This document shows positions 1 to 64,000 of a stretch of DNA of 64,000 nucleotides, piece after piece. Location: NCBI GenBank assembly GCA_037447605.1, contig CM074804.1, positions 744,001 through 808,000 of the forward strand. Reading direction: 5' to 3'. A model generated the notes under the pieces. That model was given only the letters and a program-made list of their open reading frames with translations, was not told where the DNA came from and did not search any database. Numbering within the stretch: the stretch's first letter is position 1; every line of letters begins with the position of its first letter. The translations under genes were made by a program, and so were the position numbers. This DNA comes from Zygnema circumcarinatum SAG 698-1b. Taxonomy: Eukaryota; Plantae; Zygnematophyceae.

Positions 1-215
1 TGTCGAACTTGCACTTTTCTCTCCCTCAAGCACACATGACAAATCTTTCCTTCTTGAAGTTGATTCTTCCTGTTTGGCGTGATTGCAGTTGTTTGACTGA
101 AAACTGGAGCATTGAATCTTTTGACAGTCTTACTACATGATGAGAACGTATCGTTCCTAACAAAGTCATACATACGTTCTTGAGCAGCTTTTCATTTGGG
201 TCACTCCATGTGCAG

Positions 216-7054
<6,839 letters not shown>

Positions 7055-8237
7055 GAAAACGGAACTGAGGCATTGTGAATTTGTAATTGGGCAGACGTGC
7101 CTGTCGATGTTCTAAGCATATCCCATGAGGAGCTCCAGATGCGTGAATGATCGTTTATAATGGCTGGTAAGGATCAAAGAGATGAGTTGACACGAGACTG
7201 AATTTGAAGCACTCAAAATCATGCAATGGCCTGGCCTCTATATCCAAACCAAAATAGGTGAAAATCAAGTAAGAGTAAAACCACCAGGATAAAGGTGACA
7301 CTAGGAGACACATGGAGTACAAAAGCATTTGTTAACTGCATGACTATATACAGTTATCAAATCAACTTCAAATTCAATTTCAACCTCAACCTCTACCTGG
7401 GTTTCAGTTTCGTTCTCCTGTATAGCAAAGGCACTGCAGGCTGCAAGCCAAGCCAAGCCCCGAACAGTCCATCACAATACAGAACTACACAAATCTCAGG
7501 TCCAGCTCCCATACCTTGATGTGCATATGTGCGACATGACATCCAAAACTGACATGCATGGTCCAAAAATAAAACAGTATGCCACAATGCAAGCATTCCA
7601 GGCATTCCTCTTCTCAAGGCCATGACATCATCCATGCAAGACAACCAACCACAGTACAATGACCAGTCAATCACGCTACAAGCACAGCTGTTGTCACAGA
7701 TGAAGGGAAAGCCATTGATAAGCTCACTACTTAGCTGGGCTCTCGGTCTCCATTGGGGGCGTTGTTTCAAAGCCTCCTTTCAATTGCAAGACAAAAGGGA
7801 GCGTCTACGTGACAGTGCCTTCAACTAGCGTTGCACTGTCAACGGGATGTCAAAGGGAGGCAGGTTTTATTACTTACGTGCAGACCTGCACTAGGTCTAT
7901 CCTAAGGTAGTCCCTTCACCTCAAAGCTAACAGCATAAACCGCATTTTTCACAGCTATGCACATGCTGGCAGGACACTGTTTTGGTGTGTCTATTGGGAG
8001 CACTCTAGAAACAGCCGACCTACAAAACCTCATTGTGAAGTGAGAGACTTTTCTGCAACGGCTCACAGCTTCAAAGTCCCTTTTGAATGTGTGAGCACGC
8101 AGACTAAGGGCATGCAGAGAAAGCAGGAAAGGAGCTCCAGGGAAGGCTACACAAGTTTCCCCAAAGCTGCAGAGGTCATCAATCAGAATCCACCAGGAAG
8201 CCTTTACTTTCACTCCAGCTGCTGGAAATAGAACTGG

Positions 8238-11200
8238 CTATGGCTGGGTTTTATCAGCGGTGCCTTCCACTTCTGCAGCCTTGGCTTCCACAGAATCGAC
8301 CTCCATCTTTTCGGCTCCCTCAGAAGCCACCTCAACTGCTTTGCCTGCTGCCTCCGTTTCTGGTTTATCCTTCACATCTTTGAGGAAGTTGGGATCCTCC
8401 TTGGCTACCTTTACATCTTGCTGCTTTTCGACGACCGGTTGTTGTTCCTCTTCCTTGGTCGTCTCCTCCTCACTTTTAATCGCTGCCTTTGCCTCATCTC
8501 CCTTAGCCTTTAGCTCCCTTAGTTCATTCACTAACTTCTGCTCAGTGTCCTTCAGATCAGCAATCAATTTTTCAACCTCCGAAGCTGGTTCTACCTTTTC
8601 TTCATCCACCTTTTGTTTATCCTTCAATCCTTCTTGCATAGGCTCTGCCTCTACCAACTTTGGCTCATCTTTCGCTTCTTGCTGTTGTTCCGCTACTTCT
8701 GCTGATGTGACATCTTTAACAGCATCGCCTTCATGCTCTTCCGGTGCGCTTTCCTTCTCACCCTTTTCCAATACTTTCTCAGCATGTTCCACCTCCATCT
8801 CCGTAGGCGAAGACTCAGTTTCTTCTTCTGCTTCAGCATTTGCTTCTGCCTCCACTGCCTTATCCTCCGTTTCCATGGCTTCCGGTGCTGGTTCCACTTC
8901 TCCCTTTTCTTCCACTTCTCCCTTTTCTTCCACTTCTCCCTTTTCTTCCACTTCGCCCTCATCCTCCTCGGCAGCCCCTTCTGCCTTATCTTCCTCATTT
9001 CCAGATGGAAGATTTTCCTCTATAAGACGTTGGATGAGGTCCTTCTTCTTTTGCAGATCACCGGAGAAGTAATCCCCTGAAAAGATAAAAAAAAAAAAAA
9101 GAGTAGATTTATGGTTAGAATCAATCCATTGCACCGACTGACGACTTTGCAGAGCATAAAAAATGGTTCCTAAAAGAGTCTAGCGATAATTACTAAAAGA
9201 ACTTCACACCCGATGCAATCTGAACTTTCGAAGGAAACCTGGGAAGGAAATACGTAGTCTTACCGACAGAGTCGATGACCTCATCGACAGTAATCTGCAA
9301 GATACAATGATAAAGTAAGAGGACAGTACGAGCACCCTCAACGCACCTATTCGTACCACTGCAATGCAAACTCATTTCATCAGCTCCTAACAGACACGTG
9401 TGGGGATGACTCGGTAGATATGACTAGTTTCCAAACATCACAAGTTTGCACGAACATCAGCTCAACACAGTCTGGAAGATAATACTTCTGCAATACTTCT
9501 GTCTGAAAGCTATTCCATGATTCGTTTTTTGTTTGGCAAGCAATCAATAAATCAGAGTAGATTCCGTATTAAGCAAAACATGAGAATTTGATTGCAGGAA
9601 AATCAGCAGTACCTACACCAGTAGAACATACATGCCCGGCAACCATCAACGAAAGCAAACATGATTAAAGGTCAGCACACCTTTTTCGAGTCAGAGCTGT
9701 CTATTAAGTGCTTGACTTGTTTCCTCAAGCTTGCCTCTGTAGGAGCAGCTTTTCTCTTGCCTGCATCGCAAAACTGTTGTGATCAGTATCCCTCAATCTT
9801 CCAAAGAATGATTCCAAAACTGTAAAAGCATGCACAATCTTTGACTATTCTGTTATTCCAGCAAATAACAAGTATGAAACGCTTTCAGCCTCTCAATTCT
9901 CAGCGGCGGAAAGCATTGCTTGTTTCACCTGAACTCCCTGAACTTGGCTTTCCTGAAGACCTTCTCCTCTTGGTTGGGGGGGACTCCTCTTCATCTTCTT
10001 CTTCTTCATCGTCCTCCTCGTACGTGACTTGCTTCCCCTTGGGTGCTGGTTTAGACGGCTACAATTCCAGCATGGAAAAAAAATGAATAGAAATTGTGCT
10101 AACCAAAACAAACTGCTGGCACACTTTCCTGCAGGCAATCACAAGGCAGAAAGGGCATTCTTTGGCAGCTTGCCAAAGCAACGCCAACGAAAGTCCACAA
10201 ACAATTCATCTCATGCAAAAACACCAGACCAACTGTCGGCCATCTCTTCACTGCTATGGTCAACGTCAGAGTCCTGGTAAGGTGAAGAACCCTTTACCTT
10301 GGCTTGCACTGCCTTTGCTGGAGGTGTGCGTTTTTTGGACTCCTGCAGCATAATACACAGGAAGTTTCTGACAGTTCAGCAGTTGCACGAGTAGCAGCCT
10401 CACCTTTCGACAAACTTGTTGCAGATACGGAAAAACGCTAAACAGCTGATTTTGACGATTCAATTAGGTCGACGCACCTTGGCAGTTGTTGACGGAGGCC
10501 CCGGCTTCAGCAAGAAAGAAGACACACGCTCAATCTGCTCCTCCTGCAAACACCGAACAAGCAGAGAAAAGCATCAGAAAATTGAGCTTACAATCAGCTT
10601 GCAAGTGCACTGTGCACTACTACAGAAGCACTTTCACCAGAACACATTGAACAATTTATACAACCCCACCTTTTTGCCAGTCTTGGGAAGATCAAGAAGC
10701 TCTAGGAGCTGCTGGATCCCTTCCTTCGTATAACGTTCGAGTTTTTCCTTCAGTTTCGCTTTTTCCTTCGCCTGTGCAGCACATAGCACTCAAACTGTAA
10801 TTAGTTAAGGCAATTTCATTTATTATGCAAGCAGGTCGCAAGCAGCACTGTCAGAGACCTCATAATCAAACACTAACACTGACATCAGCTAAGCAAGGAA
10901 AGATTGTTAACTCATGAATGAAATGAGGAACAGCTCACATCGTTCTCTTTCCAGGGGTATCCAGAGAACTCCAAAATGTTCCTTTTCACCACGTGAACCT
11001 GCAGCCGACAGATGCCAGGAACAAATTTCTCAATCAAACCAATGCAAATCCGTGAAAAGTGGCAGTGAAATTGCATAGTCGATGCCTAACGGTTCCGACA
11101 AGCATAAGGCAATAAATCAGCTCACCTTGGCGCGTTTGCTGTACAGAAGGGAATGGAACATTGAGATCAGTTCATCGTTTCTCGCCTTTTTAGCCATCTT

Positions 11201-12263
11201 AGCCGCAACTGCAAAGGAAGCAGCCCACTGCAATGATCATTTTCCTGTCTGTACAAACAAAAGTGCAGAACTCCCCCTCCATTTAGTCTACAAGAATAAG
11301 CAGCACCATAGCTAACCTAAAAGGTTTCTTACGTCATCTACAACAATAGCCAGAAATACTCTGTGATAACCCTAAAAGGCTACTGCAAGAAACGAGGCCT
11401 TTCTAGTATCTAAGAAAAACTAACTCGTTTGCGAATCCGTGATGCTAAAATAAGGGCACTGGAATGACTGGAACTTCTTCAATCTTTCAAGACCAAAGAA
11501 CCATAAAAATCTATCCACTTTTTGGTGCTGGTGATGCCCTACTGTTTGGAATATCTTTCAGTGCCGTTCCCCTTCCCTGCAAGACCCGACCCAATCCCGG
11601 AGCGAGTAATCAGCGAGTCTGGAAGCTACACAAAGGAACCGGTTTGGCTTGTTAACTTAAAACAAGAAGTCCGAAGGGGACCTTACGAGTTTCCACAATA
11701 AGCTTTGCAGCTTCACAGCAAGCTAAAAGGAGTCAAAGTTTACAATAAAAAATCTCTAGCAGAGGCTAAACACGCCCGTTAACAGAGAGAATTTCCGGTA
11801 AACTGTATCCTTAGCCAAAGTTTCGATAGTGTCAGAAACTATTTTAGACCTGTTTAATCTCAAAGTCAGCCACTTTATCGCGAGAATCTTCGACAGCAAA
11901 GCGCTCAGCTGACTTGCGCTCCCTTTGAGGCCGAGTGGCCATCGGTGGAGAATAAGGTCGCTCTTTTTTCTGCCTGGGAGTCGTCTTCGACTTCGGTTCC
12001 TCTTTCTCCTCCTCATCCTCCTCGCCCTTCTCCTTTTCCGCTTCCTTCTCCTCTTCTAACTTTTTTTCTTCCTCCATCTTCTCCTCCTTTTCAGCGTTTT
12101 CCTCCGTGCCTTCCGCTCCTATCTCCTTCTCCTCTCCTGACTTTTTCCCTCCTTCCCCTACACCTTCTCCCTTAATCGTTGTTTCCACATTTGCTGGAGC
12201 ATCTGCCACTTCTTCTCCGTTAGTCTGCTTCTCTAAAGTTACATTTTCCTCCTCTTTCGTCAT
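8238..12263 (-). CDS. DEK: DEK-domain chromatin protein with a long Glu-rich C-terminal extension
   Basis: ATG at 12263 (MTKEEENV). Plant DEK motifs RPQRERKSAERF, GRGTALKDIPN, FHSLLYSKRAK, KRNILEFSGYPW and KEKLERYTKEGIQQLLELLDLP lie in small exons between 11.6 and 10.5 kb. The DEK_C domain (PTEASLRKQVKHLI..ITVDEVIDSVGDYFSGDLQKKKDLIQRLIEENL) spans about 9770-9000. Stop at 8238-8240. Confidence 0.9.
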
Positions 12264-13903
12264 CCTGGACGAATATTTGTTCCCAGCACCCTCACTTTTC
12301 AGCAAAATTGCATGCCTCCCAGCGCAGTTTTCCTTCTCCAGTCGTGCCTTGACTTTCTGATCTTAAGACTAGAGCCTCAGGCCTGTAACCTCAGCCACTT
12401 TCAACCAGATAAGGCACGCGCAGCTGCACAGTAGAAGCCCTGGAAGTCGCCCACTTATGGCTGTGCCTCTGAGCTCAAGAAGGTCAGGGCCCCAGCGCAG
12501 CCAGCCCCAGGCTCAAAACATTTCAGCTGTAGCGCGCATTCTCAGCTGTAGCGCGCACCCGAAATTCAAAACTTAGGCGGGCATCTTCCAATGCCAATTC
12601 GTGCATTCATACGTGTCGGACCCTTCGGGGGTCGCTCTAGAGCCGTGTTGTGTTTGGTGGGCCTTGGAGGAAGGTTCCATTCATAGGATTTGTTTGCTTT
12701 GGCTCTTCTTATATCCATTTTCTACGTACTTTTAATGGCTTATTCGCAGATCATGAGGTCAAACGGCAGTTCGCGTTCCGTTTCCTCCTTAGGGGGTCCA
12801 ATCCGATCTACTTCCCTCCTTAGGGGGTCTTCCCACGATTCCACAACCTCCATAGTAAAAGGGATCTGCATTGACCTCGATAGTGGTTTACATGTAAACT
12901 CTGCACCCCATCTTGTTGTTTTTTGCAGGCAACCACGGTTAGCTGGTTCCCGTCCTTTAACTAGCAAAGAATCGAAAATTTGTTCTCGTGCAATGTCTGA
13001 TTCGATCAAAGTTGTCTTTGACAAGGAGCCACTAAATTCTCACCATGTTGGTTTGAAATTGTTTACCTAAAAGGGAAAACCTTCTAAAAGACGAGTATAT
13101 GTTGTGCGACCCTGACCTGTGTGAGTTGATACGTGGCAATGCATAGAAGTGAATATCTTGCTCGTTTTCAGCGCGTCTGCGGCCTTGCAATCAAAGGCGA
13201 GAGATGATTCCCTCATAGAACGCCAACTTTTGCGTCAATCATCATGTCAATGATGCTTTTTGACCATATTATGATCGGTCAGGTTATGACTGCTTCCAGT
13301 GCCGTATTAGTGAGCCCAGAAGTAGATTTTTGTATATAGGCAATTTCTTTTTGTCTTTCGGTCTTTTTTTTGCATGTACTGCACTGTTGTCATGATTCCT
13401 ATTCTTATTCTTTATTCTTCTTCCTACCATTTTTTGTTTCTTGCTGTTATAACAGAAAAATGAGCCAGCCTCGAGCAAGTTGCCCACACTGAAAACTATT
13501 ACGTCTTATTCTCACTGTCAAAAACGAAGACATTGCACCAGTAGAAGTCACAGAGTGGTCCCACATCTCCTTCCAAGAAGCATGGTGACAAGATCCCTTT
13601 CAAACCTTCTAAAAACATGCGTCGATGTGCCCCAGAGGCCCTTAGCCTGAACGCTTATCCTCCAGCTATGCTTATTGCTAGTGCACGCGCCCATATACAG
13701 ACATTCGTAACTCTCCACGTTCCAACTCTTGGCCCGTTCAAAACTGTTGCCCTCGATTATTCTGCATTCAAGCACTGTGAAGTGGCCTAAGGTTTGAATG
13801 TGATGTCTAGCACTCTCTTAGAACCTCATCTCCCGTGAACTGACAAAAGCGTACACACCAAAGCTTCAACTGCATTAACTGCATACAGGCACTAGAAGCC
13901 TTG

Positions 13904-16900
13904 TTAGCTGTGCTTGGCCTTATTATGTTGATTGAAGCCATCCTCCTTCGAAAAGCTCCTGCGTGGATGAAAAACAAACACTAGTCTGTGAGAGCAATGC
14001 CCAACATTGACTGCTTCACTATGAAGTTTGAAACACTACGAGTTATCGCTGTAGATCCCGTGGCTGACTATTCAAAGCTACCATGGGGGTGCAGTCTAAG
14101 CCCAGGTGGGAGTTTCATATTCACAGCGTAATCATGTGCTATGCCCCCCGAAGCATCCTCAGTGGACACGCTACTAGGATATAAATTGGTGAAGAATTGA
14201 GTTGTGAAGGTGCTCATAGTTGGATTGAATGGTTAAGAATCAGCACACAGCGGAGCTGCTCAGGTTAACGAGATGTGTTTGATAATCATTGCACCTTCAC
14301 CGACTCATTTTCCACATAAACCTAACGGTGTATTTGCAGGGTAACACCAGACACTACAAGATTGCAATCTCCTACCGTACCTATTGCATTCTGCACAATT
14401 GGCAGGCAGAGATAGGCCTTCTATAGTTCATCTACCAGACAGAGAAAATGAAAGTCGCTTTGCCACCACTATCAGAACTTACTTGTTGCAAGGTTTGCAG
14501 AAAAAATTCGAGCTTGATGGATCAGGAGAACTCTTAGCAGCGTTCTTCGTTTTGCCTCCAGGCTCCGCCTTCTGTTATGAAGTCACCTTTAAGGTAAGTG
14601 CAGATCAGGAATGCAGGCATGGCTAGCTTACGCACTGGTATGGACAATTTGTGGACAAACAATAGAAATTCATCCAGCCAATTTGTAGAAAGCAACATTG
14701 AAATAACCACACGAAATTCTACACTGCTGATCAAGGAAGAAGTGGGCGACATGAACAGATGTATTCCTGATTATCTCCAAGAACAAGGCCACGTGAGAAG
14801 GATTTCTTTGGGACAATGATAGAGACTGAACATAAAGTGCGCCTACTCAGCACTGCCTCACCTTTTCTGGAAGTTTAGCCCCTTTCTCTTTGCCTGCATC
14901 AGGGGATGCAACCGGCTTTGCCTTCTTACCAGGAGCTCCGGCTGCAGGACCATCTGCGCAAGTCTCCAACAGGCATCATGCATCAAAAACGTTATTTCCT
15001 GAAGAGACACTCACACGGTTGCCCAGGGTAGCGCTTCAAGGTAACTGCAAGACAGATCAGCCAAGCTTGTCATGATCATAAACATCACAAGCTATAGCAA
15101 AAGGCGAAGACAACCACTTACTTTGTGCAGCTTTGGCGTTTTTGACAGGCTTGCCGGCCTTTGGTTCAGTCTCTGCCGCTCTCTTCGCCCCTACCTGTGA
15201 CAAATCAGTCAAGCTACAGATCAGAATAGCACAGCCACCCGTAGATGTGAAACAACCTGTCACAGGTTTTTTCAGAGAAATAAACAGAGTGACAAGCAAT
15301 GCATTTTCAAAAGAGGCAGGACAAAGAGCCCGCTAATGGACATGCATAGAACCCCAATATTCACAATTGTGCATGCAGGTTGGCAGCAGAACAGACCAAA
15401 AATCTTCCGTGCTATGAACCTGGCCTCAGAGTGAAAATAAGAGTGAAATCCGTTTCCTCTATTAATGCCAGAGATAGGCAAAAGTCTTCAAAAGATACAT
15501 ACTTTCGGTTGAACAGGCTTCTTTTCTTCCTTCACTTCTTCCTCCTCATCATCCTCGCCTTCATCGTCCTCATCCTCGCCTGCATCGTCCTCATCCTCGT
15601 CTTCATCTTCCTCGTCGCCTTCCATCATGTCCTCTTCAGCGTCCAGACCCTCAAAATCATCCTCATCTTCTTCATCATCATCCTCACCTTCAAAATCCTG
15701 CAGAGAAAGCTTCAGAAAGTCGGCGCCTACATCAAGAAGTTCGCCAAATGTACCAACAATACTGGCCGCAATTCGATTTCAATTGCACACCGTGAAGAGC
15801 AGGAATTCAAAATGCTTTGCAGACTACATTAAAGAAAACAACAGCATTGATTCACTCGACAGGGACATAAATTTCACCAGTTATTGAAAGTCATACATTT
15901 CCAGTCCAACAAGCTCATAAAACTTTACTAACAACTTCTCAATAATCACTATTGCAGCCAAAATTGGACCTTACATCATCGTCCTCGTCCTCCTCCCCCT
16001 CTTCTGCCTCTGGCTCCGTGAAGGTAACGGCGGGAGCTGCTGCAGTCAATTTGCCATTGGCTTCTTTTCCTTTCTTGACAGCTGGAAGACCCTTTGCGAA
16101 GAAAAACCACATGAGGCAGAAGCTCCCAGGAGTTCCAGCAAAATACTAACTTCAAACTATTCTTCCTTTCACCGGCCATTGCGCGAGTCCCATCTCTGCA
16201 CAGTATTGAGCTATGGATAATCAAGATAAATAGGAAACATGAATGCATGGGGCTTCTGTGACTAGCATTCGACTATAATTACTACTCACCTATAGAAGAA
16301 GAAGGCTTGCCACCCGTTCCGTTTTCAGAGAATGGGACGGCCTCTGGAACCTGCTCATCTGTTAGCAGCAAACAAAGAGTTAACCATGCTAGATGTGAAA
16401 TGAAAAATGAAACTCAAGTCGTTTCTTGGACAAAGAACTGTTAGCTTTAAGTGGATACAGACCCAAAACGTGGCAATCTACTAGATCAGCAACGCAATCT
16501 CAAGTCTTGCAAGTCCTCTATCCAAAAGCACAAGGCGTGGACTAACCTCCCTCCTCTTCCTCCTCGTCATCTTCATCATCTTCGTAGTCAAGGTAGTCTT
16601 CCTCGTCATCAGTACGCAAGTCAAGGATCCGCCATGCAGGGTAAAACGAGTTGCTAGGAAGACAACTGTACACACTGCACCTTTCCTTCTGAGCAAATAT
16701 AGTCTTGTAAGCTTTACAAAAGACTGAAAGGATATTCCTCGTGCTTGGTTTGGTATCCGGCTATGAATATGCTCGACTTGCTATTGTGAAAAATCCGAAA
16801 TTTCTTGTCAAACACCAAATCTAGCTGCATCTGGTCGCAGCGAGATTTCACTAAAGTGCCGAGCACAATTGGTGAGTTGCCGTCTGCTTCGACTTGAATA

Positions 16901-17522
16901 AACACACGCTCCTGGTCCACTGCATTTGGTCCAAGGGAGGCCTGCACAACAGTGGAACACAAACCACAGTTTCAAGCGTTAATCTTTTGAAGAACTGCAC
17001 TGGTGGATCCGCATTCAGCACAAGCTAGAGACATCTCTTGACGCCGTGCCAAAACGGAGAGAAAAGCCTTGATAACAGAAACCAGTGAATGCAGATGTTC
17101 ATGAATGCTAGTACTGTGGACATTCGTCAACCATAAAGAACTTTGGCTAGCTGCAAATATTTCTGTACAGAACTTTGGAACAAGAGGACCTTCCAAATGA
17201 TGACGAAGGAAAAGGTGCTACGGTCTTATATGCCTTAATTTCACAATAGCAAAGAGAGGTAAAAGTGAAAAGTGCACCAGATGTAACCTGCCTGCGAGAC
17301 ATGAATGTAGAGGTGCTCCTCCTCCAATACCTCTACTTCTTTCCCCTTCCCTGGCGGCACTTCGATCCCTGCAGATTAACGCGCGATGAGCGTGAGACCA
17401 ACGCAAAACAATGTTCAAGTGCTGAAACCAAGGCTTTTAGCAAGTACAGCAATCAACTGGTGTCTCAGAAACTCTTCCAACCAGTCTGCTTGTGAAGGAT
17501 TACCCCAGAAACCCATCGCCAT
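13904..17522 (-). CDS. HDT: HD2-type (HDT) nucleoplasmin-domain protein / plant-specific histone deacetylase family, with C-terminal C2H2 zinc finger
   Basis: Exon 1 (17522-17504) MAMGFWG joins exon 2 (17368-17292) IEVPPGKGKEVEVLEEEHLYIHVSQ and exon 3 ASLGPNAVDQERVFIQVE..VLGTL..QMQLDLVFDKKFRIFHNSKSSIFIAGY, forming the NPL domain. Asp/Glu-rich and Lys-rich exons follow. The last two exons give CKPCNKSFSKEDGFNQHNKAKHS* with stop at 13904-13906. Confidence 0.92.
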
Positions 17523-17746
17523 GAGTTGTTGCAGGATCCCTCAGCCGAGATATATGTCTCAGTCTTGCAGGAAGAAAAACGCTTCTCGTGCCCTGCGCAC
17601 CCTGACTGCCGGACACACTCCAAAACCCGCCCACTCCCAAACCCTGGCCGCCCTCCCCCGCCTTCAGCTCGCCAGCGCAGCGCCGCCTTACAGGCTTACA
17701 CAACATTTTTGGCTAGATACACACCTTCTAAAAAACCCCAAATCCT

Positions 17747-17885
17747 AAACCCTAAAATAAAATCTGACCGGCGAAAAGGTGTGTATCTAGCTAAAAAGGT
17801 GTGTAAATTTACCCTAATAAACTATGAGAACCTAAATTTGAAGCTACTTAGGCCCCTAGGCCCTGGGTCCTAAACCTAAGCCTAG
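17747..17885. promoter_or_regulatory. Telo-box and GGCCC (site II-like) motifs in the HDT/PPD6 divergent promoter
   Basis: AAACCCTAA at 17747-17755, with degenerate ACCCTAAT/AACCTAA and GGCCC motifs nearby. Telo-boxes are typical of nucleolar and ribosome-biogenesis genes in plants. Confidence 0.55.
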
Positions 17886-17933
17886 GCCTATAAGACTAAG
17901 AACTTGCACTTGATGTAGGATGGCATGGCATAG

Positions 17934-18006
17934 CATGGACATGGACATGAACATGGACATGGACATGGACATGAACATGGACATGGACATGGACATGGAC
18001 ATGGAC
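17934..18006. repeat. (CATGGA)n microsatellite in the HDT/PPD6 intergenic region
   Basis: About 12 units, two of them the CATGAA variant. Confidence 0.95.
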
Positions 18007-18312
18007 AAAGGCAATGTGTAGAACCAATGTGAACAAGAAAGAATTTCGGCTTCGGTCTCACGATGGCGATGTCATGAAACGAACATGGGCAACAACAACA
18101 TGATGGAGAACCACGACGATGTGGCCGCTAAGGACCCAAGTACAAAAGGAAAAAGCTAAGAGCTGAAAGCTACGCCTCGGCTCAACAAAATTGTCAGCCG
18201 ACATTGTGTCACGTCACGTCACGTCACGAGTGCTGCTGCCGATAGGCCGGCCGGCGGGTGAAGGCCGCGTGGCAGCCTGCAGGGCCTCCGCGACTTCCCC
18301 TTCCCTCCCGCC

Positions 18313-20437
18313 ATGGCGAGCGCGACGGCTCTCCCGCTCCTCCGCGGCCGCAGGGAATGCAGCCACGCCATCTTCTCCGCGCCTTCTCCGTGTGGCCTGT
18401 CAGTCAGGGTTTCTTTCAGCTTTAGGGTTAGAGCGGACGTGAGCGGTGGTGCCGGGCCCAGGGAAGAGGGAAGGCCTGAAGGAGAGGACGAAACCTCCAG
18501 AAATTTTAAATGGCATTCTGCCTCCTCTCGGAGGCAGACCCTTGTAGGGAGTGGGGCAGCGTGTGTTGCGGCTGCGCTGCAGCAGGTGATGGGAGAGGAG
18601 GCGGCTCTTGCTGCGAAGGATATTACGGTGGGGTCGTATTTGCCCAAGTCGGGAGACGGAAACTTGGTGCTCTTCTCACCGGGAGATAAGTCGACGCCTG
18701 CACTTCGAGCAGGTGAGAATTGGTATTTGTGGGGGGCGGCGGAGGGAGGGAGAGGGAGAGGGAGAGGGAGAGGGAGAGGACGAGGAAGAGGGGGGGGGGG
18801 AGGGGGAGGCGGACGGGGAGGACGAGGGGGAGAGGGAGGGGGAGGACAAAGGGAGGGAGAGAGGGGGGAGAGGGGGAGGGGGGAGGGTGAAAGTGGGAGG
18901 GGGGAGAGGGGGAGGGGGGAGGGGGAAAGTGGGAGGGGGGAGGAGGAGGGGAGGAGGGAGAGAGGGAGGGCGAGGGGCGGGAGAAGAGGAAAGAACGGAA
19001 GTTTCAGAGAGGAAAAGAGATATAACAAGGGAGATAGAGAGATGGGATTGGAGAGGGTTGGGATAAGTGAGGTCTTAAAGTCAATGTAGGCGCATTAGGT
19101 TTGTTGCCCGGTTGTGAGCGCTTGAAAGTGAATGGAAGCGAGGTTGGAGAGTGGGCTTTCATGGCACACAGAGGAAGGGAAAACATGGCTTGGACAGAAA
19201 ATAGATTTCTGAAATGGGGGTCCAGTGCCCTTTTTTCATCCACTGTTGGTTTTCAGACAGTCATTTGAAGGAGTCAAGATGAACTAACACAACTCTTAAA
19301 CTGAGACCTACATTTATACCAATACTAATTGAACCGTAACTCTACCGTACTTGAACACAAACTTGTACGACCTCTAGGGATTCTATCCATCCGCATAACA
19401 CATACATCTTCATCACACAGTACAATAGAATGCAATGTTGTACAACCCGAAGCATCACCTACATCACAGACCATACATGTGCGAATATGCTTGTTACCAA
19501 GGGACTAACTGACTAACCTGATTTCATTACAGGGAGATGCGAGCACATCTCAGACCACCATTCATGCCTCTTTCTTATGGTAAAGCCGTTCTGACATGAG
19601 AAGGAGGATGTGGGAGGGCAGGCAATGTCTCACCGTACTCCTTTGAACTGCCGCCCAGCTGGACCCAGGCTCGCATTGCAAACATTTTGTCAGGGAACTA
19701 CTGCCAGCCCAAATGCGCGGAGCCCTGGATAGAGGTCAAGTTTGAGGATCCAAAGCAGGGTCTCCTGCAGGTGGTCGCATCCCCCATGGTGCGTCTCACC
19801 AACAAGCCAAACGCTCGCATTGAGGAGATTGGCAGCCCTGAAACGATCATTGCAGCGCTCGGACCCTTCGTGACGGGCGACAGCTACGACCCCGACGAGG
19901 TTGTTGAGATTAATGTGCGGCAAATCGGAGACCAAACGGTGAGAGACAAAATTGTTTTTTTCAAACACAGGTTGTGAGCGGGAGAGCGGCCTGGTCTATT
20001 GTCTTGGGGCAGAACCTCTACTCTTAAGTTCAAGGCAGTCAGTCGTTTAGGATGATGCACATTGGCACCTTCCAGTTTTGAAGAACGCCACTACCGCTGA
20101 ACAAACTCCTCTCCGCTTTCGCAGAAAAAACCCTAATTACTCTGAACACCTTGTATTTCTGACGTGAGAGATGTTCCCACCCCCAAAAAAACCCTGAAAT
20201 CCAGTCAGACTCCAAACACCGTAATCACCTCCCTGTCAAATTCTAACACTGAGTGAAAGTTTGCAGTACTACGACTACGCTCTGGAGACACCCTTTGCAC
20301 GGTCGGGCGCTCACAACTTGGCGGCCGCCACAGCCAAAGGGAGCACCGTCCTCCTCGTCGTGGTCAGCGCCACTGACGCGCAATGGGCCGCCCATGAGAA
20401 CACCCTCCGCAAAATGGTGAAGTCGTTCAGAGTATAG
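18313..20437 (+). CDS. PPD6: PsbP-domain thylakoid lumen protein 6
   Basis: Three exons: 18313-18712, 19622-19938, 20267-20437. Bipartite transit peptide (SSRRQTL..ALA) followed by VGSYLP..TPALRAGNVSPYSFELPPSWTQARIANILSGNYCQPKCAEPWIEVKFE..VVASPMVRLTNKPNA..YYDYALETPFARSGAHNLAAATAKG, which matches plant PPD6 as I recall it. Confidence 0.93.
18730..19010. repeat. G/A-rich low-complexity tract in PPD6 intron 1
   Basis: Almost pure purine with many GGG runs, immediately after the donor site. Confidence 0.9.
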
Positions 20438-21267
20438 TCCGCCGGCCAGAAGGCTGCTCTCAAGATGAGGCAGGGCCTCTCCCAGTCAAGTCAAGTAAAC
20501 CAGTCGATTCGAGTGAAGTTCAGTCGAGGCCAGATACACTCTGATTGGGTTGTAGCTTTTTTTGGGCGACACATGGTTGACCCTCATGCGAGAGGATTAT
20601 CACTGGAGCAGTTTTTGAGGTTAAATTATTTTTTCGGTTAAGAGAATTTTCCACGCTGAGCAAGGTGTCCCTTTGATTTATGTGAAAGAAAATGTTTTTG
20701 TTTTGGAAAGGGTAACCGGTTTTTCAATTGATAGAAAAACACCTTTTTTGACATTTGAGTTTTAGTTGTAGAGAGGAAAGCAGAAGGTCGAATATTCCTT
20801 TCTTTGCTGTAAAAAACTCAAGTTTTCCAGCTTGTAATTCCCTTTTTTGGCACCAAGTTTCTCCATGGGTTTCCATGCGCAACTGTGACGGTACACTCGG
20901 AGTTATTGCTTCGAATGTCTGGTCTTAAAATTCTTGATATTGAAATCTTTCCCTCTTGGCAAAAGTGCGTCTCTTTTTCTGACAATGCCACTGTTCTAGG
21001 TTATTGTCACGCAATGGCCATTGGTCAGTCGACCGGTTGGTCGGTGCTTGCCGCATGTAGATACGACCTGTACATATTCACAATCGGACCTCGTGCTTGT
21101 TCTCTGGAAAATAACTCAAAACAATAATTCTCTAGAGCATCCCAAAATTCCCTGTCCCTTCCTCGTGCAGTTTTTTGCCCATTCCTTCCTCGTAACCATG
21201 TGCGGATCTGCGTGCGTCAGACAGTTCCCTGTGTTCATGCAGTTCTGCGGAAACAGCATGTGAACCC

Positions 21268-24200
21268 TCATGGGAGTGTGAGCGGCCTGAGGCTTCCCAG
21301 TCTCGTTCCCACCCGCACGTTGACCGGCAGCGGTACATCAAGGCCCGCCGCAGTCTGCATCACCTCCTGGACCCTCTTGCCGAAGCTGGGCACGAGCACA
21401 TCCGGGACTTCAAACACCAGCTCGTCGTGTATCTGCAAACCGCGAGTGAAAAGCCACCGCACATATTTATTCGTTGGATTAGAAACGCAAAGCTCCCCGA
21501 TGCGTGCACGCATGTATGGCTGGTGGGACCCCATGGACTCATGGATGCATGGCTTACTGTACCTCCATGAGGAGGCGTGTTCGGCCTCCTTGAAAGCTCT
21601 CCAGCTCCTTTGTCGCAATCATGGCCTGCTTAACAATGTCCCTGCCAACAAAAAGACACGAGGCAACCGATGGCTTGTCATTTGTTTGTGTAGAAAAAAA
21701 TCGACTAGCGAGTTATGGAGGCCAAAGAGCGCCAACGCAACATCGCCGGTGTGAAGGCGGGACGAGATGAAAGGATGAGCGACTCACGCAGCGCTGCCCT
21801 GGATGGGTGTGTTGATGGCCTGACGCTCCGCTTGAGCTCTCTTCTCGGGATCCCACGAGTTGATATCTGAATTACATTCATCCAGTGCATAGACATCGAA
21901 AGAAAGAAAGCCCAAATCAGCCAGTATTGAGGCTTATACTGAATGAAATAAGGCTAGGTCTCTATAAAACAAAACTCTGCCATTATTATAAGAGACAATT
22001 TGTTGTACTGTATGCATTACAAGCAGGAGGAACAGGAGCTAACAGCCTAGCACGGACCTGGTAAGGGACGTTGGCGGCCGTACAATGTCTTGATGTAACC
22101 GCATGAACGGGCCTTTGCCTTTGTGGCCTCCACGAACCGTCTCACGTCTGGAAAGCACGCCATGAACGCGCGGATGACATTCTGTACTTCGTCAGGCCCA
22201 ACTTTCAAGGTAGCGGCTAACGCCTGATTGCCTTGGCCGTACAGAATTCCATCTGCAGAACGATCCCATGTTTCAACTTTCAACTTTTACATGCCAATCC
22301 CATGGCACAATTCAAACATGAGCATACATGTTATACTGTTCAGCCCTAGAGAAACTACAGCGCAGAAAACACAGGATAAGAAGGCAGCAGCAGCAAAACT
22401 GTAGCTTGTAAGGATGAAATCAGCAAGGGAATGAACGTACAGCAAAGACGCTTAGCCAACTGTCGTTCCTCGTCCGTAACAGCTCCCGGATACTTCTTCA
22501 AATACCTTGCCCCGATGAGGCGAAAAGTGTCTCCATCCACTCCGGCACGAAGAAGTATATTCAACTGCAAGGCATTACCTCAACCGCCGCCGAGGCAGCA
22601 TGACTCGACTTTCCATGCATAGCAGCCCCTAGGGAACCTGTGCCCTCTTTCTATCTGAGTAGAACATATAAGACAATTTCCGGCCCATTCAGAAGCAATC
22701 TGACTATGTGCGAGCATTGAAATGTGACTTTGTTAAGCAAAGAGAGGCCGAACCAAGTGCTTATCGGCTGCCAGATGCGCCGCCAAGCGCAGCTCAATTT
22801 GTGAGTAATCTGCTGACACCAGAGAATGTCTGCTTCCCAACCAAAAAGAAAGAAGTGAGAGGGAAAGGAAAAACTAGGTCAAAACGAAACCACCCTAATT
22901 GTTAAGTTAGTACTGCGAAAATCGAGCGAAAAGGTGTGCAACAAAGTTGTTTCAATTCAACTGGCGAGATGTTTCGTCGAACATCTTAAAGTTGTAAAGT
23001 TATCATTATGCATCTTTGTGACTATACCCTCCCCCTTCCCTTCCGGGTGTAAAGAAACCTTACCCTGGAGAGGAGATGAAGGCATCACGGACCATCACCG
23101 TGAAAGAATTTTCTTCCATTCCGGATTTTTCTTCTTCTTCTTTGGGTGAAGTTCCCTGAAGGGCATGCCTTGGCAAATTCTGCTTCCCAACGAGCCATCA
23201 GCGGTTAAATTTTTTACCCAGACCTGACAGGGAGGGAGCGAGTGGCAGAGAGGGAGGGAAAAGAAAAATGTTTGTAGGAGGGGTGCTGACCTGCAAGTTC
23301 GGATCTGAAGAAGAAAGTCTTCCGGTGGCTGTATTGGTGGCATTCCATGTACTGTGTATTCTTGCGCTCCCATCCTGACAAATGCCATATCTAATTACTA
23401 GGTACTTCTTTTGGATAAATTTAAGGGTTACCCTAATGTCTTGAACAGCAATACGAGGTTCACATAACTCGTTAACAGAGCGGAATTAGTTTTCTCTACT
23501 TTGAAGTTCAGGTGCGCAGCATAAAAAATAGTAGAAAAGAAGGCTGAGGCAGCCTGGAGTGTAACTGCTCGTTGTCTTGTATAATCAACTTGACGTTTGA
23601 TGAGAATAATTAAAGTGATTCTCTCAGAACTCTTACCTTATGCACCACAGCTTTCGAAATAAGTCCATCGACCCACGTCGACTTCACTTTCAGAGTCTGC
23701 CTAAACTGCAATTCCACCCTTCCCATGGATAAGAATGGAGAGTGAATATTCAGATGAAATGTTTTTGCTTTTAGTTCTTCCAACATGAGATCGTATGTTG
23801 TACCGCAATAATCTTCATAGGAAGTGGATGCAGTTTGGAAAGCTCAATCAGCGTTGCCTCATTCGTAGTGCAGTGTTGTTTGGCCTCCTTTTTCTTTATC
23901 AATCCTGTGCTCCTTCCGATCCCCTTGGGAAGGGCCAATTCCTGCAGGAGAGAGTGCGAAAGGGACTGATAATCCAGCTTGACACTGATAGCTTTGCACA
24001 TGGCCCAGCCACGATTGGTCCTAAATGTCCCTGCAGGGAATTTGCAAAAAAACGTGAAACCATCTGTACAATCGCGTAAAGTGCTTCATCCTTCGATCTA
24101 AAGAAAAATTGATTACATGATATAACGCTTTTGATAGCTGCTGGGGGCTCGCCAAGTTGATCGGATGTCCTACAAGAGCCTCTGCTTCCGCTGATAGGGT

Positions 24201-27200
24201 GTCCAGCCTTTTCTGCAAAAATAGTGCCAAACCAACGAGAAGCACTCAAAGACGAATAAAAATGGAGTCTTCGTTTAGGTAGCTGAGGCAGTGATCACAC
24301 GTATTATGTGATTGCAAGAAACGTAGCTATGCTTGCATTCTGGATTTCTTCGTGTTCCTATCCATTTCTAGTCTGGACTAAGGTGATTACATCTGTCCAT
24401 TAGCAAAAGCAGTCATACCTGTAAAAAATCTCTTTTCGATTGCAAGTAATTCAGCTGCACATGAGTGGAAACCGTCCACAATTAACGGAACAAGGTCAGA
24501 CAGGCACCAAAAAGTGGAAGCTGCCCCCCCACTATTCTTTTTCTCCTTTGAAGGCCAATTTAGAAACAGTTCAAGAACTCGACAGCACAAAACATTTATA
24601 GCCAATAAGCTCAAAGTAAAACATCACTCATACAGTGACCCGGTAGGCACGAACACTAACGTCAATCCCAATACCAACATCTTCAAGCCGTGCCAGTATA
24701 AAAGCAACGTCCATTTCCCTTCTGCAAGAATTCCCACACGAGCAAAAGTCAAACCAATTCATAAGCTTCTGTAGTCAATGAAGATGATAAGAAAAGAATG
24801 GGAAACTACATCCACAGTAGCAAGTCTGTTCCTCAAGCCATGATCTCTGGGTTGTGTTGTAGGCGACGATGCCCAGAGTATCTGTGCAAAAATTGTCTTT
24901 AAAGAGTCTTTGTCTTTAAAGAGTCTTGCAGCACTGGTACATACTGAAGGGACAGAAGCAAGCCTTCATCAAAGCGGTGGTAGAGATGTTTGCAGAGCTT
25001 AGCAGCCGTATGCAAGTCCTCTTGCATTCTTCTCAAAGGTGTTGAGTCGTTTTCATTTTTTTCAGATGTACTCCCTTCAATGTGCCTTCTAGCAAGGCTA
25101 GAGAGCTCATAGCTTTCAAGCTCTGGCTCCTGCAGCCCAAGATGCAGTCAAGGGCTTTTCCTACATTTTGACAATATGAGCGTTATCGAACGTACAGAAG
25201 ACAAGAAGTGCACGTTGGCTGACTGCACAACACAAATGGAAACAACGAACCTAACTAACTAAGAAGCTCATTAAGAAACTAAACTAACTTATGGACAAAA
25301 CCGTCCAGTCAGTAATTTGACGAGTAACATGCCGAGCAGCAAAATCTGAAGCAGCAATTGATTCATTCGGATTGGATACCAGCTCATAACCTGCAAGAAA
25401 TAAAAAACTAATCAGGAAATACCAGAAAAGTTAGGAAAAAAAACACTCGCAATAATCTTACACGACCCGCCTTGCTGGATAAAAGGCACTTTCAAACTGC
25501 AAGTCCGAGATCGAATCCCAGATTTTTAGAAACTTACCTTTGGGTCGACGAGGTTTTTTGCATTGAAGCCCACTGCACGAAATGCATGAACCAACCGGGA
25601 TCAGTATCATTATTCTTCATTCAAATCATTTTGCGAAAATCTAATGGAGCAGCAGAAGCATACTCTTTGAACCTTTTGCTAATAACTAGAATACTCATGA
25701 AAAAGTGCTCAGGAAAAATTGCTTTCTGGATACCTTCTATTTCACAAGCAAACAGATACCGAAGTGTTGCCTGCGTGTTGAAACAAACAATTGGCGTTTT
25801 CCACTTCAGAAGAAGTTCTGCCAGATACCTGTAAAGGAAATCACTCTCAACACTCGTAAGTCAAACGTCATACCTCTTGTTACTCAAACGCAAGGTTGTA
25901 AAGCTTGAGGTGGTACTGAACTGTATAATCACAATCCTATGTATCACTCTTATCCTTCATAAAGCAACAAAGCTAACAGTATAGCCTTTCAGAAGTCAGT
26001 CAACCTGAATTGCGCTATGTCACTCCCAATTTCTGCAGTGGTTTCCTTTCCGATACTATGAAAGTAAAGAGTAGGTGCAGGATCTGAGGTTTGGCTCCCT
26101 GCGAATCCGAAGGAGAATGCCAAACCAACAAGCTGCTTTTCTTTTTCAATGTCCTCCACCTCATTGCTGGTACCACTTCCAGAAGCCTCTGCTCTGCTGC
26201 AACGCCTCTGCACCAGAGGCCACAAAAACAGTGTTTCTCAAAATAGTTGATTACAGGCAACTGGTGATGAAATTCACAACCATAAACCCGTCATAAATAC
26301 TAAACAAGCTCTTTGACCCACAAACGAGTAAGAAGAATATTCATACAACCAGCAACAGAAAGCTGCCTTACTCGTTTCAAAAGATACTTCCGTTGTGTAG
26401 GAGATATGCCCCTAAGGGTGCTGTGGTATTGCTCGAGACGTAAGTCTGCGAAGAGGAGGCCGAAGGATAGGAGCTCTTCTGCGTTGGTCGCAAGGAGTGC
26501 GTCTTTTTCTGCCTGCGAGGATGCTGTTACGTCAACAATGTCACGAAAGATATTTGTTTCAAGAGTTTCCTTCTGAATTTCCATCGTATGTTGGCGAGGC
26601 TCCGCTTTAAGGTCGTGGTCTTTCGGAGACAGTCGCGGTCGCTCTTCATCCTTGGAAGGAATTAATACTTCATTGTTGGTTCTAAACAACGGTAGTGGAC
26701 CCTCCTGTTCACCAGGCAGGAAGTCCTGTTTCTTACTTTTGAACGAGGTTGTATTAGATACAGTGGGCTTTTGGCCGTTTGGTCGAATTATGCGTTTTGC
26801 ATTTGCCCCTTCTAAGGTATCGAGCACGTTGAAATTTTGCTTTTCCTCCGGAAACTGAGAATTCACTCCCCCTAGCTTCAATGCCTTTGAAAATGCTTCA
26901 GTTGGTTGCCTTGAGGACCCTGAAACATGAGCAGATCCTTCAATGACTGGTTTTCCCCTCGCGGAGAAACTGGAGGCTATGTGTGAAACCCGGTTGGAGC
27001 GTGGTTGTGGGGAAGGGTGTCCAGGCTGCAAGTTGCTATGGACAACACCCACAATGTTATTCGCCTCAACAGTAGCAATGTCCGATAAGGATGTAGGTTC
27101 ACTCGCGAGCATAGGACTTTCGTTGTTTCTTCTCGTCTGAAATCCACAGTGAGGAGTACGCTTCGGTGTTCCAGAAACGGGAGGGATATTCTCCGTGTTC

Positions 27201-27517
27201 TTGATAACGTCTGATGACTCGTGGTGCCAAAAAAAATGTCGCCTGCCTCTCTCCTGAAACCCTTTCTCGGTATCACCAACTGTTAGGCTGTTATTGGATA
27301 TGAAATTCTGGGCTTTCGAAGGACGATTCTTCGATTCGAAAGACAAAAAATGCTGTTTCAGCTGAACGTATGGCTGAGTTGCGCACTCTTGCTCATAATT
27401 TTCATCAGGCAAAGTTTCAGGTGCAACTGCTCGCTTTCGGTTGATTGCAAAAGGCGGAGAGCCTGACTTCTGTTTCCTTTTGAATGGAAGAGGTAGCTTC
27501 CAAGGTACCTGACACAT
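21268..27517 (-). CDS. Family-A DNA polymerase, Pol nu/Pol theta-like, with no helicase domain; start codon uncertain (5' region may reach about 28.6 kb)
   Basis: Spliced reconstruction: about 380 aa low-complexity N-terminus; degenerate exonuclease-like region (LVGLAFSF, PIVCFNTQ, NLVDPK); EMDVAFILARLEDVGIGID; thumb (INLASPQQLSKALY, HPLPMKII); TATGRLSSSDPNLQNLP; VRDAF; motif A SADYSQIELR (about 22790-22830); motif B RQLAKRLCYGILYGQG; TLYGRQRPLP; ERQAINTPIQGSAADIVK; motif C LLMEIHDELVFEV. Stop at 21268-21270. One junction near 25380-25130 could not be resolved. Confidence 0.9.
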
Positions 27518-29274
27518 AACAGAGCATCGATTTTCTTTTTCAGTTCAAAAAATGCGGAATTCATTGCAAATGGGAAATGGCTTTACGCATTAGGGATATT
27601 TTTTAAATATTTGAAGCGATGTAGCGGAGGATTTGGTTGTTGAAATGGTCTTACTTCTTCGGTTGAAAAGGCGACAGAATACGGGCATTCCTGCTGCACC
27701 ACCTGAAAACAAAGAGAAGTATGTTTCATTTAGAGGTTCGTGCAGGTTTCAAAACAAAACATGGCTGGTCATTTCAACCTATGTGCTGTTTCTGTTCTGG
27801 AGAATTCAACTCAGAGGATATACCTAAGAGTTTATTGCGATTTATCTACAAACAAACACATTTTTCTTTTCCAAAAATCACAGTGCAATGCATTCTGCAG
27901 AGAATCGCGAGGAGGATCCCCAAACCGGACTGCTTCTGAAATTCATATCGGTCTGTGAAGGACTTCAACTGTTCCCAATATTCCACGTTCCACGCTCAAA
28001 TCGAAACAGCATCCTTTGCGCAGCTAGCTGTGATCAGTAAAAGCTCGAGTCTGTGACTGAAAACAGCCACCAACCTGCCGTTCCGGAGGAGGGATTTTAG
28101 GCCTTATAATGTACACCATCCTGCTTCCGAGAGTAGGAGCACCTTCTGCCCGAATTAAAAAAAAGAAACACTTCAGATTTTCAATTCCTGTTTGTATAAT
28201 ACACTCGATATCACCGACCGTCTGTTCGGATGCATCCTACAACACTCGCGGTGCCTTGCAAGTCAAACGCAGCTTCTTGCGTTCGAAAAATACGAAACAA
28301 AAGCTTGTACGATACAATATTGATACAAGCCACATATTAGATCCCTATATGAAGCTTAAGTTCACCATATTTGCGGTGAAATCCTCACCAAGCTCCAGCC
28401 CTGTAAGCAGCTTCAGGAGGTCTCAGCGTCGCCCCTCTTCCCTGCCCGCGATCGTTGCATCGACCGCCGGCGGGCCAGGGATGCTCTCAAATGTTCGACT
28501 TGAAAAACTTCCAAAGTGCCCTGTCGATGAAGTGGCCAATGGCCATGCGCTGTTCCAATTGTCGGGCGGGCGAGAAACAATTTCCGCCATGACCGAACCA
28601 TTCCATGTTCATGGCCATCAACAGTAACAGCACAACATGGAGATTCGGGAACCACGAATAGCCGGCTGGCCGGCCGGTTCGTGGTTCCCGAGCGGCCCCT
28701 CCCTCCCTCCCTCCCTCGAGTCCCGAGAGCGCCGCGCGCCGTCGATCTCTGAAGTGGACGGTCAGGATGCGCCCAGGGACGCTGAGTGGCCGCACCGCGA
28801 TAAGGTTGGACCCACCGCACGCCGTCGGGGTTAACATCCCCTTGTATCCCAGCCGCGATGGCTGCTGTCAGTAGCTTCTATTGAAACTATTTTCTACTGA
28901 AATGGAATTTCTCTTTCAAGGTCAAACTCAAATTGATTGTGAACGTGGACTTGAAGCTTTTCTCATAATAGTGATTACTTTGCTTCCATGGTTGGCTTGC
29001 TTGACAATACAAGCAGCCCCAGCGTGTACAAATGTTTCTCACTAGACTGTGAATGGTGTACTTCATGTATGTGGTCCGCATTGCGTACACATCCGAGTCG
29101 ACATGGAAGAGTAGACGACATTTCACACCACAAGACAAGATGAAACAGCATCCTTAGAGCAGTAGGGCACAGCCTTGAATGGAGGGGCTGTACATTATCG
29201 AAAAAATGGTGTGTAGACTAGAAACCACGAGCGATATACATTCACTTAACAGACGATAGGTGCAAACCTTCCGA

Positions 29275-31822
29275 CTACTTTGCTAGCCTTCCAGCTGGAA
29301 CCAAAGGAGCGTAGGATGGCTCCTCATGTGTGCGAGTGTATGTGATGGCGATAACAAGCGCCGTTAGTGCCATCCCCAAAAGAAAGGATGGTACAGCACA
29401 TCTCAAAACCATATTCGAAATTCCGCCGTTTACCTGCGCTCACCATAGAACGCCCACGGCGAGTAAAGAGCCGCAGAATCAGCCAATCAACCTCGAATAA
29501 TACTTCCAGATTGAGAATTCTCGAAGTCAACAGTCGAGAAGAATTTCCAGTGCCATCCTAGCCAACTTTTACAATCTATGGGCGTTTTCAATTGTCATAC
29601 TCCCATACCATACCATACCATACCATACCATACCATACCATACCATACCATACCATACCATACCATACAGACCATACAGCGAAAGAGAGCGAGGAGGGTA
29701 CTTCCTGCTTACCATGGATAGAGTATCCTTCGCTTGTATGCGAGCACACTTGCCGTTTGGAGGTGGAGCGTAGTCCCCATCGACCGCTACAGCCAAGCTG
29801 AAGAGCCCCATCACTCCGGGATGCGCCTGCTCCATGCTGTAAGTTGATCTCAACGTCAGGACTTCGCCAGCAGAGACTCGGTCCGAGTCTGAGTGCCGAC
29901 AGGATCCCATGCCTGTCACATAGCCGGCCTCATCTCCTGCCGATGATCCTCGGCCGTAGATCGGGAGTGAGTCGCAGATCAGACGGTCGTCCTGCACGAG
30001 CACCGTGCGGCTGGGAAGAATGAGAGTGGAAGAGGCAAAAGGGACCGAGAAACGTAAACGTCGCCAGAGCTCATTCAGCCTTGAAGGGATAGGGAGAGGA
30101 AGGAGGGAAGAGGGAGAGTGAGAGGGAGAGCGCGCGGGAGGAGAGGGAGAGAGTGAGAGGGGGGGGGGGGCGCGAATGGGGGCGACATAGGGGAGTTGGG
30201 GAGGGGGAGGGGAGAGTGGATTGGGAGAGAGGAAAAGACAATTTTAATTTACATTTTTGCGGAGTAAAAACTAATTGTTTGCGCCCAAATCAAAATTATT
30301 TCCGTCTCTTCTGTGGTAAGATCACAAGCTTTAGTTCAGGGATTAATCCGAGCCTCGAGGGAGTGGGTGGGGGAGGGTCAGAGGGAGAGAGCGAGCATAA
30401 GGCTGAGAGGGAGAGGGAAAGGGAGTGGGAGAGGGAGAGGGAGAGGGAGAGGGAGAGGGAGAGGGAGAGGGAGAGGGAGAGGGAGAGGGAGCTCTGACCT
30501 TGCCCCAGAGGGTTATTCCGAGGCCTCCCACATGCTGGTGCCCTAAGGAGTACACGATGCGCCCGCTGTCAGGGAAGCGGAACGTTTGGTTTCTCGTGTG
30601 CTGGCAACCCTCCAGGCCGCCGGTCGCAGTACAGGCTGGCACGTGGTACTCCACCTGTCCTCCAAAATCCAAGATAAAACATCACGTGTAAATTTGAGTC
30701 TTCATAAAATGAAAATTGACACTTATTTCCCTACATTGCTCATTGATTCAATTAATTTACGAGACCTAATTCCAACATCAACGCTACAAGTCTCTCTCTC
30801 TCTCTCTCTCTCTCTCTACCGTACCCTCTAACTTAGATGATCTTGTATACTCCCTACTTCACCAGTTAACTCCACTCCTTTCCCTCCCCCCCCCCCTCCC
30901 CCCTTTCCCTCCCCCCCAAGTTCTTTCGCCCATTAAAGAGAGAGAAATTCGAAAATGCCCTCAATTCACCTTGAACCCCCATACCTCCCCTACCCCACCC
31001 CACACATCTCCCCGCATACATTACCTGACAGCCATTCTCCGGCGAGTCCGCCATGGGCTTCCCATTGTCCGTCACATCGAGAACATACACCCTTAGAGGC
31101 ACAACGCACTCGTCGTACGGAACATACTCCACGGTGTACCTTAAATAGTACGTGCGAGGCGTGTCTTCGTACCCTTCCCGGACGGCGCACCTGTCGCCTT
31201 CCTCGCAGCATTGCAGCCCCCCCGTGTAGCCCTCCGCTTTGGGTGTGATATTGTACGCCGCGCATTGGCATTCCAAGCACGCCTTGGCGCTGACGGCGCC
31301 CCGCGTGTCGATGGCGTGAATTTGGACCCACCAAGCTTCAAAGGAGCCCGCTTCCACCTGCGAGGGGTTATTAGACTCCAGCCCGTAAGGGGCCGGAAAG
31401 GAGACGTCCGTACGGCGGGTCTCGCTGCCCGCGCCAAAGACTTGGCTTAGGGCTTCGTTTTCGCATGTGCCGCCATTGGGCCATAGCTTGCCGGGGGGGT
31501 CGTTGCCGGGGATTTCAGCCCGGGTATCGTTAAGGAGTTGGGAGGTGCGGAGGACGACCCAATGGTGGAGGTAGACGTCAGACAAAGGAACGGATTCTTC
31601 AGATTCTGAAACTATTTCGCCATAGAAACGGCGGACGGCGATGTGGCCTTTCGGCCATGGCAGGAGCTGCAGGCGGCGGTAGACCTCGCCCGGGCGCAGA
31701 GTGATGGGCCGGGAGAGGAAGGTCCGGGAGATAGCCTCGCTGGCCACCACGTTGCGGGAAAAAAATGAAGCGAGTGCAATGAATGCTATGGCTGCCTTGG
31801 AGAGGAAGGCGAAGCTCGCCAT
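29275..31822 (-). CDS. Stress up-regulated Nod19 (SURNod19) family protein; signal peptide and probable C-terminal transmembrane helix
   Basis: Signal peptide MASFAFLSKAAIAFIALASFF; family motifs WPKGHIAV, VPLSDVYLHHW, FGAGSETRRT, IHAIDTRG..CLECQC, GGLQCC, YYLRYTV, GHQHVGG, ICDSLPIYG and GYVTGMGSC, HPGVMGLF. Four exons (approx. 31822-30995, 30655-30500, 29990-29715, 29433-29275). The last exon assignment is less certain. Confidence 0.88.
29603..29668. repeat. (CATAC)n microsatellite in a SURNod19 intron
   Basis: About 13 CCATA units. Confidence 0.95.
30405..30490. repeat. (GAGAGG)n tract in a SURNod19 intron
   Basis: Near-perfect hexamer array; a further GA-rich tract lies at about 30090-30230. 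Confidence 0.9.
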
Positions 31823-32507
31823 GGCTGCTGCTGCTGTGACTACCGCCGCTGCTGCTAGAGGAGCCTTTGGCGGTCGTGGCCCCGAGGGAGGAGGCCGACC
31901 CGCTTACTGCTGGAAAGGAAGCAGCTTCGACGAAGGCTCTGCGTGTACGGATACTACGGCAGCAATGTCGGTGGGTCGGCCGAGGCGGCCTGCGATTGGC
32001 GGGCCGACCGCCACGAAGCTGCTCGGCAAAATTCGCGACGTTAGAAATGTCGGTCAACGCAGAGACGAAGCTAAGGTATACTGATTCGTAAGGTTATTTC
32101 TTCTGGAGAATCAGGGGCTGTCGATGATTGACACGTCCTAGCGTCCTAGCGTCTCGAATGCCGCCGGTATTATCTGACAGATTGCAATCGGACGGTGAAG
32201 CATGGAGGAGATCAGATTGCGTGCGGATGCGGCAATGTTCCCACGTGGCAGTGTGAGGCGGAGGCGCTGTACTGCATCGCCTCTGCTTGTCGTGAACTCG
32301 TTCGTGATCGAAAGGACAAGCTTTGGTACGGCGGACTTCACGCACCTCAAAACTGGATACATAGACCGAATTTAACGACGTTTCTGTGAAAATCTGCAAA
32401 TGAACGAGAGGTGGATTTACATGGTTGAATTCAAGAAATTGTAACAGCCACCCACAATGCGCCCACGTGGCAGTTTCTATGTTCTTACGGCGTTCTGAAC
32501 TGCGCGT

Positions 32508-32567
32508 TTTATTTATATACGGGGAACAGCAGCATGGAAACGGAGGATGACCCTTTTGCGCGCGAAA
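32508..32567 (+). promoter_or_regulatory. TATA-like element plus palindromic E2F site upstream of the RFC1-like gene
   Basis: TTTATATA at about 32512-32519, then TTTTGCGCGCGAAA at 32554-32567, which contains the canonical E2F site TTTCGCGC on the minus strand. Confidence 0.6.
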
Positions 32568-32606
32568 GTGCCTGCATGGCAAGTTTGAACCTTGGAACGA
32601 GCCCCC

Positions 32607-32642
32607 CTGCCTGCCTGCCTGCCTGCCTGCCCGCCTGCCTGC
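32607..32642. repeat. (GCCT)n microsatellite in the RFC1-like leader
   Basis: About 9 tetramer units. Confidence 0.9.
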
Positions 32643-33025
32643 TGCATAAGCAGGGGCCTGTGGGCCAGGCCGCGGCGCTGGCCTCTCTGAAGGAAGCCCT
32701 AAAAGCTCCTATGGCTGACCCTGCATCCCTGTTACAGCATGAACTTGCCGCCGTGTTCTGGTTTTGATTCATTTTTTGAAGCTATTTGTGAATAACCTAC
32801 TGCTGATTGCGGGAGCACGTTGTAGTACGCAGAACGCTTTGTAAGGCGCGCGCTATGCACTTTGTGTGCTTGAGAGTGCCATATGAGATTTTGCAGGGGC
32901 TTTTTCCTCTCGCGTTACTACATGAGGGGGCTCCTTGCCTGATAGAGTTGAGGTTACGCTGAAGGAACCCTGGATATCGAAAAAACCTGTGGCGGAAGGT
33001 GTGAAGAAAGCTTACGGGAGAAGGA

Positions 33026-36000
33026 ATGGAATTTGATTTGGAGAAACTGGGTGTAAGAGGATTAGCAGTGAAGAGGTCGCCTTATTTTACAAAAAAAAAC
33101 CAGAACGTTGGGGACAGAAGAGCACGAGCTCTTCATCCACGGGATGTCAATATCGAAGTAAAAGACGAGGTGAGCGATTTGAGTGCATGTAACGGGTATC
33201 AAAGATGAAACACGAAACCTTCCTTTGGTTTTTTTTCCTAGAACAAGCTAATAAGGAAAATTGCACATTGTAGAACGAAGTTTGGTCATTACTGCTCCGA
33301 GGGCCTTTTCTGACATCTATTTTCCTAAGCGCGGCTTGTTGACCATTTCTGACGCCCTCACACTTATGAAGAGCATGCTGATGCAGTCCAATGTAACAGT
33401 CAAGTGGTTCACTGAAATGCCCCCTATATTCAATAGAGTGAGCTTTGTTACCTGTATGAATAATTTACATTGTTTTCTTCCAGAAATCCGTTCTTCCCTA
33501 TCTCATCGATGTCTCACTTTGCCCATTCTATAAAGATGACAGCCGTAGTCTAGTGAGGGTGGAAGCAAAGATGTGAAAACGATCAAAACTCTTGCACGAT
33601 GGGCAAACCCATCCTAAGACGATTTTACGATCAGCTAATGAAGTATCAATGCTGCTTTGCCTGTTTGTAGCCCGGCTCATGTGGGTGACGGGATAGTTCA
33701 CAAGTTTCTGCTTCTGATTTGGGACACATATGTTATTTGTCAGCCTATCACCAAAAAACTGAAGCTACATTCCAGATCACAGTTTCGTCGGGAGCCACCA
33801 CTGACTGATCTTGCTCTCCCCGGAAAGGGGTTGCCCAATATCGCCCATTTGCAGCAGGAAAACGATTCCACACTGGTGAAATTTGGACATAGGAATGGAC
33901 TGGTCACTTGCAGCAAACTGGCACCTCCAGCGCAGAATCATGTATCTTTGAATGCACCAACTTGCTCAAGTTTGGAATCTAACAGAGGGACCAGCAGCAA
34001 CAGCTTTGTGGAAGATGTGCAAAGGTTTGAACCAAGGGCATTTTCTATCACAACATGGGAGAAGAAGGGAGCTTCTTCAGCCAGTCTGAACAGTTGCAGC
34101 TCAAAACTTCATCGTACAGCGAATGTTGGAACTTCCCATGGCAGACACGTCGGGATAAAGGATGAAAGGTCAGATACTGGTGAACTGTGGACAACAAAAT
34201 ACAGCCCAAAGGCGATGTCAGATCTGGTTGGAAACACTGTGCAGGTAAGCATATCTTTTCCTGTCTCTGATTCTAAATCAGGAATGGTCCCTTTCTCCGT
34301 TTGAAATTTTCGAATAATGTATCCTCATCATTGATTATTTTATCGTCGCGTGATGTACTCTGCAGTAACTTTCATTTTTTGTTCCTCTGATGCATTCCCT
34401 CGAAGGTCTCCAAAGGTGTTTGCCTGTAAAATTTATTCACAGCTGTGTATGTGCCTTTTCTCAATCAACGCTGAAGCTTAAGGATTTTGGTAGAGTTTTG
34501 CAGATTGCTGTTATAACATCATTCATGCTTGTTAAAGTTTGCTTTCCGTTATGTGCTCCTCTGCTCTAGATCACATTTATTGTTGTTTAAACTGTCTGTT
34601 AGTGTAATACAAACGTTTTGCGATTCTTCCAGATACAACGTCTTACTCAGTGGCTTTCTGCTTGGGATGGCCACCATTTGCGCCCAAAGTCTTCCAACGT
34701 GGTTAGACACTGCGGGAGTACAAATTTCCAGGCGCCTCAGCAGTTCAAGAAGGCAGTACTTCTTTACGGAGGCCCTGGTGTCGGAAAGTCTAGCAGTGCA
34801 AGGGTCATTTGTAAGCGGTTTGGTTACGATATTGTGGAGGTGAGTTCCCTACTGTGGTTTTTGGCTTTTTTGATTGGGTCTTCAGAGGGTGCATACACGT
34901 TATTTTCTGTCTTTTCATCCGTGCTCTGTTCCAAAGACGAGGCCGGCATGCATTTCTCTTTCGATACGTACAAAATTGAGCAGAAAGATCGAAGTCATAT
35001 TGTCAAGGGGGATGGCCACTTCTCTTGTGCACGGGATGCCGTCACATAGCATCTGTCGCATGCATATTGGAAAAAGTATCTGATTTTTCATAACGAGCTG
35101 TTACTCTCCTCGTTGAAAAATATTCTAAGCTTGTCGTCAAAGTGCCGTGTATGCAACAAAATTTTGAGCCTCTTCTCCATTATTGAAGAAGAGCACCCCT
35201 AGTATGTCAGTAACTGTTGGGCATCGAGCCTACGGTCACTGCTGGTCTTCAAGTATACCTTTTGGATGAAAGTTCAAGCGCTTATTTGTTGAGATTATTG
35301 CACTTGACTAAAATGCACGAACACATCGGTGTACCTAAAACGTATTATACCTCATGGCTGCAGGTAAATGCAAGTGACTCTCGAGTCAAAAGTGACAAGG
35401 ACATAAGAACTGGAATGAAAGGACACCTTGCAAACCTGGTCAAGGAGCTCGTTACCAATTACAGTTTGACATTACACAAACGTGATAAAAAAGTTGTGCT
35501 TGTTATGGATGAAGTGGACGGTATGTCGACGGGGGACAAAGGAGGCCTTCAGGAGTTGGTCCAAACCATTCAACGCAGCAAGATTCCAATCATCTGCATT
35601 TGTAACGAGAAGTATAATCCAAATATTAAGTCGCTTCTTAATCACTGCTTTGAACTTGGCTTCGGAAAACCAAGTACTCAACAGGTGAGAAGCAACACGA
35701 CAGATTCCTCCGAATATGTCAGGAATCGGGATCTTTCTTTGCTTACATCCACGATAGGCATTGCAAGTCACTTTAAGCTGTGGTTGGGTGGATTCACTCA
35801 CGGGTGCTCTTGCTTTACTGCAATTATCTCGCATACGCTCTCTGGTTGGGTTTTTGTTCGCTAAATCACAATTTCTGGACAGAGATAATATCATAGCTGG
35901 AGATCGCCACTTCCCGTTTCTAAGGTCGAGCAGTGAACACACATCTGTGAATGTTACTCGAATGTTCAAGTCCTTCCACTGCTTTGCACAATTAGCAATT

Positions 36001-39000
36001 CGCCTTTTCACTGAAAAAGTTCTGGTTGCAAATGGTCAAAATGTGCGAATCATCACTGACTGCTGGCTCGTTGAAATTTGCAGGTTTATGGAAGATTGGA
36101 GGCTATTGCAAAAAAGGAGGGCCTGCAAGTGCACAAGGTGAGAGCCTGTTACTTTGGCTAGTGGGGCTAAAATTGACACCGACATGCTTATTTGTAGCCA
36201 GCTTTATCTGGATCTGAAGCTGGTCGAGATAAGAATGTGAATGATGTCTGAGTCATATGCATATCATCGCCTGCCAACTTGACAAACATGGCATGGTTCA
36301 TGAAGAGTTCATGGAACTGTTAGATGCTTCTGGCATCCTGTTAGCTTCTCCAGAACCCAACTTGTAGCCTGCAACATGGGAAGGGGACAGAGGACATTGG
36401 AGATATTATCAGAAAGCTCTCAAGGAGATCTGCGACTTGCAATCAACCGCCTCCAGGTGCAAACAAGAGTCTTCAAAATCTGAATGTGTTTAAACTCTGA
36501 ATGTGTCTAAACTCTGAATGTGTTCACAATCCGAATGTGTTCACTCTCAATTGTTGTCAGACTGGAACTAAATGACCATCACTATTGGCAGCATTGCAGC
36601 CCCTTTCTGTGATTGGCGAACCTTAAACTCGAGCTCCTGCCTACACACATTACCCTGATGATTTTTTCTTTTCTTCCTGCTATCTCTTGATGCAGTTCAT
36701 GAGCAAGGATCCTGCTTCTCTATACGCCAATAAAGCTGCAGAAGAAAGCCACAGGAGTTTCAAGGATGTGGAACTTGACATATTCGCGGCAGCAGACAGG
36801 TCTGCCCAATTGAGTCTGTCTGCCTTTTGGAGGCTATCACCACGTTCGTGAGTCATGCCTGCCATTGTATGCTTGGAAAACATGAGGGTTCTTTTGTACG
36901 TGGAGCCATGCTGCAGTTGTGCCAAATTAGGAATGGAAGGAGGAGGGTTTCAAAGATGTGCATGTTATGTGCAAGTTGAAGAAAGCATTCCATCAAGTGT
37001 GCTTTTTGACAACAAACACGTTCTGCTCCTTAAGTTGAATTCTTTGAATTTTTTAAGCCATGGAGATTAGAACAAACATCCAGTATGTTGCCATACTCTA
37101 GACAAGCTCCAATTTTGATCATCTCCATGGCTGTTCCACATGAAAGCGATTGCCATGTTTAGCAGCAGTATTAAGGCGTTTTCTTACAGCACTTTCCAAG
37201 TTCACTCCCTTAATGACTTCAGAACTTTGATGGAAGTCTGGTGAGGATGCAGGCTTCTATCAGGAGCAAGCAGAAGCATGTCTCTGAGTGAGCAGATGGA
37301 CTTGGTGTTTCAGAATCCAGATCTTGTATCCCTAATCATACAGGTAAATTCTTTGATAGAGATAGGAGTCTTTCTCGTACCATTATCCGCAAACATCGAC
37401 TGACCTTGCCGGAAATACCTTCTGTGATCACAGACGTTGATGTTTATTAAGCAAATTGCTACTATTTTTTTCTTTTCTGACTGCCTGCCTGCAACTTAAC
37501 ACTTAGTCTAACGTTCCAGTATAGCGAAGATTTACAAAGGGTGAGTTAGTAGTGTCCATGCTATGCAGTTTATGTCGAGGTATCTCAAGTTCCTCAATGC
37601 TTTAGCTTCTGAAGATCGTTCAGTTTAGCTGGTTCCTTAGTTGCTTAACTGAGCCGTGAGCATATTCTTCATAACTTTTCAGCTGCTCAGGCAATCACGG
37701 CCACACAAGTACGCGGAGAAAGTTCATATTTAAATGCTCCTCACCTTTAATATGCAATCAACAAGCAAAATGTACAACCATTATAAAGTGTGAAGTGAGA
37801 CAGGTCCTACTGTCTAGGGCTTTCAAAAAATTCTCTTGACACGTCATTATACTAGCCTTCAACTGGACTCCTCAGTTTGATATAGCTGTATCAGCCAGAT
37901 TAGAGCCATAAAGCTTCCGTACTTTTGACCTGACTTGCAGGAAAACTACATAAACCACCGGCCACTGAAGACATACTGTGAGCTTGCTCACATGGAGTGC
38001 ATAGTTCAAGCTGCAGATGCGATTGGAGATGGCGACTTAGTGAATGCACGCCTTCAGAAGTCTCAGCAGTGGCAGCTCATGCTTTTTGCTTGTATTCAGT
38101 CCGGAGTCGCCTGTTCAGCATACGTGAGGGGAACTCGTCAATGCCTTTCGCAGGTGAAAATTCATAACATTGTCTCCCTTTCCAAAAAGGACCATCCAAG
38201 TTCATGTGGCTTGCATAGGAAGTGGGGTGACAGGAACGTTCACGGGCATGGCTGCTGGAGATGGTGACCGTAAAACGAATTGGTAACTAAGAATAAGGCC
38301 AAGCAAGCATGACAAGCCATGTTAGGTTCATCCAAGAGTGGGGCTAGAAGACTAGGCTCATCTACTTTACTCAGCAAATCAGGCAAATGTTTGCGTCGTT
38401 CCTCTTGGAATTTCCAGGGAGAACGCAATTTCAATCGATTTGCAGTCTGGCTTGGAAAGAATTCAACAGCTGCCAAGCATTTGCGCCAGCTTGCAGAAGT
38501 GCAGAACCATTTGCTTGCCTCCGGCAACAGTCGCACATCCCGGTAAGTTCTGGGGGCCATGCTTTGCTATAATGTTTACTTCTTGCAAGCCCTGTTGCCG
38601 GCATCCCTTCAATCTACAAGTGTGCATGTCAGACAAGGGAAACCCTCTGAGCAACGGATATCAAGAACGAGCTTTTGCACTATGTGAAAGGGGAATGGCG
38701 TCTGTTACTTGCCGCACTGCTTCCAACTCATTTCTTCTATATGAATCATCATGGTATGAATGTCAAAACGTCTAAACAAGTACAGTAATCCATGAAAGCT
38801 GAAAAGTGACCCACAGTCCTTAGTCTCATCCTTAACTTGGTTAACTTTGAAGAAACTGAAGCAACTTGTCCTTGAAAGTGAAAGGCTACGTTGATGACTG
38901 CTGCATAAATAGAGCTCAGACAAGTTTACCCTACTTACGGGACGCTTTTCGTTCTTTTGGGATGTTTTCAGAGAGGCATTGTGCCAAGACTATTTTCCAG

Positions 39001-40257
39001 CGTTTGCGCGGCACCTGACTGCGCCACTGCAGCAGAAAGACAAGGTATGAATGGTGATGGCGCCTTCCTTAGTCGAAGCCGAATGTGCATCACACATTCG
39101 GCTTATTCGGCTTACACATTCCTTATTGTGTGGTAGATCCATTAAACCATTGAATCCATGATCTCATTTGCCCAAACCCTCATCATACTTGATCTCCCCA
39201 CTTTCCCTTTTCTCCCTCTGGTTCTATCCCTTTGCCCTCCTCTCAATTCATGACACCCGGGAGTGTTCTCTCTTGCATGGTTTCTAATTCTGACGTTGCA
39301 AATCAGGAATGTTCCACTGTGTAGGAAGGTGTATGCGAAGTTTTGGACGTGATGAACCAATATGGACTCACCAAGGAGGATCGTGATGCCATCCTTGAAA
39401 TGTGTTCTCTCAAAGTGAGCTTCAAGAACTTCCACCTTGAACACTTTGTTACTGCCTAACTATTACAAGAAGCATTGCGTCTTGATTCTGCCCTTCTCCC
39501 ATAGCAATGTGGAACACCTAAACTCTCCTTTTGTACGGATTTCTTCATCAAGCTTTTAAGCAGCTACTGAAGGTATAATCTGTTTTCCGATGGTTGTTGT
39601 ACTTTGCAGGCTTTTCAAGATCCTCAAGTGGGCATAACAGCTCAGACAAAGCGAACATTCACTCGAGTTTGCAATCAGTGGGAGGCGAAGCGCAGGGTCA
39701 AGTCGGGCTGCATGTTGGCGGATTTGAATGCTAAAAAGAGAAAAGCTGCGCCTGGTAGTTGAAGCTCTCCTGATCCCTCTCAAAGCAACATTGCTACCTG
39801 TAGGTTGTAGGGAATCAAAACTTGGTGTGATTAGTCCTTTGTCATTGTCGTGGGTTATCTCGTTGGTTCAGAGTACTGGGTTCTGAGGTCATTTCTCTTT
39901 TCTCTCTCTCGCGCTCCTTGCACCTCTCCCTTTCCCTCTCTCTCCCCCTCGCGCTGTCCTCTTGACTCGGTTTGTTGTGGCATTGCAGGGGAGGAAGACC
40001 ACAAGTCCTTTGCTGAAAGCAGTGCTGAGGAGGATGAGGAGGGAGTGTGCGGGAAGAATGCGAAAATAGCAAAGCGTATTTCATCAGAAGAGAAGAAGAA
40101 GGAGCGGCAGGGAAGCAGAGTCCCACGTGGCATGGCACAGCGCAGGACTGGAGGAAGAGAGTGGAATAGCACTACGGTTGCAGGCACTATGAATTCTGAA
40201 AATGGAGCGTGGGGAGACGAGTTGGGCCTGGTTATGGGCGCAGGGAGAGGAAGATAG
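33026..40257 (+). CDS. RFC1: Replication factor C large subunit RFC1-like protein, divergent, with no recognisable BRCT domain
   Basis: LWTTKYSPKAMSDLVGN; Walker A LLYGGPGVGKSS; VNASDSR; Walker B VMDEVDGMSTGDKGG; KIPIICICNEKY; QGDLRLAINRLQ (about 36.42-36.46 kb); RFC1-specific C-terminal domain ENYINHRP..AADAIGDGDLVN, GERNFNRFAVWLGKNSTAAK, YGLTKEDRDAILE, KRTFTR. Exon 1 33026-33168, exon 2 from about 33743, last exon about 39989-40257. Confidence 0.88.
36478..36541. repeat. 16-bp minisatellite, four copies, in an RFC1-like intron
   Basis: TCTGAATGTGTTTAAAC-like units in tandem. Confidence 0.85.
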
Positions 40258-41086
40258 GGAAAGGTAGAGGGAGTCGGAGGGAGGCTGGTGGCTCAATTGT
40301 AACTGGAGAGAGGAGAAGAGCGCTCCATGGGAAAGCGAGCTTGCCTGCATCGACTGCTTGCAGGTGGGCATTCTGTACCGTAGTGGGGTCTATTGCGTCT
40401 CTGTAAATTGTGCTGGCATTCAGCTGTAACATTTATACTGGGGAAGGGTTTGTAAGGTCAGGATGAGCGATCATGTAACTGATGCACATAGAACATGATA
40501 GTTAAACACACCTGCATTTTCTAACACTCCTGCGAACACAATGGCCGACTCTCCTCTTATCGTGCAATCCTTCAGTCTTAGGCACCAGCATTTTGCTTTT
40601 AATTACCGAAAAATATGGCAATTGTAACTTCTATTGACTCAGCTTTCTGGAATAACCTAAATCGTGTGAGTGCCTTGGCTACTACATGTGAGACAACAGT
40701 CCATTCAGTTGTCATATGTTAGAATGACGAGGTGAGGACTAAGCTGCGAGGATTGGCCGAGTCTCTTAGTAAGAACAAACTCTTCCATTCCAACACTGCG
40801 AACTGAAACCGTCGACTGAAACATAAACCGATGTATTGTTCGGCAACCGTACTGACTGTACATTATCTCCGGCTTTGTTCGTCCCTGCCTTAATCTTACG
40901 AACTTTCTGTAAGACCGGTCTTACTGTACATCAAGGATAGCTGCCAACCATTTAGAGCCTCAAGCTAGAAGAGTGTGGCATGGAGTCCAATGACAAGCAT
41001 AAGGCAAAGTGTTGCCCATACCAAGTGTCACAGCCTGATTCCATGGTACACACGGAGAAGTAGAGGACATGCGCTGGTTGAGATTC

Positions 41087-44000
41087 TCAGCCATCACCCC
41101 TCTCCTCTGTCTCCACAGACAGGGAGGAAGAGGGAGGCACGACCCTTCTGGAAGAGTCCCCCCTTGTACGGCTGATTCCCAAACGAGGCAGACCCTTGTT
41201 CAGGCCGTCAAGGAGAACGCATGCCTTGCACCATTTCTGTCACACATCAACCAAGGTCACTATCATTGAAAGGGGAAAGGAAACTTGCGAGGGAGAGGGA
41301 GCGAGATGAACAAATCCAATGTTCCGTGGTGCTAGCTGTTGACCCGCTTACCTGGCTTGAAATATAGCCACAGCGTTCGCATGTGCCCTGCTCGGGCATC
41401 CTCGTAGTTGATGAAATCCGAAACTCTTCTGCAGACTGGATGATGTCGAGAATAGCTCGAGGCCTGCATGCAGAAACATTCCACATAGAAGTAGGGTTGA
41501 TCAGGGTTGTAAGACCCTGTTCAAGTAGGACTACGCTATGGCCTCCAAGGAGCCATGGCCAACCATAAACAGAACCAACCCATAGCTTATGACAAAAGCC
41601 TCAAATGCTCCTTTTGATCACTGCTTGAAAGAAAAAAACGAGGGGGAGACAAAGCAGGTCATGCTAGCTCCTGGAACCCAGCAGATCACCTGATAGCCTC
41701 CAGATCTTTTACGAATTCCCGAGAAAATCCACGATATGCAGCAGGGGAATAGAGGCCTGCAGGAGCAGCAGACTGAACAGTGAGGGCAAGAAGACATACT
41801 TACAAGCTGTGCCTATACCTAAACAACCTTAAAAACTTTATAAAAGATGGCAGGAAAATTGAAAGTGCGGCCCCTCCAGTTTGCAGCTCCTATGGTTCAT
41901 AATGAAGAAGCCATCTGAACCACGAATTGAGACTGCTTGTCTTAGCTCACCGTAACTTGCCATCTTCACTTATTCGCCAAATGAAGGGAGAAAAAGATGC
42001 AGGGAAAAAGGTTGGGCTCTCACATTCCGTACTGAAGTAGTCAAGCTTCTTGAAATAAGCATACGTGCTCTCTCCAAAGTTAAGGCCTCCTTCAAGGCTT
42101 GATAGCGGACTGCTTAGCAGACGTGCAACTGCTGCAGATGTATGCAATTTGCCGGCTCATAGTAGCGAAAGAAAGATTTCAGAAAGCCAATTGCTCAGAG
42201 AATGAAAAATCGGATAAAAATGAGTTGTTGTTAGTCAACAACAGCAGGCATCAAGTGACCTTTGGAGGATATATCACTATTTCCTTTTCGTAGGTGTACT
42301 TGAAAGGCTTGCAGCGTGGGAGAGCTCCCTCCTCCCCTGTCACGATGGCAGCGCAGCGACTCAACCTGCATTCAAAGCCGAAACCAAAACGTTACCCTCA
42401 CTATGACTCAAAAACCACGCCACACTCTTTGCAGTAGCTGCAATACAGGCCCTCCCAGGAAACTTAGCAGTCCACTTAAAGCCGCCCACAAAGTAAAATA
42501 GAAGTATATGGGAGGAGAGAGTCAGCCATGGTCCTTTGGATCTCAGCAAGCTCTTTCCTACCAGCAAGGAGGCAGCATGGTCCTCACCTTGCTACATCTC
42601 CTCTAAGAAGATTGAGCAGCACGGTCTCCGCCATATCATCCGCATTGTGGCCTGTAGCCATCTTATTGGCTTTCATTATGGCAGCACCTCTGTCTAAGGC
42701 CTGCCCCATAGACCTCCACAAGTCCTTTTAGGTCAAGAGGAAGGAGAGTCTGAGAGCCTAAGGCCCTTCTACTGCAGGGACTACAATAGCACATCATTCG
42801 TCACTCCGATTCAAGGCTGCCAAGCAGAAAAAACTGACAGAGAACATGGCCTACACTCAGTATCCGCTGGGAGTGGACTGCAACCTAAGGTGGATGTTAA
42901 TGATTGGAAAACGCGCCCATGCAGAACACAACAAGGCAGAGGGCATTTGCCTGCCTGCGAAAAACGCCGCAAAATGTGCAGTTGTTCTTGCGCCCAATCG
43001 CTCGCACAATGTCGTCCATGGTCCAGCCATAGAGCGTCTTGTAGGACAGCACCTTCAGGGGTATGCCATACTGTTTCCCACAATATCAACCGGGCAACAA
43101 ATCAGCACTTTATGGGGTCCCTTGATGAGGAGGACGAGATGATTTCAGCCCCCTACTTCAGAGCTAATAAAAAGGAAAAAATTGCAGCACCACCTGCTTT
43201 TGCTACTTGCGAGTAGGAATTCACCGCTATCAATCACTCGTAATTATTTTCTTGTATGAGCCAGTTTCTAGACTCACCTGCTTTTCATTTCTTTTCACAG
43301 TCTCCAAAGAGTCATCGCGATAACCGGAAATCCCTTCGTCTATGGAGAGCAGGAACAGGTCCAGGCCGTAATTATGGCGCTCATTCAGCAGCGTCATTAT
43401 GTGCGCAAGAACCGTCGAATCTGTTGAAATTCAAGCCCATATAAAAACCCAAACCAGCATTGACAAAACAACAGACAAACGCTTAGGAAAAACGCCAGGG
43501 CTACTATAGAATTCACAACCGATTGCATGGAGTCTATTAAACCAATTCGAATGAGCCCAACCTAAAGAAAAAAATGTTACAAAACTGCCACAGGCAGCAA
43601 TGCCGTTTAATCTCTTGCCACAATGAACGACACATTAGAAATAAATAGTTAAATAAAGCTCTTCAATTTGAAGATGCAAGAACATGAGAAAAGTGTAACA
43701 GGTAAAGACCACTCTGACAACATGGAGCGCTTGTCAACACAGCTGACCTTTCCCTCCCGAGGCGGCTATCGCCACTCTATCTCCGGGGCTGAACAGCTGA
43801 TTTGCTACGATGGTTGCATGAATCTCATCCTCAAATGCTTGGAAAAAGCACTCCTTGCAAATCTGCATTCAGATTCGAAAGCGTTACATTCTTTAGCTGG
43901 CACTCCCTACGGAATGATTTGAGTCGTTAGGAGGATTAAGCTTGTGCAAAAACCAGTGATCCTTGAAACATTTGTCCTTCAGGTTTTTGAAAGTGGGCCA

Positions 44001-44321
44001 TTTGGAATTCTCTTTCGATTGTTGACAAGGTTTTTTTATCTTTACCGCCTCCATGGTTTGCGCAATATAAGTCAAAAAGCTTGTTATTTGATGTTAGGTG
44101 GTTACTTCTTAGTCACTGAATGTATACTTGAGCCCCAAATTTTAAGCCTTTTTCCGTCTGTCAATCACCCTCGCCTCGATTCAAACAGCTCAGCATGCAG
44201 CAACAACCTCGGCAACGCTTTTCTGTCGCTAAAACGAAGAAAAACATAGTACCTGTTGCCCTGTCTTTGGACGTTTCAGCATCGCCCTCCTTTCATTGCA
44301 GACGGCACATTTCCGAACCAT
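41087..44321 (-). CDS. CTU1: Cytoplasmic tRNA 2-thiolation protein 1 (CTU1/ROL5/NCS6)
   Basis: ATG at 44321 gives [23 protein letters not shown]|ICKECFF; PP-loop AASGGK|DSTVL; [12 protein letters not shown]|ALDRGA; TGHNADD; [14 protein letters not shown]; [23 protein letters not shown]|[15 protein letters not shown]. Stop at 41087-41089. Confidence 0.96.
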
Positions 44322-44530
44322 GTCGGAGCAGCAGCAGGCCTCCCTTGTAAGGCCTCTACTGCGCAAAATCGTCAAAAATATTCTTCTGAAAAGGTTCAAA
44401 GGGCAAAAAGGGAAGAATCTGGAATTTCTTAAATGTGAATTATAAGGTATAAACCAGACCTCAGAGATGATGCCTGCTTTCAGCGCTTTAGAATGAGGCC
44501 ATTGCTGCACTCCTGTGCTTAATTTTAGGA

Positions 44531-44551
44531 TTAGGGTTATGATTAGGGTTT
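44531..44551. promoter_or_regulatory. Double telo-box in the CTU1/NUDT9 divergent promoter
   Basis: TTAGGGTT at 44531-44538 and TTAGGGTTT at 44543-44551, about 210 bp upstream of the CTU1 ATG. Confidence 0.55.
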
Positions 44552-44992
44552 GGGTGAAATCAGCGCCCAGTCCCACAAGGAACCGAGTTTAGTTGACAGA
44601 AAACCGTGACACAGATTCAAAAGACCCCCACGCAATCCGTTATTACATGATTTCGGCATGGAACGACAGATTCACGGATCTGTTAGATTTCTACTATATA
44701 CGCAGTTAGATCTTGATGCTATGTACAGTTCAGAAGACTGTAAAATGAAGACTTTTTTTAACAGGTACTTGAACGGGAACAGAAGAGCAGACGCTCATGC
44801 ATAGAACCTCTCAATTGATTCATTCCTGCAAGCATCCGCCCTGGCTTCCAGATCTGCTCGCCAATGCAGACTCATGTCACCTCGAACTCTTGTTTCTGGC
44901 GTATATACAATAAATAATAATATAATATTATAATATCCTATCCTTTATTATATACTATAAATATATTTTTTATTTAGTTTCTGTTTGATACC

Positions 44993-47900
44993 ATGTCGAG
45001 CAATGATGTGTCCGGACCAGACGCGCAATACGACATCTTGCTGGCTGTTCCAAAAGGGATTCCAAGAGGCAAAGTAGGCACCTACTTCAGCGTGCAACTC
45101 TAACGAAAGAATGAAGGCAGAGTTGCAGGCTGCTTGCAGAAATGCTGCTATGGCGGACGAACTAAACATTGATCGAAAACTTACTAAATATTGACCCACT
45201 GATGCACACACATGCGCATACTGGATCATCGCTGCATCATCTTTGTCATCGTCTGTGCACTAATCCACATTAAGCAGTTCAATCGCAAGGCTGATCTGTC
45301 TGAGCAAGATTTTTGCAATCATGCATAGCTTCGTAAAATCCTGAATGAGAATAATTTTCAGAGCAGGAAGAAGAGAAAATGCTTGGAGAAGTGAAAGCAC
45401 ATGCAAGAGAGCATTGGATGTTCTTAAAAGTATTTTGCAGGGAAATAATAGTATATTTTTAGCTGCTGGAAAAGAATTTGGAGTTTGTAAAAATTCTCAA
45501 TGTGACAGAAATCTCTGCAAGAAATGTGAATATGTAGGGACAGGATCAGGCTGCGTTCCATGTAGAGCAAGAGAGTTCTCACTGAATGAGTCATCCTTCC
45601 GAGTCACATTCACAAAAATTAAGCAAACAAATCACTACAAACAAGAATTTGTAGTCACTTTCAAAGAACTTCCCGGGCTTTGGAAAAGCGACTATGCGAA
45701 AATAGTGATTTGTCGGTGTCCGCTTTTATTTTAGAGGAGGCATGCAATGATACAGAAGCAGTACGTGTGCATAGAAAACATAGACAATGAACGGATGTTG
45801 AACTTGACTTGTACTTCTGCATTCCTCATTCGCTTACTTTCCAAACTTACTTTTTTTGCTTTATTTTTCTAAATATGCTGTCGTTGTTGTCTATGGATTG
45901 CGAGGGCGATGCCAGCTCGTAGTGGATTATGCCTCCAAGTACAACCGGATTCCTCATCCAGACGTAGACCTCGAGGCCTCCATCAGTAAGGTTGGTCCTC
46001 GTCCTGGAGCTGCTATCGGGGCAAAGTTTCTTGTTTCCTTGTTGGTTTGCTTGGGAATGTCGTTACTGGTTTCGTTTTGCTGTCAGGCTTGAAAAAATCT
46101 ACGATGACATTTGCGTGATCTGCATGAAATGTTGGGCCGTGTTCATGGGTAGCTCTCGTCACTTCTGCCTTATACCTTCTTTCTTGAAAAATTTGGACAA
46201 TATCCTCTCTTTCTCACAATCTCCATTGCACGTGGAGCAGACTTGGGAGTCTCGTGTGGCTGCTCAGCCGTCACTCTACAATGGCACCAAGTTCAGAGTA
46301 CGCTCTTCAAGGCTTTTCGCTGCTAGTAATCTCTCGTTTTTTTTGTTGTAAAATTGGTCATCCAGGTCTCTAATTACCGAGAGATCCATTGTAAATTCCA
46401 TGCTATTCTAGTTCTTGCCTCATTCAAGAACGTAAAAGTCGTAGCATTCCTATTTCTGTAACGACATCGGAATACTACATTCAGCCATAGTTGACAATGC
46501 ATCGAGCTCATTTTCACTATAGAGAATTTATTCTGGTGCAGTTGGGAGGTATTGACATCTTGGACGATGACGATGCCACAGATGGAACTTCACCCTTCCG
46601 TGTGTGCCTGCAGCTGGCTCTAACTGACTACAGGTACGTTACAGGGAGAGCTGAATCCCATGTTCTATTCTCAAGCAACTTCCCCCACGCAGCCACAATT
46701 GCTTACCTTCAGAGCGACCTCTCCAATCTGTAAACTTGACGTATGGACATTTTATTGTGGCTTGGTATCTCAGAACTTTCATTGGCACAAACCTCAATCC
46801 CAAGTGGGAGAATTTTCTTGTGGAGGGTTCGTCGTCGATGGCAGGATGCTGCCACGTGGCAAATCCGCTGGGAAATGCGGCGGTTGTTGAAACAGCTGAT
46901 GGTCTCATCATCACTCTCCAGAGAGGATCTTCCGTGGGGGAGGCTCCTGGCTGCTCTGTTTTTCCTGGCGGACATTCCGAGGTCATGGTTTTACCGCCTG
47001 AACTTTTTCTCTGTCTCTCTCACACTCTCTCAGATGGCTTACTAAGTGGAGGAGGGATCCTATCCCCATAATGACAGTCAAGTGAAGTTGCTTGCTGATT
47101 CTGTGCCGATGTTGGATTTTTCTTAAGCGAAGCTCAGGAAGAGTCTGCAGCCATCCCAGCTCCCTTCCTCTCCAGTGTTTGAATTTAGTTTGCAGATGAA
47201 CAGGGAAATGCTTTTAATTTTCCCATGGTTTTCACTTTTGCCTGACGTAACATCTTGCTTCGATTGTCCACTGTCACAGAGCAGCCGACAGAGGTGGGAA
47301 TAATCGGAAATGAAGCCCCGGAAAGCACAGAGGCGGACCTAAATCGTCGTATTGCTGATGAGATGTGCGATGGCATTGTTCGTGAAGTAGTGGAAGAGAC
47401 GGGTGTTCCAGCTGAATCCTTGGTAAGTTTTCTCCTCTCATCAAAGTACTTTATCACCCTAAGCCGTGTCCTGATCATATGGAGTCCTCATATAGCACCA
47501 CATCCATGGAGGATCAGTCAATACCAGGGAGCAGGAGGGTTGTAAACAAAACCAAAGTAGCCTGAAGGTAATGCGCTAACATTATAGTCTATTCTCTCAA
47601 CCCCTACGTGATGTGACTTAGTTAAGTACAAAGCGGCATGATGCGTTTAAAGAACGCCTCATCCATGACCAATCAGATTACACCAGGAAATGTCTTCTCG
47701 TAACTGCAACCTTAATTTTGAGGGTCACCTGATTGCTGTTGTGGCAAAACAGACAGATCTTTCCTTCATTGGAGTGGTGCAGCGCTGCACAAATATCCGT
47801 CCTGTGGCTGCTTTTAGAATGAAATGCTCCTTGGCATCGGAGGAGGTCCTACAGCACTACAAGGGGGCGGCTCACGCCTTTGAATCCACGCGCCTGCGCT

Positions 47901-47995
47901 GCGTCCCCCTCCAGGAACTGCCCGAGCTCACTCTGGCTATGCCGGGCTGCCACAAGGGAGTGGCTGCTCTCTATGAGCTTGCGCTGCTTTCTTGA
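44993..47995 (+). CDS. NUDT9: Nudix hydrolase, plant NUDT9 / NUDT22-like
   Basis: MSSNDVSGPDAQYDILLAVPKGIPRGK|LVVDYASKYNRIPHPDVDLEASISK|TWESRVAAQPSLYNGTKFR|..LALTDYR|TFIGTNLNPKWENF..NPLGNAAVVET..FPGGHSE|PTEVG..IVREVVEETGVP (Nudix box) ..AFES..MPGCHKG. Stop at 47993-47995. Confidence 0.9.
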
Positions 47996-48793
47996 TCGGC
48001 AAAATGGATGATACAATCCAGTGTTCAAAATCAAAGAAATGATGGTCAATTTTCGAAGAGTTAGGATGAAAGCAGAGATAGGTTTGAGTTATTTTATGCG
48101 TGCCTCCTTTCATGGCTCCGCTTCTGTTAAGTTTGACACACACGCGCGGAGCAATAATTGTTCCCTTAAAATGAGTTATAATGAGAGCTCGAATGGTACC
48201 GGGATGGCTTTATGATGGCGTGCATTTGGGGTTTCTTTGAAGAGGTTGCTTGGCATATTTTTACGCCATGCACAAGTTTGAATTTTATGACTAAAAAATT
48301 TCACTTTCCCTCCCCGCTCATCTCCCCTCCCCCTCTTGTCTCAGCATCTTCATTTTTGTTGTGTTAGCTAGCTTGGACCAATCAAGCATAGTACGTGCGA
48401 ATCTCCCTGACAACGTCATCTTTATTGACGCGGTTACTTGACGAAAATTCATCCTCTTGTATGGCAGGGGCCATGTTTAAGTTTACCAGACTAGAAGTTT
48501 TTCTACGGTGCGAGTTGTCAATGAATTTCCAGCCACTATTTGAGTGCAGACGGGTGGAGATACATTGCGACTTTTCATGCTTTCCAGCGAAAAAACCTCC
48601 AGCCATTCTTTGCATTGTCATACTACTTTATACAACTTTGTCCTAAAACGGAGTAGGCACACCCTACACGAGAGCTAATAAGGAACGTAATAGCCACCAG
48701 CACACCCCTCTGCTTGCACTAGCGTAGACCTTAGCTTACTGCCTTTCTAATGTCGTAAACCTCAAAAAACCCTCACTTCATTACCCCATCCCT

Positions 48794-51700
48794 TCACTTC
48801 CACGGATCTCCCTCTGCTCGAATCTCGGAAGCCTCCACGACCTCATTGGGGCCCTCGCTCTTCTCCTCCGGCTGGCTCTTCTCCTCCGGCTGGCTCGTGA
48901 CGGCGCGAGCCATCATCTGGTACACGCGGCTTCCAAAGTCTCCGGGATTCTCCAACTACAAAGTCAGGGCAAGAAAAGGAGTAAATTTAGGGGCAGTCGG
49001 CCTACAAAAAGTTTCATACTTACGACATACGACGTCAGTAACGAACTGGCACAAAATGTGTAGCGAAAGCAGAATCAAAAGTACTGCTTTCATAACACTT
49101 CTTCCTTTGAGATATGCTAAGTCTGACACCTCTGCATAAGGGGATTAGAGTTAGAAAATGTTTCTAACAATCGGAATTCGAAATCAGTACACACAGTACA
49201 TCAGTGCTCCTACAAATCAAAATACTCCAAGGTGTCTTCACGTGCTGTTGGTCGCTTTGTGTTCCCGTTCTTTAGCGGATCCAGATCATTACTTAAACAG
49301 TGCCCTTGATGCCTGCGCCTATCGGAGCCAGCCACTTCTCAAGATTTTAGGTGGAAGAGACGTACTGTGAATCCGGACGTGAGATGTGCCGTCTCGTACA
49401 AGAGATGCGCCAACTCCTTGGCTTGCTCACTCTCAGGGGAGTTTCTGCTCTGGACCTGTGGCAGCAGGGCACAGGCACAGCCAGATAGAATGTGAGAAGA
49501 AGGAAGAACAAAACAAGCGAGAGCATTTGGTGTCCCACTCTAGTCCTTTCCACACAAACACGTAGTTCAAAAAATAAGCAGTTTGGAAGAAAGAGCATGA
49601 TAATTAATAAGAGCTGCAAAGCAAGAGAGAAGGAAGTGAGGATGAAGGGAGCTGTAGTAGGGAGGGCAGAGATGATGAAGGGAGTTACAGAGTGGGAGAC
49701 CCACTCTTTAACCCACTCTGTAACTCCCTTCATCCTCGGCCTTCCCTCCCACCCTGTAGGAAGGGAGGCAAAGAGGATGTACATTCAAGTCCTTAATTAT
49801 AGGATGGTTCGGATTTATCTCCAAAACGCGCTGAGACCGCATGTATTCGATCTCCTGCAGGCCCACCATCTGCATCCGCATCAACCTGCAGAGGTGAAAG
49901 CCACAGCCCAACTCCAAGAGGTCCTTTAGAGTGCCGTTACATACGTGAAAACCATCACCATGTCAATTACGGCTATTTCACATCTCCCCTCCCTCCTATG
50001 CCATATCCCTCTCCTTACATGGCCTATTAATGCCTACACTGGAGGCAATAACTAGTTCATTAAGCTGCAAACTCTTGTGCATGTTTTCAGATCTTCCTCT
50101 GTTCTCAACAGTGAACCCAGAGGAGGGAGAAGAAGCTGGCTTACTTCTCTTTGTTGGCGGAGTATCCAAACTTGCCAGCCACCATCACGCAGGGCGAGGA
50201 TTCAAGCCTTCTGGACACTTGCACCTTCGACACTTTGTCTCCAAGCTGCTGCTTCATCCAGTCGCACAGCTTCTGGAAATCCTTCTCAACTTCCTTCTGC
50301 TCTGCCTCATTGGTTTCTTCACCTGAATGACATTTCCTTAAGAGTCAGATACTCTTTTAAGTTTAACCGATCCTTAAAATAGTAGTCTGCAAAAGCGAAT
50401 ATGTTTTTAACCCGCTGGTTTTTCGACTGCATTACTCTTTCCACGTCCCTGACAGAGCTCCCCCTCCCACCACAGAGCAAGTCCAGAGCTGCAATAATTG
50501 GACTTACCAATATCAAGATCGTCCTTGCTCACATCTGCAAATTTCTTATCGTTGAAAGAGCCGAGTGCTTGCAGCGCGGGCTCATCTAAAGTCTCCAAAA
50601 GGAACAGCACCTGCATGCAGCACAACCGCTTCACTGTCATCTTCCATGACAAAAACACCTACGTCTGAAAGGCAAACGACTACACGAAAGTGTTTCCTCT
50701 CTCTTCCCCTTCTCTTCTTCTCCTCCCATTTTGGTCGGCCAATGATTAGTTCTAAAGACCGCCCTCATATAAAAGTAGGTCGGTATCTGGAATGCTGATA
50801 TTCTTTACCCTTACTCTCGTCTCTCTTCTTCGTCTGCACATTGCTTTATAAACGTATTGTTCTCGACTTTACCGCTCAAGTAGTCAAAAGGCCTATTCCA
50901 TCCATTACAGCCAATGAATGCCTAATTGCCCTCACCTCTAATCCCTTCTTTTCCAACTTCTCTAAGAAGGGCGCGGTCTTTGCACTTCCAATATTCTCTG
51001 CTGCAAGATAATAAATCTCCTTCTGCCCCTCCTGCATTCTGTCCACATAGGCCTGAAGAGAAGTGAGCTCGTCACTCTTGCTCGAGTAAAATCTCAGGAG
51101 AGGAGCCAGCCGCTTATGGTTAGCAGAGTCCTCGAAACAGCCCAACTTCAAGTTCTTGGAGAAATTTTCCCAGAATACTTTGTAATCCTGCAATCAGCCC
51201 ACAAGTGAAGAATCACCACTCGTTAAGACTCACAGATAAGAAGTTGACTTGGAATGATCGACTCAAAGAAAGGACTGAATTATCTCTTCACCCGGGCCTT
51301 ACCTCAGAATCTTCCTTGTTTGCAATCTCGCTAATCATATCCAGAGTCTTCCTCACCAACCGCTTTCTCATAATGCGAATCTGCATCGCCATGAATACAA
51401 CAATATTCAAATGAACAACGAAGATAATCATCTCAACGTTGAAGAAACGACACCATGTAAGACATGGAACTGTGGCATGTTTACATCTTAAAAATTAAAT
51501 GAACCATGCACAGAATCAGGTAGTGCCAGCAAGGCTCGCCCATGAGACCTACTTCCTGCAAAAGGAATGAGTAGATGGAATCACGACACTGTTAGCTTCA
51601 AATGGCCCGTAAATTCTTTTACTGCCAACACTTCCTATGAAGAAAAAGTGTCCTCCTGCAAGTGTATGGCATAATTTGCTCTAGAAATGCAAGGCTTCTC

Positions 51701-54700
51701 TTCCAGTTAATTGAATAGATTGAAAATGATTTTCTAGGACTTTGCTGCAACCTGATGCTCCCACGTTTTTGCGATGCTGACACGAGAGAGCCATGGGGTC
51801 GAAGGGGTTCTTGTCAAGTTCCTAATCAATTTGGTTACACGACGGGAGAAAGAAAAACGAGGATCTGAAATTCGGCACTCACAATACGTGATTCCTGCAA
51901 AATCTCTCGAGACACATTAAGGGGCAGGTCGTTGGAGTCTACAACTCCCTTGATGAAGCTCAGGTACCGTGGGAACTGTACCATCCCGACAAAAAATCCG
52001 TAAGTATGAATTGGAAACGAATTCAAGTCCACAGAGAGCACACAATCAAACGTTTCTAAACCAGAAAACATTTCACCCCAGACTTATATCAAGGAATTCC
52101 GGTAAAAGCATACCCTCAAACATATCTGCGAAACTGCCGAAGGAAGCACACTCATCTGGGATCATTTTGGCATTTTGGCGAAAAACTGAAACGCACATCA
52201 ACTGTTTTGTGTAATGGAAACAAGGAACGAAAACGTACAAGTTCACCATTGAACTCGTCAGAGATAAACACCCTCTTGACGTAGAGGCGGATGTTTTTCG
52301 GCACTTCCTGCATGTCTGCGTTGAAGGGCATCATGCTGGGCACATACAATAAACTCCGGAACTCGATTTCACCCTGCAAGTGCAGCAGCTCCAATGAAGT
52401 CAAGAAACTGATATTCGATTCTCCTCTATCCGCATCTCTCAAGCTGGAGTTACATCTCCAATGAAGACAATAAAAATGATATTCAATGCTCATCTATCCG
52501 CGTCTCTCAAGCTGGAGTTACATCTCATTTCAACACACTAATTATCTTGGTTGAGAATCGAACACGACCATACTCCAATTCCTACGAGCTTGCCCAGCAG
52601 AGGAATAACGAGATTTTATATTATCTATTGTAAGGGTTTCAAACATTGACCGCCATTTCACAAAGAATTCACTACATCCTTTCAAATATTTCTCACGGCA
52701 AAACTGGCCATTGTCCTCATCGTATTCATAAAGAGCATCATGATCTTAAAATGGCCCTCTGAGGCTACTGATATTTCCATAACTTCAAGACAAGGCCTCC
52801 ACTCACCTCAGTGGTGAAGTGTGAGTATGCCAAGGGCTCCAAAAATTCCTTGAAAGTGGTCTTGTAAAATTCATCATACTCTGCCTTCTCCACCTCTTTC
52901 GGAGGCCTCACCTGCAAAGTAACATTTACAGCTGATGAGCTTGAAATAATCGGCATTCCCTCAAGTGAGGGACCCATTCCATTCAGCTGCAGTCGCTCAC
53001 TAGTCGGCACAAAAAGAGGGACACAAACCATTAAGAGGGCTTTCTCTAGCTCAAATCAACTATTCAGGAGTAAAAAGGGCTAGTTTGGCTCACCCAAAGA
53101 GGCTTGGTTTCATTAGCCAATTCCCAATCCTCGTACTTTTCGGAAACCGTCTTCTTCTGCTTGACACGACAATACCGGCACAGTATGCATCATTTTAGAG
53201 AAAATGTCATAAGCAGACAGATCGGGTAACAGCTCAAGCCATCGCCATGGCAACTCTTTTGAATACATGCAGAAAGTTTTTAGGTGATTTCTTTTAGAAA
53301 AAGTGCAGTGTTCTGCAGGAGAGGACTCCGACCCCTAAGATCATTTTGAAGGTTTTTCTTCACACATCATACAACCTGTAGTTCTGTTCTTTCGAACTCT
53401 ACAAAAAACAAAAAAACATCCTATTCGCTCTCTTCCTCACCTTCGTCACTGGCTCTTCCCCTTCCTTTCCGGGTTCTTCCTCTTCGACCTGCACACCAAC
53501 CGATATTGACCGCTAAGATTTGACTTTCTTGGGTAAAAAGCACGAAGCACAGACGCATATATAATACATACATTTCCCAAAATCCCGCTCCTTAAGCGGC
53601 CGGCCAGACTAATTTATTTTCCATTTTCGGTTCAGCTAGTTTCACATGTCACAAGGACCTGCAGGGACGTCCCCCTTAAGAAAAGCACTAAGGAATGGTA
53701 GTCAATAAGCTGTGCCCTGCCTACCTCCTTGGTGCGCGTGAGCTCCTTCCAAGTGTAGATGGGAAAAGAAATGAACTGTGAGTAGTTCTTCACCAAGCCT
53801 TCCAAACGATTCACATCCGTGTATTCGAATTTATCATCTTCCTGTGGAGTTTCCAAAACATCCGCTGATCAACTTCTAATGAACTATCCGTAGCTGTCTT
53901 GAAGTGAAGCACGCATACAATGATACATGCAAAACGCAAAGCTGACTTTGGGAAACTAAAGGGTAAAATCTGCACTTTAATTCCCGCATCAATTCATGCT
54001 TCCTCACCTTCAGATGCAATGTGATGGCTGTACCCCTTGGAAGCTGGGAATCCGGGTTAGTATCTTCAGTTATGATATAACTACTCTGCTCCGCTTCCGC
54101 CTCCCAAATCCATTGTTTGTCGGCCCGGACACTCCTTGTTCGAACTGTGATCTGCATGTGCACACAGAACCGTAGGAAAGGACTGGCTTTCAATAACCCT
54201 GAACCCGCCATACCTGATTCCTCCCCCTCTTCCTATCTGGCTCTGTGTAGGAATACGATTAACCTTTATCTTCAAGAAACTCAAAAAATGAAGTTCCTCA
54301 CCTTGTCAGCGACCAAAAAGGCCGAATAGAAGCCGACCCCAAATTGGCCAATAAGATTGCTGTCAGCCACAGCTCCCTGCTCTTTCTTATCCTGCCACAG
54401 TCAGAGCATAAAATCAGTCAGGAGAAAGCTAAACGAAGACAATTGATGCTTGCACGAACTAATTTCAACTGAATAACGCATGTGTGAAGCCTCCGCAATG
54501 TCAACGTAACATGAGAAGTTCCTCGATATGCACGACTTTGAGGCCACGACAAACGCCTCCTACCAATGATCTGTAGGGCAAATTAAAGAAATGACCCTCG
54601 CTCTCTCCCCAGCAACTCGTGTCCTATCTTTCATCTTCCTTTGCCTAACCTTCAATGCTTGAACAAACTTGGCTGTTCCACTCTGCGCGATCGTTCCGAG

Positions 54701-57085
54701 ACTATCCATCAGCTCCTCCTTCGTCATTCCAATGCCTGTGTCACTGCAGCATACACATAGACATAAAATAATTCATCAAAGCAGCGCTTTCTAAAAAACC
54801 AGAAGCACATGCGGAAGAGTGGAACTTTGTTTTTGTTATGCTTATGAAGTTGGCTTGGCAAAGTGGGACTAACATGATCGTGATTGTGCCTGCCTCTCGA
54901 TCAGCCTTAATGCGAATGGCAAGCTCCTGGGTGGCGTCCATGAGTTGAGGCTCCGTCACACTCAAAAAGCGCATTTTGTCCAACGCATCGCTAGCATTGC
55001 TGCACAAGGAGAGGCCTTTCCATGAATCAATTCAGAAATTCCATGGGAATACGATCATAAATTACATCCGGCCGACGGGTCAAGTGCAGAAGAAAGGACT
55101 GAATGCTAAAAAATTAACATTAAGCATTCACAAGCGAGCGAGTGGACATGTTATGAGTCACACAAAAACCCAGGATTAGTAAATCTGAAAGGTCGTCTTT
55201 CCAATGCATGAGTATAAATAACACCTAGTCTATATATGCAACTCGAAACTGACTCAGGTAGGCACCTATTGGGCATTGAGTAAATAACATGGATGTAGCC
55301 TATGAACATATGTTTCAAACTACGTTCAAGTTCAAATTATTTTAAATTCATCACTTCTATTGTTTCGAGAATAAAGAGGTGTCAGTGAATCCCAAAATGT
55401 AAACAGAGTGAACCTTAGCGGATGTGTACAGCTTTCCAGTACCAGGCAAGCTATGTGCGCAAACTCAGAAAACGGTTAAAAGCTTTATTCCTTTAAAACA
55501 GTCGATGTTTCTATGCCTAAGTGCTACGTCTCTGACTTCAATTTGTTGCAAAAGTACGTCCGTTAAAAACTTGAAAAACAAACAGAAGAGCAGAGAACCG
55601 AAGTACTGTAACGAAACTGTTACCTGACGAGCTCTCGTAAAAAGACCTCCTTGTTGGAGTAGAGACTGTGCACAATCAAGTCCAGAAGCCGGCTCACCTG
55701 CAGCATCCCACGTACCCCGACTTAAGAATTCCTATTCACGTGTGAAGGTAATGCCACGCCTATCCAGATCATCACACACTAATAACCTTCTCTCCAGAAT
55801 ATTGAAAACTGTCAGAAACAAATGAAAAAGCCACTATAGAACACATACTTAGTTCTCGCGGCCTCTTTCGCACTTTCCCACCTTCTCTCCCACTCCCCCT
55901 TCCTGCTCTCTCAGCTCTCACCTCGGCCTGGTACTCGAACTTCTCCACAGGTGCCTCGGCTTCCGCCACAGAGGCCCTGCATCGCACAGCGCCCACCATT
56001 CTCTGCTGCCATGTGGGCACATGGGAGCCTGGGACGTGGCCCTGTAGGATTGCATGACCCTCTCCTCCATAAAAAGCGCTCTTGCTTTGAGCTGCAGCGC
56101 TGATCCTGCTCGGCTGAAACCGGGCCCCTGCACTCGCCTGCAAAAAAATAACAGCCAAATTTTCAATATCGTTTTGATTGATCTAAAATAGCCAAGGCCA
56201 AACGTTCCAACTTTCAACAGTTTGTATACAAGACAATACTTTATTTGCTTGATTTGTTACTGGACTTTTCGAATGAGCTGTCAACATATGGCTAGCTTCT
56301 CAGATGACCAGTTCAAATTATATCTAACTTCTCAGATGGGTGGTCCAAAATGTGACTAAGGACCAGCAGTGTTTGCTTCGTGTTTCCCAATAGCCAACCC
56401 GTAAAAGCAGTGATGTCGAATAAAGAAAGAAAGCGGGAAAAGGAAGCGAGAGAGAGAAAGAGAAGGGAGGGGAGTAAGAGAGAAAGGAGGGGAGGAAAAG
56501 AGGGGAAGAGATAGAGAGAGAGGAGGGGCGAGAGGGAGAGAAATGAGGAGATATGAGGGCAGCCGTGGACGTTCCTTAGAATCATTGAGGAAGTGGTCCA
56601 GAAGACAGGTGCGTAATGCAATTACAGTAGACTAGAAAATTTAGCAACTGAGCTGCCATGCTTGAGAGCTTTCCTCAGCAAGAAAGGTTTGCAGAACCAA
56701 TCTTGCAGACGCAAACAGCGACACTCGCAGAGTAACTGCTCGCCTTGTCTAGACCAGACCTAGCGCTTCCTGCAAAGAAATGCTGCAGACTCCGCCACTC
56801 ATTTGCAGCCTCACTTGCAAACACTTAGAAGACTTCCAAACACTTTTAACAGTTCAAAACATAATGTATGAATGAACATACTTCACTTCCAAGATGAAAG
56901 ACGTCAAGCATTTCAACAGTCAGGATTGTAACTATGGACATCACATGCAACATATTAAAAATTAACGACGGCTGTGCGTCACTACGAGCAGTCTGCATCA
57001 CCTTTCTGTTCTGTGAGACCTCGGAGGCACCGCCTGCAAGACTCCTCCCTCCCAGGGCAGGCGCGAGGGTCTGAGCCGCAGCCAT
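48794..57085 (-). CDS. HSP90-5: Plastid HSP90 (HSP90C / HSP90-5)
   Basis: Transit-peptide-like N-terminus, then [22 protein letters not shown]|[25 protein letters not shown]|NASDALDK; [11 protein letters not shown]; [12 protein letters not shown]; [12 protein letters not shown]; [21 protein letters not shown]; KLGCFED; [13 protein letters not shown]. It ends [16 protein letters not shown] (DPW motif, no MEEVD), stop at 48794-48796. An alternative in-frame ATG lies at 57142. Confidence 0.95.
52389..52526. repeat. Tandem duplication of about 67 bp in an HSP90C intron
   Basis: CTCCAATGAAG...CTATCCGCRTCTCTCAAGCTGGAGTTACAT occurs twice, starting at 52389 and 52456. Confidence 0.9.
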
Positions 57086-57280
57086 GGCGGCGCGATTAAG
57101 AGGCGCGGAGGTGGACGACCCTCTGTAAAAGCGCAACAGCATGAGTCGATAAACCCTGCGGCACTTTTAGCCCTCTCGCTCTCTCCCTCTCTCTCGCTTT
57201 CTCCCCTAGCTTTAAGAAGGCGGCGCTCGCCAGTCCCTCTTTCAGGCTTTTATCCATTGTAAACTATACTCAGTGGCCTT

Positions 57281-57381
57281 CCAATAAGGATTCACCACGT
57301 GTGCAAAATTGTACACGTGGCGATCCAACATTGGCGGATGCCTCGAATATAGTTCGCAATGGAGAGAGGCTCTTTCTGGAA
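57281..57381. promoter_or_regulatory. HSP90C proximal promoter: CCAAT box, two G-boxes and a minimal heat-shock element
   Basis: CACGTG at 57296-57301 and 57314-57319; CCAAT at 57281; TTCtgGAA at 57374-57381. Confidence 0.5.
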
Positions 57382-57749
57382 GGGACGGAAGTAAGAAAAA
57401 ATTGTGATCCTTTTTGGAAAAAATTTACTCCTTAAAATTTCCGTGTTCCAACGTTTCATCCCAGCCGTCCAAAAAACGTCGCGAGCTGATCTAATGACAT
57501 AAAAAAGTTTTTCTCCACTCCAAGCGAATCAAGAAATTTCACCACTTGCATCTGCCCTTAGTTGAGAAAAAGAAAAAGAAAATCTGAACGCTAAGTTTTT
57601 CAAGTCTTTGGAACTTTCTAGGGACAGGACGGATCAATACCAAATGACTGCATGCAACGTGGTAATCTATGGACCGTTGGATCGCCTACAGGGCCAGTCT
57701 CCGCCGTCGATTCGGCGGCTTGCCCGGGGCAGGCGGCGGGCGGACGACC

Positions 57750-57762
57750 TTCTAGAAGTTCC
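57750..57762. promoter_or_regulatory. Candidate three-unit heat-shock element upstream of HSP90C
   Basis: TTCtaGAAgtTCC, one mismatch from nTTCnnGAAnnTTCn. Confidence 0.4.
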
Positions 57763-58410
57763 AAAAGGTGAGGACAATCGGTGTACGTACAATTTCGTAC
57801 CTCTCAGGGATGGACTGAATCTAGAGATTCTAGATATGTACGGTCAGCAGAAAACGACGAAAGTTCATTTACATGTTGCGCGTTACAAGTTACAGCTTTT
57901 CTTCAACAGACGAGTTCAGTGGTTTATGGAATCCGGCGTTTCTTGGCAGCCGCATGCATGTCCGCAGTTTTTTCGAGCTTTGAAGTTTGAATGACAGTTG
58001 GTCGCCATAGGCGGTGCTGTACAGAGAATGCTGCCAGCTTTTAGATCCAAACTGCGACCAACTAACTGGTTCAAACTCGATAAAGAGCCGATTCACTAAA
58101 GACACGTGCAGTTGCATATCTAAAACTATCTATGCACTCTGGAACGACGAGAAACCGAAATCATTTGCACCAAAAAGAAGGGAGCATGGACCTATTTCCA
58201 ATACCTTCACTTATTTTCGCTATTCCTTGCAGATCGCCTGCTGTTGCTGTGATGCAAACCCTAAGTTTCTGCACCTGCGGACTTCCTTCTCAGAACATAT
58301 GTACAAGCCGTTCCTGAAAGCAGAATGAAACTGCTGCTGCTGCCTAGCTCAAAGATCTTCTTCAGTGGTTAGAAACCCTAACCATTCTACACGTGCGCCG
58401 TTTCGAAACT

Positions 58411-60663
58411 CTAAACGGCCTCTGGATGAAGAAGCTGCTCCAAGACAGGCGTTGCCCTCTCAGTGCCGAGCCGCTCCACCTGCTTCTCCAAGAAGCGAAC
58501 GTACTCCATTGCCTGGTCCAGCATGGTGGCTATGTCCAGCTTGTCCGCATTCGGCACGAGCGCCTGCCAGTTCATGCGAAGAGACAATCAAATAAGTGAA
58601 ACTCACAAATTGACTTTTTGGAATCACGCATTGCAATCATGTCTTGAAGAACTCCGCCCGCCGACCCTCCGGATCACACACTCAGGGTCAACCCTGCCAG
58701 TATGTACTCTACCATTGAACAGGTCGCCCCTTCAACAACAAATGAAAGCGTTAAGCACATGCAGCACAATGAAAGATAGTTTCTTCGAAGAGATAGTTTA
58801 CCCCTAAGGCTCTGATTTTCTGACTGATTCTTTCCCTTCGATTCCGAGCTGCGATGCTCTGTGGGTCCGTCGCAGTTCCACGCTTCTGCCTCTGAAGTTG
58901 TCGCTGTCGATAAGCCTCCCGAGCAGCTGCAGCCTCTGGGGAAATGCCACGTGGCAAGCTGCTATCCAACCCTAAAGGTTTTACTGCCTGACTTGCTTTC
59001 TGTCCAGGTGTCAAGCTGGCGGAACTAGCAGCAGCTGGTCCGTTCAAACCCTCCGCAAGCTCCACATGGAAACTGTCAATCTTCGCTTTAGTGTTGTTGC
59101 TTCTTGCGCCTCCATGCGCCTTAGCGCTCTTCCTCTTCCCCGCTGCTGATGTCGCCGTAATATCACTAGTAGCCGCAGGTTGAATGTCAGCATCCAGCAT
59201 TGGGATTTCCATGTGAAAATTACTGCTCTGAAGCGGAATCTGTTGCGTAAGAGGGGGAGTTGTCGGCTGCAGGTTCAGAGTATTGGGAGTTGCAGAATTT
59301 CTTGGAGTCTTGGGCTGCATAGACCACTGGTACCCAGAAGCATCTTCAGTAACGGAGCTCGACGGACTCATCATAGCATCTTCACTTAATGTATCGCATG
59401 CCGCCATGGACCCCCCACATTCTTGCGCTGAAACTATCCCATCAAAGGAAGCTTCATGGAAGCCTCTCACAGGAGTGACAGGACAGCCAGCTGGATAGTC
59501 ACCGATGACGGAACTTGAACCTGGAACTGAAACTGAAACTGAACCTGGCCATGGACGATGAAATCGACTCGATATCTGCTCTGTGGGAGGCTGTGGAGCC
59601 GCCGGGGAACAAAACATAGGAGCTTCAGATCCTTCATTTGAAACTAATAAAGGTTCCTCATCCTCCTCCTGTCTGACAGCGGCGCCCCCATTGGCTGCAT
59701 TGTAGACAGTTTCTGGATTTTTTCCGCTGCCGAAAAGGTCAAAATTCAACATAGCATAAGGGGGTAAAGCATCATCCAAAAAGCCACCGACATCGATCAA
59801 GTCGTTCCACAAGGGCTCCACATCTTGAAGTGATGAGTTTGAGAATGGAGGATCGCCCCCAGCCGTCTGATCACAAGCCATCGGAGTGCAGGATCGGGTA
59901 GGGAGGCTCCCACTAAATTCCGTAAAGCTGCATAAAAATTGAGGAAGACCCATGTGACGAAATTTCAGTACGAGACAATGCCATACATTGCACAGGTAAG
60001 AAGATTGACGGTATTCGAATATCGCTCCTTTGCTCTCTCTACTTCGCCTCTCCCACTAATTTTCCGTCCTCCCTCTCCCACTGTTCAACTCGCCTCCCCT
60101 CTCCCATTGCTCCTCTTCCACCCTCACTCCCCTCTCCCCTCTACTGCAGTTCCTCTCCCCCCTCTCTCTCTCTCTCCTCCTGCAGCTCCGCCCTCCCACT
60201 CTTCCTCCCCCCCCCTTGTCCTCTCCCTCCCTCTCTCCCTCCTTTCCCCTGCCCTCTCCCTCCCTCTCTCCCTCCTCCCCACTGCCCTCTCCCACCAGAC
60301 CCTCCCTCCCTCCTTCCTCCCGCCCTCTCCCTCCACCACTCACCTTCCCGGCCCCGCCATCTGTGACCTCTCCGCGGTAAAACCTGTCTTGGATGGCCCC
60401 TCCCCCAGAAGCGCCCCTCCCTCCAACCCGCCTCCCCCGCCTGCCAGGTGGCACAAAAAGCCACCCAGGGCGCTATCTTCCAAAAAGTCTCCCACGTCAG
60501 CGCCCATCAGCAGCTGTTGGCCCCATTCGGGCAGCCCCGAAACGGACGGCTCGTATGCTGCCACGTGGCCAGGTGGTGCCACATGGCGCTCACTCATGCT
60601 GCTGAGGTGGAAATAGCGCCCGCTGAGCTGAGCGGAGGACATGGCAGAGAGTTGGGTCTGCAT
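58411..60663 (-). CDS. bHLH transcription factor related to subfamilies VIII (RSL/HEC) and XI (LRL)
   Basis: Three exons: 60663 to about 60345, about 59928-58802, and 58563-58411. Domain [56 protein letters not shown] at the C-terminus, preceded by about 450 aa of low-complexity sequence. Confidence 0.92.
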
Positions 60664-61336
60664 TGGAGGGGACTACTACGTTTGTGAGTTTAAATGTTTT
60701 TTTTTAGAAATTGGGGCGAAAAAGGAAATTGAAAACTGGGAATTGAGAATTGTGCCTTGTTCCTTTGCTGTTCGATCGAAGGCTTAAACTGAAAGAAAAT
60801 CTGAGCATTGGTTCTATGCTCACCTTCAGTCACTCGGAAACCAATTTGCCCCCTCCTCCCGCTCTCTCCCTCCGTCCGACTGTCGTCCTGTCCCTCGTCT
60901 TTCCTTTGTCCCTCTTTCTTAGCCCTCCTCTCCGTCTCCCTCTCCCTCTCTCTCTCTCCTCTCTTCTCTCCCTCTCTTCTCTCCCCCTCCTCTCTCTCTC
61001 CCTCTCCCTCTCTCTCCCTCTCCTTCTCTCCCTCTCCCTATCCCTCCCTCTCTCCCCCTACGTCGACGCGAGCTCGTCCGCGGCCCCGTTTGAGCTCCAC
61101 AATCGCAGCAGCCCAGTCGCTCAGAGCGTGCCACGTGTCCACCACCTCGCCACGTATGCAGCTCCTCGAGCTGTACGGCCCCAAATCTTGACCCGGCGGG
61201 ACCCCTCATCGGCGAGCCCGCCAATGGGAGAGTCGCTTGGCCCGCGGCGGACCAATCAGAGGCCGGCGGCCGCCCGCGGTGTACAGTACTTTGAAAGGAC
61301 AAAAAACGCGCGCGCGCTCTGCCGACGGTCGCCGGG

Positions 61337-61577
61337 CTAGTACGGACCAAGATGGCTCAAATCAGGTCAAACCCGGCCGAGCAATGCTTGGTTTAGCTCG
61401 AGCAAGATATGGCTCGGGACTTTTTTGCACATTTTGGGCTTGAGTTTGACTCATTGTGTACTGGAATTGAGCCGAGTCATCACTCATCAGTACGAAACGA
61501 GTCGGGTTCGGATCAAAACTGTACGGATGCGGGCCAAGCCAGATCTTCCTCGGAGCGAGCCGGGCCTCCGAATCTAG
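61337..61577. mobile_element. Possible MITE or hAT-type remnant
   Basis: Non-coding stretch rich in dispersed GAGCCGAG/GGCTCG/CTCGAGC/GGGTTCGG motifs in both orientations; the termini (TAGTACGGA vs TCCGAATCTA) match only weakly and no TSD was established. Confidence 0.2.
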
Positions 61578-62369
61578 ACGAGCAATGTCGGAACTGCTCA
61601 AACACGTGTACATAGTACACGTGTACGTGTACAAGGGGGGTCAGACATAATGGGGGTCCACTACAGTATAAGGAATTCGGGAATTTCGTAAGCGATGGTC
61701 AAGGTCTGACTCCCCCGAATATGAGGGGGGTCTACTGTATACTAAAAGTCACAGTTTCGTGTACGAATTCCGGATTGGGATCCTCGGCTCCGCCGAGCCC
61801 AGCTCTACCGAAATGCGCACCTAGCCAATGCTTAATTCGCCCGACAGGCTTACTAAATTGATTTGGCCATGGTCATGCCCCTATTCTTGTGAACGATCGA
61901 ATGCGAGGACTGGCAAGGAGATGGGGGGGCCGTGACGTGACGTCACGCCACACCAGGATAAGTAAATAGAGTGAGTTTTATTTCTTTAGTCAGGTTGACC
62001 GAGTCAGCGCCGACTGACCAAGAAGTAAGCTGAAAGGCCCTCACAGAGGCGGACGCACGCGCACGCGCGCGTCGCCGGCCACGTGGCGAACCGCCACGGG
62101 CTAGCAAGAGGGACGGGCCACGGGCTACAACCATGCCGTTTCGGGCATTGTCAACCGACAATCACAATCCCGCGATTACGAACATCGTACAAAAAAGGGC
62201 CACATCCAGGGCTCCACAGCCTGTTGCCGGTTTCGTGCCGGTACGGTGACGTCGACGACGTTTCGATGACGAAGCGATTCAGAAACACGGTAATATCATC
62301 TTCCCCTGTTCTTTACGTCCTCCCGACATCCATTTTCTTACACTCGCCAGTCTAACAGAAGAGTTGCTG

Positions 62370-63466
62370 CTGATCATTCCGAGGATCCTCCTGGTCTGCT
62401 GAGGATGGAACATGGAGTGGAGTGAAGGGGAGAATGGTGGAAAAATGAAGGAAGAAAAGGATGAAGAAGAAACATCGAGAGTCGAAAGAGCAGAATGGTG
62501 GAGGGGGGAAGGAAAAAAAGGAAGGGAAGTAACATGGAGTGTGATGAAGGGGAGAATGGTGGAGAAAGAAGGAAGAAGAGAAGGAGGAAGGAATTAGATT
62601 GTAGTGAAAAGGAAAATGGTGGAAGGAAGAAGGAAGAAACAGAAGGAGACAGGAACATGGAGTGTGGTGAAGGAAAGATGGTGGAAAGGAGATGGAAGAA
62701 GAAGAAAGAAGAAAAGGAGAAGTGTACTGAAGGAAGAATGGTGTATGGAAGGAAGAAGAAGGTGTTGATGGAGATGAAAGTTACTAACTAACAAGTCAGT
62801 CCGTTAGCTTGTCAGGTTGTCGGGAAGTCTGTCAGTCTGTCCGTTAGTCAGTCGTCTGTCTGTCGGACAGTATGTGTGTCCGTCTGTCAGTCAGTCTGTC
62901 GGTCGTCGGGCAGTCTGCGAGTTAGTCGGTTTGTCGGTCGGTTTGTCGGCCAGTTCGCGTGTCCGTCCGTCAGTCAGTCGGCTAGTCCGCCAGTCCTCTG
63001 GACTATAAAGACTTTGTCTGTCGGCTAGTCCGCCATTTTAAAAACCTCTTATGTGGAATTTTCGACTAAGATAAGGTTCGTATCTATTTTTATTTTCATA
63101 TGTAAAATGACAAATAACCATACTTTGATTTCTGAAGGACCCAGTCCTGGAGATAACGAAATTCCGAAACACCGATAAGGTTCGTATCTATGTTTATTTT
63201 CATATGTAAAAAGACAAATAACCCTAATTTGATTTCTGAAGGACCCAGTCCTGGAGATAACGAAAATCAGAAACACCGAAAAGGTTCGTATCTATGTTTA
63301 TTTTCATATGTAAAATGACAAATAACCGTACTTTGATTTCTGAAGGACCCAGTCCTGGAGATAACGAAGATCGAAAAGAGCGGAAATCGTCAAACTTGGA
63401 AATCCGCATCAAAACAGGTTCGTACTTCAATTTCTCATTCCTCCCACTTTTATAGTTTTCAGAAAG
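62370..63466. mobile_element. Composite repeat, possibly a non-autonomous Helentron (DINE-1/HINE-like)
   Basis: GA-rich degenerate repeat (62405-62790), GTCN microsatellite (62795-63030), then 104-bp tandem repeats. No coding capacity. The classification rests on architecture only. Confidence 0.35.
63073..63369. repeat. 104-bp tandem repeat, about 2.9 copies
   Basis: AAGGTTCGTATCTAT starts at 63073, 63177 and 63281; GAAGGACCCAGTCCTGGAGATAACGAA is present in all three units. Confidence 0.95.
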
Positions 63467-63679
63467 ACAGAAGAGTTGTAGAGGTAAACCGGTAGGAAGA
63501 ATGGTAGAAGACAGGAGGAAGAAAAGAAAGAGAGAGAGAGAGCTTTTACCATTTTTTTTTCCTTTTCTTTTTCTTCTTTAATAATGTTTTTGTTTTTTTC
63601 CATTATGTGAGTGTCGGCGTGTGTGTGGCTATGTCTGTATGTTTGTCTGACTGTGCGCATTCTTTTATCTGAAAATAGA

Positions 63680-63880
63680 AAAAAAAAAAACAAAATAATA
63701 TTACAACAGAAGGCCTAATGTTGTAATAATTACATTGTTTTTTTTTTTTTCTCTGCGAGTGTTTTTGTGTGCGGCAGAATTTGCGTGTGTGATTTTTCTA
63801 CAAATAAGAAAAAAAAAAAAAAAGGAAACAAACTACTACACATAGGGCCCTATGTTGTATAGTTTGTTTTTTTTTTTTTC
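63680..63880. repeat. Two related palindromic/hairpin units about 134 bp apart
   Basis: ATTACAACA(63700-63708)..AGGCCT..TGTTGTAAT(63719-63727), and the perfect 16-bp palindrome ACATAGGGCCCTATGT (63840-63855) with AAACAAACTA/TAGTTTGTTT arms; each is flanked by poly-A on the left and poly-T on the right. Confidence 0.85.
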
Positions 63881-64000
63881 GACTGTGATGATGTTTGTGC
63901 GTGTCTCAATTTGCGTGTTAGACTAAAAAACAAGGGTTTTTATGATTTCTTAGACATTTTCTATTTTCAAGATTTTTAGGAATTTTAAGATTTTTAAGGT

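What the first reader, a model, noticed from the sequence alone, without database searches (positions are those of the whole stretch)
21268..27517. Helicase-less Pol nu-like family-A DNA polymerase in a green plant genome
Seen: a complete, apparently catalytic Pol A domain (motif A SADYSQIELR, motif B RQLAKRLCYGILYG, motif C EIHDE) preceded by a degenerate exonuclease-like region and about 380 aa of low-complexity sequence. There is no room for a helicase: the next gene upstream is SURNod19 (stop at 29275) and I saw no helicase motif in between. Established: angiosperm family-A polymerases are the organellar PolIA/B (POP) enzymes and Pol theta/TEBICHI, which has an N-terminal helicase; POLN (Pol nu) is the helicase-less relative known mainly from animals. 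Features matching POLN as I recall it: Tyr at the O-helix ddNTP-selector position; a basic residue (R) right after the catalytic Lys, where human POLN K679 confers low fidelity and thymine-glycol bypass; a moderate insert of about 26 aa between NLQNLP and VRDAF; and no long Pol theta insert 3 before motif C. Inference: a nuclear Pol nu-like lesion-bypass or recombination polymerase, either retained in this lineage and lost in flowering plants or derived from a POLQ duplicate that lost its helicase.
Basis: partly seen in the sequence, partly recalled or inferred. Interest (0 to 1): 0.78.

Follow-up and report, generated by a model that had tools for sequence, protein, structure and literature searches.

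The report
Helicase-less Pol theta/nu-type polymerase gene
This streptophyte alga has an intact gene for a stand-alone, proofreading-dead DNA repair polymerase related to animal Pol theta and Pol nu; other streptophyte algae share it, it is not a true Pol nu, and similar stand-alone enzymes are already known from protists.

Summary
On the minus strand, 27517-21268 carries an 18-19 exon gene of 993-1016 aa. All splice sites are GT-AG and the reading frame is open.

- **Protein layout:** a 382-aa low-complexity first exon, a degenerate 3'-5' exonuclease-like region, and a compact family-A polymerase domain with every catalytic motif.
- **No helicase:** no helicase coding sequence was found in the 64-kb window or in two orthologous loci.
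- **Orthologues:** Klebsormidium nitens (GAQ91778.1, 827 aa, no helicase), two Closterium species, and a transcript from an unnamed EukProt species.
- **Tree:** the protein sits in a well-supported clade (99/98) of Pol theta, Pol nu and stand-alone eukaryotic polymerases. That clade is separate from bacterial Pol I and from a POP-like organellar polymerase.
- **Position inside the clade:** it groups with protist stand-alone polymerases (Gefionella, Balamuthia, Rhizamoeba), not with Pol nu. AU tests reject neither a Pol nu nor a Pol theta sister position.
- **Published Pol nu criteria:** it has the six motifs and the (K/R)xxY O-helix, but lacks the third Pol nu insert.

It is therefore Pol nu-like in build and probably in function, but not a demonstrated Pol nu orthologue. 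I rate it a new member of a known kind, of moderate interest. One exon junction (25390-25130) remains unresolved.

The parts
26372..27517 (-). Exon 1. It runs from the first ATG of the open frame and encodes 382 aa of low-complexity N-terminal region. Two basic clusters (KRKQK ... NRKR) lie near the start. The last ~60 aa align to Klebsormidium GAQ91778.1.
   Evidence: ORF. No Pfam match. Donor GTAAGG at 26371 and junction to exon 2. 29% identity block to P0168.
25538..26207 (-). Exons 2-4 (26207-26005, 25828-25734, 25572-25538). They encode the degenerate 3'-5' exonuclease-like region: QLVGLAFSF, IVCFNTQATLRYL, NLVDPK.
   Evidence: Splice sites and phases. In the alignment to E. coli-type Pol I, Pol nu and Pol theta, the ExoI and ExoII acidic residues are replaced.
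25130..25390 (-). Unresolved junction. Three readings keep the frame open: skip this stretch, a 69-nt exon 25390-25322 (VMSWYPIRMNQ...), or a 54-nt exon 25382-25329 (LVSNPNESIAASDFAARH). The 54-nt reading looks like a diverged duplicate of the start of the next exon.
   Evidence: The acceptor TTTCTTGCAG at 25390 resembles the gene's other acceptors. By-eye match of ESIAASDFAARHV to ESYELSSLARRHI. No RNA data were available.
24945..25129 (-). Exon 6. It encodes the end of the exonuclease-like region: EPELESYELSSLARRHI ... LYHRFDEGLLLSLQ.
   Evidence: It matches the Klebsormidium block SELDSYELSDL and P0158 EPELRDYTLRSIL.
23637..24721 (-). Exons 7-11 (24721-24661, 24454-24419, 24212-24117, 23941-23804, 23705-23637). 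They encode the start of the polymerase domain and the thumb, including a small insert at the Pol theta/nu 'insert 1' position.
   Evidence: Junctions fitted against the transcript-derived orthologue P0151. Pfam DNA_pol_A on 24024-24245. The 36-nt exon was found from YLQSKRDFLQ.
23064..23374 (-). Exons 12-13 (23374-23291, 23179-23064). They encode motif 2 (TATGRLSSSDPNLQNLP) and the 26-aa insert before VRDAF, at the 'insert 2' position.
   Evidence: Pfam E 7.7e-9. The insert is about the same size as in Pol nu.
22754..22829 (-). Exon 14. It encodes motif A (LVSADYSQIELRLAAHL), which holds the catalytic Asp.
22058..22564 (-). Exons 15-16 (22564-22441, 22252-22058). They encode the fingers and O-helix (RQLAKRLCYGILYGQG) and motif 5.
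   Evidence: Pfam E 1.4e-13. PDB matches. The exon borders coincide with the ends of homology in exon-sized ORFs from other genomes (P0004, P0007, P0002).
21268..21866 (-). Exons 17-19 (21866-21788, 21641-21563, 21432-21268 including the stop). They encode AERQAINTPIQGSAADIVKQAM, motif C (LLMEIHDELVFEV) and the C-terminus.
   Evidence: Pfam E 4.1e-9. PDB match.

Best explanation
The gene encodes a stand-alone family-A DNA polymerase of about 1000 aa that lacks proofreading and belongs to the Pol theta/Pol nu branch.

**Build.** It has a long, low-complexity N-terminal region, a catalytically dead exonuclease-like fold, and a compact polymerase domain with all residues needed for synthesis.

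**Family.** It belongs to a small family found in streptophyte algae (Klebsormidium, Closterium, one unnamed transcriptome species and this genome). The nearest relatives of that family are the helicase-less polymerases of protists.

**Likely function (inferred).** It most likely works in the nucleus as a specialised repair or lesion-bypass polymerase, alongside a separate full-length Pol theta. Like Pol nu and the Entamoeba enzyme, it would extend primers without proofreading, with some strand displacement and tolerance of damaged templates. The Tyr and Arg in the O-helix and the insert next to the primer-template binding surface probably shape its fidelity.

**Shown:** gene structure, motif integrity, absence of a helicase, orthologues, and clade membership.

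**Inferred:** nuclear location, catalytic activity and lesion bypass.
For: **Gene model**
- 18-19 exons, all with GT-AG introns and an open frame.
- The polymerase half is collinear with the transcript-derived orthologue P0151 (61% identity).

**Catalytic residues**
- Motifs A, B, C, 2 and 5 are present, as are the residues aligning with Klenow R668, D705, E710, R754, K758, Y766, Q849, H881, D882 and E883 (residue numbers are from my own knowledge).
- The exonuclease acidic residues are not conserved.

**No helicase**
- tblastn was negative in the window, in Closterium locus L005 and in Klebsormidium locus L007.
- The annotated Klebsormidium protein is 827 aa with only PF00476.
- Intergenic ORFs match no domain.

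**Tree (careful search, LG+C20, 60 rows)**
- A clade of Pol theta, Pol nu and stand-alone eukaryotic polymerases has support 99/98.
- The algal family together with P0158 and P0106 has 99/95, and joins the protist stand-alone clade at 98/91.
- A POP-like sequence and bacterial Pol I fall elsewhere.

**Localisation hints**
- The Klebsormidium N-terminus is acidic, which is unlike a transit peptide.
- The window protein has two basic clusters in a bipartite-NLS-like arrangement.

**Precedents**
- Entamoeba EhDNApolA is nuclear, lacks exonuclease activity and bypasses thymine glycol (PMC2919377).
- Pol-only, PolQ-like genes exist in Dictyostelium and Thalassiosira (PMC7515707).
- abanPolA and alvPolA are regarded as nuclear (PMC10877234).
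Against:
- **Uncertain 5' end.** The start codon is only the first ATG of the frame, and the 25390-25130 junction is unresolved.
- **Localisation was not tested.** The first 33 residues are basic with no acidic residue, which would also suit an organellar presequence.
- **Position within the clade is soft.** Support for joining the protist clade falls to 75% under LG+F+G4. AU tests do not reject alternatives.
- **Tree sampling gaps.** The tree contains no plant TEBICHI and only one POP-like sequence.
- **Exon-wise PDB searches** score Taq and Klenow above Pol theta and Pol nu for three exons.
- **Ambiguous sister sequences.** P0158 and P0106 may be bacterial. A 95%-identical fragment is labelled as a Planctomycetota MAG, and the contig is 70-76% GC and intron-free. 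Horizontal transfer in either direction is therefore possible.
Confidence: 0.6

Rival explanations
1. It is a true orthologue of animal POLN (Pol nu). The gene would have been present in an early eukaryote, kept in streptophyte algae and animals, and lost elsewhere.
For: - It has no helicase and has all six motifs.
- The O-helix has the published POLN hallmark (K/R)xxY (criterion from PMC5472330; motif).
- Inserts at positions 1 and 2 are about the same size as in Pol nu.
- The AU test does not reject the family plus POLN as one clade (p = 0.31, delta lnL 6.0).
Against: - The best trees place POLN with Pol theta, and the algal family with protist stand-alone polymerases.
- The short POLN-specific insert after motif C (HIQTPEL in P0226) is absent.
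- Identity to POLN (35-37%) is no higher than to bacterial Pol I (37-40%).
- The literature restricts POLN to metazoans (PMC5472330).
Confidence: 0.1
2. It is a green-lineage duplicate of Pol theta (TEBICHI) that lost the helicase and central region and then diverged fast.
For: - The O-helix exon's only PDB match is Pol theta, and it is weak (E 0.5; RQQAKQICYGIIYG against RQLAKRLCYGILYG).
- It shares the exonuclease-like block DPxxxxW...P(E/S) with Pol theta.
- The AU test does not reject the family plus Pol theta as one clade (p = 0.39).
- Gene fission of PolQ has been proposed for other Pol-only genes (PMC7515707).
Against: - The Pol theta clade (99/95) excludes the family in the best tree.
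- There is no Pol theta insert 3, and insert 2 is much shorter than in P0084.
- No plant or algal Pol theta sequence was available to test a nested position.
Confidence: 0.15
3. It is an organellar (plastid or mitochondrial) polymerase of bacterial origin, like POP, chloroPolA or pyramiPolA.
For: - Exon-wise PDB searches are led by Taq, Bst and Klenow.
- Identity to bacterial Pol I is about 37-40%.
- The first 33 residues are basic with no acidic residue.
- Green algae are known to carry extra lineage-specific organellar family-A enzymes (PMC10877234).
Against: - The tree separates the family from bacterial Pol I and from the POP-like P0166 with strong support.
- POP motifs (ADYGQLE, NFSIAYG, HDEIILEG in P0166) are absent.
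- The exonuclease site is dead, unlike replicative POPs.
- The Klebsormidium orthologue starts with an acidic N-terminus.
Confidence: 0.07
4. The locus is a decaying or mis-modelled gene. The exonuclease-like part is breaking up, as shown by the duplicated exon fragment and ambiguous junction, and no functional full-length protein is made.
For: - The 25390-25130 stretch has several competing splice options and a diverged duplicate of the next exon.
- No RNA evidence exists.
- The N-terminal half is poorly conserved. Only two short blocks match Klebsormidium and none matches Closterium.
Against: - All three tested splice options keep the frame open over about 3 kb of coding sequence in 18-19 exons.
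- Every catalytic residue is intact.
- The polymerase half is 61%, 51% and 40% identical to orthologues in three other algal lineages. That argues for purifying selection.
- The orthologue P0151 comes from a transcriptome.
Confidence: 0.08

Closest known systems
Stand-alone (Pol-only) Pol theta-like polymerases of protists: Dictyostelium and Thalassiosira genes noted by Leal et al. 2020 (PMC7515707), Entamoeba EhDNApolA (PMC2919377), and possibly abanPolA of Harada et al. 2024 (PMC10877234)
   Same: - No helicase and a dead or missing 3'-5' exonuclease.
- Complete polymerase motifs, with a nuclear role shown or inferred.
- In my tree the algal family joins sequences from Gefionella, Balamuthia and Rhizamoeba at 98/91.
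- Most share the K-R-x-x-Y O-helix.
   Different: - None of these papers reports a member from streptophyte algae or any green plant.
- The algal proteins have their own N-terminal blocks (SPTQRKYLLKR, QLVGLAFSF).
- I could not confirm that my protist sequences are the published abanPolA.
- Harada et al. derive abanPolA from Planctomycetes, whereas my tree places this whole group beside Pol theta and Pol nu.
Animal DNA polymerase nu (POLN)
   Same: - A helicase-less polymerase of about 900-1000 aa with an inactive exonuclease-like domain.
- (K/R)xxY in the O-helix.
- Moderate inserts in the thumb and before motif A.
- The same large clade.
   Different: - Not sister in the best tree.
- The third POLN insert is absent.
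- 35-37% identity.
- The long low-complexity N-terminus is not shared.
- POLN is reported only from metazoans.
DNA polymerase theta / plant TEBICHI
   Same: The same clade, a similar O-helix (AK-x-x-C-Y-G-I-x-Y-G), and an exonuclease-like domain with the DPxxxxW block.
   Different: - No helicase and no central region.
- No insert 3 and a short insert 2.
- It lies outside the Pol theta clade (99/95).
Klebsormidium nitens GAQ91778.1, annotated 'DNA polymerase I superfamily'
   Same: It appears to be an orthologue. The architecture is the same, the N-terminal blocks are shared, the polymerase domain is 40% identical, and the two group together in the tree.
   Different: It is 827 aa. Its gene model lacks the ExoII-like exons and part of the thumb, probably because of model errors. 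The neighbouring genes differ.

Membership tests
Family A DNA polymerase (Pfam PF00476) | Polymerase domain with motifs A, B and C and their catalytic Asp, Glu, Lys and Tyr residues | tested here: met
   Pfam hits on four exon pieces.
POLN (criteria of Takata et al. 2017, PMC5472330) | All six conserved polymerase motifs with key catalytic residues intact | tested here: met
POLN (criteria of Takata et al. 2017, PMC5472330) | All three POLN sequence inserts present | tested here: not met
   The test used POLN P0226 aligned to an E. coli-type Pol I. Extra residues are present in the thumb and before motif A. The POLN insert after motif C (HIQTPEL) is absent. Insert positions were read from that alignment, not from the paper's figure.
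POLN (criteria of Takata et al. 2017, PMC5472330) | (K/R)xxY in the O-helix core instead of (A/T)xxF | tested here: met
   The window has K-R-L-C-Y. POLN has K-K-V-V-Y and E. coli-type Pol I has K-A-I-N-F.
POLN | Groups with metazoan POLN in a phylogeny | tested here: inconclusive
   It is not sister in the ML trees. The constrained tree is not rejected (AU p = 0.31).
Pol theta / TEBICHI | N-terminal superfamily-2 helicase domain fused to the polymerase | tested here: not met
   tblastn with three Pol theta helicase domains found nothing on the gene's strand in the window, in L005 or in L007. No Pfam domain lies upstream. The orthologue is 827 aa.
Pol theta / TEBICHI | Polymerase domain inside the Pol theta clade, with a long insert before motif C | tested here: not met
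   The Pol theta clade (99/95) excludes it, and there is no insert before motif C. The AU test does not reject a sister position (p = 0.39). No plant Pol theta was in the set.
POP (plant and protist organellar polymerase) | Active 3'-5' exonuclease motifs, POP-type motifs, and grouping with POP | tested here: not met
   Exonuclease acidic residues are lost. The motifs of POP-like P0166 are absent. P0166 falls far away in the tree. Only one POP-like sequence was available, and I recognised it from motifs recalled from memory.
Protist stand-alone Pol theta-like polymerases | Helicase-less, exonuclease-dead, and grouping with Amoebozoa, malawimonad and picoeukaryote sequences | tested here: met
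   Joint clade at 98/91 under LG+C20 and 75% under LG+F+G4. Eukaryotic origin of members comes from names and gene neighbours.
Nuclear localisation | Nuclear localisation signal and no organellar presequence | not testable with these tools
   Basic clusters were seen only by eye. No predictor was available.

The most novel reading that the evidence does not exclude
Streptophyte algae keep a third, previously unlisted type of nuclear family-A polymerase. It would be part of an ancient eukaryote-wide lineage of stand-alone Pol theta-like enzymes that is distinct from both Pol theta and Pol nu. That lineage may have exchanged genes with Planctomycetes and was lost on the way to land plants or flowering plants. 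This would mean the 'Pol nu solution' (a helicase-free bypass polymerase beside Pol theta) is old and widespread rather than an animal invention.
Probability: 0.3. Interest if true: 0.6.

Novelty: new member of a known kind. Interest (0 to 1): 0.45.

Why it matters
Textbook accounts give the green lineage two kinds of family-A polymerase: organellar POP and nuclear Pol theta/TEBICHI. Pol nu is treated as restricted to animals.

An intact helicase-free relative, conserved across at least two classes of streptophyte algae, adds a third kind to the lineage that gave rise to land plants. It also gives a testable case for how Pol theta-type enzymes split their jobs between end joining and lesion bypass.

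The interest is limited because stand-alone Pol theta-like genes are already recorded in amoebae, diatoms and other protists. The Klebsormidium orthologue also already sits in public databases under a generic name.

Tried and rejected

- The genome-contig scan covers only bacteria and archaea.
- The word search with an alignment led by P0158 was swamped by low-complexity words and returned only five proteins.
- The word search with the Klebsormidium polymerase domain found no further full-length family members of 455-1447 aa, only bacterial Pol I at 35-40%. Only 8000 candidates were scored, so this is weak evidence of absence.
- The Atlas look-up returned only generic Pol I clusters.
- The treekit AU test with the mixture model did not finish in three calls. 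I replaced it with iqtree2 under LG+F+G4 on 41 rows. The constrained full searches were cut off at 110 s.
- Supplements of PMC10877234 are not held. I therefore could not check whether abanPolA includes my Balamuthia and Rhizamoeba sequences.

**Readings rejected or left open**
- An 11-nt micro-exon (VMS + TG, donor GTATCC) runs into a stop with every acceptor I read through by eye.
- A possible 27-nt exon (SANVHFLSS, about 25225-25199) has good splice sites but no homology. I left it open.
- The N-terminal half found no match in the Closterium locus.

**Joined model**
- I did not send the joined spliced protein to any database, family, structure or paper search. Those searches were done exon by exon, by reference.
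- The joined model was built only inside local scripts, for BLAST against already fetched proteins, alignment and trees.
- No structure was predicted for the window protein for the same reason.
Full report
**1. What is in the sequence**

The minus strand between 27517 and 21268 carries a chain of short open frames. Pfam DNA_pol_A matches four of them: 24024-24245, 23201-23485, 22050-22286 and 21271-21618, with E-values from 1e-4 to 1e-13. The 405-aa first ORF and the pieces after it match no family.

The window looks like a gene-dense eukaryotic genome with short introns. The upstream neighbour on the same strand is SURNod19. Earlier notes of this scan call the organism a streptophyte alga and mention a separate polymerase theta gene on another piece. 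I did not check that note. The nearest relatives I found do come from streptophyte algae.

**2. Gene model**

I fitted exon borders with a script. It enumerated GT/GC-AG pairs and scored each junction peptide against two orthologues. One was P0151, a transcript-derived protein from EukProt. The other was P0168, Klebsormidium nitens GAQ91778.1.

The result is 18 exons, plus one optional exon:
- 27517-26372
- 26207-26005
- 25828-25734
- 25572-25538
- optional: 25390-25322 or 25382-25329
- 25129-24945
- 24721-24661
- 24454-24419
- 24212-24117
- 23941-23804
- 23705-23637
- 23374-23291
- 23179-23064
- 22829-22754
- 22564-22441
- 22252-22058
- 21866-21788
- 21641-21563
- 21432-21268

All introns are GT-AG, and most acceptors read (Y)GCAG. 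The three variants give 993, 1011 or 1016 aa with no internal stop.

The stretch 25390-25130 stays unresolved.
- The acceptor at 25390 is as good as any other in the gene. It opens a frame that begins VMSW, matching the conserved DPxxxxW block of Pol theta, Pol nu and the protist enzymes.
- A second frame of the same DNA (LVSNPNESIAASDFAARHV) looks like a diverged copy of the start of the next exon (LQEPELESYELSSLARRHI).
- This points to a small tandem duplication. Only RNA can say which form is made.

**3. No helicase**

- The frame of exon 1 is closed by a stop at 27545-27547, and the first ATG is at 27517.
- The 1.7 kb up to the SURNod19 stop holds no ORF with a Pfam match and nothing similar to the Klebsormidium N-terminus.
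- tblastn with the helicase parts of three Pol theta proteins found nothing on the gene's strand in the 64-kb window. It also found nothing in the 21.8-kb Closterium locus L005 or the 19.2-kb Klebsormidium locus L007. The only window hits were two chance-level ones, one of them in the unrelated RecQ-like gene on the plus strand.
- The annotated Klebsormidium protein is 827 aa with PF00476 as its only domain.

**4. Catalytic state**

I aligned the protein with an E. coli-type Pol I (P0301), Pol nu (P0226), Pol theta (P0023, P0084) and relatives.
- All polymerase motifs and the residues that bind metal, dNTP and template are present.
- The O-helix reads RQLAKRLCYGILYG. Tyr stands where Pol I has Phe, and Arg follows the catalytic Lys.
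- Arg at that place is not diagnostic on its own. Ordinary bacterial Pol I proteins with AKRxNFG occur in the set. The Tyr is the feature shared with Pol theta and Pol nu.
- In the exonuclease-like region the first ExoI Asp, the ExoII Asp and the ExoIII Tyr are replaced, so proofreading is very unlikely.
- Compared with Pol I there are about 10 extra residues in the thumb and about 18-20 before motif A. There are none before or after motif C.

**5. Relatives**

- An exhaustive HMMER search of 1.84 billion representatives with the 79-aa exon piece gave no hit above 56% identity and only four at E <= 1e-10.
- The best hits are an EukProt Trinity transcript family, Closterium sp. NIES-53 and Yama58-4 (CAI7780253.1, CAI5472649.1), and exon-sized ORFs on unnamed ENA and JGI contigs.
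- In those exon-sized ORFs, homology begins and ends at the window exon's borders, which suggests conserved intron positions.
- A word search with P0151 added Klebsormidium nitens GAQ91778.1 (46% to P0151). After that came bacterial Pol I at about 41% and POLN at 37-38%.
- Over the polymerase domain the window protein is 61%, 51% and 40% identical to the Trinity, Closterium and Klebsormidium proteins. It is 37-40% identical to bacterial Pol I, 35-37% to POLN and 32-37% to Pol theta.
- Klebsormidium shares N-terminal blocks with the window protein (SLRKLNPSQRKIVLKQ against STLRGISPTQRKYLLKR, KLVGVGFILSF against QLVGLAFSFGF, SELDSYELSDL against PELESYELSSL). This supports orthology despite the low identity.

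**6. Phylogeny**

A careful IQ-TREE search (LG+C20+F+G4 PMSF, 60 rows, 431 columns) gave these results. Supports are ultrafast bootstrap / SH-aLRT.
- A clade at 99/98 holds Pol theta (99/95), POLN (100/100) and a set of helicase-less eukaryotic polymerases.
- That clade is apart from 26 bacterial Pol I rows and from the POP-like P0166.
- Inside it, POLN joins Pol theta (93/69).
- The four algal sequences together with P0158 and P0106 (99/95) join a clade (96/81) that contains Gefionella, Balamuthia, Rhizamoeba and picoeukaryote-like metagenome sequences. The joint support is 98/91.
- The eukaryotic nature of several of these follows from their names and from neighbouring genes such as UQ_con, COX24_C, HEAT-Maestro and RCC1.
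- Quick trees on 77 and 60 rows agree.

Under the simpler LG+F+G4 model on 41 rows, the join to the protist clade has 75% support. AU tests reject neither family plus POLN (p = 0.31) nor family plus Pol theta (p = 0.39). Clade membership is therefore firm, and the position inside the clade is not.

Caveats:
- No plant TEBICHI was in the set, and only one POP-like sequence, which I recognised by motifs recalled from memory.
- P0158 and P0106 may be bacterial. A 95%-identical fragment is labelled as a Planctomycetota MAG, and the contig is 70-76% GC, intron-free and gene-dense, with no informative neighbours.
- Harada et al. (PMC10877234) link their nuclear abanPolA to Planctomycetes Pol I. Transfer between eukaryotes and Planctomycetes, in either direction, therefore stays open.

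**7. Comparison with what is known**

- Takata et al. 2017 (PMC5472330) define POLN by six motifs, three POLN inserts and (K/R)xxY, and find it only in metazoans. The algal protein meets the first and third criteria but not the second.
- Leal et al. 2020 (PMC7515707) record Pol-only proteins that group with PolQ in Dictyostelium and Thalassiosira. They found only POP and TEBICHI in Arabidopsis and rice.
- Entamoeba EhDNApolA is a nuclear, exonuclease-free family-A enzyme that bypasses thymine glycol (PMC2919377).
- Harada et al. 2024 list ten new eukaryotic family-A types, including chloroPolA and pyramiPolA in green algae. None is from streptophytes.
- Czernecki et al. 2023 treat the Pol theta cluster as helicase-fused.
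- My paper searches found none that describes this algal family.

**8. Verdict**

The best reading is a stand-alone, proofreading-dead Pol theta/nu-type repair polymerase. It is conserved in streptophyte algae and is probably nuclear. I rate it a new member of a known kind.

Function, localisation, expression in this species and the exact evolutionary origin remain inferred.

**Note on method**

The joined spliced protein was never sent to a database, family, structure or literature tool. Those searches were made exon by exon, by reference. The joined model was used only inside local scripts.

Noticed in passing
window 25329-25382 versus 25067-25129 (minus strand): One reading frame of the optional exon (LVSNPNESIAASDFAARHV) looks like a diverged copy of the start of the next exon (LQEPELESYELSSLARRHI). 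This suggests a small tandem duplication inside the exonuclease-like region of the gene.
   Followed up: partly
window 29575-29720: A 15-nt tandem repeat lies beside the last large SURNod19 exon. It reads as (WYGMV)n on the minus strand and (PYHTI)n on the plus strand.
   Followed up: no
window about 650-3400, plus strand: Exons of a RecQ-type helicase ([18 protein letters not shown]). It lies downstream of the polymerase gene on the other strand and is unrelated to it. It accounts for one of the two chance-level helicase hits in the window.
   Followed up: no
window 30150-30700, 39850-40150 and 60050-61350: Long GA/CT and related microsatellite tracts produce (RE)n, (SP)n and (GE)n pseudo-ORFs on both strands.
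   Followed up: no
window 50876-54211, minus strand: Exons of an HSP90-family gene (Pfam HSP90, E 2e-33 on one exon).
   Followed up: no
L006 (Logan ERR12716960 contig, 6228 bp): P0158 is a 908-aa helicase-less polymerase that is sister to the algal family. Its contig is 70-76% GC, intron-free and gene-dense. A 95%-identical fragment is deposited as a Planctomycetota MAG protein (MEC8493334.1). Whether it is bacterial or eukaryotic is unresolved.
   Followed up: partly
P0014 (Priapulus caudatus XP_014662038.1): The predicted Pol theta-like protein contains its C-terminal polymerase segment twice. This is probably an assembly or annotation artefact, and I left it out of the trees.
   Followed up: no
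P0084, P0308, P0340, P0367 (1173-1310 aa; unnamed ENA and Logan contigs): These proteins sit inside the Pol theta clade and carry PF21099 plus PF00476, but show no DExH or GxGKT helicase motif. They may be truncated models or further helicase-less Pol theta forms.
   Followed up: no
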